Shown here piece after piece: positions 1-63,906 of a stretch of DNA of 63,906 bases (the first letter of the stretch is position 1; each line of letters starts with the position of its first letter). This stretch comes from Selaginella moellendorffii (lineage: Eukaryota > Plantae > Lycopodiophyta): the NCBI RefSeq assembly GCF_000143415.4, contig NW_003314274.1, positions 2,524,623 to 2,588,528 of the forward strand, written 5' to 3'. The notes under the pieces were generated by a model that had not been told where the DNA came from, searched no databases, and saw nothing but the letters and a program-made list of their open reading frames with translations. The position numbers and the translations under genes were made by a program.

Positions 1-321
1 ACCTAGCGTGGCTCAATGGAACCTCGCTCTAAGCCCATGGCTAAAGCACCAAAAGGCGGAAGGTGGGGAGAGTACTTATGAGGCTTGCGTAAGGCCACAG
101 TGTTCTGAAATGTTGTCCCAAAGTCCCAGACTATGGAAAGGAAGAGGAGTGGTCCTCTGGTGTAGTGACCAATGATATGGTCATATGGTGAGGAAGTCCC
201 AGAGGACAGTGGGATTTAGTGGTCGGGCATATGGGCCCTGTTCCAGTGGCAGTGGTGGCGAACATGGCTATGGGTAGAAAAAGGATTTGGTGGGGACTGT
301 AAAAGGGATATTGGGGAAGGC
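1..321 (+). mobile_element. Fragment of a family A LTR, cut by the window edge and interrupted at 322
   Basis: Bases 78-321 align almost base for base with 14208-14451, which lies in an LTR followed by a PBS. Confidence 0.8.
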
Positions 322-1034
322 TATGTAGCACACGTGGTTTTGACCATTTATCCTATGGTGATTTACCATAGGATAACACCACGAAGCAGAATCTAAACCC
401 TCTTTGTGCCACGTGACAGATGTCATGTGTCACATGCCACGTGTCCAAAGGAACGTGGTGTGGAACCCGAGTTTCAGGGCCTTGAGCCACTAAACGAAGG
501 AACGGTGCCAAACTCCCAAACATGGAGCCAAGGAGTGATAGAACCAGACTATGGAGCAACTCCCGAGCAAACAGCCCAAGGAGTGACTTGGAATAGTCCT
601 AGAGCAACCAGCATCCTAATGCCAGGACTAGCATGCAAAATGGAGCCAAACGGGGTCTGGCACTATTTCAGCATACCGGTGGCCTAATGCAAGGACATGG
701 GTATTCCCCTAGCTAGCATGGAATGGAACTTGGGTTTAGACCCAAGTTGGACGCAGAACAAGGACAAGCCCCCAAGCGGGGGTTAGATTATGCCTCAGGT
801 TATTTGGCCATGCCCAATTTACCCACTATCCCTACTATACATTTGGAACCCCCCAAAGCCCCGCCCCCCCCCCCCCCCCTTGAGGGACACACGCTTTGGG
901 CTTTCACCCCAAGCCTCCCTTAGTACCAGGAGTTAGTCTCTGGGACAAGTCCGAAACTTACTAAATATGGAATGGCCTTGGATTGCGAATTTGGACACGG
1001 GACGAACACCATTGTGTTCAGGCCGATCTCTACA
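322..1034 (-). mobile_element. Probable 3' LTR of the degenerate Gypsy element; the right boundary is uncertain and could extend to about 1447
   Basis: It starts TGTAG at 322 where the family A LTR stops abruptly, and CTACA ends at 1034. It carries the CTACTATAC...ACGCTTTGGGCTTTCACCC box (830-910) seen in the other LTRs, in the same orientation as the adjacent pol. No clear PPT was found. Confidence 0.5.
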
Positions 1035-1449
1035 TTCTGTAGATATGCCAAATGAGCGAATCTAGACACTTCCTATAAATAGCATATGGGACTGAAATGA
1101 GACCAACACTAAGGACATGATAGCGAGGGTGTTTGGCAGACACGGTAAGCTATCATCAATCGAATATTGAGGGACTAGTCTCAATATCACGGGGGTTCCC
1201 AACACTAGCAAGTGCAAGTCAGCGAATGAGTTTCTCTAACCAGGTCAAGTATGCTTGACAAATAGCATGTAGGAATTCCGTCCTTATGCTCATCTGGTCA
1301 AGTGCACATGCGATGACCAGTTTCTCAACTAGCTTGAGTGGAGACTGTAAAAGGGACCAGCAATACCGACCTCCTGCCGTCGTGGCAGTAAGGAAAGAGT
1401 GCCTGTAAGGACTGGCCAACAAGTATCTTTCGATACCCGAAGTCACATT

Positions 1450-3743
1450 CGCGACAACTTGATAGGATACATCCCGACAATCCTGATCCTTATCAAGTCG
1501 ATATCTATCTTGAGCTTTGCCTATCGCCTTAGTAGCTTTAGATGAACCTTGGTGTAGCTGCTCCGCATAAGTCTCAACGGCTGGGACCAACATCTCGAAC
1601 ATCAGTTTCGGTACAATAATCTGTTGAGACACCCCATGAGCATTCCCTTGCAGCATATCCCATGGAGAACAACCAATAGTGCTGTGAAATGTGTTGTTAT
1701 AATAGATTTCTACTGTATCAAAATGCTCAATCCAGTCCCATTGGTCCGCTGTGACATAGTACCACAGGTAATCCTCAACTTTAGCATTCACATGTTTAGT
1801 CTGCCCATTAGTTTGAGGACGATAAGCCGTACTAAACTTCAATTTGGTACCAAACAGTTGGAACAGTTTGCCCCAAAACTTCCCCGTAAATCTCGAATCT
1901 CTATTCGAGATCATATCTTTAGGAAGACCACAAACCCCCACTATTTTATGGAAAAAGAGCTTTGCTGCTTGTTTCATATTTACTGTTCCCACAGTTGGAA
2001 TGAAATGTGCAATTTTTGACAATCGATCCACAACCACCATCAAAGTATCATAACCATTAGACTTCGGCAAGCAAGTGACAAAATCAAGTGTCACACTCTG
2101 AAATGGCCATACCGGTGCTGGAATGCACTACAACTTTCCAGCATGCTTCTTAGTTCTGCACTTACATTGCTAGCATATAGGGTAGGAATGGACATAGTCC
2201 GCTACATCACCTTCCATACCAGACCAAAAAAATCCCTTTTTCAATGAAGCTAGAGTCTTTTGCTTTCCACCATGTCCCATTGTCAGAACATCATGATGTT
2301 TCCACAGAAACAACTGCTGCAGATCTTTAGATAGAAGATACAATCTTTCTTGCTTATAGAATATAAACCCATCCCAAACTAAGAAGTAAAGCTTTGCATT
2401 GGTTCGACTAGCAACTTTCACCACTTCACTACCAGGGTTCTGCTTCAACAACTCCACATGGTGCAAGATTGCCTTCGCCAATAGATCATTTCCATACAAA
2501 GCCCGAACATCCTCCAACCAGTCTGAACTGATTGCTAATATTGCCTAGAACTGAGCCTAACGACTCAACGCATGCGGAACAATATTATCTTTACTAGGTT
2601 TACGATTTTAGTATCATATCTAGCAAGCTTCTCTTGCCAACAAGCCTACTTCGGCATAAGCTTAGGCTGCATAGCAAAGTAGCTTAATGTGTTACTATTT
2701 ATATAAACCTTGGTGTGTCCACCCAAATAGTGTCTCTAGTTTTCTAGAGTTGACTATAGCAAACATCTTTTTCTCATGCATTGGCCATCTTCTTTGAGTT
2801 TCATCCAATTTCTTGGAATAGAATGCAACAGAACAACCATGTCACCTTAGCGTAACACCAACCACTTTGTCACAATCTTGCTGTAACACAGCACCAATAG
2901 CATAACCAAATGCATCATAATGCACTTCCAAGGGTTTATCAAGATTTGGGATCCTGAGAACAGGAACCATAGTCAAGATCTCCTTCAACCATACAAAAGC
3001 ATGCTAACAATGGAATGCTACTCTTTGTTAACTCAGTCAACGGAAGAGCAATTCTTCCAAAATTGCGGATAAACTTGCGATAGTATCCCGCCAAACTGAG
3101 AAAGGAACGAACATTTTATACAGTGGTTGGAACTTCTTAGGACTTCACCACTTCCACCTTCTTTGGATCCACCTCAATTACGCCACCAGCAACTATATAT
3201 TCGAGAAAGTTTACAATGTCATGCAATTGTTCAAAAGCACATTTACTTTCCTTAGTATACAGTTTGTGTATGCACAACTTTTAAAACACTAGCTCCAAGT
3301 GTTTCAAATGATCCTCCAACGTTTCACTAAAGACTAGAACATCGTCGATATATAGGACAACAAATGTGTCCAAATAATCTCCAAATATTCTATCCATCAT
3401 AGTGCTGAACGTTGCCGGAGCATTGCATAACACAAACAGCATGACAAAGAACTCATAAGATCCATATTGAGTCATAAAGGTTGTCTTCTCCACATCCTGA
3501 TCTGCCACCCATATTTGATGATACCTGGACTGCAAATTAAGTCATATAAAATACTTAGCTTTTAAGAGCTGGTAAGTCATCAATGTGAGGCAAAGGATAA
3601 CTATTCTTGACCATGATCTTGTTGAGTGCCCAATAGTCAATACACATCCTCTTGGTTCCATCGTTTTTCATAACAAAAAGAACCAGTGCTCCATAAGATG
3701 ATTTGCTTGGTTGGATATGACCTTTGTCAAGAAGCTCCCTGAG
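1450..3743 (-). pseudogene. pol: Ty3/Gypsy pol (RT, RNase H, integrase), degenerate, 3' part
   Basis: Motifs: [14 protein letters not shown] (about 3343-3354), integrase zinc finger GHGG, TLDFVTCLP...VVVDRLSKIAHFIP, STAYRPQTNGQT. Many stops and frameshifts; the integrase is truncated after RDVSYQV. Confidence 0.95.
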
Positions 3744-4008
3744 GGGGCTGGGTAGTTTTTGAGCTGAGCTCAAGTCAATGAAAGTCAACGAAAGTCAAAG
3801 GAAGTCAATACAATCCCCTAACTAGCGAAAGTTTAATGGCACTACCTTAGTTCGTCCCGAACCAAGAATTTTTAACATAAAATCTAGGTGTTTAAGGTAT
3901 TCCATAAGCTCATGTAGATTATTGGTTCGACATGAACTAATCTTTTAGTCTACAAAAAAAGAAAATAATATATTAAACAATATAATTTATATTAAAATCA
4001 GAATATAT

Positions 4009-7000
4009 TCAATCTTCTTCTGCTTCCATATCCAGAAAAGTAGAAATGGGTATAGTGGAATGCTCCTTCACTATAGGCTCGTGTTGTATGTAATGTTGTG
4101 CCATACGTTCAGCATAAATAGGTAAGTGGAATTGACTTCGGTCCATATGATCATCCATATCATCAAGATCAAGTGTGTGGACTGAAACACTGTGTGTGAT
4201 AAGTGTAGACCTAATAAATGTTTCTATTAAAATAGAAACATTTGAGAATAAATATTATAGATTATTTCAAGAACTAACATCACCTGTCGCAAAATCTCAT
4301 AAGAATGTCCTCAAAGGCACCCTCCTTCTCAAGTGCAAAAACTGCTCGGCCTGTCTCTTTTGCTGCCTGCACCATTGATCCAAATCCTGCTGTAGCATCA
4401 AGCACAATCCCCCTTGGCAGAAAGAATAACTCCAACAAGATTTGCATGGCCGTGACTGAACGATGTTAATAACCAGGGAACGCTGGGTGAAGAACGTCCG
4501 AGTCAATCACATTTGGGATGATGTCTGTAGAGCTGTCATATCTTGGTAAAGCAAGAGCAGCACGCTCGTCAACTTGTGTGGCATTACGCCGGTTCCCAAT
4601 GTGGCATAGAGCATGGTAGTTCCAGGAATAAATCTGGAAAAAAAAATAGAATAGAGTTAATTTATAAATAAAGAAGTCACACACCTTTCGCGTCTGCCTG
4701 CTAGTGCCTTTTGTGTCCACCGCCATACTTGAAAGAAGGCAGCCAGATGAAAACTCAACAAATCCATCATCGTTGTCAGCCAAGTGTGCGAGAAGGCCTT
4801 CCCACATTAGAGAGCGAGGAAGGATCATGACAACCACACCCTCGTATATCATGAAGCTGCTCGCAACCTTTAAGGCTTGGGAAATGTATTGGGCCTGCAA
4901 CACATTCCATGATGGAGTATCCCCCTGCGGTGGTCGCATCCCATCGGGAAGATCGAAAAAGATGAAATCGATCTTCCCATAAGGTGTGAGCTGACCCAAA
5001 CCATGGATCCACCGATCAAGCATGTAGAGCTCCTGACTAGTAGCATCTAAAAGCTGTGTGTAATCCCCAATGAGAACAGCAACTTCCCCAACACTGGCCG
5101 TTGGGGATAGAGGGCGAACCTAAAAATCAACTATTAGAACTTGAAGATAAAATTCATGCTTACTAACCTGTTTATGCATCGCTACAGAGGAGAGCTCTTC
5201 TAGGTCGTCATTTGTAGCCGTAGGGAGGGATGGGAAGAATGTCTTAGTCCGCCGAAAAGACTGATGGCTGCTCTTTGCAACATCTATAAAAAAAAAAGTG
5301 AAGTCAAGAATGAATAAAAGAATGTTCCAAATCAAAGTCCTTACTCTCATGAAAGGCTTCATGACGGCCCCTTCGGGGGTTGCGAGGAGCAGGTGCTGGA
5401 ATCTCTTGTGCTGGAATTTCCTATACAGTTTCCTCTGGTTCAACGGTATTTGAATTTGGCATCTCCTGAATGGTTTCCTGAGTGCTGACTCCTAGGTTTA
5501 GTTGTTGAAATTCAACAACGTCGTTATCACAGTCAGAAAGAGCCTCTGGAAAATAAGAATATAACTCAAGGTTAATATTTCCTAGCTAAGTGCTGAGTTT
5601 CAAGTGAACCTGGATGACATTCAAGGTAGAGATCTAGCTCAAAGTCCGATGTTGGCATCTGCTCCACGAGTTCAAGGTACCACGGGCATAGCTCCCTCTC
5701 ATGTATACAAGGACAGTAGAACTTTGGCTCATACATCCCAAGCTTCTTGCCTCTAGTCAGGAGCTTCTGCAAAACACTAGTTGTGTATACCAGTGCGCCG
5801 GGGCAATATTTTAAATATCTACAAAGTAAAACAAAAATATAAATACCAATATATAAATGAGAATTGAAAAAATACCTGTAAACCATGCGCCTCGCAAGAA
5901 ATGGTTGTCCTGGTTGGTTCTTGAACTCAGCCGAACTCGTCCCACCACGTGGAAGCCAACCATTCCCTAGCTCCGCAAGACAAGCACGAATATATTCTTC
6001 GAGAGTGATACCTGTGCGGGTGCTGGAAAGAAACTTCTCATCCCAAACTTGTAGCATCTCCTCACCAGCGGCAATACTCTGAGAAATGTACGCCTTCTCC
6101 TTCATCACCTTCTCCATCCTTATCTCACAGCGTTTTTCGTTGTTTCGCAGCCAAGTGTTGAGAAGTTCCAAGCAAACACTTTGTTCAGCAAAGGACATTT
6201 TACTCTTCGAGATGTTGTAAATGAGTTCCTCCAGTGCTTTACCAGTTCCTACACACACAAGGAGTTATGAAATGTTTCACAAATTTTATAAGAACTTACG
6301 AATGCGAGAACAAATCTCGACAATGCTATCAAGCCATGCCTACCCGCGTCGTATGTCTGCAATCGAGAGCAACTTTTTCACCTTTGTTCTCTTCGTATTC
6401 AAAATTCGCTGATCAATCGCATGCCACTCCATCTCCTTTTGTTGCTCGTCTCCTTGGGCATTTTTAAAGAATGACGCTCTTTCTCCTTTGATTATGGGCT
6501 GCAAGAAACATTATGTAAGTCGATACATACTTCAATACTAATTTACCTTTGCCCAGACAACAACTAGAAAGTCAAGTGGCAGTTGGTACCAAGTCTGCAA
6601 TTCTTGGCCTTTCCTAGCTGCTAGCTTCACTCGAATTGCTTCAAATACCTCACGATTGTACAACGTTTGGACCTCCTCTAGCGAGAGCATGCCAATAAAT
6701 TGAAGGTGCTTAATGTCATGTACCAATGTATGAGCTTGAAACGCAAATTTGTTTAGCCTGCAAAAACATGATATTAGCTAAGTTTACAAAAAATAAATTC
6801 TTACATGTTGATCTTATGGCATGCCATGTTGAGCTTCACAGTGTGCTCCCGAGTCATTGGTTCGACAAGTGTGACTGAAACACTAATGTGTCGTTCTTTG
6901 TCATCTCGGAACTTCTCTTGAATGCACTTCCAAAATGCCAGCCACCTATGGTTTCCATCGATCACCCAAAAGAGCTTTCCAATGAACCCTGTTGTCTCCA

Positions 7001-7819
7001 CATGTTGTCCTAAGAATCCATCAAACTCACGAGACTTTCGCAGCCATATAGGATCCCATTTTTCCTCAAGTTCAGTAGTCACTGACTCTGTCCGGCTGGT
7101 TCCAGGGAAAGTTGGTGAAACGATGAAGGTACCAGCTGTGCTCCCAAACCCGACCTCGGCAAAGGAGCTGTAGATAGCCATGTTGAGGTCGTAAGCTGAG
7201 CGCACCCAAGCACCCAATGGCTTTGAACCAATCGGCACAAAGGAACTAGAAATCGATGAGGGCCATTCCACGCCATTTCTTGTAACACTTTACTGACTGT
7301 CCGTTCTTGAGCTTGGATAATTGTGTGCCGAACACGATCATTCAAGATGGTGTCAGAATCATGCATGCATAATCCCTCACCACCACTAGCTCCCCCTGCA
7401 CCACCAGCCTGAGGAGCAGTAGGAGTAGCTACCATGCCCCCAGTAGCCTCTGTAGTAGATCCACCTACAACACTACCAATAACGTCCTCAGCTGGTTCAT
7501 CGACCTGGCCACGAACAGCCTCAGCAACTGAAGGCACAACACCCCCACCACCGCCAACATCAGATACAAGTACCCCACCACCAGTACCCGCAGCCTCAGG
7601 AGCACCAGTACCAACAGCCTCAATAACACCAACATCGATTTGAGTGTTCATCTCAACATCCACGTCATTGTTATGCTCATCGTTGCCTCCAGCATGACTA
7701 GCCGAAACTTCATTGGATACTTGAGATGAATCTCCACTCAATCGGCCAAGCCCACAGCGATCAAGGCGGCTGCCTTTTCCTGGAGATCGAGACCATTGAG
7801 GCTGGCCTCGGCACTTCCT
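4009..7819 (-). pseudogene. Multi-exon transposon passenger gene: low-complexity N-terminus, ParB/Srx-like domain, C-terminal beta-class DNA N6A/N4C methyltransferase-like domain
   Basis: FWVIDGNHRWLAF at about 6930-6972. KIDFIFFDLPDG at about 4940-4975 (motif IV position). HPAFPGY*HRSVTAMQILLELFFLPRGIVLDATAGFGSMVQAAKETGRAVFALE at about 4329-4490 (motifs X, I, II). GT-AG introns include 6758-6804 and 6499-6546. Lesions: stops near 4466 and 6341 and an 8-bp duplication at 7202-7217. The first exon is uncertain and may lie near 8561-8630. Confidence 0.8.
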
Positions 7820-8030
7820 CTAAAATAAAAAGCAAAACTATTATAACATCTAACTTGTAATGTAAAGAAAACCTGTGGCATTTTAAGTTCAAGTCCCTTG
7901 TTGGAAGTTTTAAGCAATCAAGCTTGATTTATATCTGCTCTCACAAGAAAATTTTGTAAGTAAAAGATGTGAAAAATAGATTGTAAACTACAAGAAATGC
8001 AAAGGAAAAAAACATAAGTCACTGGGAGAG

Positions 8031-8543
8031 GTTGGTTCGCGTGAGAACTGACCTCACCCTACCTCTCGAGAAAAAGGAAAAACACAACAAGAATACTGGA
8101 GAGGTTGGTTCGCACAAGAACCGACATCTTCCACCCTCTACTTTTCACTTGAAATGCCCCATCAAGTCAATGAAATAAAAAAAAAAACCTTGAAGATGTC
8201 GGTTCGCACAAGAACCGACATTTCAATCTCTCTTTGTTTTCTAAAATATAGAAATCTCACCACTAGAAACATGAAAAAAATCAAGAAAGCTCGCTTCTAG
8301 AAAAAATGAAGGTGGGGAGACGTCGGTTCGCGTGCGAACCGATCTTTCCCACCCCTTCAACAAGGAAAAAAAAAAAAAACGAGGTAGAGATGGGCAAAAA
8401 GCTAAACAGAAAATGAAATAGAATGCTAGGAGATGTCGGTTCGCACAAGAACCGACATCTCTATCCCTCAAGAGAAAACAAAAGTTGAGAAAATAGAATG
8501 GAAGAAAGAAAGTGAGAAGACGTCGGTTCGCATGCGAACCGAC
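8031..8543. repeat. Array of six 22-bp palindromes GTYGGTTC-N6-GAACYGAY
   Basis: Copies start at 8031, 8104, 8198, 8322, 8435 and 8522. The last is a perfect palindrome, GTCGGTTCGCATGCGAACCGAC. Confidence 0.95.
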
Positions 8544-8659
8544 CTTCTCAAGGAAGCATACCTTGTTTGAGGAGCGTCTTGAAGCACATTGCTTGATTGA
8601 AGCCCATTTCGCTCGCCCTTCCCTACTCAAGCGCGCCTTTCTCTTGCCCTTTGCTGCTC

Positions 8660-8682
8660 AAACCCTAGGCGTAAAACCCTAA
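8660..8682. promoter_or_regulatory. Two telo-box motifs (AAACCCTA) in the divergent promoter region
   Basis: AAACCCTAG at 8660 and AAACCCTAA at 8674, between the 5' ends of the two transposon genes. Confidence 0.45.
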
Positions 8683-9182
8683 AAATCAACGGACGCGATC
8701 AACAGTCACGATCAATAGCCATGATTTTCATTCTCTTTGATGGTGATCAATGGACACAATCTTTCAATGTTTTAGATATTAAGATATGTATAACCGCGCA
8801 CGAACCAACCTTTCCGAGCTTGAGTCTCTCTCACTCGTCACAAAAGAATGAAACTCTCTTGAAGGGAAGAGAGCATGGAGATGAGAGGGAAAACAAACAA
8901 TCAATGCTACAACTTTTGTGATTGACTGGCGCTTCTCACTCATAACCACATTCATTTCAACAATATTATTCCTCTCACAATCAATTATACAATTAATATG
9001 GGTGGCTCTTTAAGATTCTCATATCTCTCTAGATTCTAAACGGTTGTATATTTTGTTAAAATAATTAACTTGTCCTTTGCAAGGACATAGCTAATTAACG
9101 CTCACAATACAGAAGAATATCTTTGTTCTTTCTTGTCAGTTTCTCCCCAAATTTTTTTCTAAGTGCTCGAGCAAGGAGAAGA

Positions 9183-12100
9183 TATGAGAGAATTCTATTT
9201 GAAATTCGATCAAGAGCCTCCAATTGTTTTCTCTAAGAGTGTTATAGGAGAGAGCTTCCTCTGCAGAAGATTCAAGCTGAAGCCAGGATCAGTTAGTTTG
9301 GAGAATGTATGTCATGATAAGGGTAATCAGATAGAAAAATCCATTCTTCTTGACAGTGGTGTGGGAGAGAATGGGTTTTAATGGGATCTTGATAGATGTA
9401 CAGGTCAAGAGATTCTAGTTACAGGATCTCCGAAGCGAGGAGAGGAGAGCGCATCAGTTTCATAGCCAACTGTGCAAGGAGTGAAGGATGAAGTTGTTAT
9501 TCTCTCCAGTGACGAAAATGAAGAAGATGAGCTTCCCGACATAGCTTCCCAGACAAGTAGGTGTGTTCCTTCTGGACCAGTTTTTGAAGTGGTGGATAAG
9601 GCATTTCGGCAATCTCGATCATTACGGTTGGAATTGAAGGAGTTCCAGTACATGAGAGGTGAGGAGCTTCCTTCTTCCTATAATGGGAATATATTCTTCG
9701 AGTTTCCACCAGCAAGTTCGTCAAGTAGGAAAAGGGGTATGGAGACGCGTCTTGATCCACATAATAGGTGTAGAGTAAAGACGACCCACTTCTCTCATTT
9801 CGATGGATCTGTGTCTATAGTCCATTGTGGTGGACAGCTTCAGTGTGTCGCTGAGAAATGCATTTCTGATCATGGCAAGAATATGTGTTTCTTTGAAGGC
9901 TCAACGACCAATCCCCCTAGGCATGATGAAGCTGCTACAGGATTTAGATGTCGCAAATGTGGGGCAACACTTGTGTGTCAAGCATGTTGCGATGCGAAAA
10001 TGTATTATTTTCTTCCACGGGATGGATGTTTAGGCAGAGCAGCAGTGCATGTTAGATACCATCAACATGCAATCGAGGAAGGAATCTGCCGTGATTCTTT
10101 TCGCAATTTGAAGACTGCTGTTACTACAGAGGCTAGGAAGAAAAGTGCAGCAACTCCAAAGTGTGTTCAACAGTCTATACTAAAGGACTATATGGTGGAC
10201 ATGTTGCTACAATCTGATAGCAAAAAAGAGTTCATGGACAATAGCTTGAAGGACCTACTTCGAAATATAGAACCCATGACAAATTTAAACAGGTATAAAT
10301 TTAACACTTAACTCTACTTTATCACTAATAACACTCTTTTTTTTTGGTAGAATAAAGAACTGGATGCGAGAAGGGCGAGATGGAAAGCTTCAATCTGGAT
10401 TGGATGGGATTTTGGAGCTAAAGAGAAAATGTCCCTATGAGTTTATTCATGGGAGCTTATTCGTTGGCCAAGTGACTTCAAACAATCAACGCCCTTTCAT
10501 CTTTAAGATGTCTACCCTTGGTCCTGCTTCTGGTGTGGACCTTGTACAACGAATGGATATGGATGGAGATGGGGATTTGGCTAATTCCTGGATCCATTTT
10601 GACCATATGGAACGAGTTTCAGGCTGGTCAACGATAGGAGCTCATGTTTATGATCACAAGTAAGTGGCTTTTCATTTTTTAAGGATCCATACCGATTTAC
10701 ATTATAACCATTCTTTTTATAGGTTGCAGTGCAATTTGACTATAGCTATAGCCGAATTCAAGGTTCAAGATTTTCAAGCACAAACCGTCTTTTGGACATG
10801 TATGTCCGAGGTTGTTGAACAGCGAACTGGGAAGAAACCCAACTTCCGAGGTTTCATGGCAGATGCAGCTGGTGCTAACTGGTTGGCTGTACGATAAGTA
10901 TTCAGAGGTGATAAAAGTCAGCCATTACAAGGTAGAGAGAAGAGTTGTGAGTTTCATTGGGCAAAGAGCGTCAATGAACATTGCCGATGCATCAAGTCTA
11001 CCTTCCATCACGAGTTCAAGCAGCTTTGTCGGGAATGGATGGATGCACCAACTAAAGAGGAGCATGAGGCAAAGGCAAATGAAATGCATATATGGTGGCG
11101 TGAAAGAGACAAAGTGCCAATTGAAAACCTTCCACAAATGGAATGTTGGCTTGCATGGTGGGAAGTTCGAATGTTTCAGTGGGGTCATTATACTCTCCAT
11201 GTAAGCTTTCTCTCATTTTCTTTTTTGTCACATTCAAATGTTGCATTTTTTGTAGGATCAACTACTTGATGATATTGCACTTACACCAACAATTAATCTC
11301 TCTGAAAACAAACATTGGAGTTGGAGAGCTTCCGAAGTAGGGAAAGGAAAAGTGTCCCTCTATGAAGCTACACTCTCCGACCTCACTAGATCTCTTGAGC
11401 AGTCATCAAAAGCTTTGGCTGTACAAGAAGCAAGGTTTGCTGGTACAGGTCCAAACTTAGACAGGCTTCAAGAGCGGGTTGGTAGAAGGACAACACCAGC
11501 AGCAGGGTCAATGTCTAAGATGGTGGAGGAAGTTGTTGCTGGAACTCCTATGAAATCAAGTTATGAACCACTTGGGGACATGAGAACAACCCGTATGAAG
11601 CGTTAACAGACATTTGATGGGTCAAACATCACTCCTTCTAGCTCTCACCGTCCAGAGTTTGACTACCATTCTGTTCCACAACACCGGAAAAGAACTAAGG
11701 AACATGGGGTGGAGGAGGTGCCAGTTGTTACACAAGTAAGTCCAGTGCCAGAGGTTGAAAAGGTTATTTCTCGTGAGCCAGTTTCTCGTATCGACTGGGC
11801 AATTCGAAGAGTCAGTGCCAAGAGCAATGCACGTTGCTCTGGAATGATTGGGAGTCGAGGTCAGTGTCTCACTTTTGTGCGCTCAGGTTCAAGTTCTTCA
11901 GCAGTGCCATGTTTCTGGGGCTGCCGAGATCTAGGAGTGAAGGGCCGCCAGTCAAGCTGGATTTACTGTTGTGGAACTGATGTTACTCATACAAGCCGGA
12001 TCCATAGCTCAATTATTTTGAAGCCAGATTCTGTGCCAGAGGAGTGGCCAGTTGAGCGAAGCTGCAATCTTTTGAAAGAAGAGATTGAAAGTCTGGAGAG

Positions 12101-12548
12101 AGCAGGTTTCAAGCTAAAGACTTCCTCAAATGTTGTTGTTAGTACCGCTATGCCACCAATATCAACACTAGACCGGCATACATGACCAGCTAGGAATGGG
12201 AAGGCTGTACAATATAGGTCTTCCATTTCAAAAGGTGCACAAGAGAAGATCAAGCTGGCAAAAGAGCTAAAGTGCACAATCACAAAGACAAACTACATCA
12301 GTGCTATGGCTAAGGAGTTTATTATTGTGACTGAGTCATCAAAGGGTACGAGCTACACTGTTAAAATCTGTGAAAATCCATCATGTACCTATCCAGATTT
12401 TACACAGTGGGAGAATAGGGGAAAGGTATATTTAGCCTGCAAGCACATCTATTACATTTTTATGCAGGAACTAAACCAAGATCCTAAGATCGACCATCAC
12501 ATCCACCAGGCAAGCCTCACAGTTACGGAGCTTGAGAAGTGTTTTTAG
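9183..12548 (+). pseudogene. MULE-like DDE transposase with N-terminal GCM/WRKY-type zinc finger and C-terminal SWIM finger, multi-exon, with premature stops
   Basis: Cys/His cluster HCGGQLQC...CRKCGATL..C..C...HVRYHQH. Catalytic candidates are WIHFDH, FMADAA, CEFHW (10946-10960) and TINLSENKH. SWIM-like PSCTYPDF...ACKHIYY. Introns 10293-10350, 10660-10722 and 11201-11255. Stops at 10895, 11604 and 12183. The start is uncertain. Confidence 0.85.
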
Positions 12549-12745
12549 ATTGCTTTTAGTGTTTGGATCTATATTTATATTTGTATTTTATTGGTCGAAT
12601 TTACTTGGAAATATAGATTAAATCAAAATTTGAAAAATGGAAAGATGTTGGTTCGGGACGAACCAATGTTTTTCTTGTGTTTGAGAAGCCATGAGCTCAA
12701 CTCATGAGCTCATCAGCTCAAAACCTACCCGGGCTCCTCCCTGAG

Positions 12746-14205
12746 TTGCTTCTTGAGTTCAACAATCTCTTTGATATTCAAACGATACGAAGCTTTTGTA
12801 AGTGGTTTAGAACCTGGAATAACCTCAATCCGATGATCAACCTCACGGCTAGGAGGTAGCTCTGGCGGCAAATCCTTTGGGAAGATATCCTAATTCCTTG
12901 CCAACAACTCCAATATCTTCTTTGAGATAGGATCAACCCCATCGCTGATTTGAATTGAGTCACCAACACTCTCAGATTCCATCACTTGAACCCAAAAGGT
13001 CTGACATCCCTTCTAAGCTATTTTTTGAGCGGCCCTTGTAGTCAAGAACTTAGCATCCCAATCCTTTGAGGAGTGCTTTTGCAATTGGAAAGACACATCA
13101 GGATGTCCTTCTAAGTTCAATGTGATACGACTTTGTCTAGCACTATAAATCCCTTTAATATATTTGTTGAAGAAATCCATACCAAACACCATTTGAAAAT
13201 TTGGTATCTTCAACATTTCCAAGTCCACTCTTTCTTTCCACTAGGATATTTTTATTGGAACATCACTCATAAATTTTCTGGCTACTTGCCCACCTTCCGC
13301 AAACTGGAAGTGCATAGGCAACATTTGCTCAACATTCAATCCTAACAACTTAACTATGTCTTTGAATATGACACTGTGCATAGCTCCTATGTCAATCATC
13401 AGTCAGATTCGGTGTCTGTGGACAAAACCTACCAAATACATCAACGGATCAATGTTTGCATTGACTGCGAGAAAAGCTTGAGGAAAGAAACAAAAGTAGC
13501 TCACCTCCTCTTCCTCATAGTTTGCATTGACCAACTTGTCAACCCCTTCAGCTTCACCACCACCATCTTCTGTCATGATATTAACACGAGACCTTGTCTT
13601 ATGCTTGTTGGGATATTCTGAGGACTTATGTCCTAACTCTCCACAATGGAAGCAATGACCCACACTACCTGTTCTGCTAGGAGTAGGTTGTGCAGGTTGC
13701 TACTACTTATACCCACTAGGAGAAGGAACAAAGGGCCTGGACTAGAGGAAGCTGCTAGTGGTTTCCAACCACCACCACCACCTTTGTTAACTATTGCTTG
13801 TGAGCCCCCAGATCAGAACCTACCTTCCACTCTCTGTTTCTGATCACCTTATTTATTTCCAGAATTCTTACTCTTGTCTGAGGTACCAGCATACAGTTAC
13901 TGACATTGTTCCATGAGTGAATGGCTAAAGGCAACTTGTTGTGCTGCCTCCTTACACTTTAGGTATGTCTTTGGCTTAAACTTCAAAATCTCATTGCAAG
14001 AAAGTGAATTTAAACCCTCCAGGAAATAACTCCGAGCATCTTTATCATTCATATTTGCAATCATAATGCGCTTTTGAGCAAAAGCATTAATGTAATACAT
14101 GAGGTCCCCTCGCTACTTTAACTGCCGTAGCTCTACACAAAGTCTCAGACCAAGATCATCTGGCAAGTATTCCTTACAGATACAAGACCGCATCTTGGTC
14201 CAACT
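12746..14205 (-). pseudogene. gag-pol: 5' part of the same Gypsy element: gag (zinc knuckle), protease, start of RT; 5'-truncated
   Basis: CFHCGELGHKSSEYP knuckle, protease LIDIGA near 13385-13402, MVFGMDFF. It continues in frame with 3743 across the DNA transposon. Confidence 0.9.
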
Positions 14206-14207
14206 TC

Positions 14208-15147
14208 TGAGGCTTGCGTAAGGCCACGGTGTTCTGAAATGTTGTCCCAAAGTCCCAGACTATGGAAAGGAAGAGGGTGGTCCTCTGGTGTAGTGACCAA
14301 TGATACGGTCATGTGGTGAGGAAGTCCCAGAGGACAGTGGGACTTAGTGGTCAGGCATATGGGCCTTGCCCCAGTGGTAGTGGTGGCGAACATGGCCATG
14401 GGTAGAAAAGGGACTTGGTGGGGACTGTAAAAGGGATATTGGGGAAGGCTGTTCCCCATGTCTGCAGGCATCTTAAGGATGCTAAGGAGTGGATCTTGGA
14501 TGGTCACTCTTGGACGGATGGTCTAGTCCTTGAGTGACGGGACTGTGATGCAGGTGGTGTTGGACCACCGGTGTGACCAAGGTGAAGGGGCATGGCCTTA
14601 GCGTAATGGGTTAGTATGTCGGTGGTACCTTGGGTGTCGGTTATGGGATTGGACAAATGGAGCACTTGGACTAAGTGCAAGGGTTGAGTGGCATGGATGC
14701 CATTCTTAGGGATAGCAAGCCCTAAGTCCTGAATTGGACTTATAGAGGTTGTGAATGAGACCTTTCCAAGTGGTTGATGGTGTGGTTAAGTGACTAAAGT
14801 AGAATGGAAAAATTAGTCACATACAATTTGGTATCAGAGTTGTTCCTTAGTTCGACTTTTATTGGTGCTGAAGTATATCACCACTAGTGTTGGCATCGGA
14901 AGGTTTTAGGAGTGGGCCTATCCTTGAGGAGTAACAAGTTGGGAAGACATGGCTCTCCACTACAGTTCAAGTGTGAACTCATAGGTGAGGTGGTGGATAG
15001 AAAAGGGCTAATAATGGAATGACTTCAAGATCTTAGGAACAATGTAAGACTTTTCCTTAGTGAGTTGAGGATATGATCCAGATGAGTGTTTGACTCAGCA
15101 AACTAGCTAATGTAGTTGTTTTAAACAACTATAGTTGGGATCATAGG
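14208..15147 (+). mobile_element. Family A copy 1: truncated 5' LTR (ends 14825), PBS and leader
   Basis: The LTR end AGTCACATACA is followed by the tRNA-Met PBS TGGTATCAGAG (14829-14839). The leader matches that of the other A copies. Confidence 0.85.
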
Positions 15148-15214
15148 GCGAAGCGAGCAATAAGCGAGGCTCCAAAAAGGGACCCGAAAGGACCAACATA
15201 TGACACGTGGAAGT

Positions 15215-15900
15215 GTCCGAGATGGAGTCCAAGATGGACCCGAGTTGGAGTCCGAGATGGTGTTCGAAATGGACTGAGATGAAGTCCGAGATGGAGTCCA
15301 AGATGGACCCGAGATGGAGTCCGAGATGGACCCGAGATAGAGTCTGAGATGGATCTGAGATGGAGTCCGAGATGGACCCGAGATGGAGTCCGAGATGGAC
15401 TGAGACGGAGTCCGAGATGGACCGAGATGGAGTTCAAGATGGACCCAAGATGGACCAAGACAGAGCCCGAGATGGAGTCCGAGATGGACCGAGACGGAGT
15501 CCGAGGTGGACCCGAGATGCAGTCTGAGATGGACCGAGATAGAGTCCGAGATGGAGTCCGAGATGGAGTCCGAGATGGTGTCCGAGATGGACCAAGACGG
15601 AGTCCAAGATGGAGTCCGAGATGGACCCGAGATGGAGTCCGAGATGGACCCAAGATGGAGTCCGAGAAGGACCCGAGATGGAGTCCGAGATGGACCCGAG
15701 ATGGACCAAGACAGAGTTTGAGATGGAGTCCGAGATGGAGTCCGAGAAGGACCCGAGATGGAGTCCGAGGTCGAGACCGAGACAGGGACCGAGACCGAGA
15801 CCGAGACCAAGATCAAGATCGGGACCGAGGCCGAGATCGAGGCCGAAGTCGAGACCGAGCCCGAGCCCGAGTCCAAGTCCGAGTCCAAGTCCGAGTTCGT
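15215..15900 (+). repeat. LTR-internal minisatellite (GAGATGGAGTCC, GAGATGGACCC, (GAGACC)n, (GAGTCC)n); also near 27875-28420, 34270-34812, 36560-37125 and 40000-40590
   Basis: Directly visible 10-12 bp and 6 bp periodicity. Confidence 0.95.
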
Positions 15901-17402
15901 GTCTGAGAGGGTGAAAGCCCAAAGCGTTCTTCTCCCAGACCCTGGGGGGTTTGGTGAGCTCCAAAAGTATAGTAGGGGGAGGACTGCAGTGGATCCAGTT
16001 TGGCTAGGAAAGGCCAATTTGGCCCAAGAAGACCAAACCCAGTGTTGGGTGATGAGCTGCCCATTGGGAAATCCAAGACTAGAGTGAACACGGACTGACA
16101 AGTGGGGTAGCTTGGTGAAGTGTTCAAGAGCCGGCTCTAGTTCTCCCAGGAGATCGACTGGCCGATGCTCCTAGTCCAAGTGTGGGTGGCACTACCTACT
16201 TGGATACCTGGCATGGCTCAATGGAACCTTGCTTTAAGCCCATGGCTAGAGCACCCAAAGTCGGGAGGTGGAGAGAGTACCCACGGAGCTCGCGTAGGGC
16301 CACAATGTTCCAAAATGTTGTCCCGAAGTCCTAAATGGGGGAAAGGAGGAGGAGCAATCCTCTAGTGTAGTCACTACGGATACGGTCACATGGTGAGGAA
16401 GTCCCAGAGGACAATAGGACTTAGTGGCCAGGCCTGTGGGCCTTGATCTAGTGGTAGTGTTGGTGAACATGGCCCTGGACGAAAAAGGGACTTGGCAGGA
16501 ACTGACAAAGGGATGTTGGGGAAGGCTATTCTCCATGTCTGTGGGCATCCTAAGGATGCTAAGGAGTGGATCTGGGATGACCACTTGTGGACGGACGGCC
16601 TAGTCTTGGAGAGATGGGATTGTGATGCAAGTGGTATTGGACCACCAGTGCAGCAAAGGTGAATGGGCATGGCTTTAGCGTAATAGGCTGATATATCAGT
16701 GGTACCTTTGGGTGTCAGTCTTGGGACTGGACACGTGGAGCACTTGGACCAAGTGCAAATGTTGAGTGGCATGGATGCCATTCTCGTGACTAGCAAGTCC
16801 CAAGTCCTGAATTGGACTTAAGGAGGTTGTGAATGAGACTCCTCCAAGTGGTCAGAGGTGTGGTTAAGTGACTAAAGTAAAATGGAAAATTTAGTCACTT
16901 ACAACTTGGTATCAGAGCTGTTCCTTAGTCTGACTTTTATTGGTGCTCAAATATATCACCATTGATGTTGGCATTAGAAGGTTCTAGGAGTGGGCCTATC
17001 TGTAAGCTCCTAAGTTTGGACTTCCCGGGAGGTCACCCAACTCAGTACTATTCAAACCCAAGGACGCTTAACCCCAAATATCCCAAGACCCTTAACCGAT
17101 TGGAAAAGAGGGTGCACTCTTGTTCATGGGCCCTTTCCCTCTATATTTGAACCCCTATGGATCGTATCTCGAGTCGTTCCCTTCGGTTGCTTACAATCCA
17201 CCACGCTTCCCTGCAAGTTCACACCCTCGTGAACGGAAGCTGAGAGCCGCAGCTCTCCCGAGAGCCTTGCTCTCTTGACACCCTACCCCTCGGGTCGAGC
17301 TCAGCGGGAGCAAACTGGACCAGCCAGATGTCAATCAATATGTGGTGCGATTCCCCTAAGCCAACCAACAGAGTCGGACCCAAGACCGCTCCGATACCAA
17401 AT

Positions 17403-20400
17403 TGTAAGCCACAAATTTTTCCTTTCCAATTTGCCAGCTTACCTCGTCTATCTGACCAACTCTGCCTTGGCTTGTGCTAAGTTCCCTCGCCAAGGTTCCC
17501 GCCTATGGTACCAGCTCCTACTTGGTCCTACTTGGTTTTAGCTACTCACTGCACGAGCAACGGAGTGTTAGCCATCCATCTACGGATTCCCAAATCTCTC
17601 CCAATCCCCCTCTCCGGTTTAGACTGGACTTAAGGTTCGGCTACACTCCCCGCAGGCACAAGCAGCCAAGCACACCAAGCCTCCAGGTTCCTAACACCCC
17701 TTGGTACCACAAGACTTGATCATGGGACCCTCTAAATCCCAAGTCTTGGGTGCAGGACTTGCTTCGGGACGTCGGGGCGAAACACCGTGGCCTAACGGCC
17801 CGGTATGGGTACCTCTACCCCCCCACTTCCATCCCGAAGGGAAGGCCCAAGCCCCTAGGAAGGGTGAGGACCAATGAGCCACAAGGTACTCAAGTGGGGC
17901 ACCACTCCACATGAGCCGGGAGCACCGCAGTTGGTTTCCCTTTCGGGACTGGGAGCTGCTCTTGAGCACTTCCCTGGGTGGCCCCTCCGGCACCACTCAA
18001 GCCCATGCTCACTCCCACCCAAGGCCCCTCGGCCCCAGTCTCAACCTCAAGTCATTTTGGAAGCACCACTGGAGAGTTCCTTCAAGACTGGTTCCTAGAC
18101 CTCACTATCCCTACTATACTTTTGGAACCCCCTGCAGCCCCCCCCCCCCTGGGAGACGCACACTTTGGGCTTTCACCCCTTGACCCGTATTAGTATTTGG
18201 ACTTAGTCTCTGGCTCGATCTCGGACCCGATTTCGGATCCGACTTCGGATTCGGTCTTAGACTCGATCTCGAACTCGATCTCGGACCCGATCTTGGACTC
18301 GACCTCGGACTCGGTCTCAGACCCGATTTCAGATCTCGGACTCCGCCTTGAACTCGGTCTCGAACTTGGACTCGAACTCGGTCCCCGAGTCGGTCTCAGA
18401 CTCGATTCCGGACTCTATCTCGAACTCGGTCCTAGAGTCGGTCTTGGACTCGATCTTCGACTTGGTCCCATCCGATGAACTCTTTGTCATTTTGGTCATG
18501 CTTTTGGGGTTCCTTTAGCCTACGACACTTCGGCGGGTTGGTTCCTTACAACTCCACCACCCATAGAAGAAGTTCGATTCCCACATCGAACGTCTCGTTT
18601 TATCCTACGACTTGTTGACCATGTCTCCGGGGGCATCCCCCCACTTAGCGGTGTGCCTAAGTTAGCCTCCCCGGCCAAGAGCCCATGACAACGGAATATA
18701 GGTGTCCCTATACCCCTCACCTCACCACGCCCTAGTATGGGGTCGGGACTTGAACCCAGCCTTGCTTTACTAGGGGGTTGGGACTCAAACCCAACCTCCG
18801 TAGAATACATCTACGGATTCGACATCCCCGCGGGGAGTCGGGCGTAGTGCCCTACGCCTGGTCGACCTATCCAACCCATGCTAATTAGCTTACCTTCGGC
18901 GCGCCTTCGGGTCCCAACATATGCCACTTGCTCAACTTTGCAAACTGATATTTTTTAATTGAACTTTGCAATAAGTACATAGAGTTCTGCCTTGCAGAAA
19001 TTCCTCCACTAGATCTCGCGCGTTTGCTAGGTTCTCTTCCGGTTCCCATGTTGCTTCGCAGTGTGGAAATCCTTTCCACTTCACATGGAACTCTCTCACC
19101 TCGCGTCCTTGTCGCTTGCTCTTGCGCGCATTGAGGATGGCCTCAACTTTGTATTCCTCTTCCCCTTGGATAACCTCAGGTAAAGGTCTCACTTGGTCCT
19201 TACGAAGCAGATCCTCAAAGTACGGCTTGAGTAAGTTCACATGGAACACTGGGTGCATCTTCCCCATCTCTCGAGGAAGTCGGAGTCGGTAAGCCACTTT
19301 ACCGATTCGTGCCTCAATCTCGTAAGGCCCCGCGAACCTGCTTAGGGAACTCAAGATCAATTCATTTACAGAAATACATGCATCTTTACCTTTGGGTCAA
19401 CTTTCGGCTGATCCCACTTGGTAGTCTGAGGTTCTTGCTGTTCAGCCACACCTTCTCCCCAGCTTGGAACTTTACATCCCGACGCTTCTGGTTCGCGTAT
19501 TTGGTTTGCCTTTGTTGAGCCCGTTCCAATGAATCCCTCACTAGATTCCAAATGCTGAGTCTTTCCGCCGTGAATGCCTCCACTGCGGGCAACTCTCCAT
19601 GATACTCGGCCACGCCGAGTTCCACAGGACCTTCAATAGCTCGCCCATTGATGACTTCCCATGGACTCACCCCGATACTCGAATGTGGTGAGTTGTTATA
19701 ACACATTTTCGCAAGTCCCAAATGACTTACCCAATTGGTCTGGTCTCCTGAGACATAGCATCGCAAATAATCCTCCAGCTGCCTATTCACCCTTTCCGTT
19801 TGTCCGTCTGTCAAGAAGTGTTAGTGCCAACAACTTGACTTAGTACCCCATACCTGTCTGTGGGTGATAGGCTGTGCTGAATTTCAACTTGGTGCGATAC
19901 TGTTCTAGGAGAGTCCTCCAGAACCTACTGGTGAAGATCTTATCTCGATCTGAGATGAAATCTTCCGATCTTCCCCGCACTCGAACCACTTGTTCGAAGA
20001 ATAGCTTTGCCACACCTTCCGCATCCACCTCTGTTGTAGTGGGTATGAAATGTGCCATTTTCGAAAATCGGTCCACCACCATGAATATCGCATCAAACCC
20101 CTCGCTTGGGGGGAGTCCCGTGATGAAGTCCATCGTAAGATATTTCCACGGACGATCTGGAATTGGGATGCTTTGCAACAAGCCCCCACTAGCCTTAGTC
20201 ACGGCTTTTACCTGCTGACATGTTAGACATGTCTTTACATAGTCTTGGACGTCCTTAGCCATATCTGGCCAATGGTACTTCCACTTGAGTAAGCCCATCG
20301 TCTTGGGCACTCCACCGTGTCCCGTAAGAGGTCCGTCATGACACTCTTCTAAGGCCACCTTCCTTAGTTCCCCTTCTGGAACATACACCCTCGTTTGCTT

Positions 20401-22244
20401 GTAATAGATGACTCCGTTGCGTTTCGCATAGCCCGTTTTCTCTTCCGTTGGCAGCTCACCTCTCTGGTGAGCTTCCCGCGCCTCTAGATTCCTCAGCAAC
20501 ACTTCTTGTCCTAGACCATCGTTCTCATATGCTATCCGCACATCATCCCAGAAGGTTGCTATTGTGCTGGATATTGCCAACCTCAAGCTTGCTTTTCGAC
20601 TTAGCGCATCCGCCACGATGTTGCTCTTCCCAGGCTTGTACAGAATTTCACAATCAAACTCAGCCAAGGCATTGGCCCACCGACCTTGTTTCCCTCTCAG
20701 GTTGGGCTGTGACAAGAAGTGTTTCGTTGCCACATTGTCCGTGTAAACCTTGAAGTGTCTCCCAAGGTAGTGTCGCCACTCCTTGAGTGCCTTGACCACC
20801 GCAAACAATTCCTTCTCGTGGGCAGGCCACTTCCGTTGAGCCTTGTCCAGCTTCTTCGAGAAGAACGCTACCGGATGGTTGTCTTGCTTCAAAACTGCGC
20901 CCAACACAAAGTCCGAAGCATCCGTTTCTACCTCAAAGTCCTTACCAAAGTTTGGTAATGCCAATACGGGAGCTTTCCTCAACTTCCCTTTGAGGTGGAC
21001 GAATGCCGCCTCGCATTCCGCTGTCCACACCATCTTCCCTTTTCCTGTTTGGTCCGTTAAGGGTAGGGCTACTCTCGAATAGTGTCTGATAAACTTTCGA
21101 TAGTGGTTGCATAGCCCCAGGAATGCCCTCAACTCGTGTACATTGGATGGTCGCTCCCATTCCTGGATTGCTTGGACCTTCTCCGGGTCCACCTTGAGCC
21201 CGTCCTGGCCCACCACATGCCCGAGAAACTTTACCTCTTGTTGAGCAAAGTCACATTTGCTCTCTTTAGCATACAGTTTGTGTTCCCTTAGTTTCTCAAA
21301 CACCTTCGCCAAGTGTTCGGCATGCTCCTCTAGCGGCACGCTATAGATCAGGATGTCGTCGATATAGACGACCACGAAGTGATCCAGATAGGGTACAAAG
21401 ATGTGGTTCATTAGTGCCGAAAACGTTGCCGGCGCATTACATAGCCCGAAGGGCATCACCAGAAACTCAAAGCTCCCATACCTCGTTCGACAGGTTGTCT
21501 TCTCGACATCTTCCTCGGCTACCCTGATCTGGTAGTATCCTGACCTTAAGTCAATCCTCGAGAAGTATGTTGCCTTTCCCAACCTATCGAACAGGTCCTC
21601 AATCCTTGGCAAAGGGTACTTGTTCTTCTTTGTATACTTGTTGAGCAATCGGTAGTCTATGCACATGCGCATAGATCCATTTTTCTTTTTCACAAATAAC
21701 ACCGGCGCCCCATACGGCGACTTGCTCAACCTAACATACCCTTTGTCCACCAACTCCTCTAGTTGGCACTTGAGCTCCTTGAGTTCTTTTTCGTTCAAAC
21801 GATAAGGGGGACAAACCACCACCTCAGCACCCTCGATCAGCTCAATCTTATGTTCTATCGGTCGTGTTGGGGGCAGCCCCGCCGGTAGCTCCTCTGGCAT
21901 GGTATCCTGGAATTGGTCCAACACCCGCTGGATCACTAAAGGTACTTCTTCCGTTCCTGTCTTTTTGTCACTCTTCACCGAGAGTAAGCACAAAAAGGCT
22001 GCCTTAGTTCTTTTAGTGAGTTGTCCTCTCGTGGACACCAGGTTTAAGCAGGAATCTTTGGCCTTGCTTTGCCCTACCTTTAGATCTTGGGCCTCCACCC
22101 TAGATCTTCTTCCTTGGGCATTCGCCAGTACCACAAGGTTCCTACCTTGTCCATGCAAGGCTACCACGAACCAATTAAACCAATCCATTCCGAAGATTAC
22201 GTCAAACCCCGCCATGTCCAACACAGTGAAATCCATGTCCACTT
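17403..22244 (-). mobile_element. Family B chromovirus (Ty3/Gypsy), 5'-truncated: 3' LTR 17403-18550, PPT 18551-18566, 3' UTR, pol
   Basis: The LTR reads TGTAAGGAAC...GTGGCTTACA on the minus strand, with PPT ATGGGTGGTGGAGT. The pol carries a chromodomain. gag and the 5' LTR are missing. Confidence 0.93.
18932..22242 (-). CDS. pol: Chromovirus pol (end of protease, RT, RNase H, integrase, chromodomain); continuous after removing introns 19808-19853 and 19338-19389
   Basis: An 800-aa uninterrupted ORF contains YIDD, ETDASD, GHGG...CLTCQ and MDFITGLP. It continues [22 protein letters not shown] and the chromodomain [10 protein letters not shown]...[21 protein letters not shown]. Confidence 0.93.
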
Positions 22245-22483
22245 TCCAAGACCCTTAACTGATTGGAAAAGGGGGTGCACTCTTGTTCATGGGCCCTTTC
22301 CCTCTATATTTGAACCCCTATGGATCGTCTCTCGAGTTGTTCCCTTTGGTTGCTTACAATATCCTTGAAGAGTAGCGTGTCGAGAGTACATGGCTCTCCA
22401 CTCAAGTTCATGCGTGAACTTGGGCGCGATGTGGTGGATAGAAAAGGGCCAGTAAGGGAACAACTTTGGGATCTTGGGAACAG

Positions 22484-23640
22484 TGTAAGGAACCGACTCC
22501 CCGAGATGTCGTAGGCTAAAGGATCCCCGAAAGCTTGACCGAAATGACAAAGAGTTCATCGGATGGAACCAAGTTGAAGATCGAGTCCAAGACCGACTCT
22601 GAGACCGAGCTTGAGATAGAGTCCGGGATCGAGCCGAGGCCGAATCGGAGACCGAGATCGAGACCGAGTTCGAGACCGAGTTCGAGACGGAGTCCGAGAT
22701 CCAAATCGGGTCCGAGACCGAGTCCGAGGTCGAGTCCGAAGTCGAGTCCGAGATCGGGTCCAAGATCGAGTTCGAGATCGAGTCCGAGACCGAATCCAAA
22801 ATCGGGTCCGAGATCGAGTTCGAGATCGATTCTAAGATTAAGTCCACATACTAATACAGCTCAAGGGGTGAAAGCCCAAAGCGTGTGTCTCCCAGGCGGG
22901 GGGGGCTGTAGGGGGTTCCAAAAGTATAGTAGGGATAGTGAGGTCCAGGAACCAGTCTTGAAGGAACTCTCTAGTGGTGCTTCCAAACTGACTTGAGGTT
23001 GAGACTGGGGCCAAGGGGCCTTGGGTGGGAGTGAGCATGGGCTTGAGTGGTGCCGGAGGGGCCACCCAGGGAAGTGCTTAAGAGCAGCTCCCACTCCCGA
23101 AAGGGAAACCGACTGTGGTGCTCCCGGCTCATATGGAGTGGTGCCCCACTTGAGTACCTTGTGGCTCATTGGTCCTCACCCTTCCTAGGGGCTTGGGCCT
23201 TCCCTTCGGGATGGAAGTGGGGGGGTAGAGGTACCCATACCGGGTCGTTAGGCCACGGTGTTTCGCCCCGACGTCCCGAAGCAAGTCCTACACCCAAGGC
23301 TTGGGATTTAGAGGGTCCCATGATCAAGTCTTGTGGTACCAAGGGGTGTTAGGAACCTGGAGGCTTGGTGTGCTTGGCTGCTTGTGCCTGCGGGGAGTGT
23401 AGCCGAACCTTAAGTCCAGTCTAACCCGGGGAGGGGGATTGGGAGAGATTTGGGAATCCGTAGATGGATGGCTAACACTCCGTTGCTCGTGCAGTGAGTA
23501 GCTGAAACCAAGTAGGACCAAGTAGGAGCTGGTACCATAGGTGGGAACCTTGGCGAGGGAACTTAGCACAAGCCAAGGCAGAGTTGGTCGGATAAACGAG
23601 GTAAGCTGGCAAATTGGAAAGGAAAAATTTGTGGCTTACA
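22484..23640 (+). mobile_element. Solo LTR of family B
   Basis: TGTAAGGAAC...GTGGCTTACA with perfect TSD AACAG (22479-22483 and 23641-23645). It is an inverted near-copy of 17403-18550. Confidence 0.95.
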
Positions 23641-26600
23641 AACAGTATAAGGGTTTCCTTAGACAATTGAGGATGTGATCCAGATGAGCATTTGACTTAA
23701 CAAACTGGTTGATCTAGTTGTGGTAAACAACTACAGTTGAGATCACGAGAAAGATGTAGACTCCAAAGCAATAAAGGAGTCACAAGATTACCCTTATATA
23801 GTTGAGGTTGGTACTCTAAAATTTGAGACCAAAATTTATGACCTTGGGAGGTCAAATACAAAAGAGGGCACCAGTCCTTGAAATGGTAGCCGGGGCTACC
23901 TCTAATAAATGCTGGAACAACCCAAGGAGTTGGGGGTGTACTTAAAGATGAGTTGCTATTCTCATCACATGGACAAGTAGTCCTAAGGGGCAAAGGTTAG
24001 CCCCAAGAAATCATCAAGTGTCGGAGTAACACTTGCAAAGATTGTCCTTGTGAGTAGGACAAGAATACAAGAAGTTATATTCCAGCGAGTTGGCACCTCG
24101 AAGACTAAGATCTCGTAGGGTTTTGGATTAGCAAAGTCCAAAATGCTAGATGACTCAAGTGGAGTCAGGAAATGGTCCTAAAGGATTGGTTGAAGCATTT
24201 GGACTAAGGTGTATGGTGCCCCATGAGGTATGGGGAGGATCATAAGATCCAAGTATGAGAACAATAGGTATCTCAATGATGGCAGAATATGCCATACTAA
24301 AGTTGTGGGAAAGATGTTCCCAGAAAAGTAATTTTGGCTCAGAGCTGGGTGCAAACACTATGGTACGGTGCTAACGGATAATTAGCATGAGGAATAACTA
24401 TATTGGTCTTAGCAAAGACCTAAACACTAATAAGTAGTGTCATAAGGATAGGCTTCTAGGGCCAATGGTGTGGAAACACCAAATGTGCCAAAGTGTGATA
24501 CGTTGGGGTCATGTTGGTGGGTTCATAAAAACCCCTTGCCAAGGGAATCCCAATGGAAATGGGAATGGCATAGCCTGAGCTAGAAGGCATGTGGTAGAGT
24601 GTGGTGACCAAAACAATTATGGAAGTGTGGAAGCATCAGCAATGAGTTGTAAGACTTGACAACTATGAGGCAACTAAGCAAAAGGTGCAAAATAATTAGT
24701 TAAACTGGTAAAAGGTAGCTACCCAAGACTACTTAATGGCATAAGGAAGTTAGATATACCCTTATTGGGGATAAATTGCTTATGTTGCGATATAGTAAGT
24801 TAATGTCGTAAAACGGGAATGCTCATTGTCAAAGAGGCTCTCATTTTGGGACATCAAAACACTCTAGAACACCAGAAGGTGGTGTTTGATGTTGCGAGGG
24901 CAATAAATAAAGCCCAAGGAACTAAGTACTTAGTGAATGATGCATAGAAGTTGCTATCCAAATGTCCAAGGTTGCAGAGACGGGAGAAGACTGTTTACCC
25001 GAATTGGACAAAGCCAAAAATGGAATTTTGGCAAGGCTAGTGATGGGCATGTAAGGGCCTATAAGTAACAACATTAATCCTGGTGTGTGGGATTATAAGG
25101 TGAGCATACCTAGATTGAGGAACCACTCCCTAGGCTGTCGGGTCGGTTCATCCCTAAGAATTCTTACTAAGGCATGATAGAAAGTGCAAAGCTATCCTTC
25201 TAGTCTGGAGGAGAATGACCGAAGGAAAGGTGTGAAGCCAAAAGCAAGTAGTAAGGGGATAGAATCAAACCATAGGAATCGAAGGGCATAACCAAAGGTG
25301 GTTATGCCAATTGGGAGTGGAGAATCAAGAGGGGGCTCGAGGGTGTTGTTGCTAGCAACCGTGATGTCATGGAGAGTCTAAAATATGGAATTGTCTATGT
25401 TAGATTATATGGCAACTAAAAAGCTCGTGAAAAGGGAGGCCTTAGCAAGCTAAGGGACAGAGTTCCTTCAAAGTTCCCAAAGACGATTCTAGATAGCTTA
25501 GTACCTAGAAAGCCGAGTGTAAATGGTTCCTAAAGCGTGCGAAATTAGAGTGGCGTAGCAGAAGTGTGGTCTTGAAGCTGGCCATGAGGCGAGGCTATCA
25601 AGGTTGGAGAAGTGGTTCCCGAGTGTTCAAAGAGAGGGCTTTGAACAAAAGTCGATGGTTAGGACTTTCACGCTTATGCATGAACCATGTTACGGTGGCC
25701 AGATGACTTGCTAAGTGAGATTGGCAAGTCAGGGGGACAAATCCCCTAGTTGAAGGTGTTAACTTCAAAAGGGGTGGCCCATAGGGCCGAGCATGGAGGA
25801 GTCCATGCATGAACACAGACTTGTCAAGTGAGAGGACTTGGCAATGCGAAGGAACTAGGTTCCTAAGCTGTGATCTATAACGTGCTTTAAGTATAAGTTG
25901 GTACACTGGCATGGGGAGTCACATCAGGCATCTAAGGTGATGCTGTCCATAGATGCATATACGGAGGTTGGGTTTGAGTCCCAACCCTCTAGTGCTTGGG
26001 TTCGAGTCCCAAATCACTAGGGCGTGGTGATGGTTTGGAATATGAGGACGCTCATATTTCGGTGGTCATGGACTCTTAGTGAGGAGACTAGCTTGGGCAC
26101 ACTACCAAGCGAGGGATGCCTCGGAGTCATGATGCATGGTTAGATTGCTTAGAGTGAAAGTTCAACATATCTAACTTGAACACTTTGGTGCAAAGGGCAC
26201 CAAGGACGTTGTGAATGAGATGGGGACACCCAAGTTTCAGTTGCTATAGATGCTTGGCTGGAAGGGCTAGATTGGGCGCACCGCCAAGTGTGGGGGATGC
26301 CTTCGGGGTCATAGTCAACAACTTAGAAGGGTCTAAAAGACCTAGTTCCTATTGATAGACCTAGTAAGGGGTCAAGATGAGATCACTAGGTGATCCTTTG
26401 GCTAAACAAGGGGGTTAAGGAATATGATTCCTAGTTCAAAGTGTTGATTTGAACTATTGATAAAAGTGTGGTTTGGTCAAAGTGACCAAGTGGAAAGAAC
26501 ACTTAAGGGAAATAAACTATGTCAATGCTATGGCATAGTAAGTCCAAGGAAAGTAGTCTCTATAAAAGATCCAAAGGAGGGTCTCAAAAAGTCGGGCCGT

Positions 26601-26876
26601 GGATAGAGTCCACGACAGAAAATGTTAAAGAGACGTATTAAGGGTGAACACCCTTTGGACTTGGCGAAGCAAAGTGTTTGCTATGGAACCAAAAGGAAAC
26701 CTCAAAAATGGAGGTAGCGATCCTATGTTGCTGGGTGCAACAATCAAGGATAGCAGCAAAAGACTAGTGGCTAAGAAAAGAGCCATGGGAATCATGGGAA
26801 AGAAACCAAATGGCAAAGTTAGGCCCAGAACACTAACGTGTTGGGTGCTAACGGATTGTGAGAAAGGCAATGTTTC

Positions 26877-27971
26877 TGTAAGCGACTAATTTTTCCATTC
26901 TACTTTAGTCACTTAACCACACCTTCGACCAGTTGGAGGGGTCTCACTCACCACCTCCTTAAGTCCAATTCAGGACTTGGGACTTGCTAGCCCCGAGAAT
27001 GGCATCCATGCCACTCATCCCTTGCACTTAGTCCAAGTGCTCCACGTGTCCGGTCCCAAGACCGACACCCCAAGGTACCACCGACATACTAGCCCGTTAC
27101 GCTAAGGCCATGCCCCTTTACCTTGGTCATACCAGTGGTCTAACACCACCTGCATCACAATCCCGTCTCTCAAGGACTGGACCATCCGTCCATGAGTGAT
27201 CATTCCAGATCCACTCCTTAGCATCCTTAGGATGCCCGCAGACGTGGGGAATAGCCTTCCCCAATATCCCTTTTCTGGTCCCCACCAAGTCCCTTTCTGC
27301 CCATGGCCGTGTTCACCAACACTACCACTGGATCGAGGCCCACAGGCCCGACCACTAAGTCCCACAGTCCTCTGGGTCTTCCTCACCACACGACTGTGTC
27401 CTTGGTCACTACCCCAGAGGACTGCTCCTATTCCTTTCCACAGTCTGGGCCTTTGGGACAACATTTCTGAACACCGTGGCCTTATGCAAGCCACCTGGGT
27501 ACTCTCCCCACCTTTTGCCTTTAGGTGCTCTAGCCATGGGCTTAGAGCGAGGTTCCGTTGAGCCACGCCTGGTATCCAAGTAGGTAGTGCCACCCACACT
27601 TGGACTGGGAGCATCGGCCAGTCGATCTCCCGGGGGAACTAGAGCCGGCTCTTGAACACTTCACCAAGCTACCCCGCTTGTCAGTCCATATTCACTCTAG
27701 TCTTGGACTTCCCAGTGGTCAGTTCATCACCCAACACTGGGTCTGGCCTTCCTGGGCCAAACTGGCCTTTCCTGGCCAAACTGGCTCCACTGCAATCCTC
27801 CCTCTACTATACTTTGAGAGCTCACCAAACCCCCCAGGGTCTGGGAGACGAACGCTTTGGGCTTTCACCCTCTCAGACTCGAACTCAGACTCGGACTCGG
27901 ACTCGAACTCGGACTCGGGCTCGGTCTCAGCCTTGGCCTCGGTCTCGGTCTCGATCCCGGTCTCGGTCCCA

Positions 27972-28004
<33 letters not shown>

Positions 28005-31000
28005 CCGGTCTCAGTCTCGACCTCAGACTCCATCTCGGGTCCTTCTTGGACTCCATCTCGGACTCCGTCTCGGTCCATCTCAGACTCCATCTCGGACTCC
28101 GTCTCGGTCCATCTCGGACTCCATCTCGGGTCCATCTCAGACTCCGTCTCGGTCCACCTCGGACTCCATCTCGGACTCCATCTCGGGTTCATCTCGGACT
28201 CCATCTCGGACTCCATCTCGGGTCCATCTCGGACTCCATCTCGGACTCCATCTCGGGTCCATCTTGGACTCCGTCTTGGTCCACCTCGGACTCCACTTCG
28301 GGTCCATCTCGGACTCCATATCGGACTCCATCTCGGACTCCACTTCGGACTCCATATCGGACTCCACTTCGGGTCCATCTCGGACTCCAACTCATGTCCG
28401 CCTCGGACTCCATCTCAGACACTTCCACATGTCATGTGTTGGTCCTTTGTGGGTCCCTTTTTGGAGCCTTGCTTATTGCTCGCTTCGTGCTCGCTCCTTG
28501 AGCACTTTGTTGGGAGTTCCACTCCCGCTCTCGACCTTCCAAGTCAGAGCTTTTAGTCCAAACGTGTTACACTCGTTTGGCTTTCGCTTTGGCCACTACC
28601 ACATGGCACCCTTTCGGCTCCACTTTGGGGCCTAGGGATTTTGTGTCTCACAACTCCACCACCCATAGACGAAGTTCGATGTCCTCGTCGAACGGTAAAC
28701 CATTTTATAAAGTAACACCCGCATGTGTTACCATTTCCATCCTTGGCACCTAGCCAATATTTGTCAATGGTTTGACATTGAAGGCTCACTATGCCTTGCC
28801 CATCCTCTAAGGAGGGTAGTCTCTCCATCTTAGAGACTGATTGGACCACATGTAGTGGTTCTCTCCTTTTATTGGTTTAGTTCTCACTAAATCTCCTAGA
28901 GATCCTTCTCTAAGTCAATCTCACTACTCCTTCTCGAGTAGTCTCAATTTTCCGTCTATTGAACATTTGCACCTTGGAACTTTTACTCTTTGACTTCGGG
29001 AAGTCAATTTCCTAGGTGCCTCCGACACCTTGCATTGCACATATTGTGCAAGTCCACTTCCCTATCGTAGGAAGTTCTTTACTTGAGGGCACCATCATCC
29101 TCTTTCCTATTTCGTGCCACCCTTGGCAGCACTACATTCCAATTATCATCATTTGGGCCAGGGCTGTCCACAGCCCTATCCTTTGGCTACTTTGCCACTC
29201 CTCACTTTGAGCTTTTACTTTGCCAAATTGGAGCACTTGGGAATCTATCCTTGGAAGTCCACTTCCTTTCCCGCAATCCGTTAGCATCAAACACAATTGT
29301 GTTCTTTGGCTAACTTTGCCATTTGGATTCTTTCCCATGATTCCCATAGCTCTTTTCTTAGCCACTAGTCTTTTGCTCCTATCCTTGATTGTTGCACCCG
29401 GCAACATTGGATCGCTACCTCCATTTTCAAGGTTTCCTTTTGGTTCCATAGCAAACACTTTGCTTTGCCAAGTCCAGAGGGTGTTCACCCCTAGTACGTC
29501 TCTTTAACATTTTCCACCGTGGGCTCTATCCACGGCCCAACCTTTTGAGACCCTCCCTTGGATCTCTTATAGAGACTACTTTCCTCGGACTTACTATGCC
29601 ATAGCATTGACATAGCTCATTTCCCTTAAGTGTTCTTCCCACTTGGTCACCTTGACCAAGCCACACCTTTATCAATAGTTCAAATCAACACTTTGAACTA
29701 GGAATCATATTCCTTAACCCAAACAAAGACCTTGTCCTTGTTTAGCCACAAGATCACCTAGTGATCTCATCTTGACCCCTTAATAGGTCTACCAATAGGA
29801 ACTAGGTCTTCCAGACAATTCTAAGTTGTTGACTATGACCCCGGGGGCATCCCCCTCACTTGGCAGTGTGCCCAAGCTAGCCCTTTCGGCCAAGGATCCA
29901 TAGCAACCGAGACTGGGTGTCCCTATCTCATTCACCACGCCCTTGATGCCCTTTGCACCAAAGTGTTCAAGTTAGATATGCCGAGCTTTCACTCTAAGCA
30001 ATCTAACCGTGCATCACGACTCCGGGGCATCCCCCGCTTGGCGGTGTGCCCAAGCCAATCTCCTCATTGAGAGTCCATGACCACCGAAATATGAGTGTCC
30101 TCATATTCCAAACCATCACCACGCCCTAGTGAGTTGGGACTCGAACCCAAGCACTAGAGGGTTGGGACTCGAACCCAACCTCCGTATATGCATCTACGGA
30201 TGGCATCACACTAGATGCCTAGCGTGACTCCCCACGCCGGTGCACCAACTTATACTTAAAGCGTGCTATAGATCACAGCTTAGGAACTTAGTTCCTCCAC
30301 ACTGCCAAGTCCTCTCACTTTACACGTTTGTGATCATGCATGGACTCCTCCATGCTTGGCCCCATGGCCCACCCTTTTGAAGTTATCACCTTCAACTAGG
30401 GTATTTGTTCCCCCGACTTGCCAATCTCGCTTGGCAAGTCCTCCAACTAACGTAACATGGTTCCTGCATAAGCGTGAAAGTCCTTGACCATCGACTTTCG
30501 TTCAAAGCCCTCTCTTTGAACACTCGGGAACTACTTCCCGAACCTTGATAGCCTTGCCTCATAGTAAGCTTAAAGACCACGCTTCTGCTGCGCCACTCTG
30601 GTTTTGCGCGTTCCACGAACCATTTACACTTGGCCCTTCTAGGTATTAAGCTACCTAGAATCGTCTTTGGGAACCTTGAAGGAACTCTGTCCCTTAGCTG
30701 TTAAGGCCTCCCTTTTTGCAAGCTTTCCAATTACCATATAGTCTAACATGGACAATTCCATATTTTAGACTCTCCATGGCATCACGGTTGCTAGCGACAA
30801 CACCCTTGAGCCCCCACTTGATTCTCCACTCCCAGCTGGCATAACCAACCTTGGTTATGCCCTTCGATTCCTATGGTTCGATTCTATCCCCTTACTTTTT
30901 GTTTTTGGCTTCACACCTTTCCTTCAGTCATTCTCCTCCAGACCAGGAGGATAGCTTTGCACTTTCTATCATGCCTTAGTAAGTATTCTTAGGGATGAAC

Positions 31001-34000
31001 CTACCCGATAGCCTAGGGAGTGGTTCCTCAATCCAGGTATGCTCACCCTATAATCCCACACACCGGAATTAACATTGTTGTTTACGGGCCTTTACATGCC
31101 CATCACTAGCCTTGCCAAAATTCCATTTTCTGGCTTTGTCCAATTCAAGTAGATAGTCTTCTCCTGTCTCCGCCACCTTGGACATTTGGATAGCACCTTC
31201 TATCCATCATTCGCTAGGGACTTAGTCCCTTGGGCCCTATCTATTGCCCTTGCGACATCAAACACCACCTCCTAGTGTTCTAGAGTGTTCGGGTGTCCCA
31301 ATGACGGCTTCCTTGACAATGAATATTTCCTTTTATGACATTGACTTACTATATCGCAACATAAGCAGTTTATCCTCCGTAAGGGTATATCCAACTTCCC
31401 TATGCCATTAAGAAGGATTGGGTAGCTACCTTCTACCCGTTTAACCAATTATTTTGCACCTCTTGCTTAGTTGCCTCATAGTTGTCAAGTCCTACAACTC
31501 ATTGCTGGTGCTTCCACACCTCCATCATTATCTGGGTCACCACTCCAACTGCATGCTCTGCAGCTTAGGCTATGCCATTCTCATATCCATTGGGATTCCT
31601 TTGGCAAGGGGTTCTCATGAACCCACCAACATAGCCTCAAGGTATCACACCTTGGCACATTTGGTGTCTCCACACCATCGGCTCCACGAGCCTACCTCTA
31701 TGACACTTCTTCTTTGTGTCTAAGTCTTTGCTAAGACGAATAACACTCTTTCTCATGCCAACCATCCATTAGCACTGCACTATAGAGGTCACACACAACT
31801 TTGTGTCAAAGTTGTTTTCTTTTGGGAACACCTTTCCCATGACTTTAGCATGGCACATTTTGCCATCGATAAGATACCCTCTGTTCTCATCCTTGGATCC
31901 TATGATCCCCCCCATCCTTCATGGAGTACCACACACCTTAGTCCAAATGCTTCCATCAGTCCTTTAGGACCATTCCTTGACTCTACTTGAGTTATCCAGC
32001 AGTTTTGGACTTGGTTAATCCACAGACCCGTAAGGTCCTACTTGTGGGGCACTAGCTCACTGGAGTACACTTCTTGCATTCATGTCCTACTCACAAGGAC
32101 CATTTTCACAAATGTTACTCTAACACTTGATTTTGTTCTCTGGGGCAACCTTTTCCCCTTAGGACTACTTGTCCATGTGATGAGAATACCAACTCATCTC
32201 TAAGTACACCCCCCAATTCCTTGGGTTGTTCCAGCATTTATTAAAGGTAGCCCCGGCTACCATTTCAAGGACTTGGGTCCTCTTCCGTATTTGACCTCAA
32301 CTATGTGAGGATAATCTTGTGACTCCTTCATTATTTTGGAGTCTTTATCTTTCCCGTGATCCCAACTATAGTTGTTTACCACAACTACATTAGCCAGTTT
32401 GCTAAGTCAAACGCTCATCTGGATCACATCCTCAACTCTCTGAGGAAAACCACATACTGTTCCCAAGATCCCAAAGTCGTTCCATTATTGGCCCTTTTCT
32501 ATCCACCACATTGTGCCCAAGTTCACGCATGAACTTGATGTAAGCTCTTGAGTTTGGACTTCCTGGGAGGTCACCCAGCCCAGTACTATTCAAACCCAAG
32601 GACACTTAACCCCAAATATCCCAAGACCCTTAACCAATTGGAAAAGGGGGTGCACTCTTATTCATGGGCCCTTTCCCTCTATATTTGAACCCTATGGACC
32701 GTCTCTCAAGTCGTTCTCTTTGGTTGCTTACAATCCACCACGCTTCCCTGCAAGTTCACGCCCTCGTGAACGGAAGCTGAGAGCCGCAGCTCTCCCGAGA
32801 GCCCCGCTCTCTTTACACCCTACCCCTCGGGTCGAGCCCAGCGGGAGCAAACTGGACCAGCCAGATGTCAATCAACATGTGGTGTGATTCCCCTAGCCAA
32901 CCAACAGAGTCGGACCCGAGACCCTCTCTGATACCAAATGTAAGCTCCTAAGTTTGGACTTCCTGGGAGGTCACCCAGCCCAGTACTGTTCAAACCCAAG
33001 GACGCTTAACCCCAAATATCCCAAGACCCTTAACCGATTGGAAAAGGGGGTGCACTCTTATTCATGGGCCCTTTCCCTCTATATTTGAACCCCATGGACC
33101 GTCTCTCAAATCGTTCTCTTTGGTTGCTTACACTTGAGTGGAGAGCCATGTCCTCTCGACATGCTACTCCTCAAAGATAGGCCCACTCCTAGGACCTTCC
33201 GATGCCAACATTAATAGTGATATACTTGAGCACCAATAAAAGTCGGACTAAGGAACAGCTCTAATACCAAGTTGTAAGCGACTAATTTTTCCATTCTACT
33301 TTAGTCACTTAACCACGCCTTCGACCACTTGGAGGGGTCTCACTCACCACCTCCTTAAGTCCAATTCAGGACTTGGGACTTGCTAGCCCCGAGAATGGCA
33401 TCCATGCCACTCATCCCTTGCACTTAGTCCAAGTGCTCCACGTGTCCGGTCCCAAGACCGACACCCCAAGGTACCATCGACATACTAGCCCATTACGCTA
33501 AGGCCATGCCCCTTTACCTTGGTCATACCGGTGGTCTAACACCACCTGCATCACAATCCCGTCTCTCAAGGACTGGACCATCCGTCCATGAGTGATCATT
33601 CCAGATCCACTCCTTAGCATCCTTAGGATGCCCACAGACGTGGGGAATAGCCTTCCCCAATATCCCTTTTCTGGTCCCCACCAAGTCCCTTTCTGCCCAT
33701 GGCCGTGTTCACCAACACTACCACTAGATCGAGGCCCACAGGCCCGACCACTAAGTCCCACAGTCCTCTGGGACTTCCTCACCACACGACTGTGTCCTTG
33801 GTCACTACCCCAGAGGACTGCTCCTCTTCCTTTCCATAGTCTGGGCCTTTGGGACAACATTTCAGAACACCGTGGCCTTACGCGAGCCACCTGGGTACTC
33901 TCCCCACCTTTTGCCTTTAGGTGCTCTAGCCATGGGATTAGAGCGAGGTTCCGTTGAGCCACGCCTGGTATCCAAGTAGGTAGTGCCACCCACACTTGGA

Positions 34001-35043
34001 CTGGGAGCATCGGCCAGTCGATCTCCCAGAGGAACTAGAGCCAGCTCTTGAACACTTCACCAAGCTACCCCGCTTGTCGGTCCGTATTCACTCTAGTCTT
34101 GGACTTCCCAGTGGTCAGTTCATCACCCAACACTAGGTCTAGCCTTCCTGGGCCAAACTGGCCTTTCCTGGCCAAACTGGCTCCACTGCAGTCCTCCCTC
34201 TACTATACTTTTGGAGCTCACCAAACCCCCCAGGGTCTGAGAGACGAACGCTTTGGGCTTTCACCCTCTCAGACTCGAACTCGGACTCGGACTCGGACTC
34301 AGACTTGGACTTGGGCTCGGTCTCAGCCTTGGCCTCGGTCTCGGTCTCCGTCCCGGTCTCGGTCCCGGTTTCGGTCTCGGTCTCGATCTCGGTCTCGGTC
34401 CCGGTCTCAGTCTCGACCTCGGACTCCATCTCGGGTCCTTCTCGGACTCCATCTCGGACTCCATCTCGGACTCCATCTCGGTCCATCTCGGACTCCATCT
34501 CGGACTCCGTCTCGGTCCATCTCGGACTCCATCTCGGGTCCATCTCAGACTCCGTCTCGGTCCACCTCGGACTCCATCTCGGACTCCATCTCGGGTCCAT
34601 CTCGGACTCCATCTCGGACTCCATCTCGGGTCCATCTCGAACTCCATATCGGACTCCATCTCGGGTCCATCTCGGACTCCGTCTTGGTCCACCTCGGACT
34701 CCACTTTGGGTCCATCTCGGACTCCATATCGGACTCCATCTCGGACTCCACTTCAGACTCCACTTCGGGTCCATCTTGGACTCCAACTCGTGTCCGCCTC
34801 GGACTCCATCTCAAACACTTCCACGTGTCATGTGTTGGTCCTTTGTGGGTCCCTTTTTGGAGCCTTGCTTATTGCTCGCTTCGTGCTCGCTCCTTGAGCA
34901 CTTTGTTGGGAGTTCCACTCCCGCTCTCGACCTTCCAAGTCAGAGCTTTTAGTCCAAACGTGTTACACTCGTTTCGCTTCGGCCACTACCACGTGGCACC
35001 CTTTCCGGCTCCACGTTGGGGTCTAGGGATTTTGTGTCTCACA
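26877..35043 (-). mobile_element. Complete family A element (non-autonomous LARD-like): 3' LTR 26877-28651, 5' LTR 33273-35043, about 4 kb non-coding interior
   Basis: Perfect TSD GTTTC (26872-26876 and 35044-35048), TG...CA ends, PBS near 33258-33269 and PPT from 28652. No gag or pol motifs are visible in the ORF track. Confidence 0.95.
32539..33132 (-). mobile_element. Complete Cassandra-type TRIM (594 bp): LTRs 32539-32732 and 32939-33132, each with a 5S rRNA-derived segment
   Basis: Perfect TSD CTTGA, minus-strand PBS TGGTATCAGAG and PPT GGGAAGCGTGGTGGAT. The LTR contains GTTAAGCGTCCTTGGGTTTGAACAGTACTGGGCTGGGTGACCTCCCAGGAAGTCC, resembling the plant 5S internal control region. Confidence 0.93.
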
Positions 35044-35119
35044 GTTTCCCCAAGGATGGATTCCCAACCGCTCCGATTTAGCGAAAGTGGATGCTCCAAA
35101 GGGGGGAGAGGTAAGGTAG

Positions 35120-35792
35120 TGTAGCACACCTTATCTCTCTCCCCTTAAGCCAACTGGAAAAGAGGCAATTGCTTGATGAGAGAGCCCTTAGTGGCTATTT
35201 TATCCCCATTTATCCCCCAAGGTTCCAAAGATCCATGGTGACAGTATATCCAAATCTCATCCCATGATCACATGCGCTACACTCACCCCCCCTTCAGAGA
35301 TGTCAATGTCTTCATTGACTATTGACTACCAACCCCTACTGAGCCAAGGGGAACCAGCACCTCCATTTCTGCACTGAATCTACCAATCCTTCCATTGTGT
35401 AAACCAGCTATTCCATGTGAGGCAACTAGTCATCCACCCGTACCGTAGTCCCACGGTGGATACCTTCGTCTGTGGATACTCCACACAAGAGGAAGGACGT
35501 ACGCATGGATGCCCAATATGTACGATTTCAAATTTAGGGTAGGAATATACCTTGCTCAAGGGTATATTATATTTTTAAGTAGCCACTAATCAATGGGAAT
35601 CGAACCCGTGCCATTTGCTCCGATACCAACTGTAGCACACCTTATCTCTCCCCCCTTAAACCAATTGGAAAAGGGGCAATTGCTTGATGAGAGAGCCCTT
35701 AGTGGCTATTTTATCCCCATTTATCCCCCAAGGTTCCAAGGATCCATGGTGACAGTATATCCAAATCTCATCCCATGATCACATGCGCTACA
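35120..35792 (-). mobile_element. Second TRIM family (673 bp): 162-bp LTRs 35120-35281 and 35631-35792
   Basis: TGTAGC...GCTACA LTRs, minus-strand PBS TGGTATCGGAGC and PPT GAAGGGGGGGTGAG. The TSD is GGTAG/GATAG with one mismatch. Confidence 0.92.
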
Positions 35793-38126
35793 GATAGCCA
35801 AATAATAGGACCGTGGGCAGCCCTAGCACCAATTATGATAACTGGAACTTAGTGCTAAAGGTAGCACGATATTGAAGAGAGGATGATGGTACCCTCAAGT
35901 AAAGAACTTCCTAGGATAGGGAAGTGGAGTTGCACTATGTGCAACGTAAAGTGTCGGAGACACCTAGGAAATTGACTCTGAGAAGTAAAAATTAAAAGTT
36001 CCAAAGTGCAAAGGTTAGGTCAATGGAATTTGAGACTACTCGAGAATGAGTAGTGGAATTGAGTTAGAGAGGGTGTCTTTAACGGGTTTAGCGAGAATTG
36101 AACCAATAAAAGGGAGCAAACCACCCTAGGTGGTCAAGTGAGTCTCTAGGTTGGAGAGACTATGCTCCTTAGAGGATGGACAAGGCATGGTGAGCCTTCG
36201 GGGTCAAACCATAGACAAATATTGGCTGGGTGCCAAGGATGGAAATGGTAATACCTGCGAGTGTTACTTTATAAAAGGGTTTACCGTTCGATGAGGACAT
36301 CGAACTTCGACTATGGGTGATGGAGTTGTGAGACACAAAATCCCTAAGCCCCAAAGTGGAGCCAAAAGGCATCACGTGGTAGTGGCCGAAGTGAAAGCCA
36401 AACGAGCGTAACACGTTTGGATTGAAAGCTCCGACTTGAAAGGTTGAGAGCGGGAGTGGAACTCCCAACAAAGTGCTCGAGGAACAAGCATGAAGCGAGC
36501 AATAAGCGAGCTCCAAAAAGGGACCCGAAAGGACCAACACATGACACGTGGAAGTGTCTGAGATGGAGTTCGAGATGGACCCGAGTTGGAGTCCAAGATG
36601 GTGTCCGAGATGGACCGAGACAGAGTCCGAGACGGAGTCCGAGATGGAGTCTGAGATGGAGTCCGAGATGGACCCAAGAGGGAGTCCGAGATGGACCGAG
36701 ACGGAGTCCGAGATGGAGTTCGAGATGGACCCGAGATGGACCAAGACAGAGTCCAAGATGGAGTCCGAGATGGACCCGAGATGGAGTCTGAGATGAAGTT
36801 CGAGATGGACAAGAGATGGAGTTCGAGATGGACCGAGATGGAGTCCGAGATGGACCCGAGATGGAGTCCGAGATAGACCGAGATAGAGTCCGAGATGGAC
36901 CCGAGATGGAGTCTGAGATGGACAAAGACAGAGTCCGAGATGGAGTCTGAGAAGGACCCAAGATGGAGTCCGAGGTCGACAGCGAGACCGGGACCGAGAC
37001 CGAGACCGAGACCAAGACTGAGACCGGGACTGAGGCCGAGACCAAGGCCGAGGTCGAGACCGAGGCAGAGGCCGAGACCGAGCCCGAGCCCGAGTCCAAG
37101 TCTGAGTCCATGTCCGAGTTTGAGTTTGAGAGGGTGAAAGCCCAAAGCGTTCATCTCCCAAACCCTGGGGGGTTTGGTGAGCTCCAAAAGTATAGTAGGG
37201 GGAGGACTGCAGTGGAGCCAGTTTGGCCAGGAAAGGCCAATTTGGCCCAAGAAGGCCAGACCTAATGTTGGGTGATGAGGTGCTCACTAGGAAGTCCAAG
37301 ACTAGAGTAAACACGGACCGACAAGCGGGGTAGCTTGGTGAAGTGTTCAAGAGCCGGCTCTAGTTCCCCTAGGAGATCGACTGGACAATGCTCCCAGTCC
37401 AAGTGTGGGTGGCACTACCTACTTGGATACCTGGTGTGGCTCAACAAAACCTTGCTCTAAGCCCATGGCTAAAGCACCCAAAGGCAGAAGGTGGGGAGAG
37501 TACCCACGGGGCTCATGTAGGGCCACGGTGTTCTGAAATGTTGTCCCGAAGTCCTAAATGGGGGAAAGGAGGAGGAGCAATCCTCTAGTGTAGTGACTAC
37601 GGATACAGTCATATGGTGAGGAAGTCCCAGAGGACAATGGGACTTAGTGGCCAGGCCTGCAAGCCCTTATCTAGTGGCAGTGTTGGTGAATATGGCCCTA
37701 GACGAAAAAGGGACTTGGCAGGAACTGACAAAGGGATGTTGGGGAAGGCTATTCTCCATGTCTGTGGGCATCCTAAGGATGCTAAGGAGTGGATTTGGGA
37801 TGACCACTCGTGGACGGACGGCCTAGTCTTGGAGAGACGGGATTGTGATGCAAGTGGTATTGGACCACCAGTGCGGCAAAGGTGAATGGGCATGGCCTTA
37901 GCATAACAGGCTGATATATCAGTGGTACCTTTGGGTGTCGGTCTTGGGACTGGACACGTGGAGCACTTGGACCAAGTGCAAAGGTTGAGTGGCATGGATG
38001 CCATTCTCGGGACTAGCAAGTCCCAAGTCCTAAATTGGACTTAAGGAGGTTGTGAATGAGACTCCTCCAAGTGGTCAGAGGTGTGGTTAAGTGACTAAAG
38101 TAAAATGGAAAATTTAGTCGCTTACA

Positions 38127-41100
38127 AGGACTTGGCAGTGCGGAGGAACTAGGTTCCTAAGCTGTGATCTATAGCACACCTTAAGTACATGTTGGTGCAC
38201 CAGCATGGGGAGTCACGCCAGGCATCTAGTGTGATGTCATCTGTAGATGCATATACAGAGGTTGGGTTCGAGTCCCAACCCTCTAGTGTTTGGGTTCGAG
38301 TCCCAAATCACTAGGGCTGGTTTAGAATATGAGGACACTCGTATTTCGGTGGTCATGGACTCTTAGTGAGGAGACTAGCTTGGGCACACCGCCAAGCGGG
38401 GGATGCTCCGGAGTCGTGATGCACGGTTAGATTGCTTAGAGTGAAAGCTCGGCATATCTAACTTGAATACTTTGGTGCAAAAGGCATCAAGGACGTGGTG
38501 AATGAGATGGGGACACCCAGTCTCAGTTGCTATGGATCCTTGGCCGAAAGGGCTGGCTTGGGCGCACCGCCAAGTGTGGGGGATGCCCTCGGGGTCATAG
38601 TCAACAATTTAAAAGGGTCTAGAAGGCCTAGTACCTATTGGCAAACCCGGTAAGGTGCCAAGGTTAGATCACTAGGTGGTCTTATGGCTAAGCAAGGACA
38701 AGGTCCTTGTGAAGTTAAGGAATAAGATTCCTAGTTCAAAATGTTAATTTGAACTATTGATGATGGTTGGGCTTCGTCAAGGTGACCAAGTGGGAAAAAC
38801 ACCTAAGGGAAATGAGTTATGTCAATGCGATGGCATGGTAAGTCCAAGGAAAGTAGTCTTTATAAGAGATCCATGGGAGGGTCTCAAAGTTGGGCCGTGG
38901 ATAGAGCCCATAGCAGAAAATGTTAAAGAGACGTACTAAGGGTGAACACCCTCTGGACTTGGCAAAGCAAAGTGGTTGCTATGGAACTGAAAAGATACCT
39001 CGAGAATGGAGGTAGCGATTCTATGTTGCTGAGTGCAACAATCAAGGATAGGAGCAAAAGACTAGTGGCTAAGAAAAGAGCTGTGGGAATCATGGGAAAC
39101 AATCCAAATGGCAAAGTTAGGCATGGAACACTAATGTGTTTGATGCTAACGGGTTGTGAGAAAGGAAGTGTTCTTCAAAGGATGGATTCTCAATTGCTCC
39201 AAGTTGGCAAAGTGAAAGCTCCAAGGGAGGGAGCAGAAAAGTAGCTAAATGATAGACCCGTGAACAACTTTAGCACAAATTATGATAATTGGAACTTAGT
39301 GCCCAAAGAGGCATGAAATAGAAGAGAGGATGATGGTGCCCTCAAGTAGAGAAATTCCTAGGATAGGGAAGTGCACTTGCACAATATGTGCAATGCAAGG
39401 TGTCAGAGACACCTAGGAAATTGACTTCAAGAAGTCAAAAGTAAATATTCCAAAGTGCAAAGGTTATGTCGATGGAAACTGAGATTACTCGAGAAGTAGC
39501 AGGATTGAGATATAGACAATGTCTCTAACAGGTTTAGCAAGAACTAAACCAATAAAAGGAAAGAACCACCACAAGTGGTCCAATCAGTCTCTAAGTTGGA
39601 GAGACTATCCTCCTTAAAGGTTGGGTAAGGCATGGTGAGGCTTCGGTATCAAACCATTGATGAATATTGGTAAGGTGCCAAGAATGGAAAGTGTAATACA
39701 TGATGGTATTACTTTATAAAATAGTATAATTTGATGAGGACATCGAACTTCATCTATGGGTGGTGGAGTTGTGAGACACAAAATCCCTAGGCCCCAAAGT
39801 GGAGCCGAAAGGGTGCCATGTGATAGTGGCTGAAGTGAAAACCAAATGAGCGTAACATGTTTGGACTAAAAGCTCCGACTTGAAAGGTCAAGAGTGGGAG
39901 TGGAACTCCCAACGAAGTGCTCAAGGAACAAGCACGATGTAATAAGGGAGTCTCTAGAAAAGGGACACAAGAGGACCAACATATGACACGTGGCAGAGTC
40001 CAAGATGGAGTTTGAGATGGACCCGAGATGGAATCCGAGACGGAGTCTGAGATGGAGTACGAGATGGACCCAAGATGGACCGAGATGGAGTCCAAGATGG
40101 AGTCCGAGATGGACCGAGATGGAGTCCGAGATGGACCCAAGATGGAGTCTGAGATGGACGCAAGATGGAGTCCGAGATGGACCGAGACAGAGTCCGAGAT
40201 GGACCCAAGATGGAGTCTGAGATGGACGCAAGATGGAGTCCGAGATGGACCCAAGATGGAGTCTGAGATGGACGCAAGATGGAGTCCGAGATGGACCGAG
40301 ACGGAGTCCGAGATGGACCGAGACGGAGTCCGAGATGGAATCTAAGATGGAGTCCGAGATGGACTGAGACGGAGTCCGAGATGGACCCGAGATGGAATCC
40401 GAGATGGAGTCCGAGGTCTAGACTGAGACCGGGACCGAGACCGGGATTGGGACCGAAATCAAGACCGAGACCGGGACCGGGACCGAAATCAAGACCGAGG
40501 CCGAGACCGAGGCCGAGGCCGAGATCGAGCCCGAGCCCAAGTCCGAGTCCGAGTCCGAGTCCAAGTCCGAGTCCAAATTTGAGTCTGAGAGGGTGAAAGC
40601 TCAAAGCATTCGTCTCCCAGACCCTGGGGGGTTTGGTGAGCTCCAAAAGTATAGCAGGGGGAGGACTATAGTGGAGCCAATTTGGGCCAGGAAAGGCCAG
40701 TTTGGCCCAAGAAGGCTGTACCCAGTGTTAGGTGATGAGCTGCCCACTGGGAAGTCCAAGACTAGAGTGAACACGAACCAACAAGCGGGGTAGCTTGGTG
40801 AAGTGTTCAAGAGCCGGCTCTAGTTCCCCTGGGAGATCGACTAGCCGATGCTCCCAGTCCAAGTGTGGGTGGCACTATCTACTTGGATACTTGGTGTGGC
40901 TTAACAGAACCTTGCTCTAAGCCCATGGCTAGAGCATTCAAAGGCGGAAGGTGGGGAGAGTACCCATGAGGCTCGCATAAGGCCATAGTGTTCCGAAATG
41001 TTGCCCTAAAGCCCCAGGCTGTGGAAAGGAAGAGGAGTAGCCCTCAGGTGTGGTGACCAAGGACACAGTCACACAGTGAGGATGTCCTAGAGGATAGTGG

Positions 41101-41583
41101 GACTTAGTGGTCGGGCCCGTGGGCCTTGATCCAGTGGCAGTGTTGGCGAATGGCCAAGGACAGAAAGGGACTTAGTGGAGACTGGAATGGAGATATTGTG
41201 GAAGGCTATTCCCCATGTTTGCGGGCATCCTAAGGATGCTAAGGAGTGGATTTGGGATGATCACTCATTGGTGAATGGCCCAGTCTTGGAGAGACGAGAT
41301 TCCAATGTAGGTGGTGTTAGACCACCGATGTGACCAAGATGAATGAGTGTGGCCTAGTGTAACAGGCTCATATGTTGGTGGTACCTTGGGGTGTCGATCA
41401 TGGGATCGGACACGTGGAGCACTTGGACCAAGTGCAAAGCTTGAGTGGCATGGATGCCATTCTCGGGGTTAGCAAACCGAAAATCCTAAATGGGATTTAT
41501 AGAGGTTGTGAATGAGACTCCTCCAAGTGGTTGGAGGTGCGGTTAAGTGACTAAAGTAAAATGGAAAAATTTAGTCGTTTATA
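38127..41583 (+). mobile_element. 3' half of another family A copy: internal region plus 3' LTR 39770-41583
   Basis: The interior is homologous to the sequence from 25833 onward. The PPT precedes TGTGAGACAC at 39770, and the LTR ends AGTCGTTTATA (CA mutated to TA). Confidence 0.88.
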
Positions 41584-43420
41584 TTTCCATGCAAGGGCTT
41601 TTAGGATTTAAATTACCACATGGACCATGTATCATATGATTTATAATTATGTTATGCAATTTTGGTTCTAGTAGTGGGTGTGGCAACTGTGTAGTGACAA
41701 ATTCATCAACTGAGTCTCGATTTCTTATCTTATCTTCGTTTGATAAGATTGCTAAGAAATGACAATGAGGCAAACCTCTTTTTTGGAATTCAATAACATA
41801 AACATATGTGATGCACTTCCCAAAAATTCCTTTGATACTTATGTCATGTAGGAATTCTTTAAGCTTTAAGTTAAAAACTCTTGAAATAAGATCAGGTCAA
41901 TCCTCATGTGATTCATTCAGCTGTAAGCTTTGCACAATTTCAGGCTACTTTGGGTTGCATGTAAATGTAATAAATAAGTCAGGTTTTTCAAAATGTGTGA
42001 CAATAGCAATAGCATCTTAATAATGTTGTTGTATTGCTCATGGGCTACCAGGAAATATAGAAGGCAAAATTACAATTTTTCCAGGTTCACCATTATTAGT
42101 AGCAGCTCTGTTGCTAACATAATCTATAAGACCTGTGTAGTAATCCACTTTTAAGTGTTTTTGATGAGTGCAAAAAAAATTAAGGTTGTTAGATTCAACC
42201 TTTACATAAGCATCAACTATAAATTGTTGAGTAAGTTTCCCAGCATGTAGTAATTGATCATAAAGGAAAGAGTTGCCAATGTTATCTCGTTGAGATAATC
42301 GATATGCATAGTACTGGAGTTGTTACATGTGACTCATTGTGATAAATTTTTTCATGCCAACCTTTATCACCAAATGGTAAAAGTAAAGGATAAACCATAG
42401 GATCACAATTTTCATTAAGAATAGAGATTTTTGTTGGTTGTGAGTTATATGGATGTATGCATATTTCTGTGTCAAGAGATGGCTCACCCTCATCAATAAC
42501 GAAAACAATAGCAACATCATTAGTTTGTGGCAAATTATAACAATGTAGATTAGTACTTTCACATCTAACAATCATGTAAACTCCACGTTTTGGAGTTCCA
42601 TTGCAAATTGAGTGATGTTGTTCTTGTGATTCAAGATTATACATCATTTGAAAAGCTTGTGCATACGGGTTTATTGTTCTTAGCAAGTTATCTAATTGTA
42701 ATAATAAATTAGAATCACAATTTGTGTTGAATGGGTTTTGCTTTCTAATATTTGTAGCCTCAAATGCGTCAAGCATGTAAAGTTGTCCATATGGTGGTGG
42801 CACGCAGCAGGATATGCTGAAGCAATTTTGTGATAAATTTGACCATATATTCTAAGGCAATATGGGCCTTTGCAACTTAAATTATCAATATTAGCACCCA
42901 TGATGCAAAAGCCAAAGCACTGTTGAAATTTCTTATGTTAATTTTAAAATTGGAGTTTCTATTTTCATTAAAAAGCATACGCAATATAAGAGGTAAAGAT
43001 GAAAGTTGGGGAAGGGAAACCTTTCCATTCTAGCAGCACATTGATCTTCATTTTCAAAATGTAATGAACCACAAAAGACACATACGGATGACATATTTCC
43101 AATATTAAACATATGATTGTATGGTCATGATGTGCTAACTTATAGATAGTATAACTGTGATGATTCCATGAATTTGTATTAGTGTCATTAGCATTTTCAA
43201 GGTTTATATTTGTATGACCTTCATCAGCATATGCTATGTTTGTATTAGCATTGTCAAGATTTGAAGTAATTTTTGCATTAGCATGTTCAAGATCTAGATT
43301 AGTTTCTTCATTAGCATATGCAAGGTTGCTGTGAATATGATTATATGTGCTAGTGTCAATAGTTGGAGGCAAATGGTGACGTATGCCTCTTAATACTTTG
43401 CAAAGCCGAAGCATATTTGC
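41584..43420 (-). pseudogene. Helitron Rep/helicase, N-terminal and HUH Rep portion, degenerate and truncated by the LTR nest
   Basis: MGANID...GPYCLRIYGQIYH, CDPMVYPLLLPFGDKGW, PDLFITFTCNPK, VIEFQKRGLPHCHFL, HMIHGPCG.LNPKSPCM. Confidence 0.93.
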
Positions 43421-45539
43421 TAGGGATGATAAATGAGATGAAATAACCTATCTAGTGTCAAAGCACTTATCTTAAAATTTTCAGAGATTCTAAGTAAAAG
43501 CCAGAACTCGCGTTCTTACACTAGAAATTTTTTTTTTTTAAAAAAACCAAGACTATACAATGAGAGACACAGGACTGGCACACCTTTTCCAGGGCGTGGT
43601 GAGCAGCTGTGAGAGGTGGGTGGGGTTTGCAAGTTAGAGAACTCACCTTGGGCTTGTTCTCTCTCGCAAAAGGACAGGGACTACAAACTCTCTGATGGTT
43701 CTGGCTGTGAAGGCTGGCTCTGGCTTCAGCTCTGCCACTGGATAGCATCCACAAACCCAAATGAAGATGTCTCAAATTTTCACAGCACACAAAAATCCAG
43801 ATTGTTGGGGTTGGGGCCAAATTAGCGGCTGCCAGGCTGACGGTGAACACAGACCTCTGCAGGAAGAAGCTCAATTGCTGTGATTGCCACTGATCCGGCA
43901 AGCAAGAGTTAGCTCAATTGCAGCAGGGCATCCAGGGCGAGCTAAGAAGAACGGGCACGGGAGCAGGACACCACTGGTGACACATGTCAGATTCCGATCA
44001 AGTACAAGCACAGGCCTTCTAGGCCGCTGTCTGGCTATAGCAACACCAACATCAGCGGCAACCACTTTTAAAAGCCTGAAACGCAGCTCCAGGGAAGTAC
44101 GCATATGTCATTCTGCTGTCCAAAATGGTGCCATACTTGCCATCAAAAACTTCGGGCTTTTAAGTACAACGGGCTACCACCAACACGAATAATAAATAAT
44201 AATAATAATAAATAAAGATGTAATAAAGACTGCAAAAAAAAACAGAGCTCGACACCAGCGCCTCCAACTTCGACAACCTCAGCACTAACAGCAGCTCCTC
44301 CGTGGAGAACAGCACAGGATTGTTCTCCAAGTTCGCGAGATCAGCGTCGCAAGGCTCCTCCCAGGACGGGTTTCTCAGCGCTGGCCTCTTTAGCAGACTT
44401 AATAGGAGTGGTGGCGAGAGTGCCACCACCACCCCCACCATCGCCACCACCACCACTCAGACATAGTCTATTCGTCATTGTTGTGGAGAAGAAAAAAACT
44501 GGGATGATAGGAAAACTAATGCTTTGCTACTGTAGTTTGTAGCTTTCAACTCTAACAAAGTCAGAAAGAATGAAAGGACACTTGCAATGGGGATCAGACA
44601 ATGTAAAAACCATGTCTTTTGGAGGCTGAAAACCACCGAGTGTCATTGCACCATCCCCCTAGTCCATCCCTCCATAACAAAGAGAGAAAACGTCCTCCAT
44701 GGCATTCTTCTCAACACCTCTGTCGTCGCTGATGGAGGCACCGCTGCTGCCACTGGGTGGACCACTGGACCTGTTGGATCTAGAGCCCGCTGGTCCAGAT
44801 CTGCTGCTGGCACCTGTTCCCGTGGGGACTGGGAGCCGCAGCTTCACTGGCCATTTACTCGCTCTCCTCTAGAGCTAGAGATCCTCCATGCCAGGAGTGA
44901 CGGTGGCGAGACTGTAGCTCTGGATCTGCTACTGGTGCCTGTTCCTGTGGGGATTGCTGTGGCGATTGAGCGGGAGATCTCTGGGAGATCCGGGAGCCAC
45001 AGCTTCACTGGGCATTTACTCGACCGCATCCCTCTCTTGCCCTTTCCCTAAAGCAGTGGCACTCCACATCAGGAGCGATGGGCCGATTTGTGCAGGAAAA
45101 TTTAAAAGATCTCAACAAAAAAAGTTTGGATGATGGTAGGAAAGACACTTGCATGTGACATGTGTTGCTGTGCCTTCTTCTCCCACCCCACGCAGCTTGG
45201 CTGCCTCCCATTGGCCAAGAGCAGACATCAGAAAAATTTCTAGCGCAACCATGGCTACCGACCCTGGCCCGGGCCTGGGATCCAACGGCCGGTGTCCCTG
45301 CTATCGCTTTATATGTACAAACAGAAAAGAAAAGCACACTGTGGAACAAGAAATGAAAGTGTACAGTACTTTAATCAGCCTTGAATGCAATAACTTTTAG
45401 TGAGCTCTCATCGGCACCAGTCGAGAATAAGAAGTGGCCTGTTGGTGGCTTCTTTAACTCCAAAAGCTTGATTGCCCCAGGCATCCATGCAGAAGTGAAC
45501 ATTCTTAGAAACTAGCAAGGAGTAAGACCATATGCTTGG

Positions 45540-46400
45540 TCTATATAAGTGTCCTCCATGCAAACGTCTTGGGGGTGGCCATTATTTGGATAGAATTTTC
45601 CGTGGACCCACAAAGTTTGAAAAAATGGTTGTTCATTCTTGCAATGGTGACACCAACTAATATCTCGTGTTTGTTTCTCGACCCTGAACTTTTTGCAAAC
45701 ATGGCAGCCATAACAAACAGAGATCGCTCAAGGATTTTCAGGGATAAAGTGGCCATGCACCTATTGATAAAACATGCATCACGAACCACTGGTAAAGATC
45801 AAGAAAGACATACCCCAAAGAAGTTTTTTCCATATATGAATGAAACAGAGTGCAGCTGTTTCTGTATGTGGTCCCAAGGCGTATCATCAGGAATTTTCAA
45901 GACAATAGTCGAGGGTGCAATCTTGAACACATTTTTATCTTTAGTTCCTCGGAGATTGTAGAAAATACAACTTGGCATGTCCCCAGCAAACCATGACAAT
46001 TTGAGCTCATGATAGACATGGTCCATATCACCCAGCACATGCACCTGTTTTTGAAGTTCACCCAAAAAATTCAATCAGAATATTACAAATACCTTATAGG
46101 TGTTTTCAGCTTCAAGATCATCAGCAATGAATATGATGTTTATAGTGTTAGGCATTTGATCCACACTGATGATTGCCACAGCAACTGTTGCAGAAGTATA
46201 AGCAGAAGCATCCCCTGCAAACTGATTTAGTGGAACAATGTCTGATGGCCTGACAAAGTCAAGCACTAGAGGAGCCTTCTCTGGCCATGCTTGAACATGT
46301 GTGGCCGTAGAAATATCTACCGAGAGACAATGGAGCCCCAAATGATGTTTCGGATTCTTAGCTCTAACCTTGTAGTGCTGAATACACAACTAGTGAGCTG
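45540..46400 (-). pseudogene. Unidentified gene-like segment, possibly OB-fold/RPA-like
   Basis: Adjacent minus-strand ORFs (46075-46389, 45799-46074) have beta-strand-like hydrophobic patterns and lie upstream of the Helitron Rep. No diagnostic motif was found. Confidence 0.25.
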
Positions 46401-47403
46401 GCTTGAAAAGGTGGCTATATTTATCAGTAGTGTTGGCTGCCATTGAAGCTGTTGCAAGGTGCATGCTGTAGCTGTCAGTGAAATCGATGTTAAAGAACCT
46501 TGATGTTGATGCCATTTTTGTTGAGTGGACCTCATGTTGGAAATCATAACTACCGTATCGAGATAATACATATATAAGAAGTGGCCCACCACTTGAATGA
46601 AGTTGTAGATCTGCAATATGAACACATGCATATTGTGTTTCCTCAGAGGAAGCAATTAGATTCCATACGTCAGGGTCTAGAATGCTATATAACTTCTGTT
46701 TAGCTAAAAACTCCCATTATTAACCCATAACTAAAAAAAAAACATTCTAAAATTGAGCAGTACCTCCTACAATCGCACGGGGCACTTGGCTGGAAGTCTG
46801 TGTCTGAACGCTTGGATCTGGCCATAAATAAGGTTTAAAAAGCAAAAATGCCAAGTGCCAATACCTGCTAAAATAGCAAAGGAACTTTAAAAATGTAACG
46901 GCTGTTTGAAGCCTTCTTGTACATCTATTCCTCAAGCTGTAAAGCATTGTATTGGAATAGACAAAGTACCTGAAGCACTAAGATGTGTAAGGCGCTCAGA
47001 TCCTAGAAAGAAAAGTGATTAAATTTTGCCTTATCAAGATAAACACAAACCTAGTTCACTACTCTCTCCACGCATCTCTAAATCACCTAGAACTGGGTGC
47101 TGCTGCAAAGAAACATCATCTGGCAATGGCTGGTAATTGTAATCTACATGGTCTTGGGACCCCACATTAAAATCGCTAGCTGCCGCTGCCATCGGAGAGA
47201 GAGATCTTGAATGAAGCAATTGATCAAGTTTGGGTTAATCACAGCCGTTGGCCCAAAGCCTTGCTTAATTTTTGCCATGTCACTGGCATTTTCGCTTGAC
47301 AGGAGAGACGACAGGTGCAGTCATCATCAACACTTTGCATGCAACACGTGTCGCTAGTTTGGCCGCCTCCCATTGTTTTGCTGTGTTGTGGTGTTGGTAA
47401 ATT

Positions 47404-48400
47404 TTATTCTTTTCGCTGTTTTGTCGGGATTCTGTGACTTAGTGCTATCAGGGAGAGCCAGGACTGTAAATCCCTGTTTTGTAAGATTTTGTATACTTGG
47501 CTGTCTATGTGTTGTCGGCAGATTGGACATTCATCCTTTGATCCTTTGATAACCTGGAGAAAATGAAGAGAACGATGAGCAAAGTTCAAAGCCGAGAGAG
47601 AAAAGAGAGATTTTTACCTTCAGGATACACTGCACTCAAAAGGTATGGCTGCGGTCCAGTTTGGGTGGCTCTACACAGTGCTCTGGACAAAGAACAGGAA
47701 GAAACGAAGTAAGCTTGGATTGTTACAACAATTTGCGAGAGTGGGGCTTACTGAGACAGATGCAGCAAATGATGTTGTTGTGTGGCGGTGCGAGGTTGAA
47801 AACTTCATTGAGATCCAGCCCCATCATCTTCTCTTTGATTGACAGAGATGGAGGTTGATCATGGTGTTCTTCCGGTATGCGCGAGTTGGAAGAGCTCTCG
47901 CTGTGATGCGGGCTGGCGAATGGACTCTCGGGAAGGTTGTGTCCATTCCCATCAGTGCTGCTAGAAGTTTCCAAAGTGAGTAATCAAGTTCTATCATATG
48001 ACTGTGACATAAGCATCATCGGGAAGTGGATGAAGAGCTTCACTCTCATCGCCACCTTCGCCCTCCAGCACGTCCATGACGAATCCGAAGGGATTGCTTG
48101 ACTGGACCTATCATTATCTGCCCTATCATTTTGAAAACTTAGTGCCAGAGAAGATCCAAACAAAAAAAATCCAACCTTCCAGTGTTAGCACGGCTTCATT
48201 CATCCCATTCCCATGGCTGCCGCTACTGCTACCGCCACTGTTGTTATGCTCCATGATTCGTAGAGTTCCAGGAACCTCGGGGGAGTCCAAGCTAACGTGA
48301 ACTCCATTGAGGTTGGTCGTGGAAGCGGTGCTGTTTAGCTTCCTGTCTTGCTCGTCGAGCAGTAGTAACTTTGCAGTTGTCACAGCCTCCGCAGCCTCTA
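47404..48400 (-). pseudogene. RING-finger gene fragment
   Basis: ICCICLSKP followed, after a frameshift and a short intron, by DECPICRQHI. Confidence 0.55.
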
Positions 48401-49399
48401 CCTCGGCAGCACGGTCTCGGAGCGAATCTTGTAGATGCGATTGCAGATGTAGATGTTGTCAGGCTTCATGTCCAGGTGAGCAAGGCTGTGCCGAGTGAAT
48501 GTGCTTCAAAGCGTTTAAGAGCTTAAATCGCCTTGTCCCATTTCCTGACAGTGGAGTAAGAGTGAAGATCATACAAATTCTACGCACCACAAATACCTTG
48601 ATTTAATGGAACTCCTCATGAAGAGCCAAAAGTGGAGATACATCGTGTATGAGAATACCAAAGTTATGAAAGAAGAATGACAAATAACAACTTGCGATGG
48701 GGTTCTCAGGAGCAAAGACACTTCTCAGGAGCAAAGACACCAGCGTTGACACAGCGCCTCCGATTTGGATCGCAAATCGGCAGCAGCGGCAGGGCTCTCT
48801 CGCCATCTCATAAACCCTAGAAAAACATACAAAACAAAACCAATTCACTTGACAGGCCACGACAGTCATGTGGCACACGTCGCCGGGCCTTCCTCTCTTG
48901 CAACACACGGTTTGGCCGCCTCCCATTCGCCGGGAGCAAACATCAGCGCGATTATTCTCTAACACGTGGTTAAAGAAATAACCCCTTTACAGTTACCCCC
49001 CCCATCGGACGGCTGCGATTGGCTGGATCTGGCGGCCCACAAAGTTCGGCATTTGCTCCTTATAGTAGTAGATAGTGGGGGCTTCATCCATGGCAGATTA
49101 TGTGCAAATATTTGCTGGCACACATGCGTAATCTCAGCAAAACTTAAACTCATGACAAAATTCACGGTAAAGTGGAAAAATAATAGTTGTTATTTCTGAG
49201 CCCATGAATGAGCTTTTGGAGGTGCTTGTATGTTTTACAGCCTTTACTCACTTCTGCGCTGGCACTATCCATCAATTCAGCAGCTCGGAATTTGCACATA
49301 AAAGAGGTCGTTGGACACAAATTTTGTGGGGACTTTTATCGCTCACGGATTGCCTCGCCAAGCAAGCTAGCAGATGCTTTCTTCACAAGGCATTGCAAG

Positions 49400-51383
49400 G
49401 AATGAGCTTTTTACACTCTGCAGGAAGGAATCAAACTATTCAACCAGAAGCTTGCAAGGGTATTGATTTCATTGTAAAAGCCAAGAAAGTGGAGAAAATT
49501 CCTGAAAAGGTTGTCAAGTTCCTCCTGAGTACCATAGGTCTCACAAAGGCCTGATCGGGGATTATCTGGGTGAAAAAGAGGAGTTTGGGCTATTACAGAT
49601 GTCTAAAGCTGAGACATTGATGATGGAAAGGATCTTCCTGAAGAGTTTATGGGAGGATTATATGACCGTATAGTGAACAAAGAAAGTAAAATGAAAGTGG
49701 ATAATGTTATTCCGGTCACAAAACCCAGCTGGGGAGGACAATAATTTCCTGCTGGGATTGACAACATCATGAACATAGTTATCCAAAAGCCTAAAGAAGA
49801 GAAGCTGTTTAGGTCCAGTGAAGACGCGATTTGTTATATGCAAGATCAACTCAAAGAAAAGCTGCGAAACCAGAGTAAGCTTCATAGTTTCCTTATTGTT
49901 TTGATAGCATTGCCTTCATTTTCTACTAGATCTGCATACTATGCTGCGACAGACGTGGAAATTGTTAAGCCAAGTTTCATGGGGACCCATGCTTGCGGGG
50001 CCTAGTGTCCCACAAGGGTTGCGACGAGGTTGTGACTTCACCGCGCCTGGAAGGGTTCAGGCATGCGACACATATCACTGCAGTGATGTGCATGCAAATA
50101 CAGCGGGATGCTTTTGTGACTTCTCTTGCAAAGTTTACATCGCTACATTCTCCTGTGGATGTCAAGCAGAAAAACGTGAATGCTATCAAGGTAAATTTAG
50201 TGTGATGACATATGGTGCTTACCCTGACCAAATATTGCAAATGAATAAGGAAATTATTTGCAGCACGCATGGGAGCATGTACTTACATGCGTTTCACGAT
50301 TGATCATCTTTATCTCATTGGCGGCTCTTCATGATGCTACTTTCTTTTCAAACGATCTAGAAAAGACTAAGCTATCAACTGCTCCAAAAAGAAAAGGAAG
50401 ATTGTGTTTGCTGCTCTAGCTGCACGTTGAGGACCATATGACAGTACTGGTGGCAGGCAGAGCCCAGTACCTGGTGCAGTCACTGCAGAGCAAATGAGTA
50501 ATCTCTTTTCAAATCTCATTTTGCTCGGTCAAATTGATTCGAACGAAGCTAACAAAATTTTTACTCGAAGTCAAGCCTTAAGTAGTGAAGGAAATGTGGA
50601 CTTTGTAAAAGCATTGTGCAAAGTGTCCATGGATGAACTGCGATCTCCTACTGATCCACAAGTGTTCAGTCTCACCAAATTTTTGGAAATCTCATAAGTG
50701 ATTTGATTGTGACGTATTCACTCGCTTGTTGTATAGGCACTTCGATCAGGCTGGTCTGGAGGAGGATGTGGAATACATTGTCTGACTATTTTGTTACTGT
50801 CGGGTGTTCAAGCAATTTCTCAGTTGCTATGTATACCATGGACTCTCTCTGGCAGTTAGCGGATCGTGACGAGCTTGCAAATTACAACTTCCAGAGTCAG
50901 TTTATGTGGCCTTTTGTCATCATCATGCAGAGAAGTGCCTCTGTTGAAATACAAGAATTTATCATCCGTTGTGTCTCTCAAATGGTGTGCAACGTGAGAT
51001 CTGGCTTGAAAATTACGTTTATAGTAACAAAGTTTTCAGAGTCAAGGTATTGTCTGATAGTGGCGGTGACAGATAGAGATAGTGCCATTGTCCATCTTGT
51101 GTTTGAAACGGGAGAAGGTTGTCAGAGATACTTTCAACACATTACTGAAACCGAGAGCACAATATTCAGAGCACAATATTATATATGCCTTCTTGTGAAC
51201 AAGTTTAATGACGATATCAGCCTCAACGCTCTCACATTTCTGCGTTTTTGCGCCTTAAAGCTTGGTGAAGGAGAGCTTCGCTCTGTTTGGTTGGTTGGCC
51301 AGGAAGTGTATGAGAAAAGTAGTCTTTATTTGGTGACCAAAGATGCATTCTACACTGAAATTCCAAAGGAGCTTCCATACTGA
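49400..51383 (+). pseudogene. BIG-type Sec7 ARF guanine-nucleotide exchange factor fragments with internal deletions
   Basis: KGIDFI...KFLLSTIGL, FVTSLAKFTSLHSP.DVKQKNVNAIK, IFTRSQAL...DFVKALCKVSMDELRSPTDPQVFSLTK, ELANYNFQ...IIRCVSQMV, ISLNALTFLRFCALKLGEG. Confidence 0.88.
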
Positions 51384-51479
51384 TATCTAGATTGAGTAAT
51401 AAAAGTGCATATGTATCCTCAAGTCGGAGCTACAGACAGAAATGTAAGGCAGATCAGTAGACTGGGTTACATCCTTCTC

Positions 51480-51990
51480 ACTCTGTGTTCTTAAAATTTT
51501 TTCTAAAATTATACAAAATTGTTTTGAATCAAGAAGACTGTTTTGTGCCACTCACTCATTCCAGAGATAATAGTAAAGTAAAAGGTTTTGAGCATAAGGG
51601 CCTTCTAATTTTCTCTTTAATCAACTATTTAAATATAAATTTAAGCTGAATTTTATATTTATAATATAACTCTGTGTTCTTTAAAAAAAATTTCTAAAAT
51701 ATTAGAGATTATTTTGAATCAATAGAGGTTTAACAACATCTCAGTGACCAAACATGTGCTTTAAAGTTTTTGAGCCAAGTTTGATTATATTACAAATGAT
51801 GAGAATAGGAATGCATAAAAGTCAGTCACTCTTATGGGAGCATACAAAATATTATGTTTATTTATAGAAATATTTTATTCCAGTGACAATAGTAAAGTAA
51901 AGGGTTTTGAGTAAAAGGGCATTTCTAATTTTTTCTTTAATCAGATATTTAAATATAAATTTATGTTGAGTTATATATATTTATAAAATT
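51480..51990. repeat. Diverged AT-rich tandem duplication
   Basis: CTCTGTGTTCTT.. at 51481 and 51670. ATTCCAG...AATAGTAAAGTAAA.GGTTTTGAG...TTTAAATATAAATTT at about 51558 and 51877. Confidence 0.7.
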
Positions 51991-54900
51991 ATTGAAAAAA
52001 CATTGAATCAAGTAAAATTTTCAAATACTGTATTTATGCTGAAAATGCCATTTCTTGAAACCCTTTAACACTTTCAGGGGTGTTAACAGATTTTAGATTT
52101 TGCAGATGGGTACAAAGAGTCGAACTCTAAAGTAAAGTTTTATATGTGAGGATCAAAGGTGTAACAGTACCATTTAAATGGTACTAGATTTTAATGTGAA
52201 TATGGCCTCTCACTCAATGATAACACCATAGACCATAAAAGTTCTCTTGCAAATTTTTAATTAAATGCTCTGCTCTGAGACAAAATTAAAGAAAGAGGAT
52301 GTAACTAATATTAACTATATTAAGTTGAAGTGAGTTGTATTTGGATCCTGAGCCAGGATGATCCTTGGGCGATCATAGTAAATTAAGAACTCTAAGCAAA
52401 TGATATATATATTAGGTACCTGTCGTGGTTTCCAATAGCTGTCATGTAAGGGATCCTGGAAGCCACAGACTCGATCATCTCAAGTGATCCCATTCGCCAG
52501 TGGCATAACTTATATTACCCATGTAGAATTTGGAGTCCAAAGTCTGGTTGGCAAGAGAATCTATCACTTGCAATGCTCCAGGCTGCAATATATACTTGCT
52601 AAGGTAGAATTTCCAAATGTCTGTATTTACTTGTCTATAGTGTTCCAAGCTGTTGTCTCGTTTGGCCCTCTGAAAATGATGAAGCTTGCACTGTTTGATC
52701 CATTGCCTGGAGGAGTGATAAAATACTTGAGTTGCTCTAGCCAACTTTCTCACTAGGATTTAATCAAGCATAGGCTAATGTTGCTGAAACCCATGTAGTT
52801 TTTGTACCTTCCATATCTGTAAGAGAACTCTTGCCATGTCATTGTTGTGGGATACATATATCCAGGAGTGTGCTCTGTAGCTGATGACTCTAAACAAATT
52901 ACCCAAAATAAAAGTTGAAAAAAGAATAATGTTAACCTTTAGCACATATATCTTCCTTTTGGAAAGTTGTGAGATAGTGGGGCTTTGACCATCATACTCA
53001 ACGCTCTGAGTAGCATTATCGTTGCTGATCGAAGTTACCACCATCTTGAGTTAAAAAATTAGTAAAGTAACGAAAAGATCTATAAGATGCCAGAGGAGTC
53101 CATGAGAGAGCCTCAGGACTCATAAACAAAAGCGGCAGGGCAATCTTGAGAATGCCCCTCGGGAGTTACAAGCCCACTGCAATTGCTGAGGAACTTGCAC
53201 TGGAAGAAATCAAAATCACAGAAACATGAGAAATAGAAACACAAGAATTGCGAGCAACATTCTCTCATACAACTGAATAAGTTACTGGTTTCCACTTCTT
53301 ACCTTTTCAAATGAATGCAAATTAAATCACAAACCTCATTGATCCTCATTTTGACCTCATTTACTTCACTTTACCTGCTAAGTGATGTAAGTGGAGATTG
53401 AAAACTACGAGCTCTTTTATATATTATAGGTGAAAGAAATTTTGAGTGCTCTGCAGATTAGAAATTTTTGTTTGTAAAATGATCTCAAAGGGGTAAACGA
53501 ATTGGTTATATCCATTGCACCAGCACTGCACGCACTTTTGATGAGCATCCTGCTGAAAACACAAGAAAAGAGAGGAGAAAAAAAAAGGGGGGAGAAAGAG
53601 CCAGAAACTTGCTTAGAACTCTCAGTCGACATGAAGAACAAAGTATGCTACTTTCAAGTTGTTACAACAAGAGCACAGGATTTCGAGATTCCCAGCCTCA
53701 TGTATTTTCTTTGATCCAAGGTGCATTTAAAATATAGAAATGTATAATCATGCTTAGGATATAGGAATTGAGATGAATTAAATTATAGTCATTTTTTATG
53801 TTTGAGAGCTATGTTTGTAAGTCTGTATAACATTATTTTACGAAAGAAAAAAAAAAATAGAGCAATTAACATATTTGAAAGAAGTATTTCATGCTCTAAA
53901 AGTCATAAAAGGAATGGTCAAAATTTTGACCCTTGCTCTAAAAATCTACCATCGGTAGTTGGATCCTAACACATTTGCTAGCCAAGTTGAGCATGGCATT
54001 TCTAGAAGTCCCTTCTCAAGTGTCACCTGCTCTGTTGTTGATGTGTTATATACAACTCATCATTTTGTAGAAACCTCTTAATTTGAGCTTCTTTTAAACA
54101 AAATTTAACCAAATCTTTCTTATTTCAAAAGAGATATGGTTGTCAACTCCTTGATCAGTTTATAAATGCATCAACTTAGTGTAATCCTGAGATATTGGAA
54201 ATTTGGAATTTTCAAAACCCATGACATAATTACCCTTAATAATATCAGCATTTTCTTTACCTGCATTGTATAATCATAGCTTAGACCCTTTTTGACAATA
54301 TTTTAGTTGATCATATTCTTTATAATATTTTTTTTATTGTGCATATGCACATACAAATAGAAAGTTGCTAGAGAGATTTCTTAGTATATATATTCATGTG
54401 CATCCAAATATTTGGCTGGGATATTAGGTAGTTGTCCTAATACGCTTAGGTCCTTCATAATATATATATGCTCAATCACTTATATATGTTTTTTAAGCTC
54501 CTGAAAATGGTTGTCTTTGCCTGGTACCTGTTGTTTTTTTCTATGCCATTATTGTCAACATATATCCTCTCTTTCCATATTTCCTCTTTTAGCAGGGTGA
54601 TTTAATTAAGCCAGAGATACTACCAGGAATTTGGACTTTCTACCATCACTGATTGTGGTTTAAACTCCCTTTTAATGAGGATGTCTTTCTACAATTACCA
54701 TTATAGAAGACATGCCAACATCATACAAGTAAAGCCAAGAGTCACAATAAGCACTATAGTCAATGAATTTGTATAAACTATTCTGGACAGTCACATGACT
54801 AAGCATGAAATTATACAAATTACACACTAAATATGGTAGTGATTCTTTTAAGTTCTTCATAGATGTGTTTAATTCATAGATATAGTAGTAAAATTTATTT

Positions 54901-57151
54901 ATCATATTCTTTATTAGATAAATATAAGCATTTTGCTAACCTTTTATTACCTTTAGAACACACATTGTGACATGATTTACCTTTGGATTTGCTTATATAA
55001 ACAAAAGCTCTAAAATCAAGCTTTGGATTTCAGAGATTATCTAGCTGAACTCACAGAATATAATCAAAAGGGGGAATAGTGAAAATTAGTCATCATTTCT
55101 ATTGTCACTTGAATATTCACAACAGAACTATAATCTGAAGCTTGGTGCCATATTATTATAGAACAGTTTTATAGACATTTTCAGCTTATATATGAAATTT
55201 CTTTAGAAATAAATTGAAAGATATAATTTAAATAGAAATAAATTGATAATGTAACAAAAAGCTAAAAACTATTCAAAATTAGAGATATAATACAAAACAT
55301 TATATAAACTATAAATAATATTCTTGTATATACATATTAAAATAAAATAAAAATAAATAAATCAAGAAATTTATAGAACAAGTATAAATATTATAGATAA
55401 CTCTATTTGTATAAGCTCAAAGTATATATAAACAGATCAAGGATTTAAATAAAAGAAATAATGCCAAAGTGAAAAATTATTTTCAGATAGAAGTTACATA
55501 TCTGTGTGAAAATGTCTTTATATTTTCAATAAAAAATATAATAACAAGAACAATATCTAAAAGCTGAGATTCATAAAATACATCTATATAAATTTTAATG
55601 TCTTTCTTTACAATGTTCTTGGACTTCTAACAGAAAAAAAACATAAAAAGGGATTGAAAAAAAAAATTCAATATTACTTGAAAACTTCTAATGAAATGTT
55701 TTATTTATGTCAGCAAAATATTAAGAAACATAACATTAAATTTTAAAATTCCAATAATTCAAATAAACATTATGAATTTTTCCTTATAAAATTTAAAATA
55801 TTATTTTAAAAGTATTATCTTTATTAAAAATAATAATAAGTGCATAAAAGATCTAAAAGAGACAAACGATTTCAATACAAATAATATATTTATAATTAAT
55901 GATAATATATAGTAATAAATATAACAAAGATATTTAATACTGACCTTTGGTTGAGCATGTATTGAATAAAGATGATATAACTTAAATTGAGAAAGCATTA
56001 AGCATAAATTGTATATAAAGAAATATTTATGACATAATTAATACTATTGTATACATAAATATATTGTCATAACTTAAGAAATTTTCAGCTTAAAACTCAA
56101 AAATTTAATATTGCAAGATTTTAGGCTGTCACTTAGGACCAACGTTTTATTTATGAAAAGAATTATACATAAAATAATTAATGTATTTTAATACATTTTT
56201 TTGAATTTACAAGCTTCATAATGATATAATATCTTATTGAATTTCTGAAATATAAGTCATGAAGATGTATATGTTTATAATAAATAATTGCAAAAATATT
56301 TTAAATTAAAGTTGCATCTCTATGTACTTTTAATTTCTATTTGTTTTTATTTTGAAATATATACTTGTATATAATTTAGCTTCGAATACTCTATTATCAT
56401 CTAGAATCTATAGGATAATAAGTGTCATGTAAGAGATTTTTATTTATTTTACATTTAAATAAATGTATAGGTCTACATATTTCTAAACTAAACCCCTCTG
56501 GAAGAAGAAAAATCTTTGATATAAATTAGGTCTTATGAACCATTTAGAGCATTTGCCAAGCTTTACACAGTATTATATAAGGAACGTGAATATCTTATAA
56601 AATCACTAGTTTAAACAATATAGTGGTTGCTAATAAATGTCACAACCAAAATAACAAACTAATATAAAAGCATAGCCGACTGTGAATTGTTGTTTAAACA
56701 ACTATCATTCCAAAAGTATAGATACAACACTTTGGAACCAGTCCCAAAGGTATACTATCATAAAGAAACCAAAACATTAATGATTGTTATAATTAAAGCA
56801 TAACAAATTGAATCACATGGAAGCAGCTCTAAAACTTTATTTTTATGTCTTCTTTTTTTTCAGTAGAAACTCAAACTTATGAAATTTGTCCTTATTCAAC
56901 ATTATACATTAGAGGTTGGACAAACTTTTTTCATATTTCACATTTTTCTCTAATGCCCTTTTAAAAGGAATTTTATTTTAAAGCATCAGTTCTATAAAAA
57001 TAATTATAGAAAGCTGAAATATCCATATATTAAAGTTTTATTTAAGAAATTCAATAATACAACACTAGCTTAATGGTCTTAATTTGTTATTGTACTAAAA
57101 AGTGTGCTCTTTTCCACATTTAGTTTTCCTATATATGATTTCAAATCTTTT

Positions 57152-57820
57152 NNNNNNNNNNNNNNNNNNNNNNNNNNNNNNNNNNNNNNNNNNNNNNNNN
57201 NNNNNNNNNNNNNNNNNNNNNNNNNNNNNNNNNNNNNNNNNNNNNNNNNNNNNNNNNNNNNNNNNNNNNNNNNNNNNNNNNNNNNNNNNNNNNNNNNNNN
57301 NNNNNNNNNNNNNNNNNNNNNNNNNNNNNNNNNNNNNNNNNNNNNNNNNNNNNNNNNNNNNNNNNNNNNNNNNNNNNNNNNNNNNNNNNNNNNNNNNNNN
57401 NNNNNNNNNNNNNNNNNNNNNNNNNNNNNNNNNNNNNNNNNNNNNNNNNNNNNNNNNNNNNNNNNNNNNNNNNNNNNNNNNNNNNNNNNNNNNNNNNNNN
57501 NNNNNNNNNNNNNNNNNNNNNNNNNNNNNNNNNNNNNNNNNNNNNNNNNNNNNNNNNNNNNNNNNNNNNNNNNNNNNNNNNNNNNNNNNNNNNNNNNNNN
57601 NNNNNNNNNNNNNNNNNNNNNNNNNNNNNNNNNNNNNNNNNNNNNNNNNNNNNNNNNNNNNNNNNNNNNNNNNNNNNNNNNNNNNNNNNNNNNNNNNNNN
57701 NNNNNNNNNNNNNNNNNNNNNNNNNNNNNNNNNNNNNNNNNNNNNNNNNNNNNNNNNNNNNNNNNNNNNNNNNNNNNNNNNNNNNNNNNNNNNNNNNNNN
57801 NNNNNNNNNNNNNNNNNNNN
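57152..57820. other. Assembly gap (N run)
   Basis: Run of N. Confidence 1.
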
Positions 57821-58864
57821 ATCACTTTATAAATCTAATAAAGTTAATTTAAATATAAATTTTATGATGATTGCTTCTTTTCAATTCAAATTTTTATAGC
57901 ATCAAGTAGTGTAAAATATTTTGTCTTTAAAAGTAACATTTTAAATTCAACTTCATGTAAAAAATAAAAAATTTAGCATATGATATTTTTAAATTAGAAA
58001 TAAAATATGTAGAATACACTGTATAAAATATTACTAAAATTTATTGCCAAACTAGAAGGTGGGCTATATTTTTAAAATTGTCTATCCAAATTTTAAAGAG
58101 CAACTACACACTATTGTATATCTTTGTAAAGTTTTTCCTTTGATTATTTTGAATATAAATAATTAGAAAGTATAATATTGCTTTGTCAAATCAACAATTT
58201 TTATAATCTTTGATTTATCATATCAGTATGATATCCCAATTGGATGGATTGATGTTGTAGAAACACAATTGTGACAATAACTCATGTATGATACTCAAGC
58301 TGATAAATACTTTTATTTTGCTAATAGTGATAAGCATTTTCCTACATTATTGTTGGAATCCAAAGAGAACTACTTGACAAATAATTTATTAGGGTTCAAA
58401 TATATAGAGAGAGGGCTCATAAATAGGACTGCACTCAATTAAAGAGGGTTAAACATTCTCAAGATTGAGTAGGGTAACATACTCAGAAGTCCAAATTCAA
58501 AAGTTTTAGATTTAGTATAAAAAAGGTTTTAAATCCAACTGTGTTAGTTAGTTAAGGGAATCACACCATATATTGAGATTAACATCTGATAGTTTAGTAT
58601 GCTCTAGTTGAGTTAAAGAAGTTAAGAGAGTGGGGCTTTCAAGAGAGCTATGACACTTAGCCTTAGGAATAATATTAATATTGAATATGTCAAAATCAAA
58701 TATTAAAAGAAGTGGCCTAGGTTTTAACATGGAAGCTACTTTCTGCAACAGTAATAATCATAAGGATTGGCATCCTCCATTCAAGCTTGGCATCATGGGT
58801 AAACTGGGAGTTTCCCGGAAAAGTTAACTATCACAAATAGCCCCAAAAGTCAAAAAACCACTTA

Positions 58865-59000
58865 CATCTCCTACTTTTGAGCATGTGTTTATGAGCAAAC
58901 ACATTGTGGCGTGATTTGGATCTATAGGACTTTCAGATTTCAACTCTATCAAGACCTCAAATGCTCTTTTCACTGCTCCTGACTGACCACTCATAGTTAT
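58865..59000 (-). pseudogene. Pentatricopeptide-repeat fragment resembling MRL1
   Basis: SGQSGAVKRAFEVLIELKSESPIDPNHATMCLLINTCSKVG resembles the GQSGAVDRAFDVLAEM...PIDPDH repeat I recall from plant MRL1. Confidence 0.65.
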
Positions 59001-59243
59001 ACTCTCTATCCTAGTAGAGACCTCCCTCGTTACACACATAGACACACAAAATTTTTTAAGCTACAAATCTAGAATTCAAGAGGTGCCACCGTTTTTTCCA
59101 CTATTTAATGATCTTCACCATTCTTTTGGAGCATTATAGATCTCATCCGTCTGATTGGGAGCATTCACTATAAATAAAATTGGATATTCTTAAAATGGAA
59201 TATGTGACACTGATGCCAAAATAGCAACTTTAAATAAATTGTA

Positions 59244-59270
59244 CTAGCAAAAGTCCCAGCTATGCTGGGA
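59244..59270 (-). mobile_element. Helitron 3' terminus (hairpin plus CTAG)
   Basis: The minus strand reads TCCCAGC-ATA-GCTGGGA-CTTTTG-CTAG followed by T, downstream of a minus-strand Helitron ORF. Confidence 0.8.
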
Positions 59271-60278
59271 GCATTGTGTTTATTTCTGATATTTTAATAA
59301 TTTCAAAGAGTGTAATTCTTAACATAATCATAATTATAAGATATATAGTTAAACATAACATAATATTTATATTAAAAATATCTTCAACAATTGACTCCAT
59401 TACCAACAAACATCATAACATAATAAATATAACTCAGTACATTATATCATATTTAAAATTCTGATTGTTGACAGAAGTCTTGGATATTCTATAAATGGAA
59501 TTTCTCACTGTGGGATCCAATGCTCAGATGAGTCATTTTTTATTAACTAATTTTTTCTTTTATTTGAAATCTCTATATAAGTGATAAAAATCTTATTATT
59601 TGATGATTTATTAAACTATATAATTTCTCCTCTTAATAAAGTATGTGTTACTTAGGTACATTCAATTATAATGATGTTAAAAATATATTTAATATATATT
59701 TAAAAACTCACCTAAAGTGCATACATCTTTTAAATTTAAAAAATATAAACATTGTTATGGAGTTTCTCTTTTCATCATTTCAGACTGAAAGTTCTGGAAT
59801 TGCATAACAATAAGTGAAAGAAGTTAGCTTTATGTGTTATATTTTCTTTTATAAAATTATAATATTTTACATATTTATCATTGATATTCCTTTTTTACCT
59901 AATATTTATATTCATGCATTTTGAGAGTAATATTTAAAATAGAAAGTATTCTCTTATATATCATAAACATTATTTCTGTAGTTGTTTTGATAAATCTGAA
60001 ATAAGATTATTATCTCCCTATATTCATGTATTTATATTTATAATTAAGGCTTTATAGCACTGTTATGAATGCTGAAATTTTATGATGATAAATGAATCGT
60101 TATGCTAGAACTATAATATATCAGAAAATTCATGAATGGTATATAGAAGGTTTAATATAATATATTTAAATTTCTTTATATTGTCCATGTACTAATTTTT
60201 TTCTCAATCATATTTATACCTTATTATGTTTTTCATGTATAAATACCATGTAGGATAAAGTGGTAGAAAATTTATGAT

Positions 60279-60709
60279 NNNNNNNNNNNNNNNNNNNNNN
60301 NNNNNNNNNNNNNNNNNNNNNNNNNNNNNNNNNNNNNNNNNNNNNNNNNNNNNNNNNNNNNNNNNNNNNNNNNNNNNNNNNNNNNNNNNNNNNNNNNNNN
60401 NNNNNNNNNNNNNNNNNNNNNNNNNNNNNNNNNNNNNNNNNNNNNNNNNNNNNNNNNNNNNNNNNNNNNNNNNNNNNNNNNNNNNNNNNNNNNNNNNNNN
60501 NNNNNNNNNNNNNNNNNNNNNNNNNNNNNNNNNNNNNNNNNNNNNNNNNNNNNNNNNNNNNNNNNNNNNNNNNNNNNNNNNNNNNNNNNNNNNNNNNNNN
60601 NNNNNNNNNNNNNNNNNNNNNNNNNNNNNNNNNNNNNNNNNNNNNNNNNNNNNNNNNNNNNNNNNNNNNNNNNNNNNNNNNNNNNNNNNNNNNNNNNNNN
60701 NNNNNNNNN
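60279..60709. other. Assembly gap (N run)
   Basis: Run of N. Confidence 1.
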
Positions 60710-60896
60710 CTAAAATGAATTAAGATTATTACCTTTATGTTTTATTTTTTCTTATATAAATTTATATTGAGGCTAAAATCTTTCAATGAAAGGTAAGTTT
60801 TTATCCTGATATTATGGTATTGATGATTCATAATATTGTTTTTCCCTAAAACCATAACATATCAGAAAATGAAAAAATGGTCCATAGATTTCTTTA

Positions 60897-61592
60897 TTAA
60901 TAATAAAATTTTAAGTGATGATGAATCACATTTTTTAAGATGGTAGCCTTTTGTATTGTGTCTAATGTTGTCTCAATGATATTTCCATTGTTTGGTCTGA
61001 AACTTCCAATATTATGATAAATTTGTCCATGTATTTTAAAATAATAAGGGCCACCTACTGCAATCTCTTCGATGTTTGCACCCATTGATGCAAATGCTAA
61101 TGCACTATTATAATTTTGTATTAAATCTTTAAAGTTTCCTTGCTGTGGTGTTTCTTCCAGCAGTTTCTGGATGAATTGAGGAAAAGGATGTGAATTTTTA
61201 ATTGATATTCTCCCATCACAACAACAGTTGAAAACACTTTCCGTCATAAAAAAAAGAGCCTTACAATGTATACATTGTTTTTCCATCTTACCAAGATAAT
61301 GTTGCTCACATTTTCCATTTTCATTCTCTGACATTAACCCATGTATTTCTTTCGTCTCACTGCCCTACAGCAGTGGTTGCAGGAATACAGGAAATCGTGT
61401 GACAGAATTTACCAGTTGACATGACTTCTCCAGTTTCACATATTCTGCAAGCATTGTTTTTGCCAATATTAGTTTCCAAACATCCACATTAGTGGTAAAA
61501 GGTATGAGTTCTTGATTTCCAGTAGCATTTGCTACAATTACATCCCCTTCTAAAATGGCATCCACAGTTTTCCGCTTTCTTTTGCCGCCCAT
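60897..61592 (-). pseudogene. Second Helitron Rep/helicase N-terminus (zinc finger region), internally deleted or degenerate
   Basis: HYLGKMEKQCIHCKALFF..E...CCCDG and NYNSALAFASMGANI...GPYYFKIHGQIYH. Confidence 0.88.
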
Positions 61593-62221
61593 TTTCAGCT
61601 AGTTATTTCAATTTGTATAATAGGCTAGTAGATTTCAGCAAAGTAGAATAGCTTTGGTAGGTGTTAGTTCTGTTTAGAACGTCATGCAACGATGCAGCTT
61701 CTTATCAATAAGTCTTTTTGTTTTTTTTCTGTTTTGTATTCAAGCAAACATAGCAATAGCACAATAGAATGAGATTCTTGTATGTGCAGGTCACTCTTCT
61801 GAACTTTTTTCTGCCTGCACGCTTCCTTTTGAATGTCTAAAGCGTTTTTTAGGATCGTGATCTGGAACGACATATACACATTTTGTTTTTTACCTAAAAC
61901 CTTTACAGGAGAGAGCAAAAGACTAAATAAAATCAAACATAGAAATCATTTATATGCCCTGAGTTAATGTACACTGAAGCAAACCAAGCTCATGGCTTCA
62001 AAGTTGTGTCTATTAACACATACATACACAACAGTTTATTTAATACTGTCTTATTCCTTCAGAAATGGCTTTTTTAAAAACAGTTCATGGCTTTGTCTGT
62101 AAGAAAGTCGAGTAGGCTGCCATGTAGAGCTCCAATCCTTGTTCTCCACCACCTTAGCTGCCATGTACTACGCTGTGGTGATATCTCCTAAAGGTGCTGA
62201 TCACCACTTTGTCACGCATGT

Positions 62222-63900
62222 TTAGTTTGGAAAGATTGTTGTCGAGCTTGAGATCCTGGTGTAAACGAACGTGATCACTCGAGGAAAATGCCCGTGCCCT
62301 GTCCAAAAGGACACTCTCCTGGCGTTAGAGAATAACTGAGGATCAAACGAAACATACCTCGCCATGTAAGATTGCACTGCCTGAGCAAAGCCAGGCTTGT
62401 ACGAGAAGAGCAGCCCACAGAAGAGTTTCCCACCGATGGAGGCTTCTAGCGTGTATCCATAGTTGAATACGTCACTTTCTCTGGCCTCGAACATCTTCTC
62501 GCCTAGCGGCTGAACGTGAGCTTGAAACTCTGTAGCATGAGTTTGACAGGGAAAAATTGGAGAGGTCCAAGGTTTTCCGCAGATATTTCCGTGAGATGAA
62601 ACCAAGCTCTTGTCCGCATCCCTGTTGCTTGTCTAGCACGAATGGCGTGGCACAATACTCATTGCTGCCTTCTCTTAAGTTCCTTACGCATGGATAGCTT
62701 TGGTTCTGATGGATCTTTCTCCCTCAGCATCTCTTCACAGAAAAACGGCAACCATATTGTCAAGAATAGCAGCAATGTCAATAAAAGAAGAAGCCTACCT
62801 GTATCAAGGAAATACATGTCATCCAGAGCTTCAAGCTCTTTGTTACATCCCTCATAGACGAATAATATGCCTTGCTCTGCGTCCACAGAATCTCCTGCAA
62901 GGGAGAAACCTGGAGAAGGCCTGGAACCAGAGGGATTCAAAGTTGCCCAAACACCAGTCGCTGCAAAATACATAAAAGGCTCATGAGAGACCAACAGGAA
63001 ACAAATCTACCTACAAGCGTGATACTTTTCATGGCTGATTGTTGTATGCCCGGCTCTTGGCATCAGCTCGGCACCAGTCGTCTTTACCTCCCGCCATGCC
63101 ATTGTTTCTGGATTACCACCGTCCTCGTCACCCATGACAACGAAACAGTTCTTATAGGAAGAGCAGGTATGGCTATCCCGAGGAATAGGCGAGACTCCAG
63201 TGGTAGAAATCTTCTTCCAGACAAAAGTATCTGCAGGGGAAAAAGAGTTTAGAAGAAAACAAGGAAAGAAAACAGGATATTACTCGTGTCCAAAACATGG
63301 AGGAGGGATCGCTGGATTTCTCACATCCATGTGTAAGCTGTGTATTGCTTACTTGTTGCTTAGTGCTTCAACAGGAATACCGGAGGAGAAGAGACATCTT
63401 GCGACAGGCCAACTATAGGCTCCATGGTTCATGTGGAGTACACAGCCTGATTATGTAGAGGAGCTGTTGATATAAATGTAGAGAAGCTAGGTGACTTTGA
63501 GCTTGAACTGAGCAGTACTTGGCCTTCTCGACACATATGTTACTGTTATGTGTGTTGGTCAGAGTGCTCACTTAGAGCAAAGAGGGAAAGACATTTGCTA
63601 TTTTTTGTAGCCAATCAAGGGTAGGAGACACCTTATATATAATGTAGTATTACAACACAAATACAATTGAATCTGGCACCACTTCACTTAATTTGTCCTC
63701 AGACGTGTGATGCTAATAGTAATTGGATTTGTACAGCACCGTGTCCCTTAAGAGAAACGCATGGTCATCATTACCACTTCTAGAGCTGCTGCTCTGGATC
63801 GCTGCCACCACGTTGAACCACTCAGAAATGGCTCCAAAGTGAGGACCTCATCAATCTCTGCTGCTCGTGGGTGAGAAGTACAGGGACGAAAATTTCTTTT
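62222..63900 (-). pseudogene. Plant kelch/galactose-oxidase repeat protein, C-terminal part, degenerate
   Basis: Kelch-like PSPGFSLAGD...ILFVYEGCNKELEALDDMYFLDTG, SMRKELKRRQQ and C-terminal GYTLEASIGGKLFCGLLFSYKP. Confidence 0.7.
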
Positions 63901-63906
63901 TTTTCT

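What the first reader, a model, noticed from the sequence alone, without database searches (positions are those of the whole stretch)
19338..19853. Two canonical spliceosomal introns inside a chromovirus integrase
Seen: the otherwise open pol is broken by two inserts. One is 46 bp (19808-19853, minus strand GTATGG...CACTAAC...TTGACAG) and the other 52 bp (19338-19389, GTAAAG...AAGCAG). Removing them gives perfect HPQT/DGQTE and KLTQR/FAGPY. Sizes match the other introns in this window. The Gypsy element at 1.5-2.1 kb has no insert at its PQTNGQT site. Established: reverse transcription of spliced RNA removes introns. Inference: the family may package unspliced RNA and make full integrase plus chromodomain only from spliced mRNA, a splicing switch on integration.
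Basis: partly seen in the sequence, partly recalled or inferred. Interest (0 to 1): 0.85.

Follow-up and report, generated by a model that had tools for sequence, protein, structure and literature searches.

The report
Spliced introns inside a retrotransposon integrase
A high-copy jumping gene of the spikemoss Selaginella has two short host-type introns inside its integrase gene, kept in its DNA copies but cut out exactly in assemblies that are likely RNA, so it likely makes working integrase only from spliced RNA while copying itself from unspliced RNA.

Summary
Confirmed. Both inserts (46 and 52 bp, GT..AG, frameshifting) are real. Intron 1 lies four codons before the catalytic Glu of the D,D(35)E triad; intron 2 splits the SH3 domain. 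The host is Selaginella moellendorffii. Contigs of two likely-RNA runs (one study) skip both inserts exactly; a contig from another study keeps intron 1. Neither exact skip appears among 10,465 DNA contigs (all 8 joints listed), and contigs only 86-88% alike carry the inserts. Variants downstream of intron 1 are mostly silent (20 of 34; p about 0.003), so the spliced protein was probably under selection. The anatomy matches SM1-Galahad (Novikov 2012: hundreds of copies, polyprotein ending without chromodomain, two orphan ORFs of 316 and 309 bp; here 318 and 309 nt). That paper does not mention introns; they explain its orphan ORFs. Likely mechanism: unspliced RNA is copied, spliced mRNA supplies integrase. 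Regulation, packaging and rare intron-less copies are untested. Closest precedent: Ogre. The scan noted introns in other retroelements before (recombinases, LTRs, extra genes), not this one. This copy lacks gag and is fused to a Cassandra element.

The parts
19854..22245 (-). Exon 1 part held in this copy: second half of protease, RT, RNase H, integrase H2C2 finger and first two catalytic Asp; no gag
19808..19853 (-). Intron 1, 46 bp (a one-base-longer variant exists), phase 1, in the active-site loop four codons before the catalytic Glu
19390..19807 (-). Exon 2, 418 nt: catalytic Glu, rest of the core, first third of the SH3 domain; holds the ATG-started 318-nt ORF seen in unspliced DNA
19338..19389 (-). 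Intron 2, 52 bp, phase 2, inside the SH3 (GPY/F) domain
18932..19337 (-). Exon 3 coding part: rest of SH3 and chromodomain. This copy has one extra base at 18970; in the family majority the stop is at 18957-18955
18551..18931 (-). 3' untranslated region ending in the polypurine tract
17403..18550 (-). 3' LTR of the element, 1148 bp, TG..CA, 12-base poly-G, internal 12-mer repeats
22484..23640 (+). Solo LTR of the same family, 94% identical to the 3' LTR, flanked by a perfect 5-bp target duplication
22246..22358 (-). First 113 bp of a Cassandra-type LTR, joined directly to mid-protease; left end of the composite insertion
17196..17402 (-). tRNA-Met primer site and Cassandra internal region, directly behind the long LTR
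17001..17195 (-). Cassandra-type 3' LTR with 5S-rRNA-like segment (17004-17091); right end of the composite, flanks match the left flank at 4 of 5 bases
1387..3761 (-). Comparison: decayed related Gypsy pol without an insert at site 1

Best explanation
This is a truncated copy of a high-copy Selaginella chromovirus family (most likely SM1-Galahad) whose integrase gene carries two short spliceosomal introns; the family likely copies itself from unspliced RNA and likely makes full integrase only from spliced mRNA. Shown: introns in the DNA copies, exact removal in likely-RNA contigs, position of the introns in the protein. Inferred: unspliced RNA gives Gag-protease-RT-RNase H plus an integrase stub without the catalytic Glu, so it can form particles and be reverse-transcribed but not integrate; doubly spliced mRNA gives the whole polyprotein with core, SH3 and chromodomain, which is co-assembled in trans; the spliced RNA is kept out of reverse transcription, so new copies keep both introns. 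As a by-product splicing would ration integrase against Gag in a single-ORF element. How spliced RNA is excluded is open: selective packaging or export (about 0.4), poly(A) addition just behind the chromodomain, before the polypurine tract and LTR, as in EVD (about 0.35), or a different start site, as in BARE1 (about 0.25).
For: Exact skips of 46 and 52 bases in X15 (record 9) and X16 (500-nt contig, ends CT..AC on the + strand). Intron 1 kept in X17 from another study, so both forms occur. In one search all 8 joints were listed: the two exact skips have 0 support in X2 (10,465 DNA contigs) and X4 (36 contigs), while 6 unrelated deletion joints at depth 8-32 were seen in X2. X4 contigs span each intron; X1 contigs 86-88% alike span them too (records 6 and 8), so the introns predate much of the family's spread. 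Exon 2+3 variants: 20 of 34 silent against 34% expected from transitions (p 0.0026), like exon 1 (11 of 18); the spliced X16 contig differs from this copy at 19 places in exon 2, 12 silent, none a stop. D2-to-E spacing is 35 only after splicing; exon 1 aligns to Ty3 and foamy-virus integrase and ends at the HPQT/HPQS loop. A consensus built from many copies in 2012 has the same break-up into three ORFs (PMC3350952). A solo LTR with a target duplication shows spread by integration.
Against: Spliced evidence is two contigs of one study whose kind is a guess by the tool; no raw junction read was listed (X23 5 reads, X24 1 read of 9.2 million records each). X16 and X17 share letters at 19415/19416 that X2 and X4 lack, so few loci may be transcribed; X17's contig has a nonsense change in exon 2. 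Contigs drop rare variants, and 8 of 23 joints were not shown. Summed DNA depth dips over intron 1 (X1 484k against about 0.7-1.4 million; X2 8k at 19830-19854, though an exon bin falls to 11k). The selection test rests on truncated tables (40 of 186 and 40 of 67 rows). No intact copy was found in 2012, so present activity is unknown. No particle, protein or transposition data.
Confidence: 0.75

Rival explanations
1. The introns are tolerated lesions: the family is non-autonomous for integration and is integrated in trans by its intact sister SM2-Galahad; splicing is incidental.
For: SM2-Galahad has one continuous ORF, an intact young copy (LTRs 99.7% alike) and the same tRNA-Met primer; no intact SM1 copy was found (PMC3350952). 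Expression is very low in the raw RNA runs.
Against: Both inserts have usable splice sites that restore the frame to the codon; silent changes dominate in exons 2-3 as in exon 1, including 6 of 8 intermediate-frequency variants; the spliced contig has an open exon 2.
Confidence: 0.12
2. Spliced RNA is reverse-transcribed now and then; intron-less copies exist, were dropped by the assemblers, and the X15/X16 contigs come from such a processed copy.
For: The tool warns that contigs drop rare variants; the transcribed form carries letters absent from the DNA runs (19415, 19416, 19571); run kind is a guess.
Against: X17 shares two of those rare letters yet keeps intron 1, so that sub-lineage has the intron. 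Only 1-2 contigs were laid from X15-X17 against 10,465-15,954 from DNA runs, as expected for transcriptomes. Single-contig deletions of 76-189 bp were kept in X2. An autonomous intron-less copy should have out-spread the rest; the 2012 consensus is intron-bearing.
Confidence: 0.09
3. The introns were gained in one genomic copy that was then multiplied at the DNA level (segmental duplication, capture by a DNA transposon), so no RNA step had to keep them.
For: This copy sits in a nest of repeats and is itself rearranged.
Against: Hundreds of dispersed copies at about 95% similarity, a solo LTR with a perfect target duplication, and intron-bearing contigs over a range from 99% to 86% identity.
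Confidence: 0.04

Closest known systems
SM1-Galahad of Selaginella moellendorffii (Novikov et al. 2012, PMC3350952; section 2.1 read whole, other passages, supplement searched)
   Same: Host; LTR 1148 bp (paper 1076/1146) with poly-G; tRNA-Met primer site; polyprotein ending in core integrase without chromodomain; two short downstream ORFs, 318 and 309 nt here against 316 and 309 bp; the last one holds the chromodomain; 1557 aa after splicing against 1577 aa for intact SM2-Galahad.
   Different: The paper treats them as extra ORFs; 'intron' and 'splic' occur 0 times in its main text. No sequence of its consensus was available to align.
Ogre Ty3/gypsy elements of legumes (passages in PMC6317226 and PMC4408406; the primary paper is not held)
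   Same: Intron kept in genomic copies, spliced from a subset of transcripts, splicing needed to translate downstream polyprotein.
   Different: One intron of about 274 bp between the Gag-protease and RT-RH-INT ORFs, in the non-chromovirus Tat clade. Here two host-sized introns lie inside one enzyme, and only integrase depends on them.
EVD and other Ty1/copia elements, BARE1 (passages in PMC5580714 and PMC3735527)
   Same: Two RNA pools; the spliced one is translated and not copied (early termination in EVD; no R region in BARE1).
   Different: There splicing removes Pol and yields Gag only, and unspliced RNA encodes everything. Here the logic is reversed: unspliced RNA lacks a working integrase.
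Penelope-like elements (passages in PMC8557442)
   Same: Retroelements that keep introns through retrotransposition.
   Different: Not LTR elements; GIY-YIG endonuclease; no particle with integrase.
Ginger/GingerRoot integrase-like DNA transposons (GingerRoot passages in PMC6839031; introns in Ginger recalled)
   Same: Gypsy-type integrase; GingerRoot occurs in Selaginella.
   Different: No RT or LTRs, so introns pose no problem. The inverted repeats around this pol are two LTRs, not terminal inverted repeats.

Membership tests
Ty3/gypsy chromovirus | Domain order PR-RT-RH-IN | tested here: met
   Pfam RVP_2, RVT_1, RT_RNaseH, Integrase_H2C2, rve in that order
Ty3/gypsy chromovirus | SH3 (GPY/F) and chromodomain at the integrase C-terminus | tested here: met
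   SH3_Tf2-1 E 2e-15, Chromo E 3e-16 in exon 3
Ty3/gypsy chromovirus | TG..CA LTRs, polypurine tract, 5-bp target duplication | tested here: met
   3' LTR 18550-17403; solo LTR with 5-bp duplication
Ty3/gypsy chromovirus | gag and 5' LTR in the same copy | tested here: not met
   This copy starts in mid-protease behind a Cassandra LTR piece; a truncated member, not an autonomous element
SM1-Galahad | LTR over 1 kb with poly-G tract of 11-25 bases | tested here: met
   1148 bp, G12 (8 in the solo LTR)
SM1-Galahad | Main ORF without chromodomain plus two short ORFs of 316 and 309 bp | tested here: met
   318 nt and, without the extra base of this copy, 309 nt
SM1-Galahad | tRNA-Met primer site behind the 5' LTR | tested here: inconclusive
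   A Met-type site follows the LTR at 17399-17388, but it leads into Cassandra sequence
SM1-Galahad | Over 80% nucleotide identity to the published consensus; place in the Galadriel clade | not testable with these tools
   Consensus sequence not in the text or supplement held; no tree was built
Spliceosomal (U2-type) intron | GT..AG ends, branch-site-like motif, U-rich interior | tested here: met
   intron 2 has no CTAAC in this copy
Spliceosomal (U2-type) intron | Exact removal in RNA | tested here: met
   X15 and X16 contigs; run kind is the tool's guess; no raw junction read listed
Spliceosomal (U2-type) intron | Dependence on the spliceosome (lariat, splice-site mutants) | not testable with these tools
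   No special fold: z -0.34 and +1.90; no Rfam family over the introns
Ogre clade | Intron between protease and RT; no chromodomain | tested here: not met
   Protease end to RT is one open frame; chromodomain present. Works like Ogre, is not Ogre
Ginger-type DNA transposon | Terminal inverted repeats, no RT | tested here: not met
   RT present; the inverted pair are LTRs of opposite orientation
Cassandra TRIM (flanking element) | Short LTRs with a 5S-rRNA-like segment, short non-coding interior, tRNA-Met site | tested here: met
   195-bp LTRs, 207-bp interior; RF00001 31.6 bits, E 1.3e-4, below the gathering score of 38

The most novel reading that the evidence does not exclude
An LTR retrotransposon whose genomic RNA cannot encode a working integrase: two host-type introns in the active site and SH3 domain make integration depend on the spliceosome, and splicing is coupled to poly(A) addition right behind the chromodomain, before the polypurine tract and LTR, so the integrase mRNA can never be copied. 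This is the mirror image of the copia/EVD strategy, and the same particles mobilise Cassandra, whose autonomous partner is unknown.
Probability: 0.3. Interest if true: 0.82.

Novelty: new variant of a known kind. Interest (0 to 1): 0.68.

Why it matters
Loss of introns is the classic proof of retrotransposition, and a 2025 review lists only Ogre and EVADE as plant LTR elements with functional introns (PMC12786077, passage). Here a family of hundreds of copies keeps two introns inside its integrase although losing them would give a fully autonomous element. That makes it a natural, marked system for asking how an LTR element tells genome RNA from mRNA, whether integrase can be supplied in trans from a separate mRNA, and how new introns arise. 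It also resolves the orphan chromodomain ORF described in 2012 and warns that ORF-based annotation will call such families defective.

Tried and rejected
No whole genome is held, so copies could not be aligned one by one. No RNA holder was listed as on record; raw RNA runs gave 5 and 1 reads, too few for junction counts. Protein searches found no close relative and no annotated spliced product: best identities 50%, 46%, 48% among the 150 listed. Metagenome scan: 15 loci, all distant; L001, L002, L003 are contiguous at site 1 and L001, L003, L008 at site 2, L012 is broken, 10 are short partial matches. Viral contigs: none. Junction motifs are contiguous in 56 and 49 of 65 homologs; the rest missed the pattern and were not inspected, and called ORFs are biased against introns. 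Inverted repeats 17402-18148/22895-23641 as transposon ends: rejected, they are LTRs. Intron origin: no match elsewhere in the window; intron 1 resembles the 47 nt upstream of it (11 of the last 19 bases, p 0.015; local alignment p 0.039, one of five tests), a weak hint of tandem duplication; intron 2 shows none. No notable RNA fold. Whether the protease motif at the Cassandra junction is native could not be told. Literature searches found no report of introns in a chromovirus integrase or in this family (listings only unless read). Additional files 1 and 3 of PMC6317226 were too large to read and Repbase is not held; either could mention the introns.

Full report
Observation. The flanking pieces are open frames of 799, 138 and at least 119 residues with protease end, RT, RNase H, H2C2 finger and rve in the first and SH3 plus chromodomain in the last. 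A homolog aligns across both sites with no gap on its side, and the length of exon 2 fits the homolog median (140 against 141, 47 of 65 measurable). The decayed Gypsy at 1.4-3.8 kb is contiguous at site 1 and does not reach site 2.

Where the introns sit. Exon 1 aligns to Ty3 and foamy-virus integrase and ends on the HPQT/HPQS loop. The second catalytic Asp is 35 residues from a Glu only when intron 1 is removed; that Glu is the fourth codon of exon 2 (that this is the catalytic triad is established knowledge of D,D(35)E integrases). Exon 3 starts at position 24 of the 64-position SH3 profile, so intron 2 cuts that domain. Unspliced RNA therefore encodes an integrase stub without its third catalytic residue.

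Host and family. A neighbouring Sec7 exon is 100% identical to a Selaginella moellendorffii protein. Novikov et al. 2012 (PMC3350952, section 2.1 read whole) describe SM1-Galahad: hundreds of copies about 95% alike, LTRs of 1076/1146 bp with poly-G, tRNA-Met primer site, a 1295-aa polyprotein ending without chromodomain, and two further ORFs of 316 and 309 bp, the last holding the chromodomain. Here the LTR is 1148 bp with G12, and the ATG-started ORFs behind intron 1 are 318 nt and, when the extra base at 18970 that about 98% of the DNA depth lacks is skipped, 309 nt. Splicing would give about 1557 aa, near the 1577 aa of the uninterrupted sister SM2-Galahad. The paper's main text has no 'intron' or 'splic'.

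Splicing. Of 24 runs listed eight were laid. X15 (likely RNA) has a 1,083-nt contig in three abutting pieces that skips both inserts. X16 (same study, other sample) has a 2,500-nt contig with both exact joints, ends CT..AC on the + strand. X17 (another study) has a 614-nt contig that keeps intron 1 and pieces reaching into intron 2. The raw RNA runs X23 and X24 gave 5 and 1 reads of 9.2 million records each, one of them inside intron 2, and no listed junction. The kind of X15-X17 is the tool's guess; that they gave 1-2 contigs where DNA runs gave over 10,000 fits transcriptomes.

Fixation in DNA. X1 laid 15,954 contigs over 1.5 kb and X2 10,465 over 0.73 kb. In one search all 8 joints were listed: the two exact skips have no support in X2 or X4, while six other deletions at depth 8-32 were seen in X2. 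In one search, 15 of 23 joints were shown, none the exact skip. X4 contigs run through each intron, and X1 contigs 86-88% alike do too. Against: summed depth dips over intron 1 (484k against about 0.7-1.4 million in X1; 8k in one X2 bin, with an exon bin at 11k); this copy differs from the majority at four listed places in that intron and a longer variant exists, so short contigs fail to lay there. Contigs drop rare variants, so rare intron-less copies are not excluded.

Selection. Of the listed variants, 20 of 34 in exons 2-3 are silent against 34% expected from transitions (p 0.0026), similar to exon 1 (11 of 18, p 0.013); 6 of 8 intermediate-frequency variants are silent; all 19 differences of the spliced X16 contig in exon 2 were listed, 12 silent, none a stop. 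The tables are truncated (40 of 186 and 40 of 67 rows) and sites are not independent, so this is indicative. X17 carries a nonsense change in exon 2, and X16 and X17 share two letters absent from the DNA runs, so few loci may be transcribed.

Mechanism. Best reading (0.75): unspliced RNA makes Gag, protease, RT and RNase H and is the template that is copied; doubly spliced mRNA supplies integrase with SH3 and chromodomain in trans; spliced RNA is kept out of reverse transcription. The first half follows from the frames, the second is inferred from the absence of intron-less copies. Precedents for keeping spliced RNA out: early termination coupled to splicing in EVD (PMC5580714, passages) and lack of the R region in BARE1 (PMC3735527, passages). 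A weak hint for the first: the spliced contigs end at 18999 and, by length, about 19009, some 45 nt before the majority stop, which overlaps an AATTAAA motif, and 450 nt before the LTR; both are from one study and contigs cannot show RNA ends. Regulated switching is not shown. Rivals: integration in trans by SM2-Galahad with incidental splicing (0.12), hidden intron-less masters (0.09), DNA-level multiplication (0.04).

This copy. It is a composite from 22358 to 17001: 113 bp of a Cassandra-type LTR, pol from mid-protease, 3' UTR, the long LTR, then primer site, interior and 3' LTR of Cassandra, with flanks matching at 4 of 5 bases. The long LTR stands exactly where the Cassandra 5' LTR stands in the whole copy at 32539-33132. 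That fits template exchange at the primer site during reverse transcription, which would itself be a copy of unspliced RNA, but insertion at that spot followed by deletion fits too. The two elements share the end of the polypurine tract, the LTR start and the LTR end; Kojima 2024 states that no autonomous partner of Cassandra is indicated (PMC10886601, passage). Another LTR family in the window has similar ends, so the partner is not pinned down.

Novelty. Introns kept by retroelements are known: Ogre (passages in PMC6317226 and PMC4408406), EVD and BARE1, Penelope-like elements (PMC8557442, passages); a 2025 review names Ogre and EVADE as the plant exceptions (PMC12786077). Nine searches found no report of introns inside a chromovirus integrase or in this family; passages of PMC2864245, PMC6839031 and PMC5718144 added nothing. 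Two large supplements of PMC6317226 and Repbase could not be seen. Earlier scan notes describe introns in recombinase genes, LTRs and extra genes of other retroelements, none with this sequence; they are unchecked. Verdict: new variant of a known kind, interest 0.68.

Noticed in passing
window 17001-22358 and 32539-33132: Cassandra-type TRIM (195-bp LTRs with 5S-like segment, 207-bp interior, 5-bp target duplication) in Selaginella; one copy is fused to this chromovirus exactly at the LTR/primer-site border and shares its LTR ends and polypurine-tract end. A lead to the unknown mobiliser of Cassandra. The passages read do not name Cassandra in this species.
   Followed up: partly
window about 4280-7800, minus strand: Multi-exon gene with short introns and a few in-frame stops; last exon has a weak N6_N4_Mtase match (E 0.0009, 19.7 bits, below the cut-off of 26.7) and an earlier exon has an FFDLPDG motif. 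Possibly a bacterial-type amino-methyltransferase gene or part of a transposon.
   Followed up: partly
window 19808-19900: The 47 nt upstream of intron 1 begin GTAT and end GACAG like the intron itself; weak similarity (p 0.015-0.04 uncorrected) hints at intron gain by tandem duplication.
   Followed up: partly
window 18950-19010: Majority stop codon overlaps an AATTAAA motif followed by a U-rich stretch; both spliced contigs end about 45 nt upstream of it. Possible early poly(A) site.
   Followed up: partly
window 49450-51380: Decayed partial copy of a BIG-type Sec7 gene (annotated as SELMODRAFT_410926) with frameshifts against its full-length paralogue.
   Followed up: partly
window 14000-41700: Nest of related LTRs with long arrays of 11-12-mer repeats and similar ends (copies near 15043-16903, 26877, 33273, 38126); Cassandra and the solo LTR inserted within about 120 bp of each other in one of these LTR families.
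   Followed up: no
window 57000-58000 and 60200-60750: Very AT-rich simple-repeat tracts (GC 0.06 and 0.13).
   Followed up: no
L004-L007, L009-L011, L013-L015: Short integrase-like fragments lying next to an inverted copy of themselves in several metagenome contigs; not examined.
   Followed up: no
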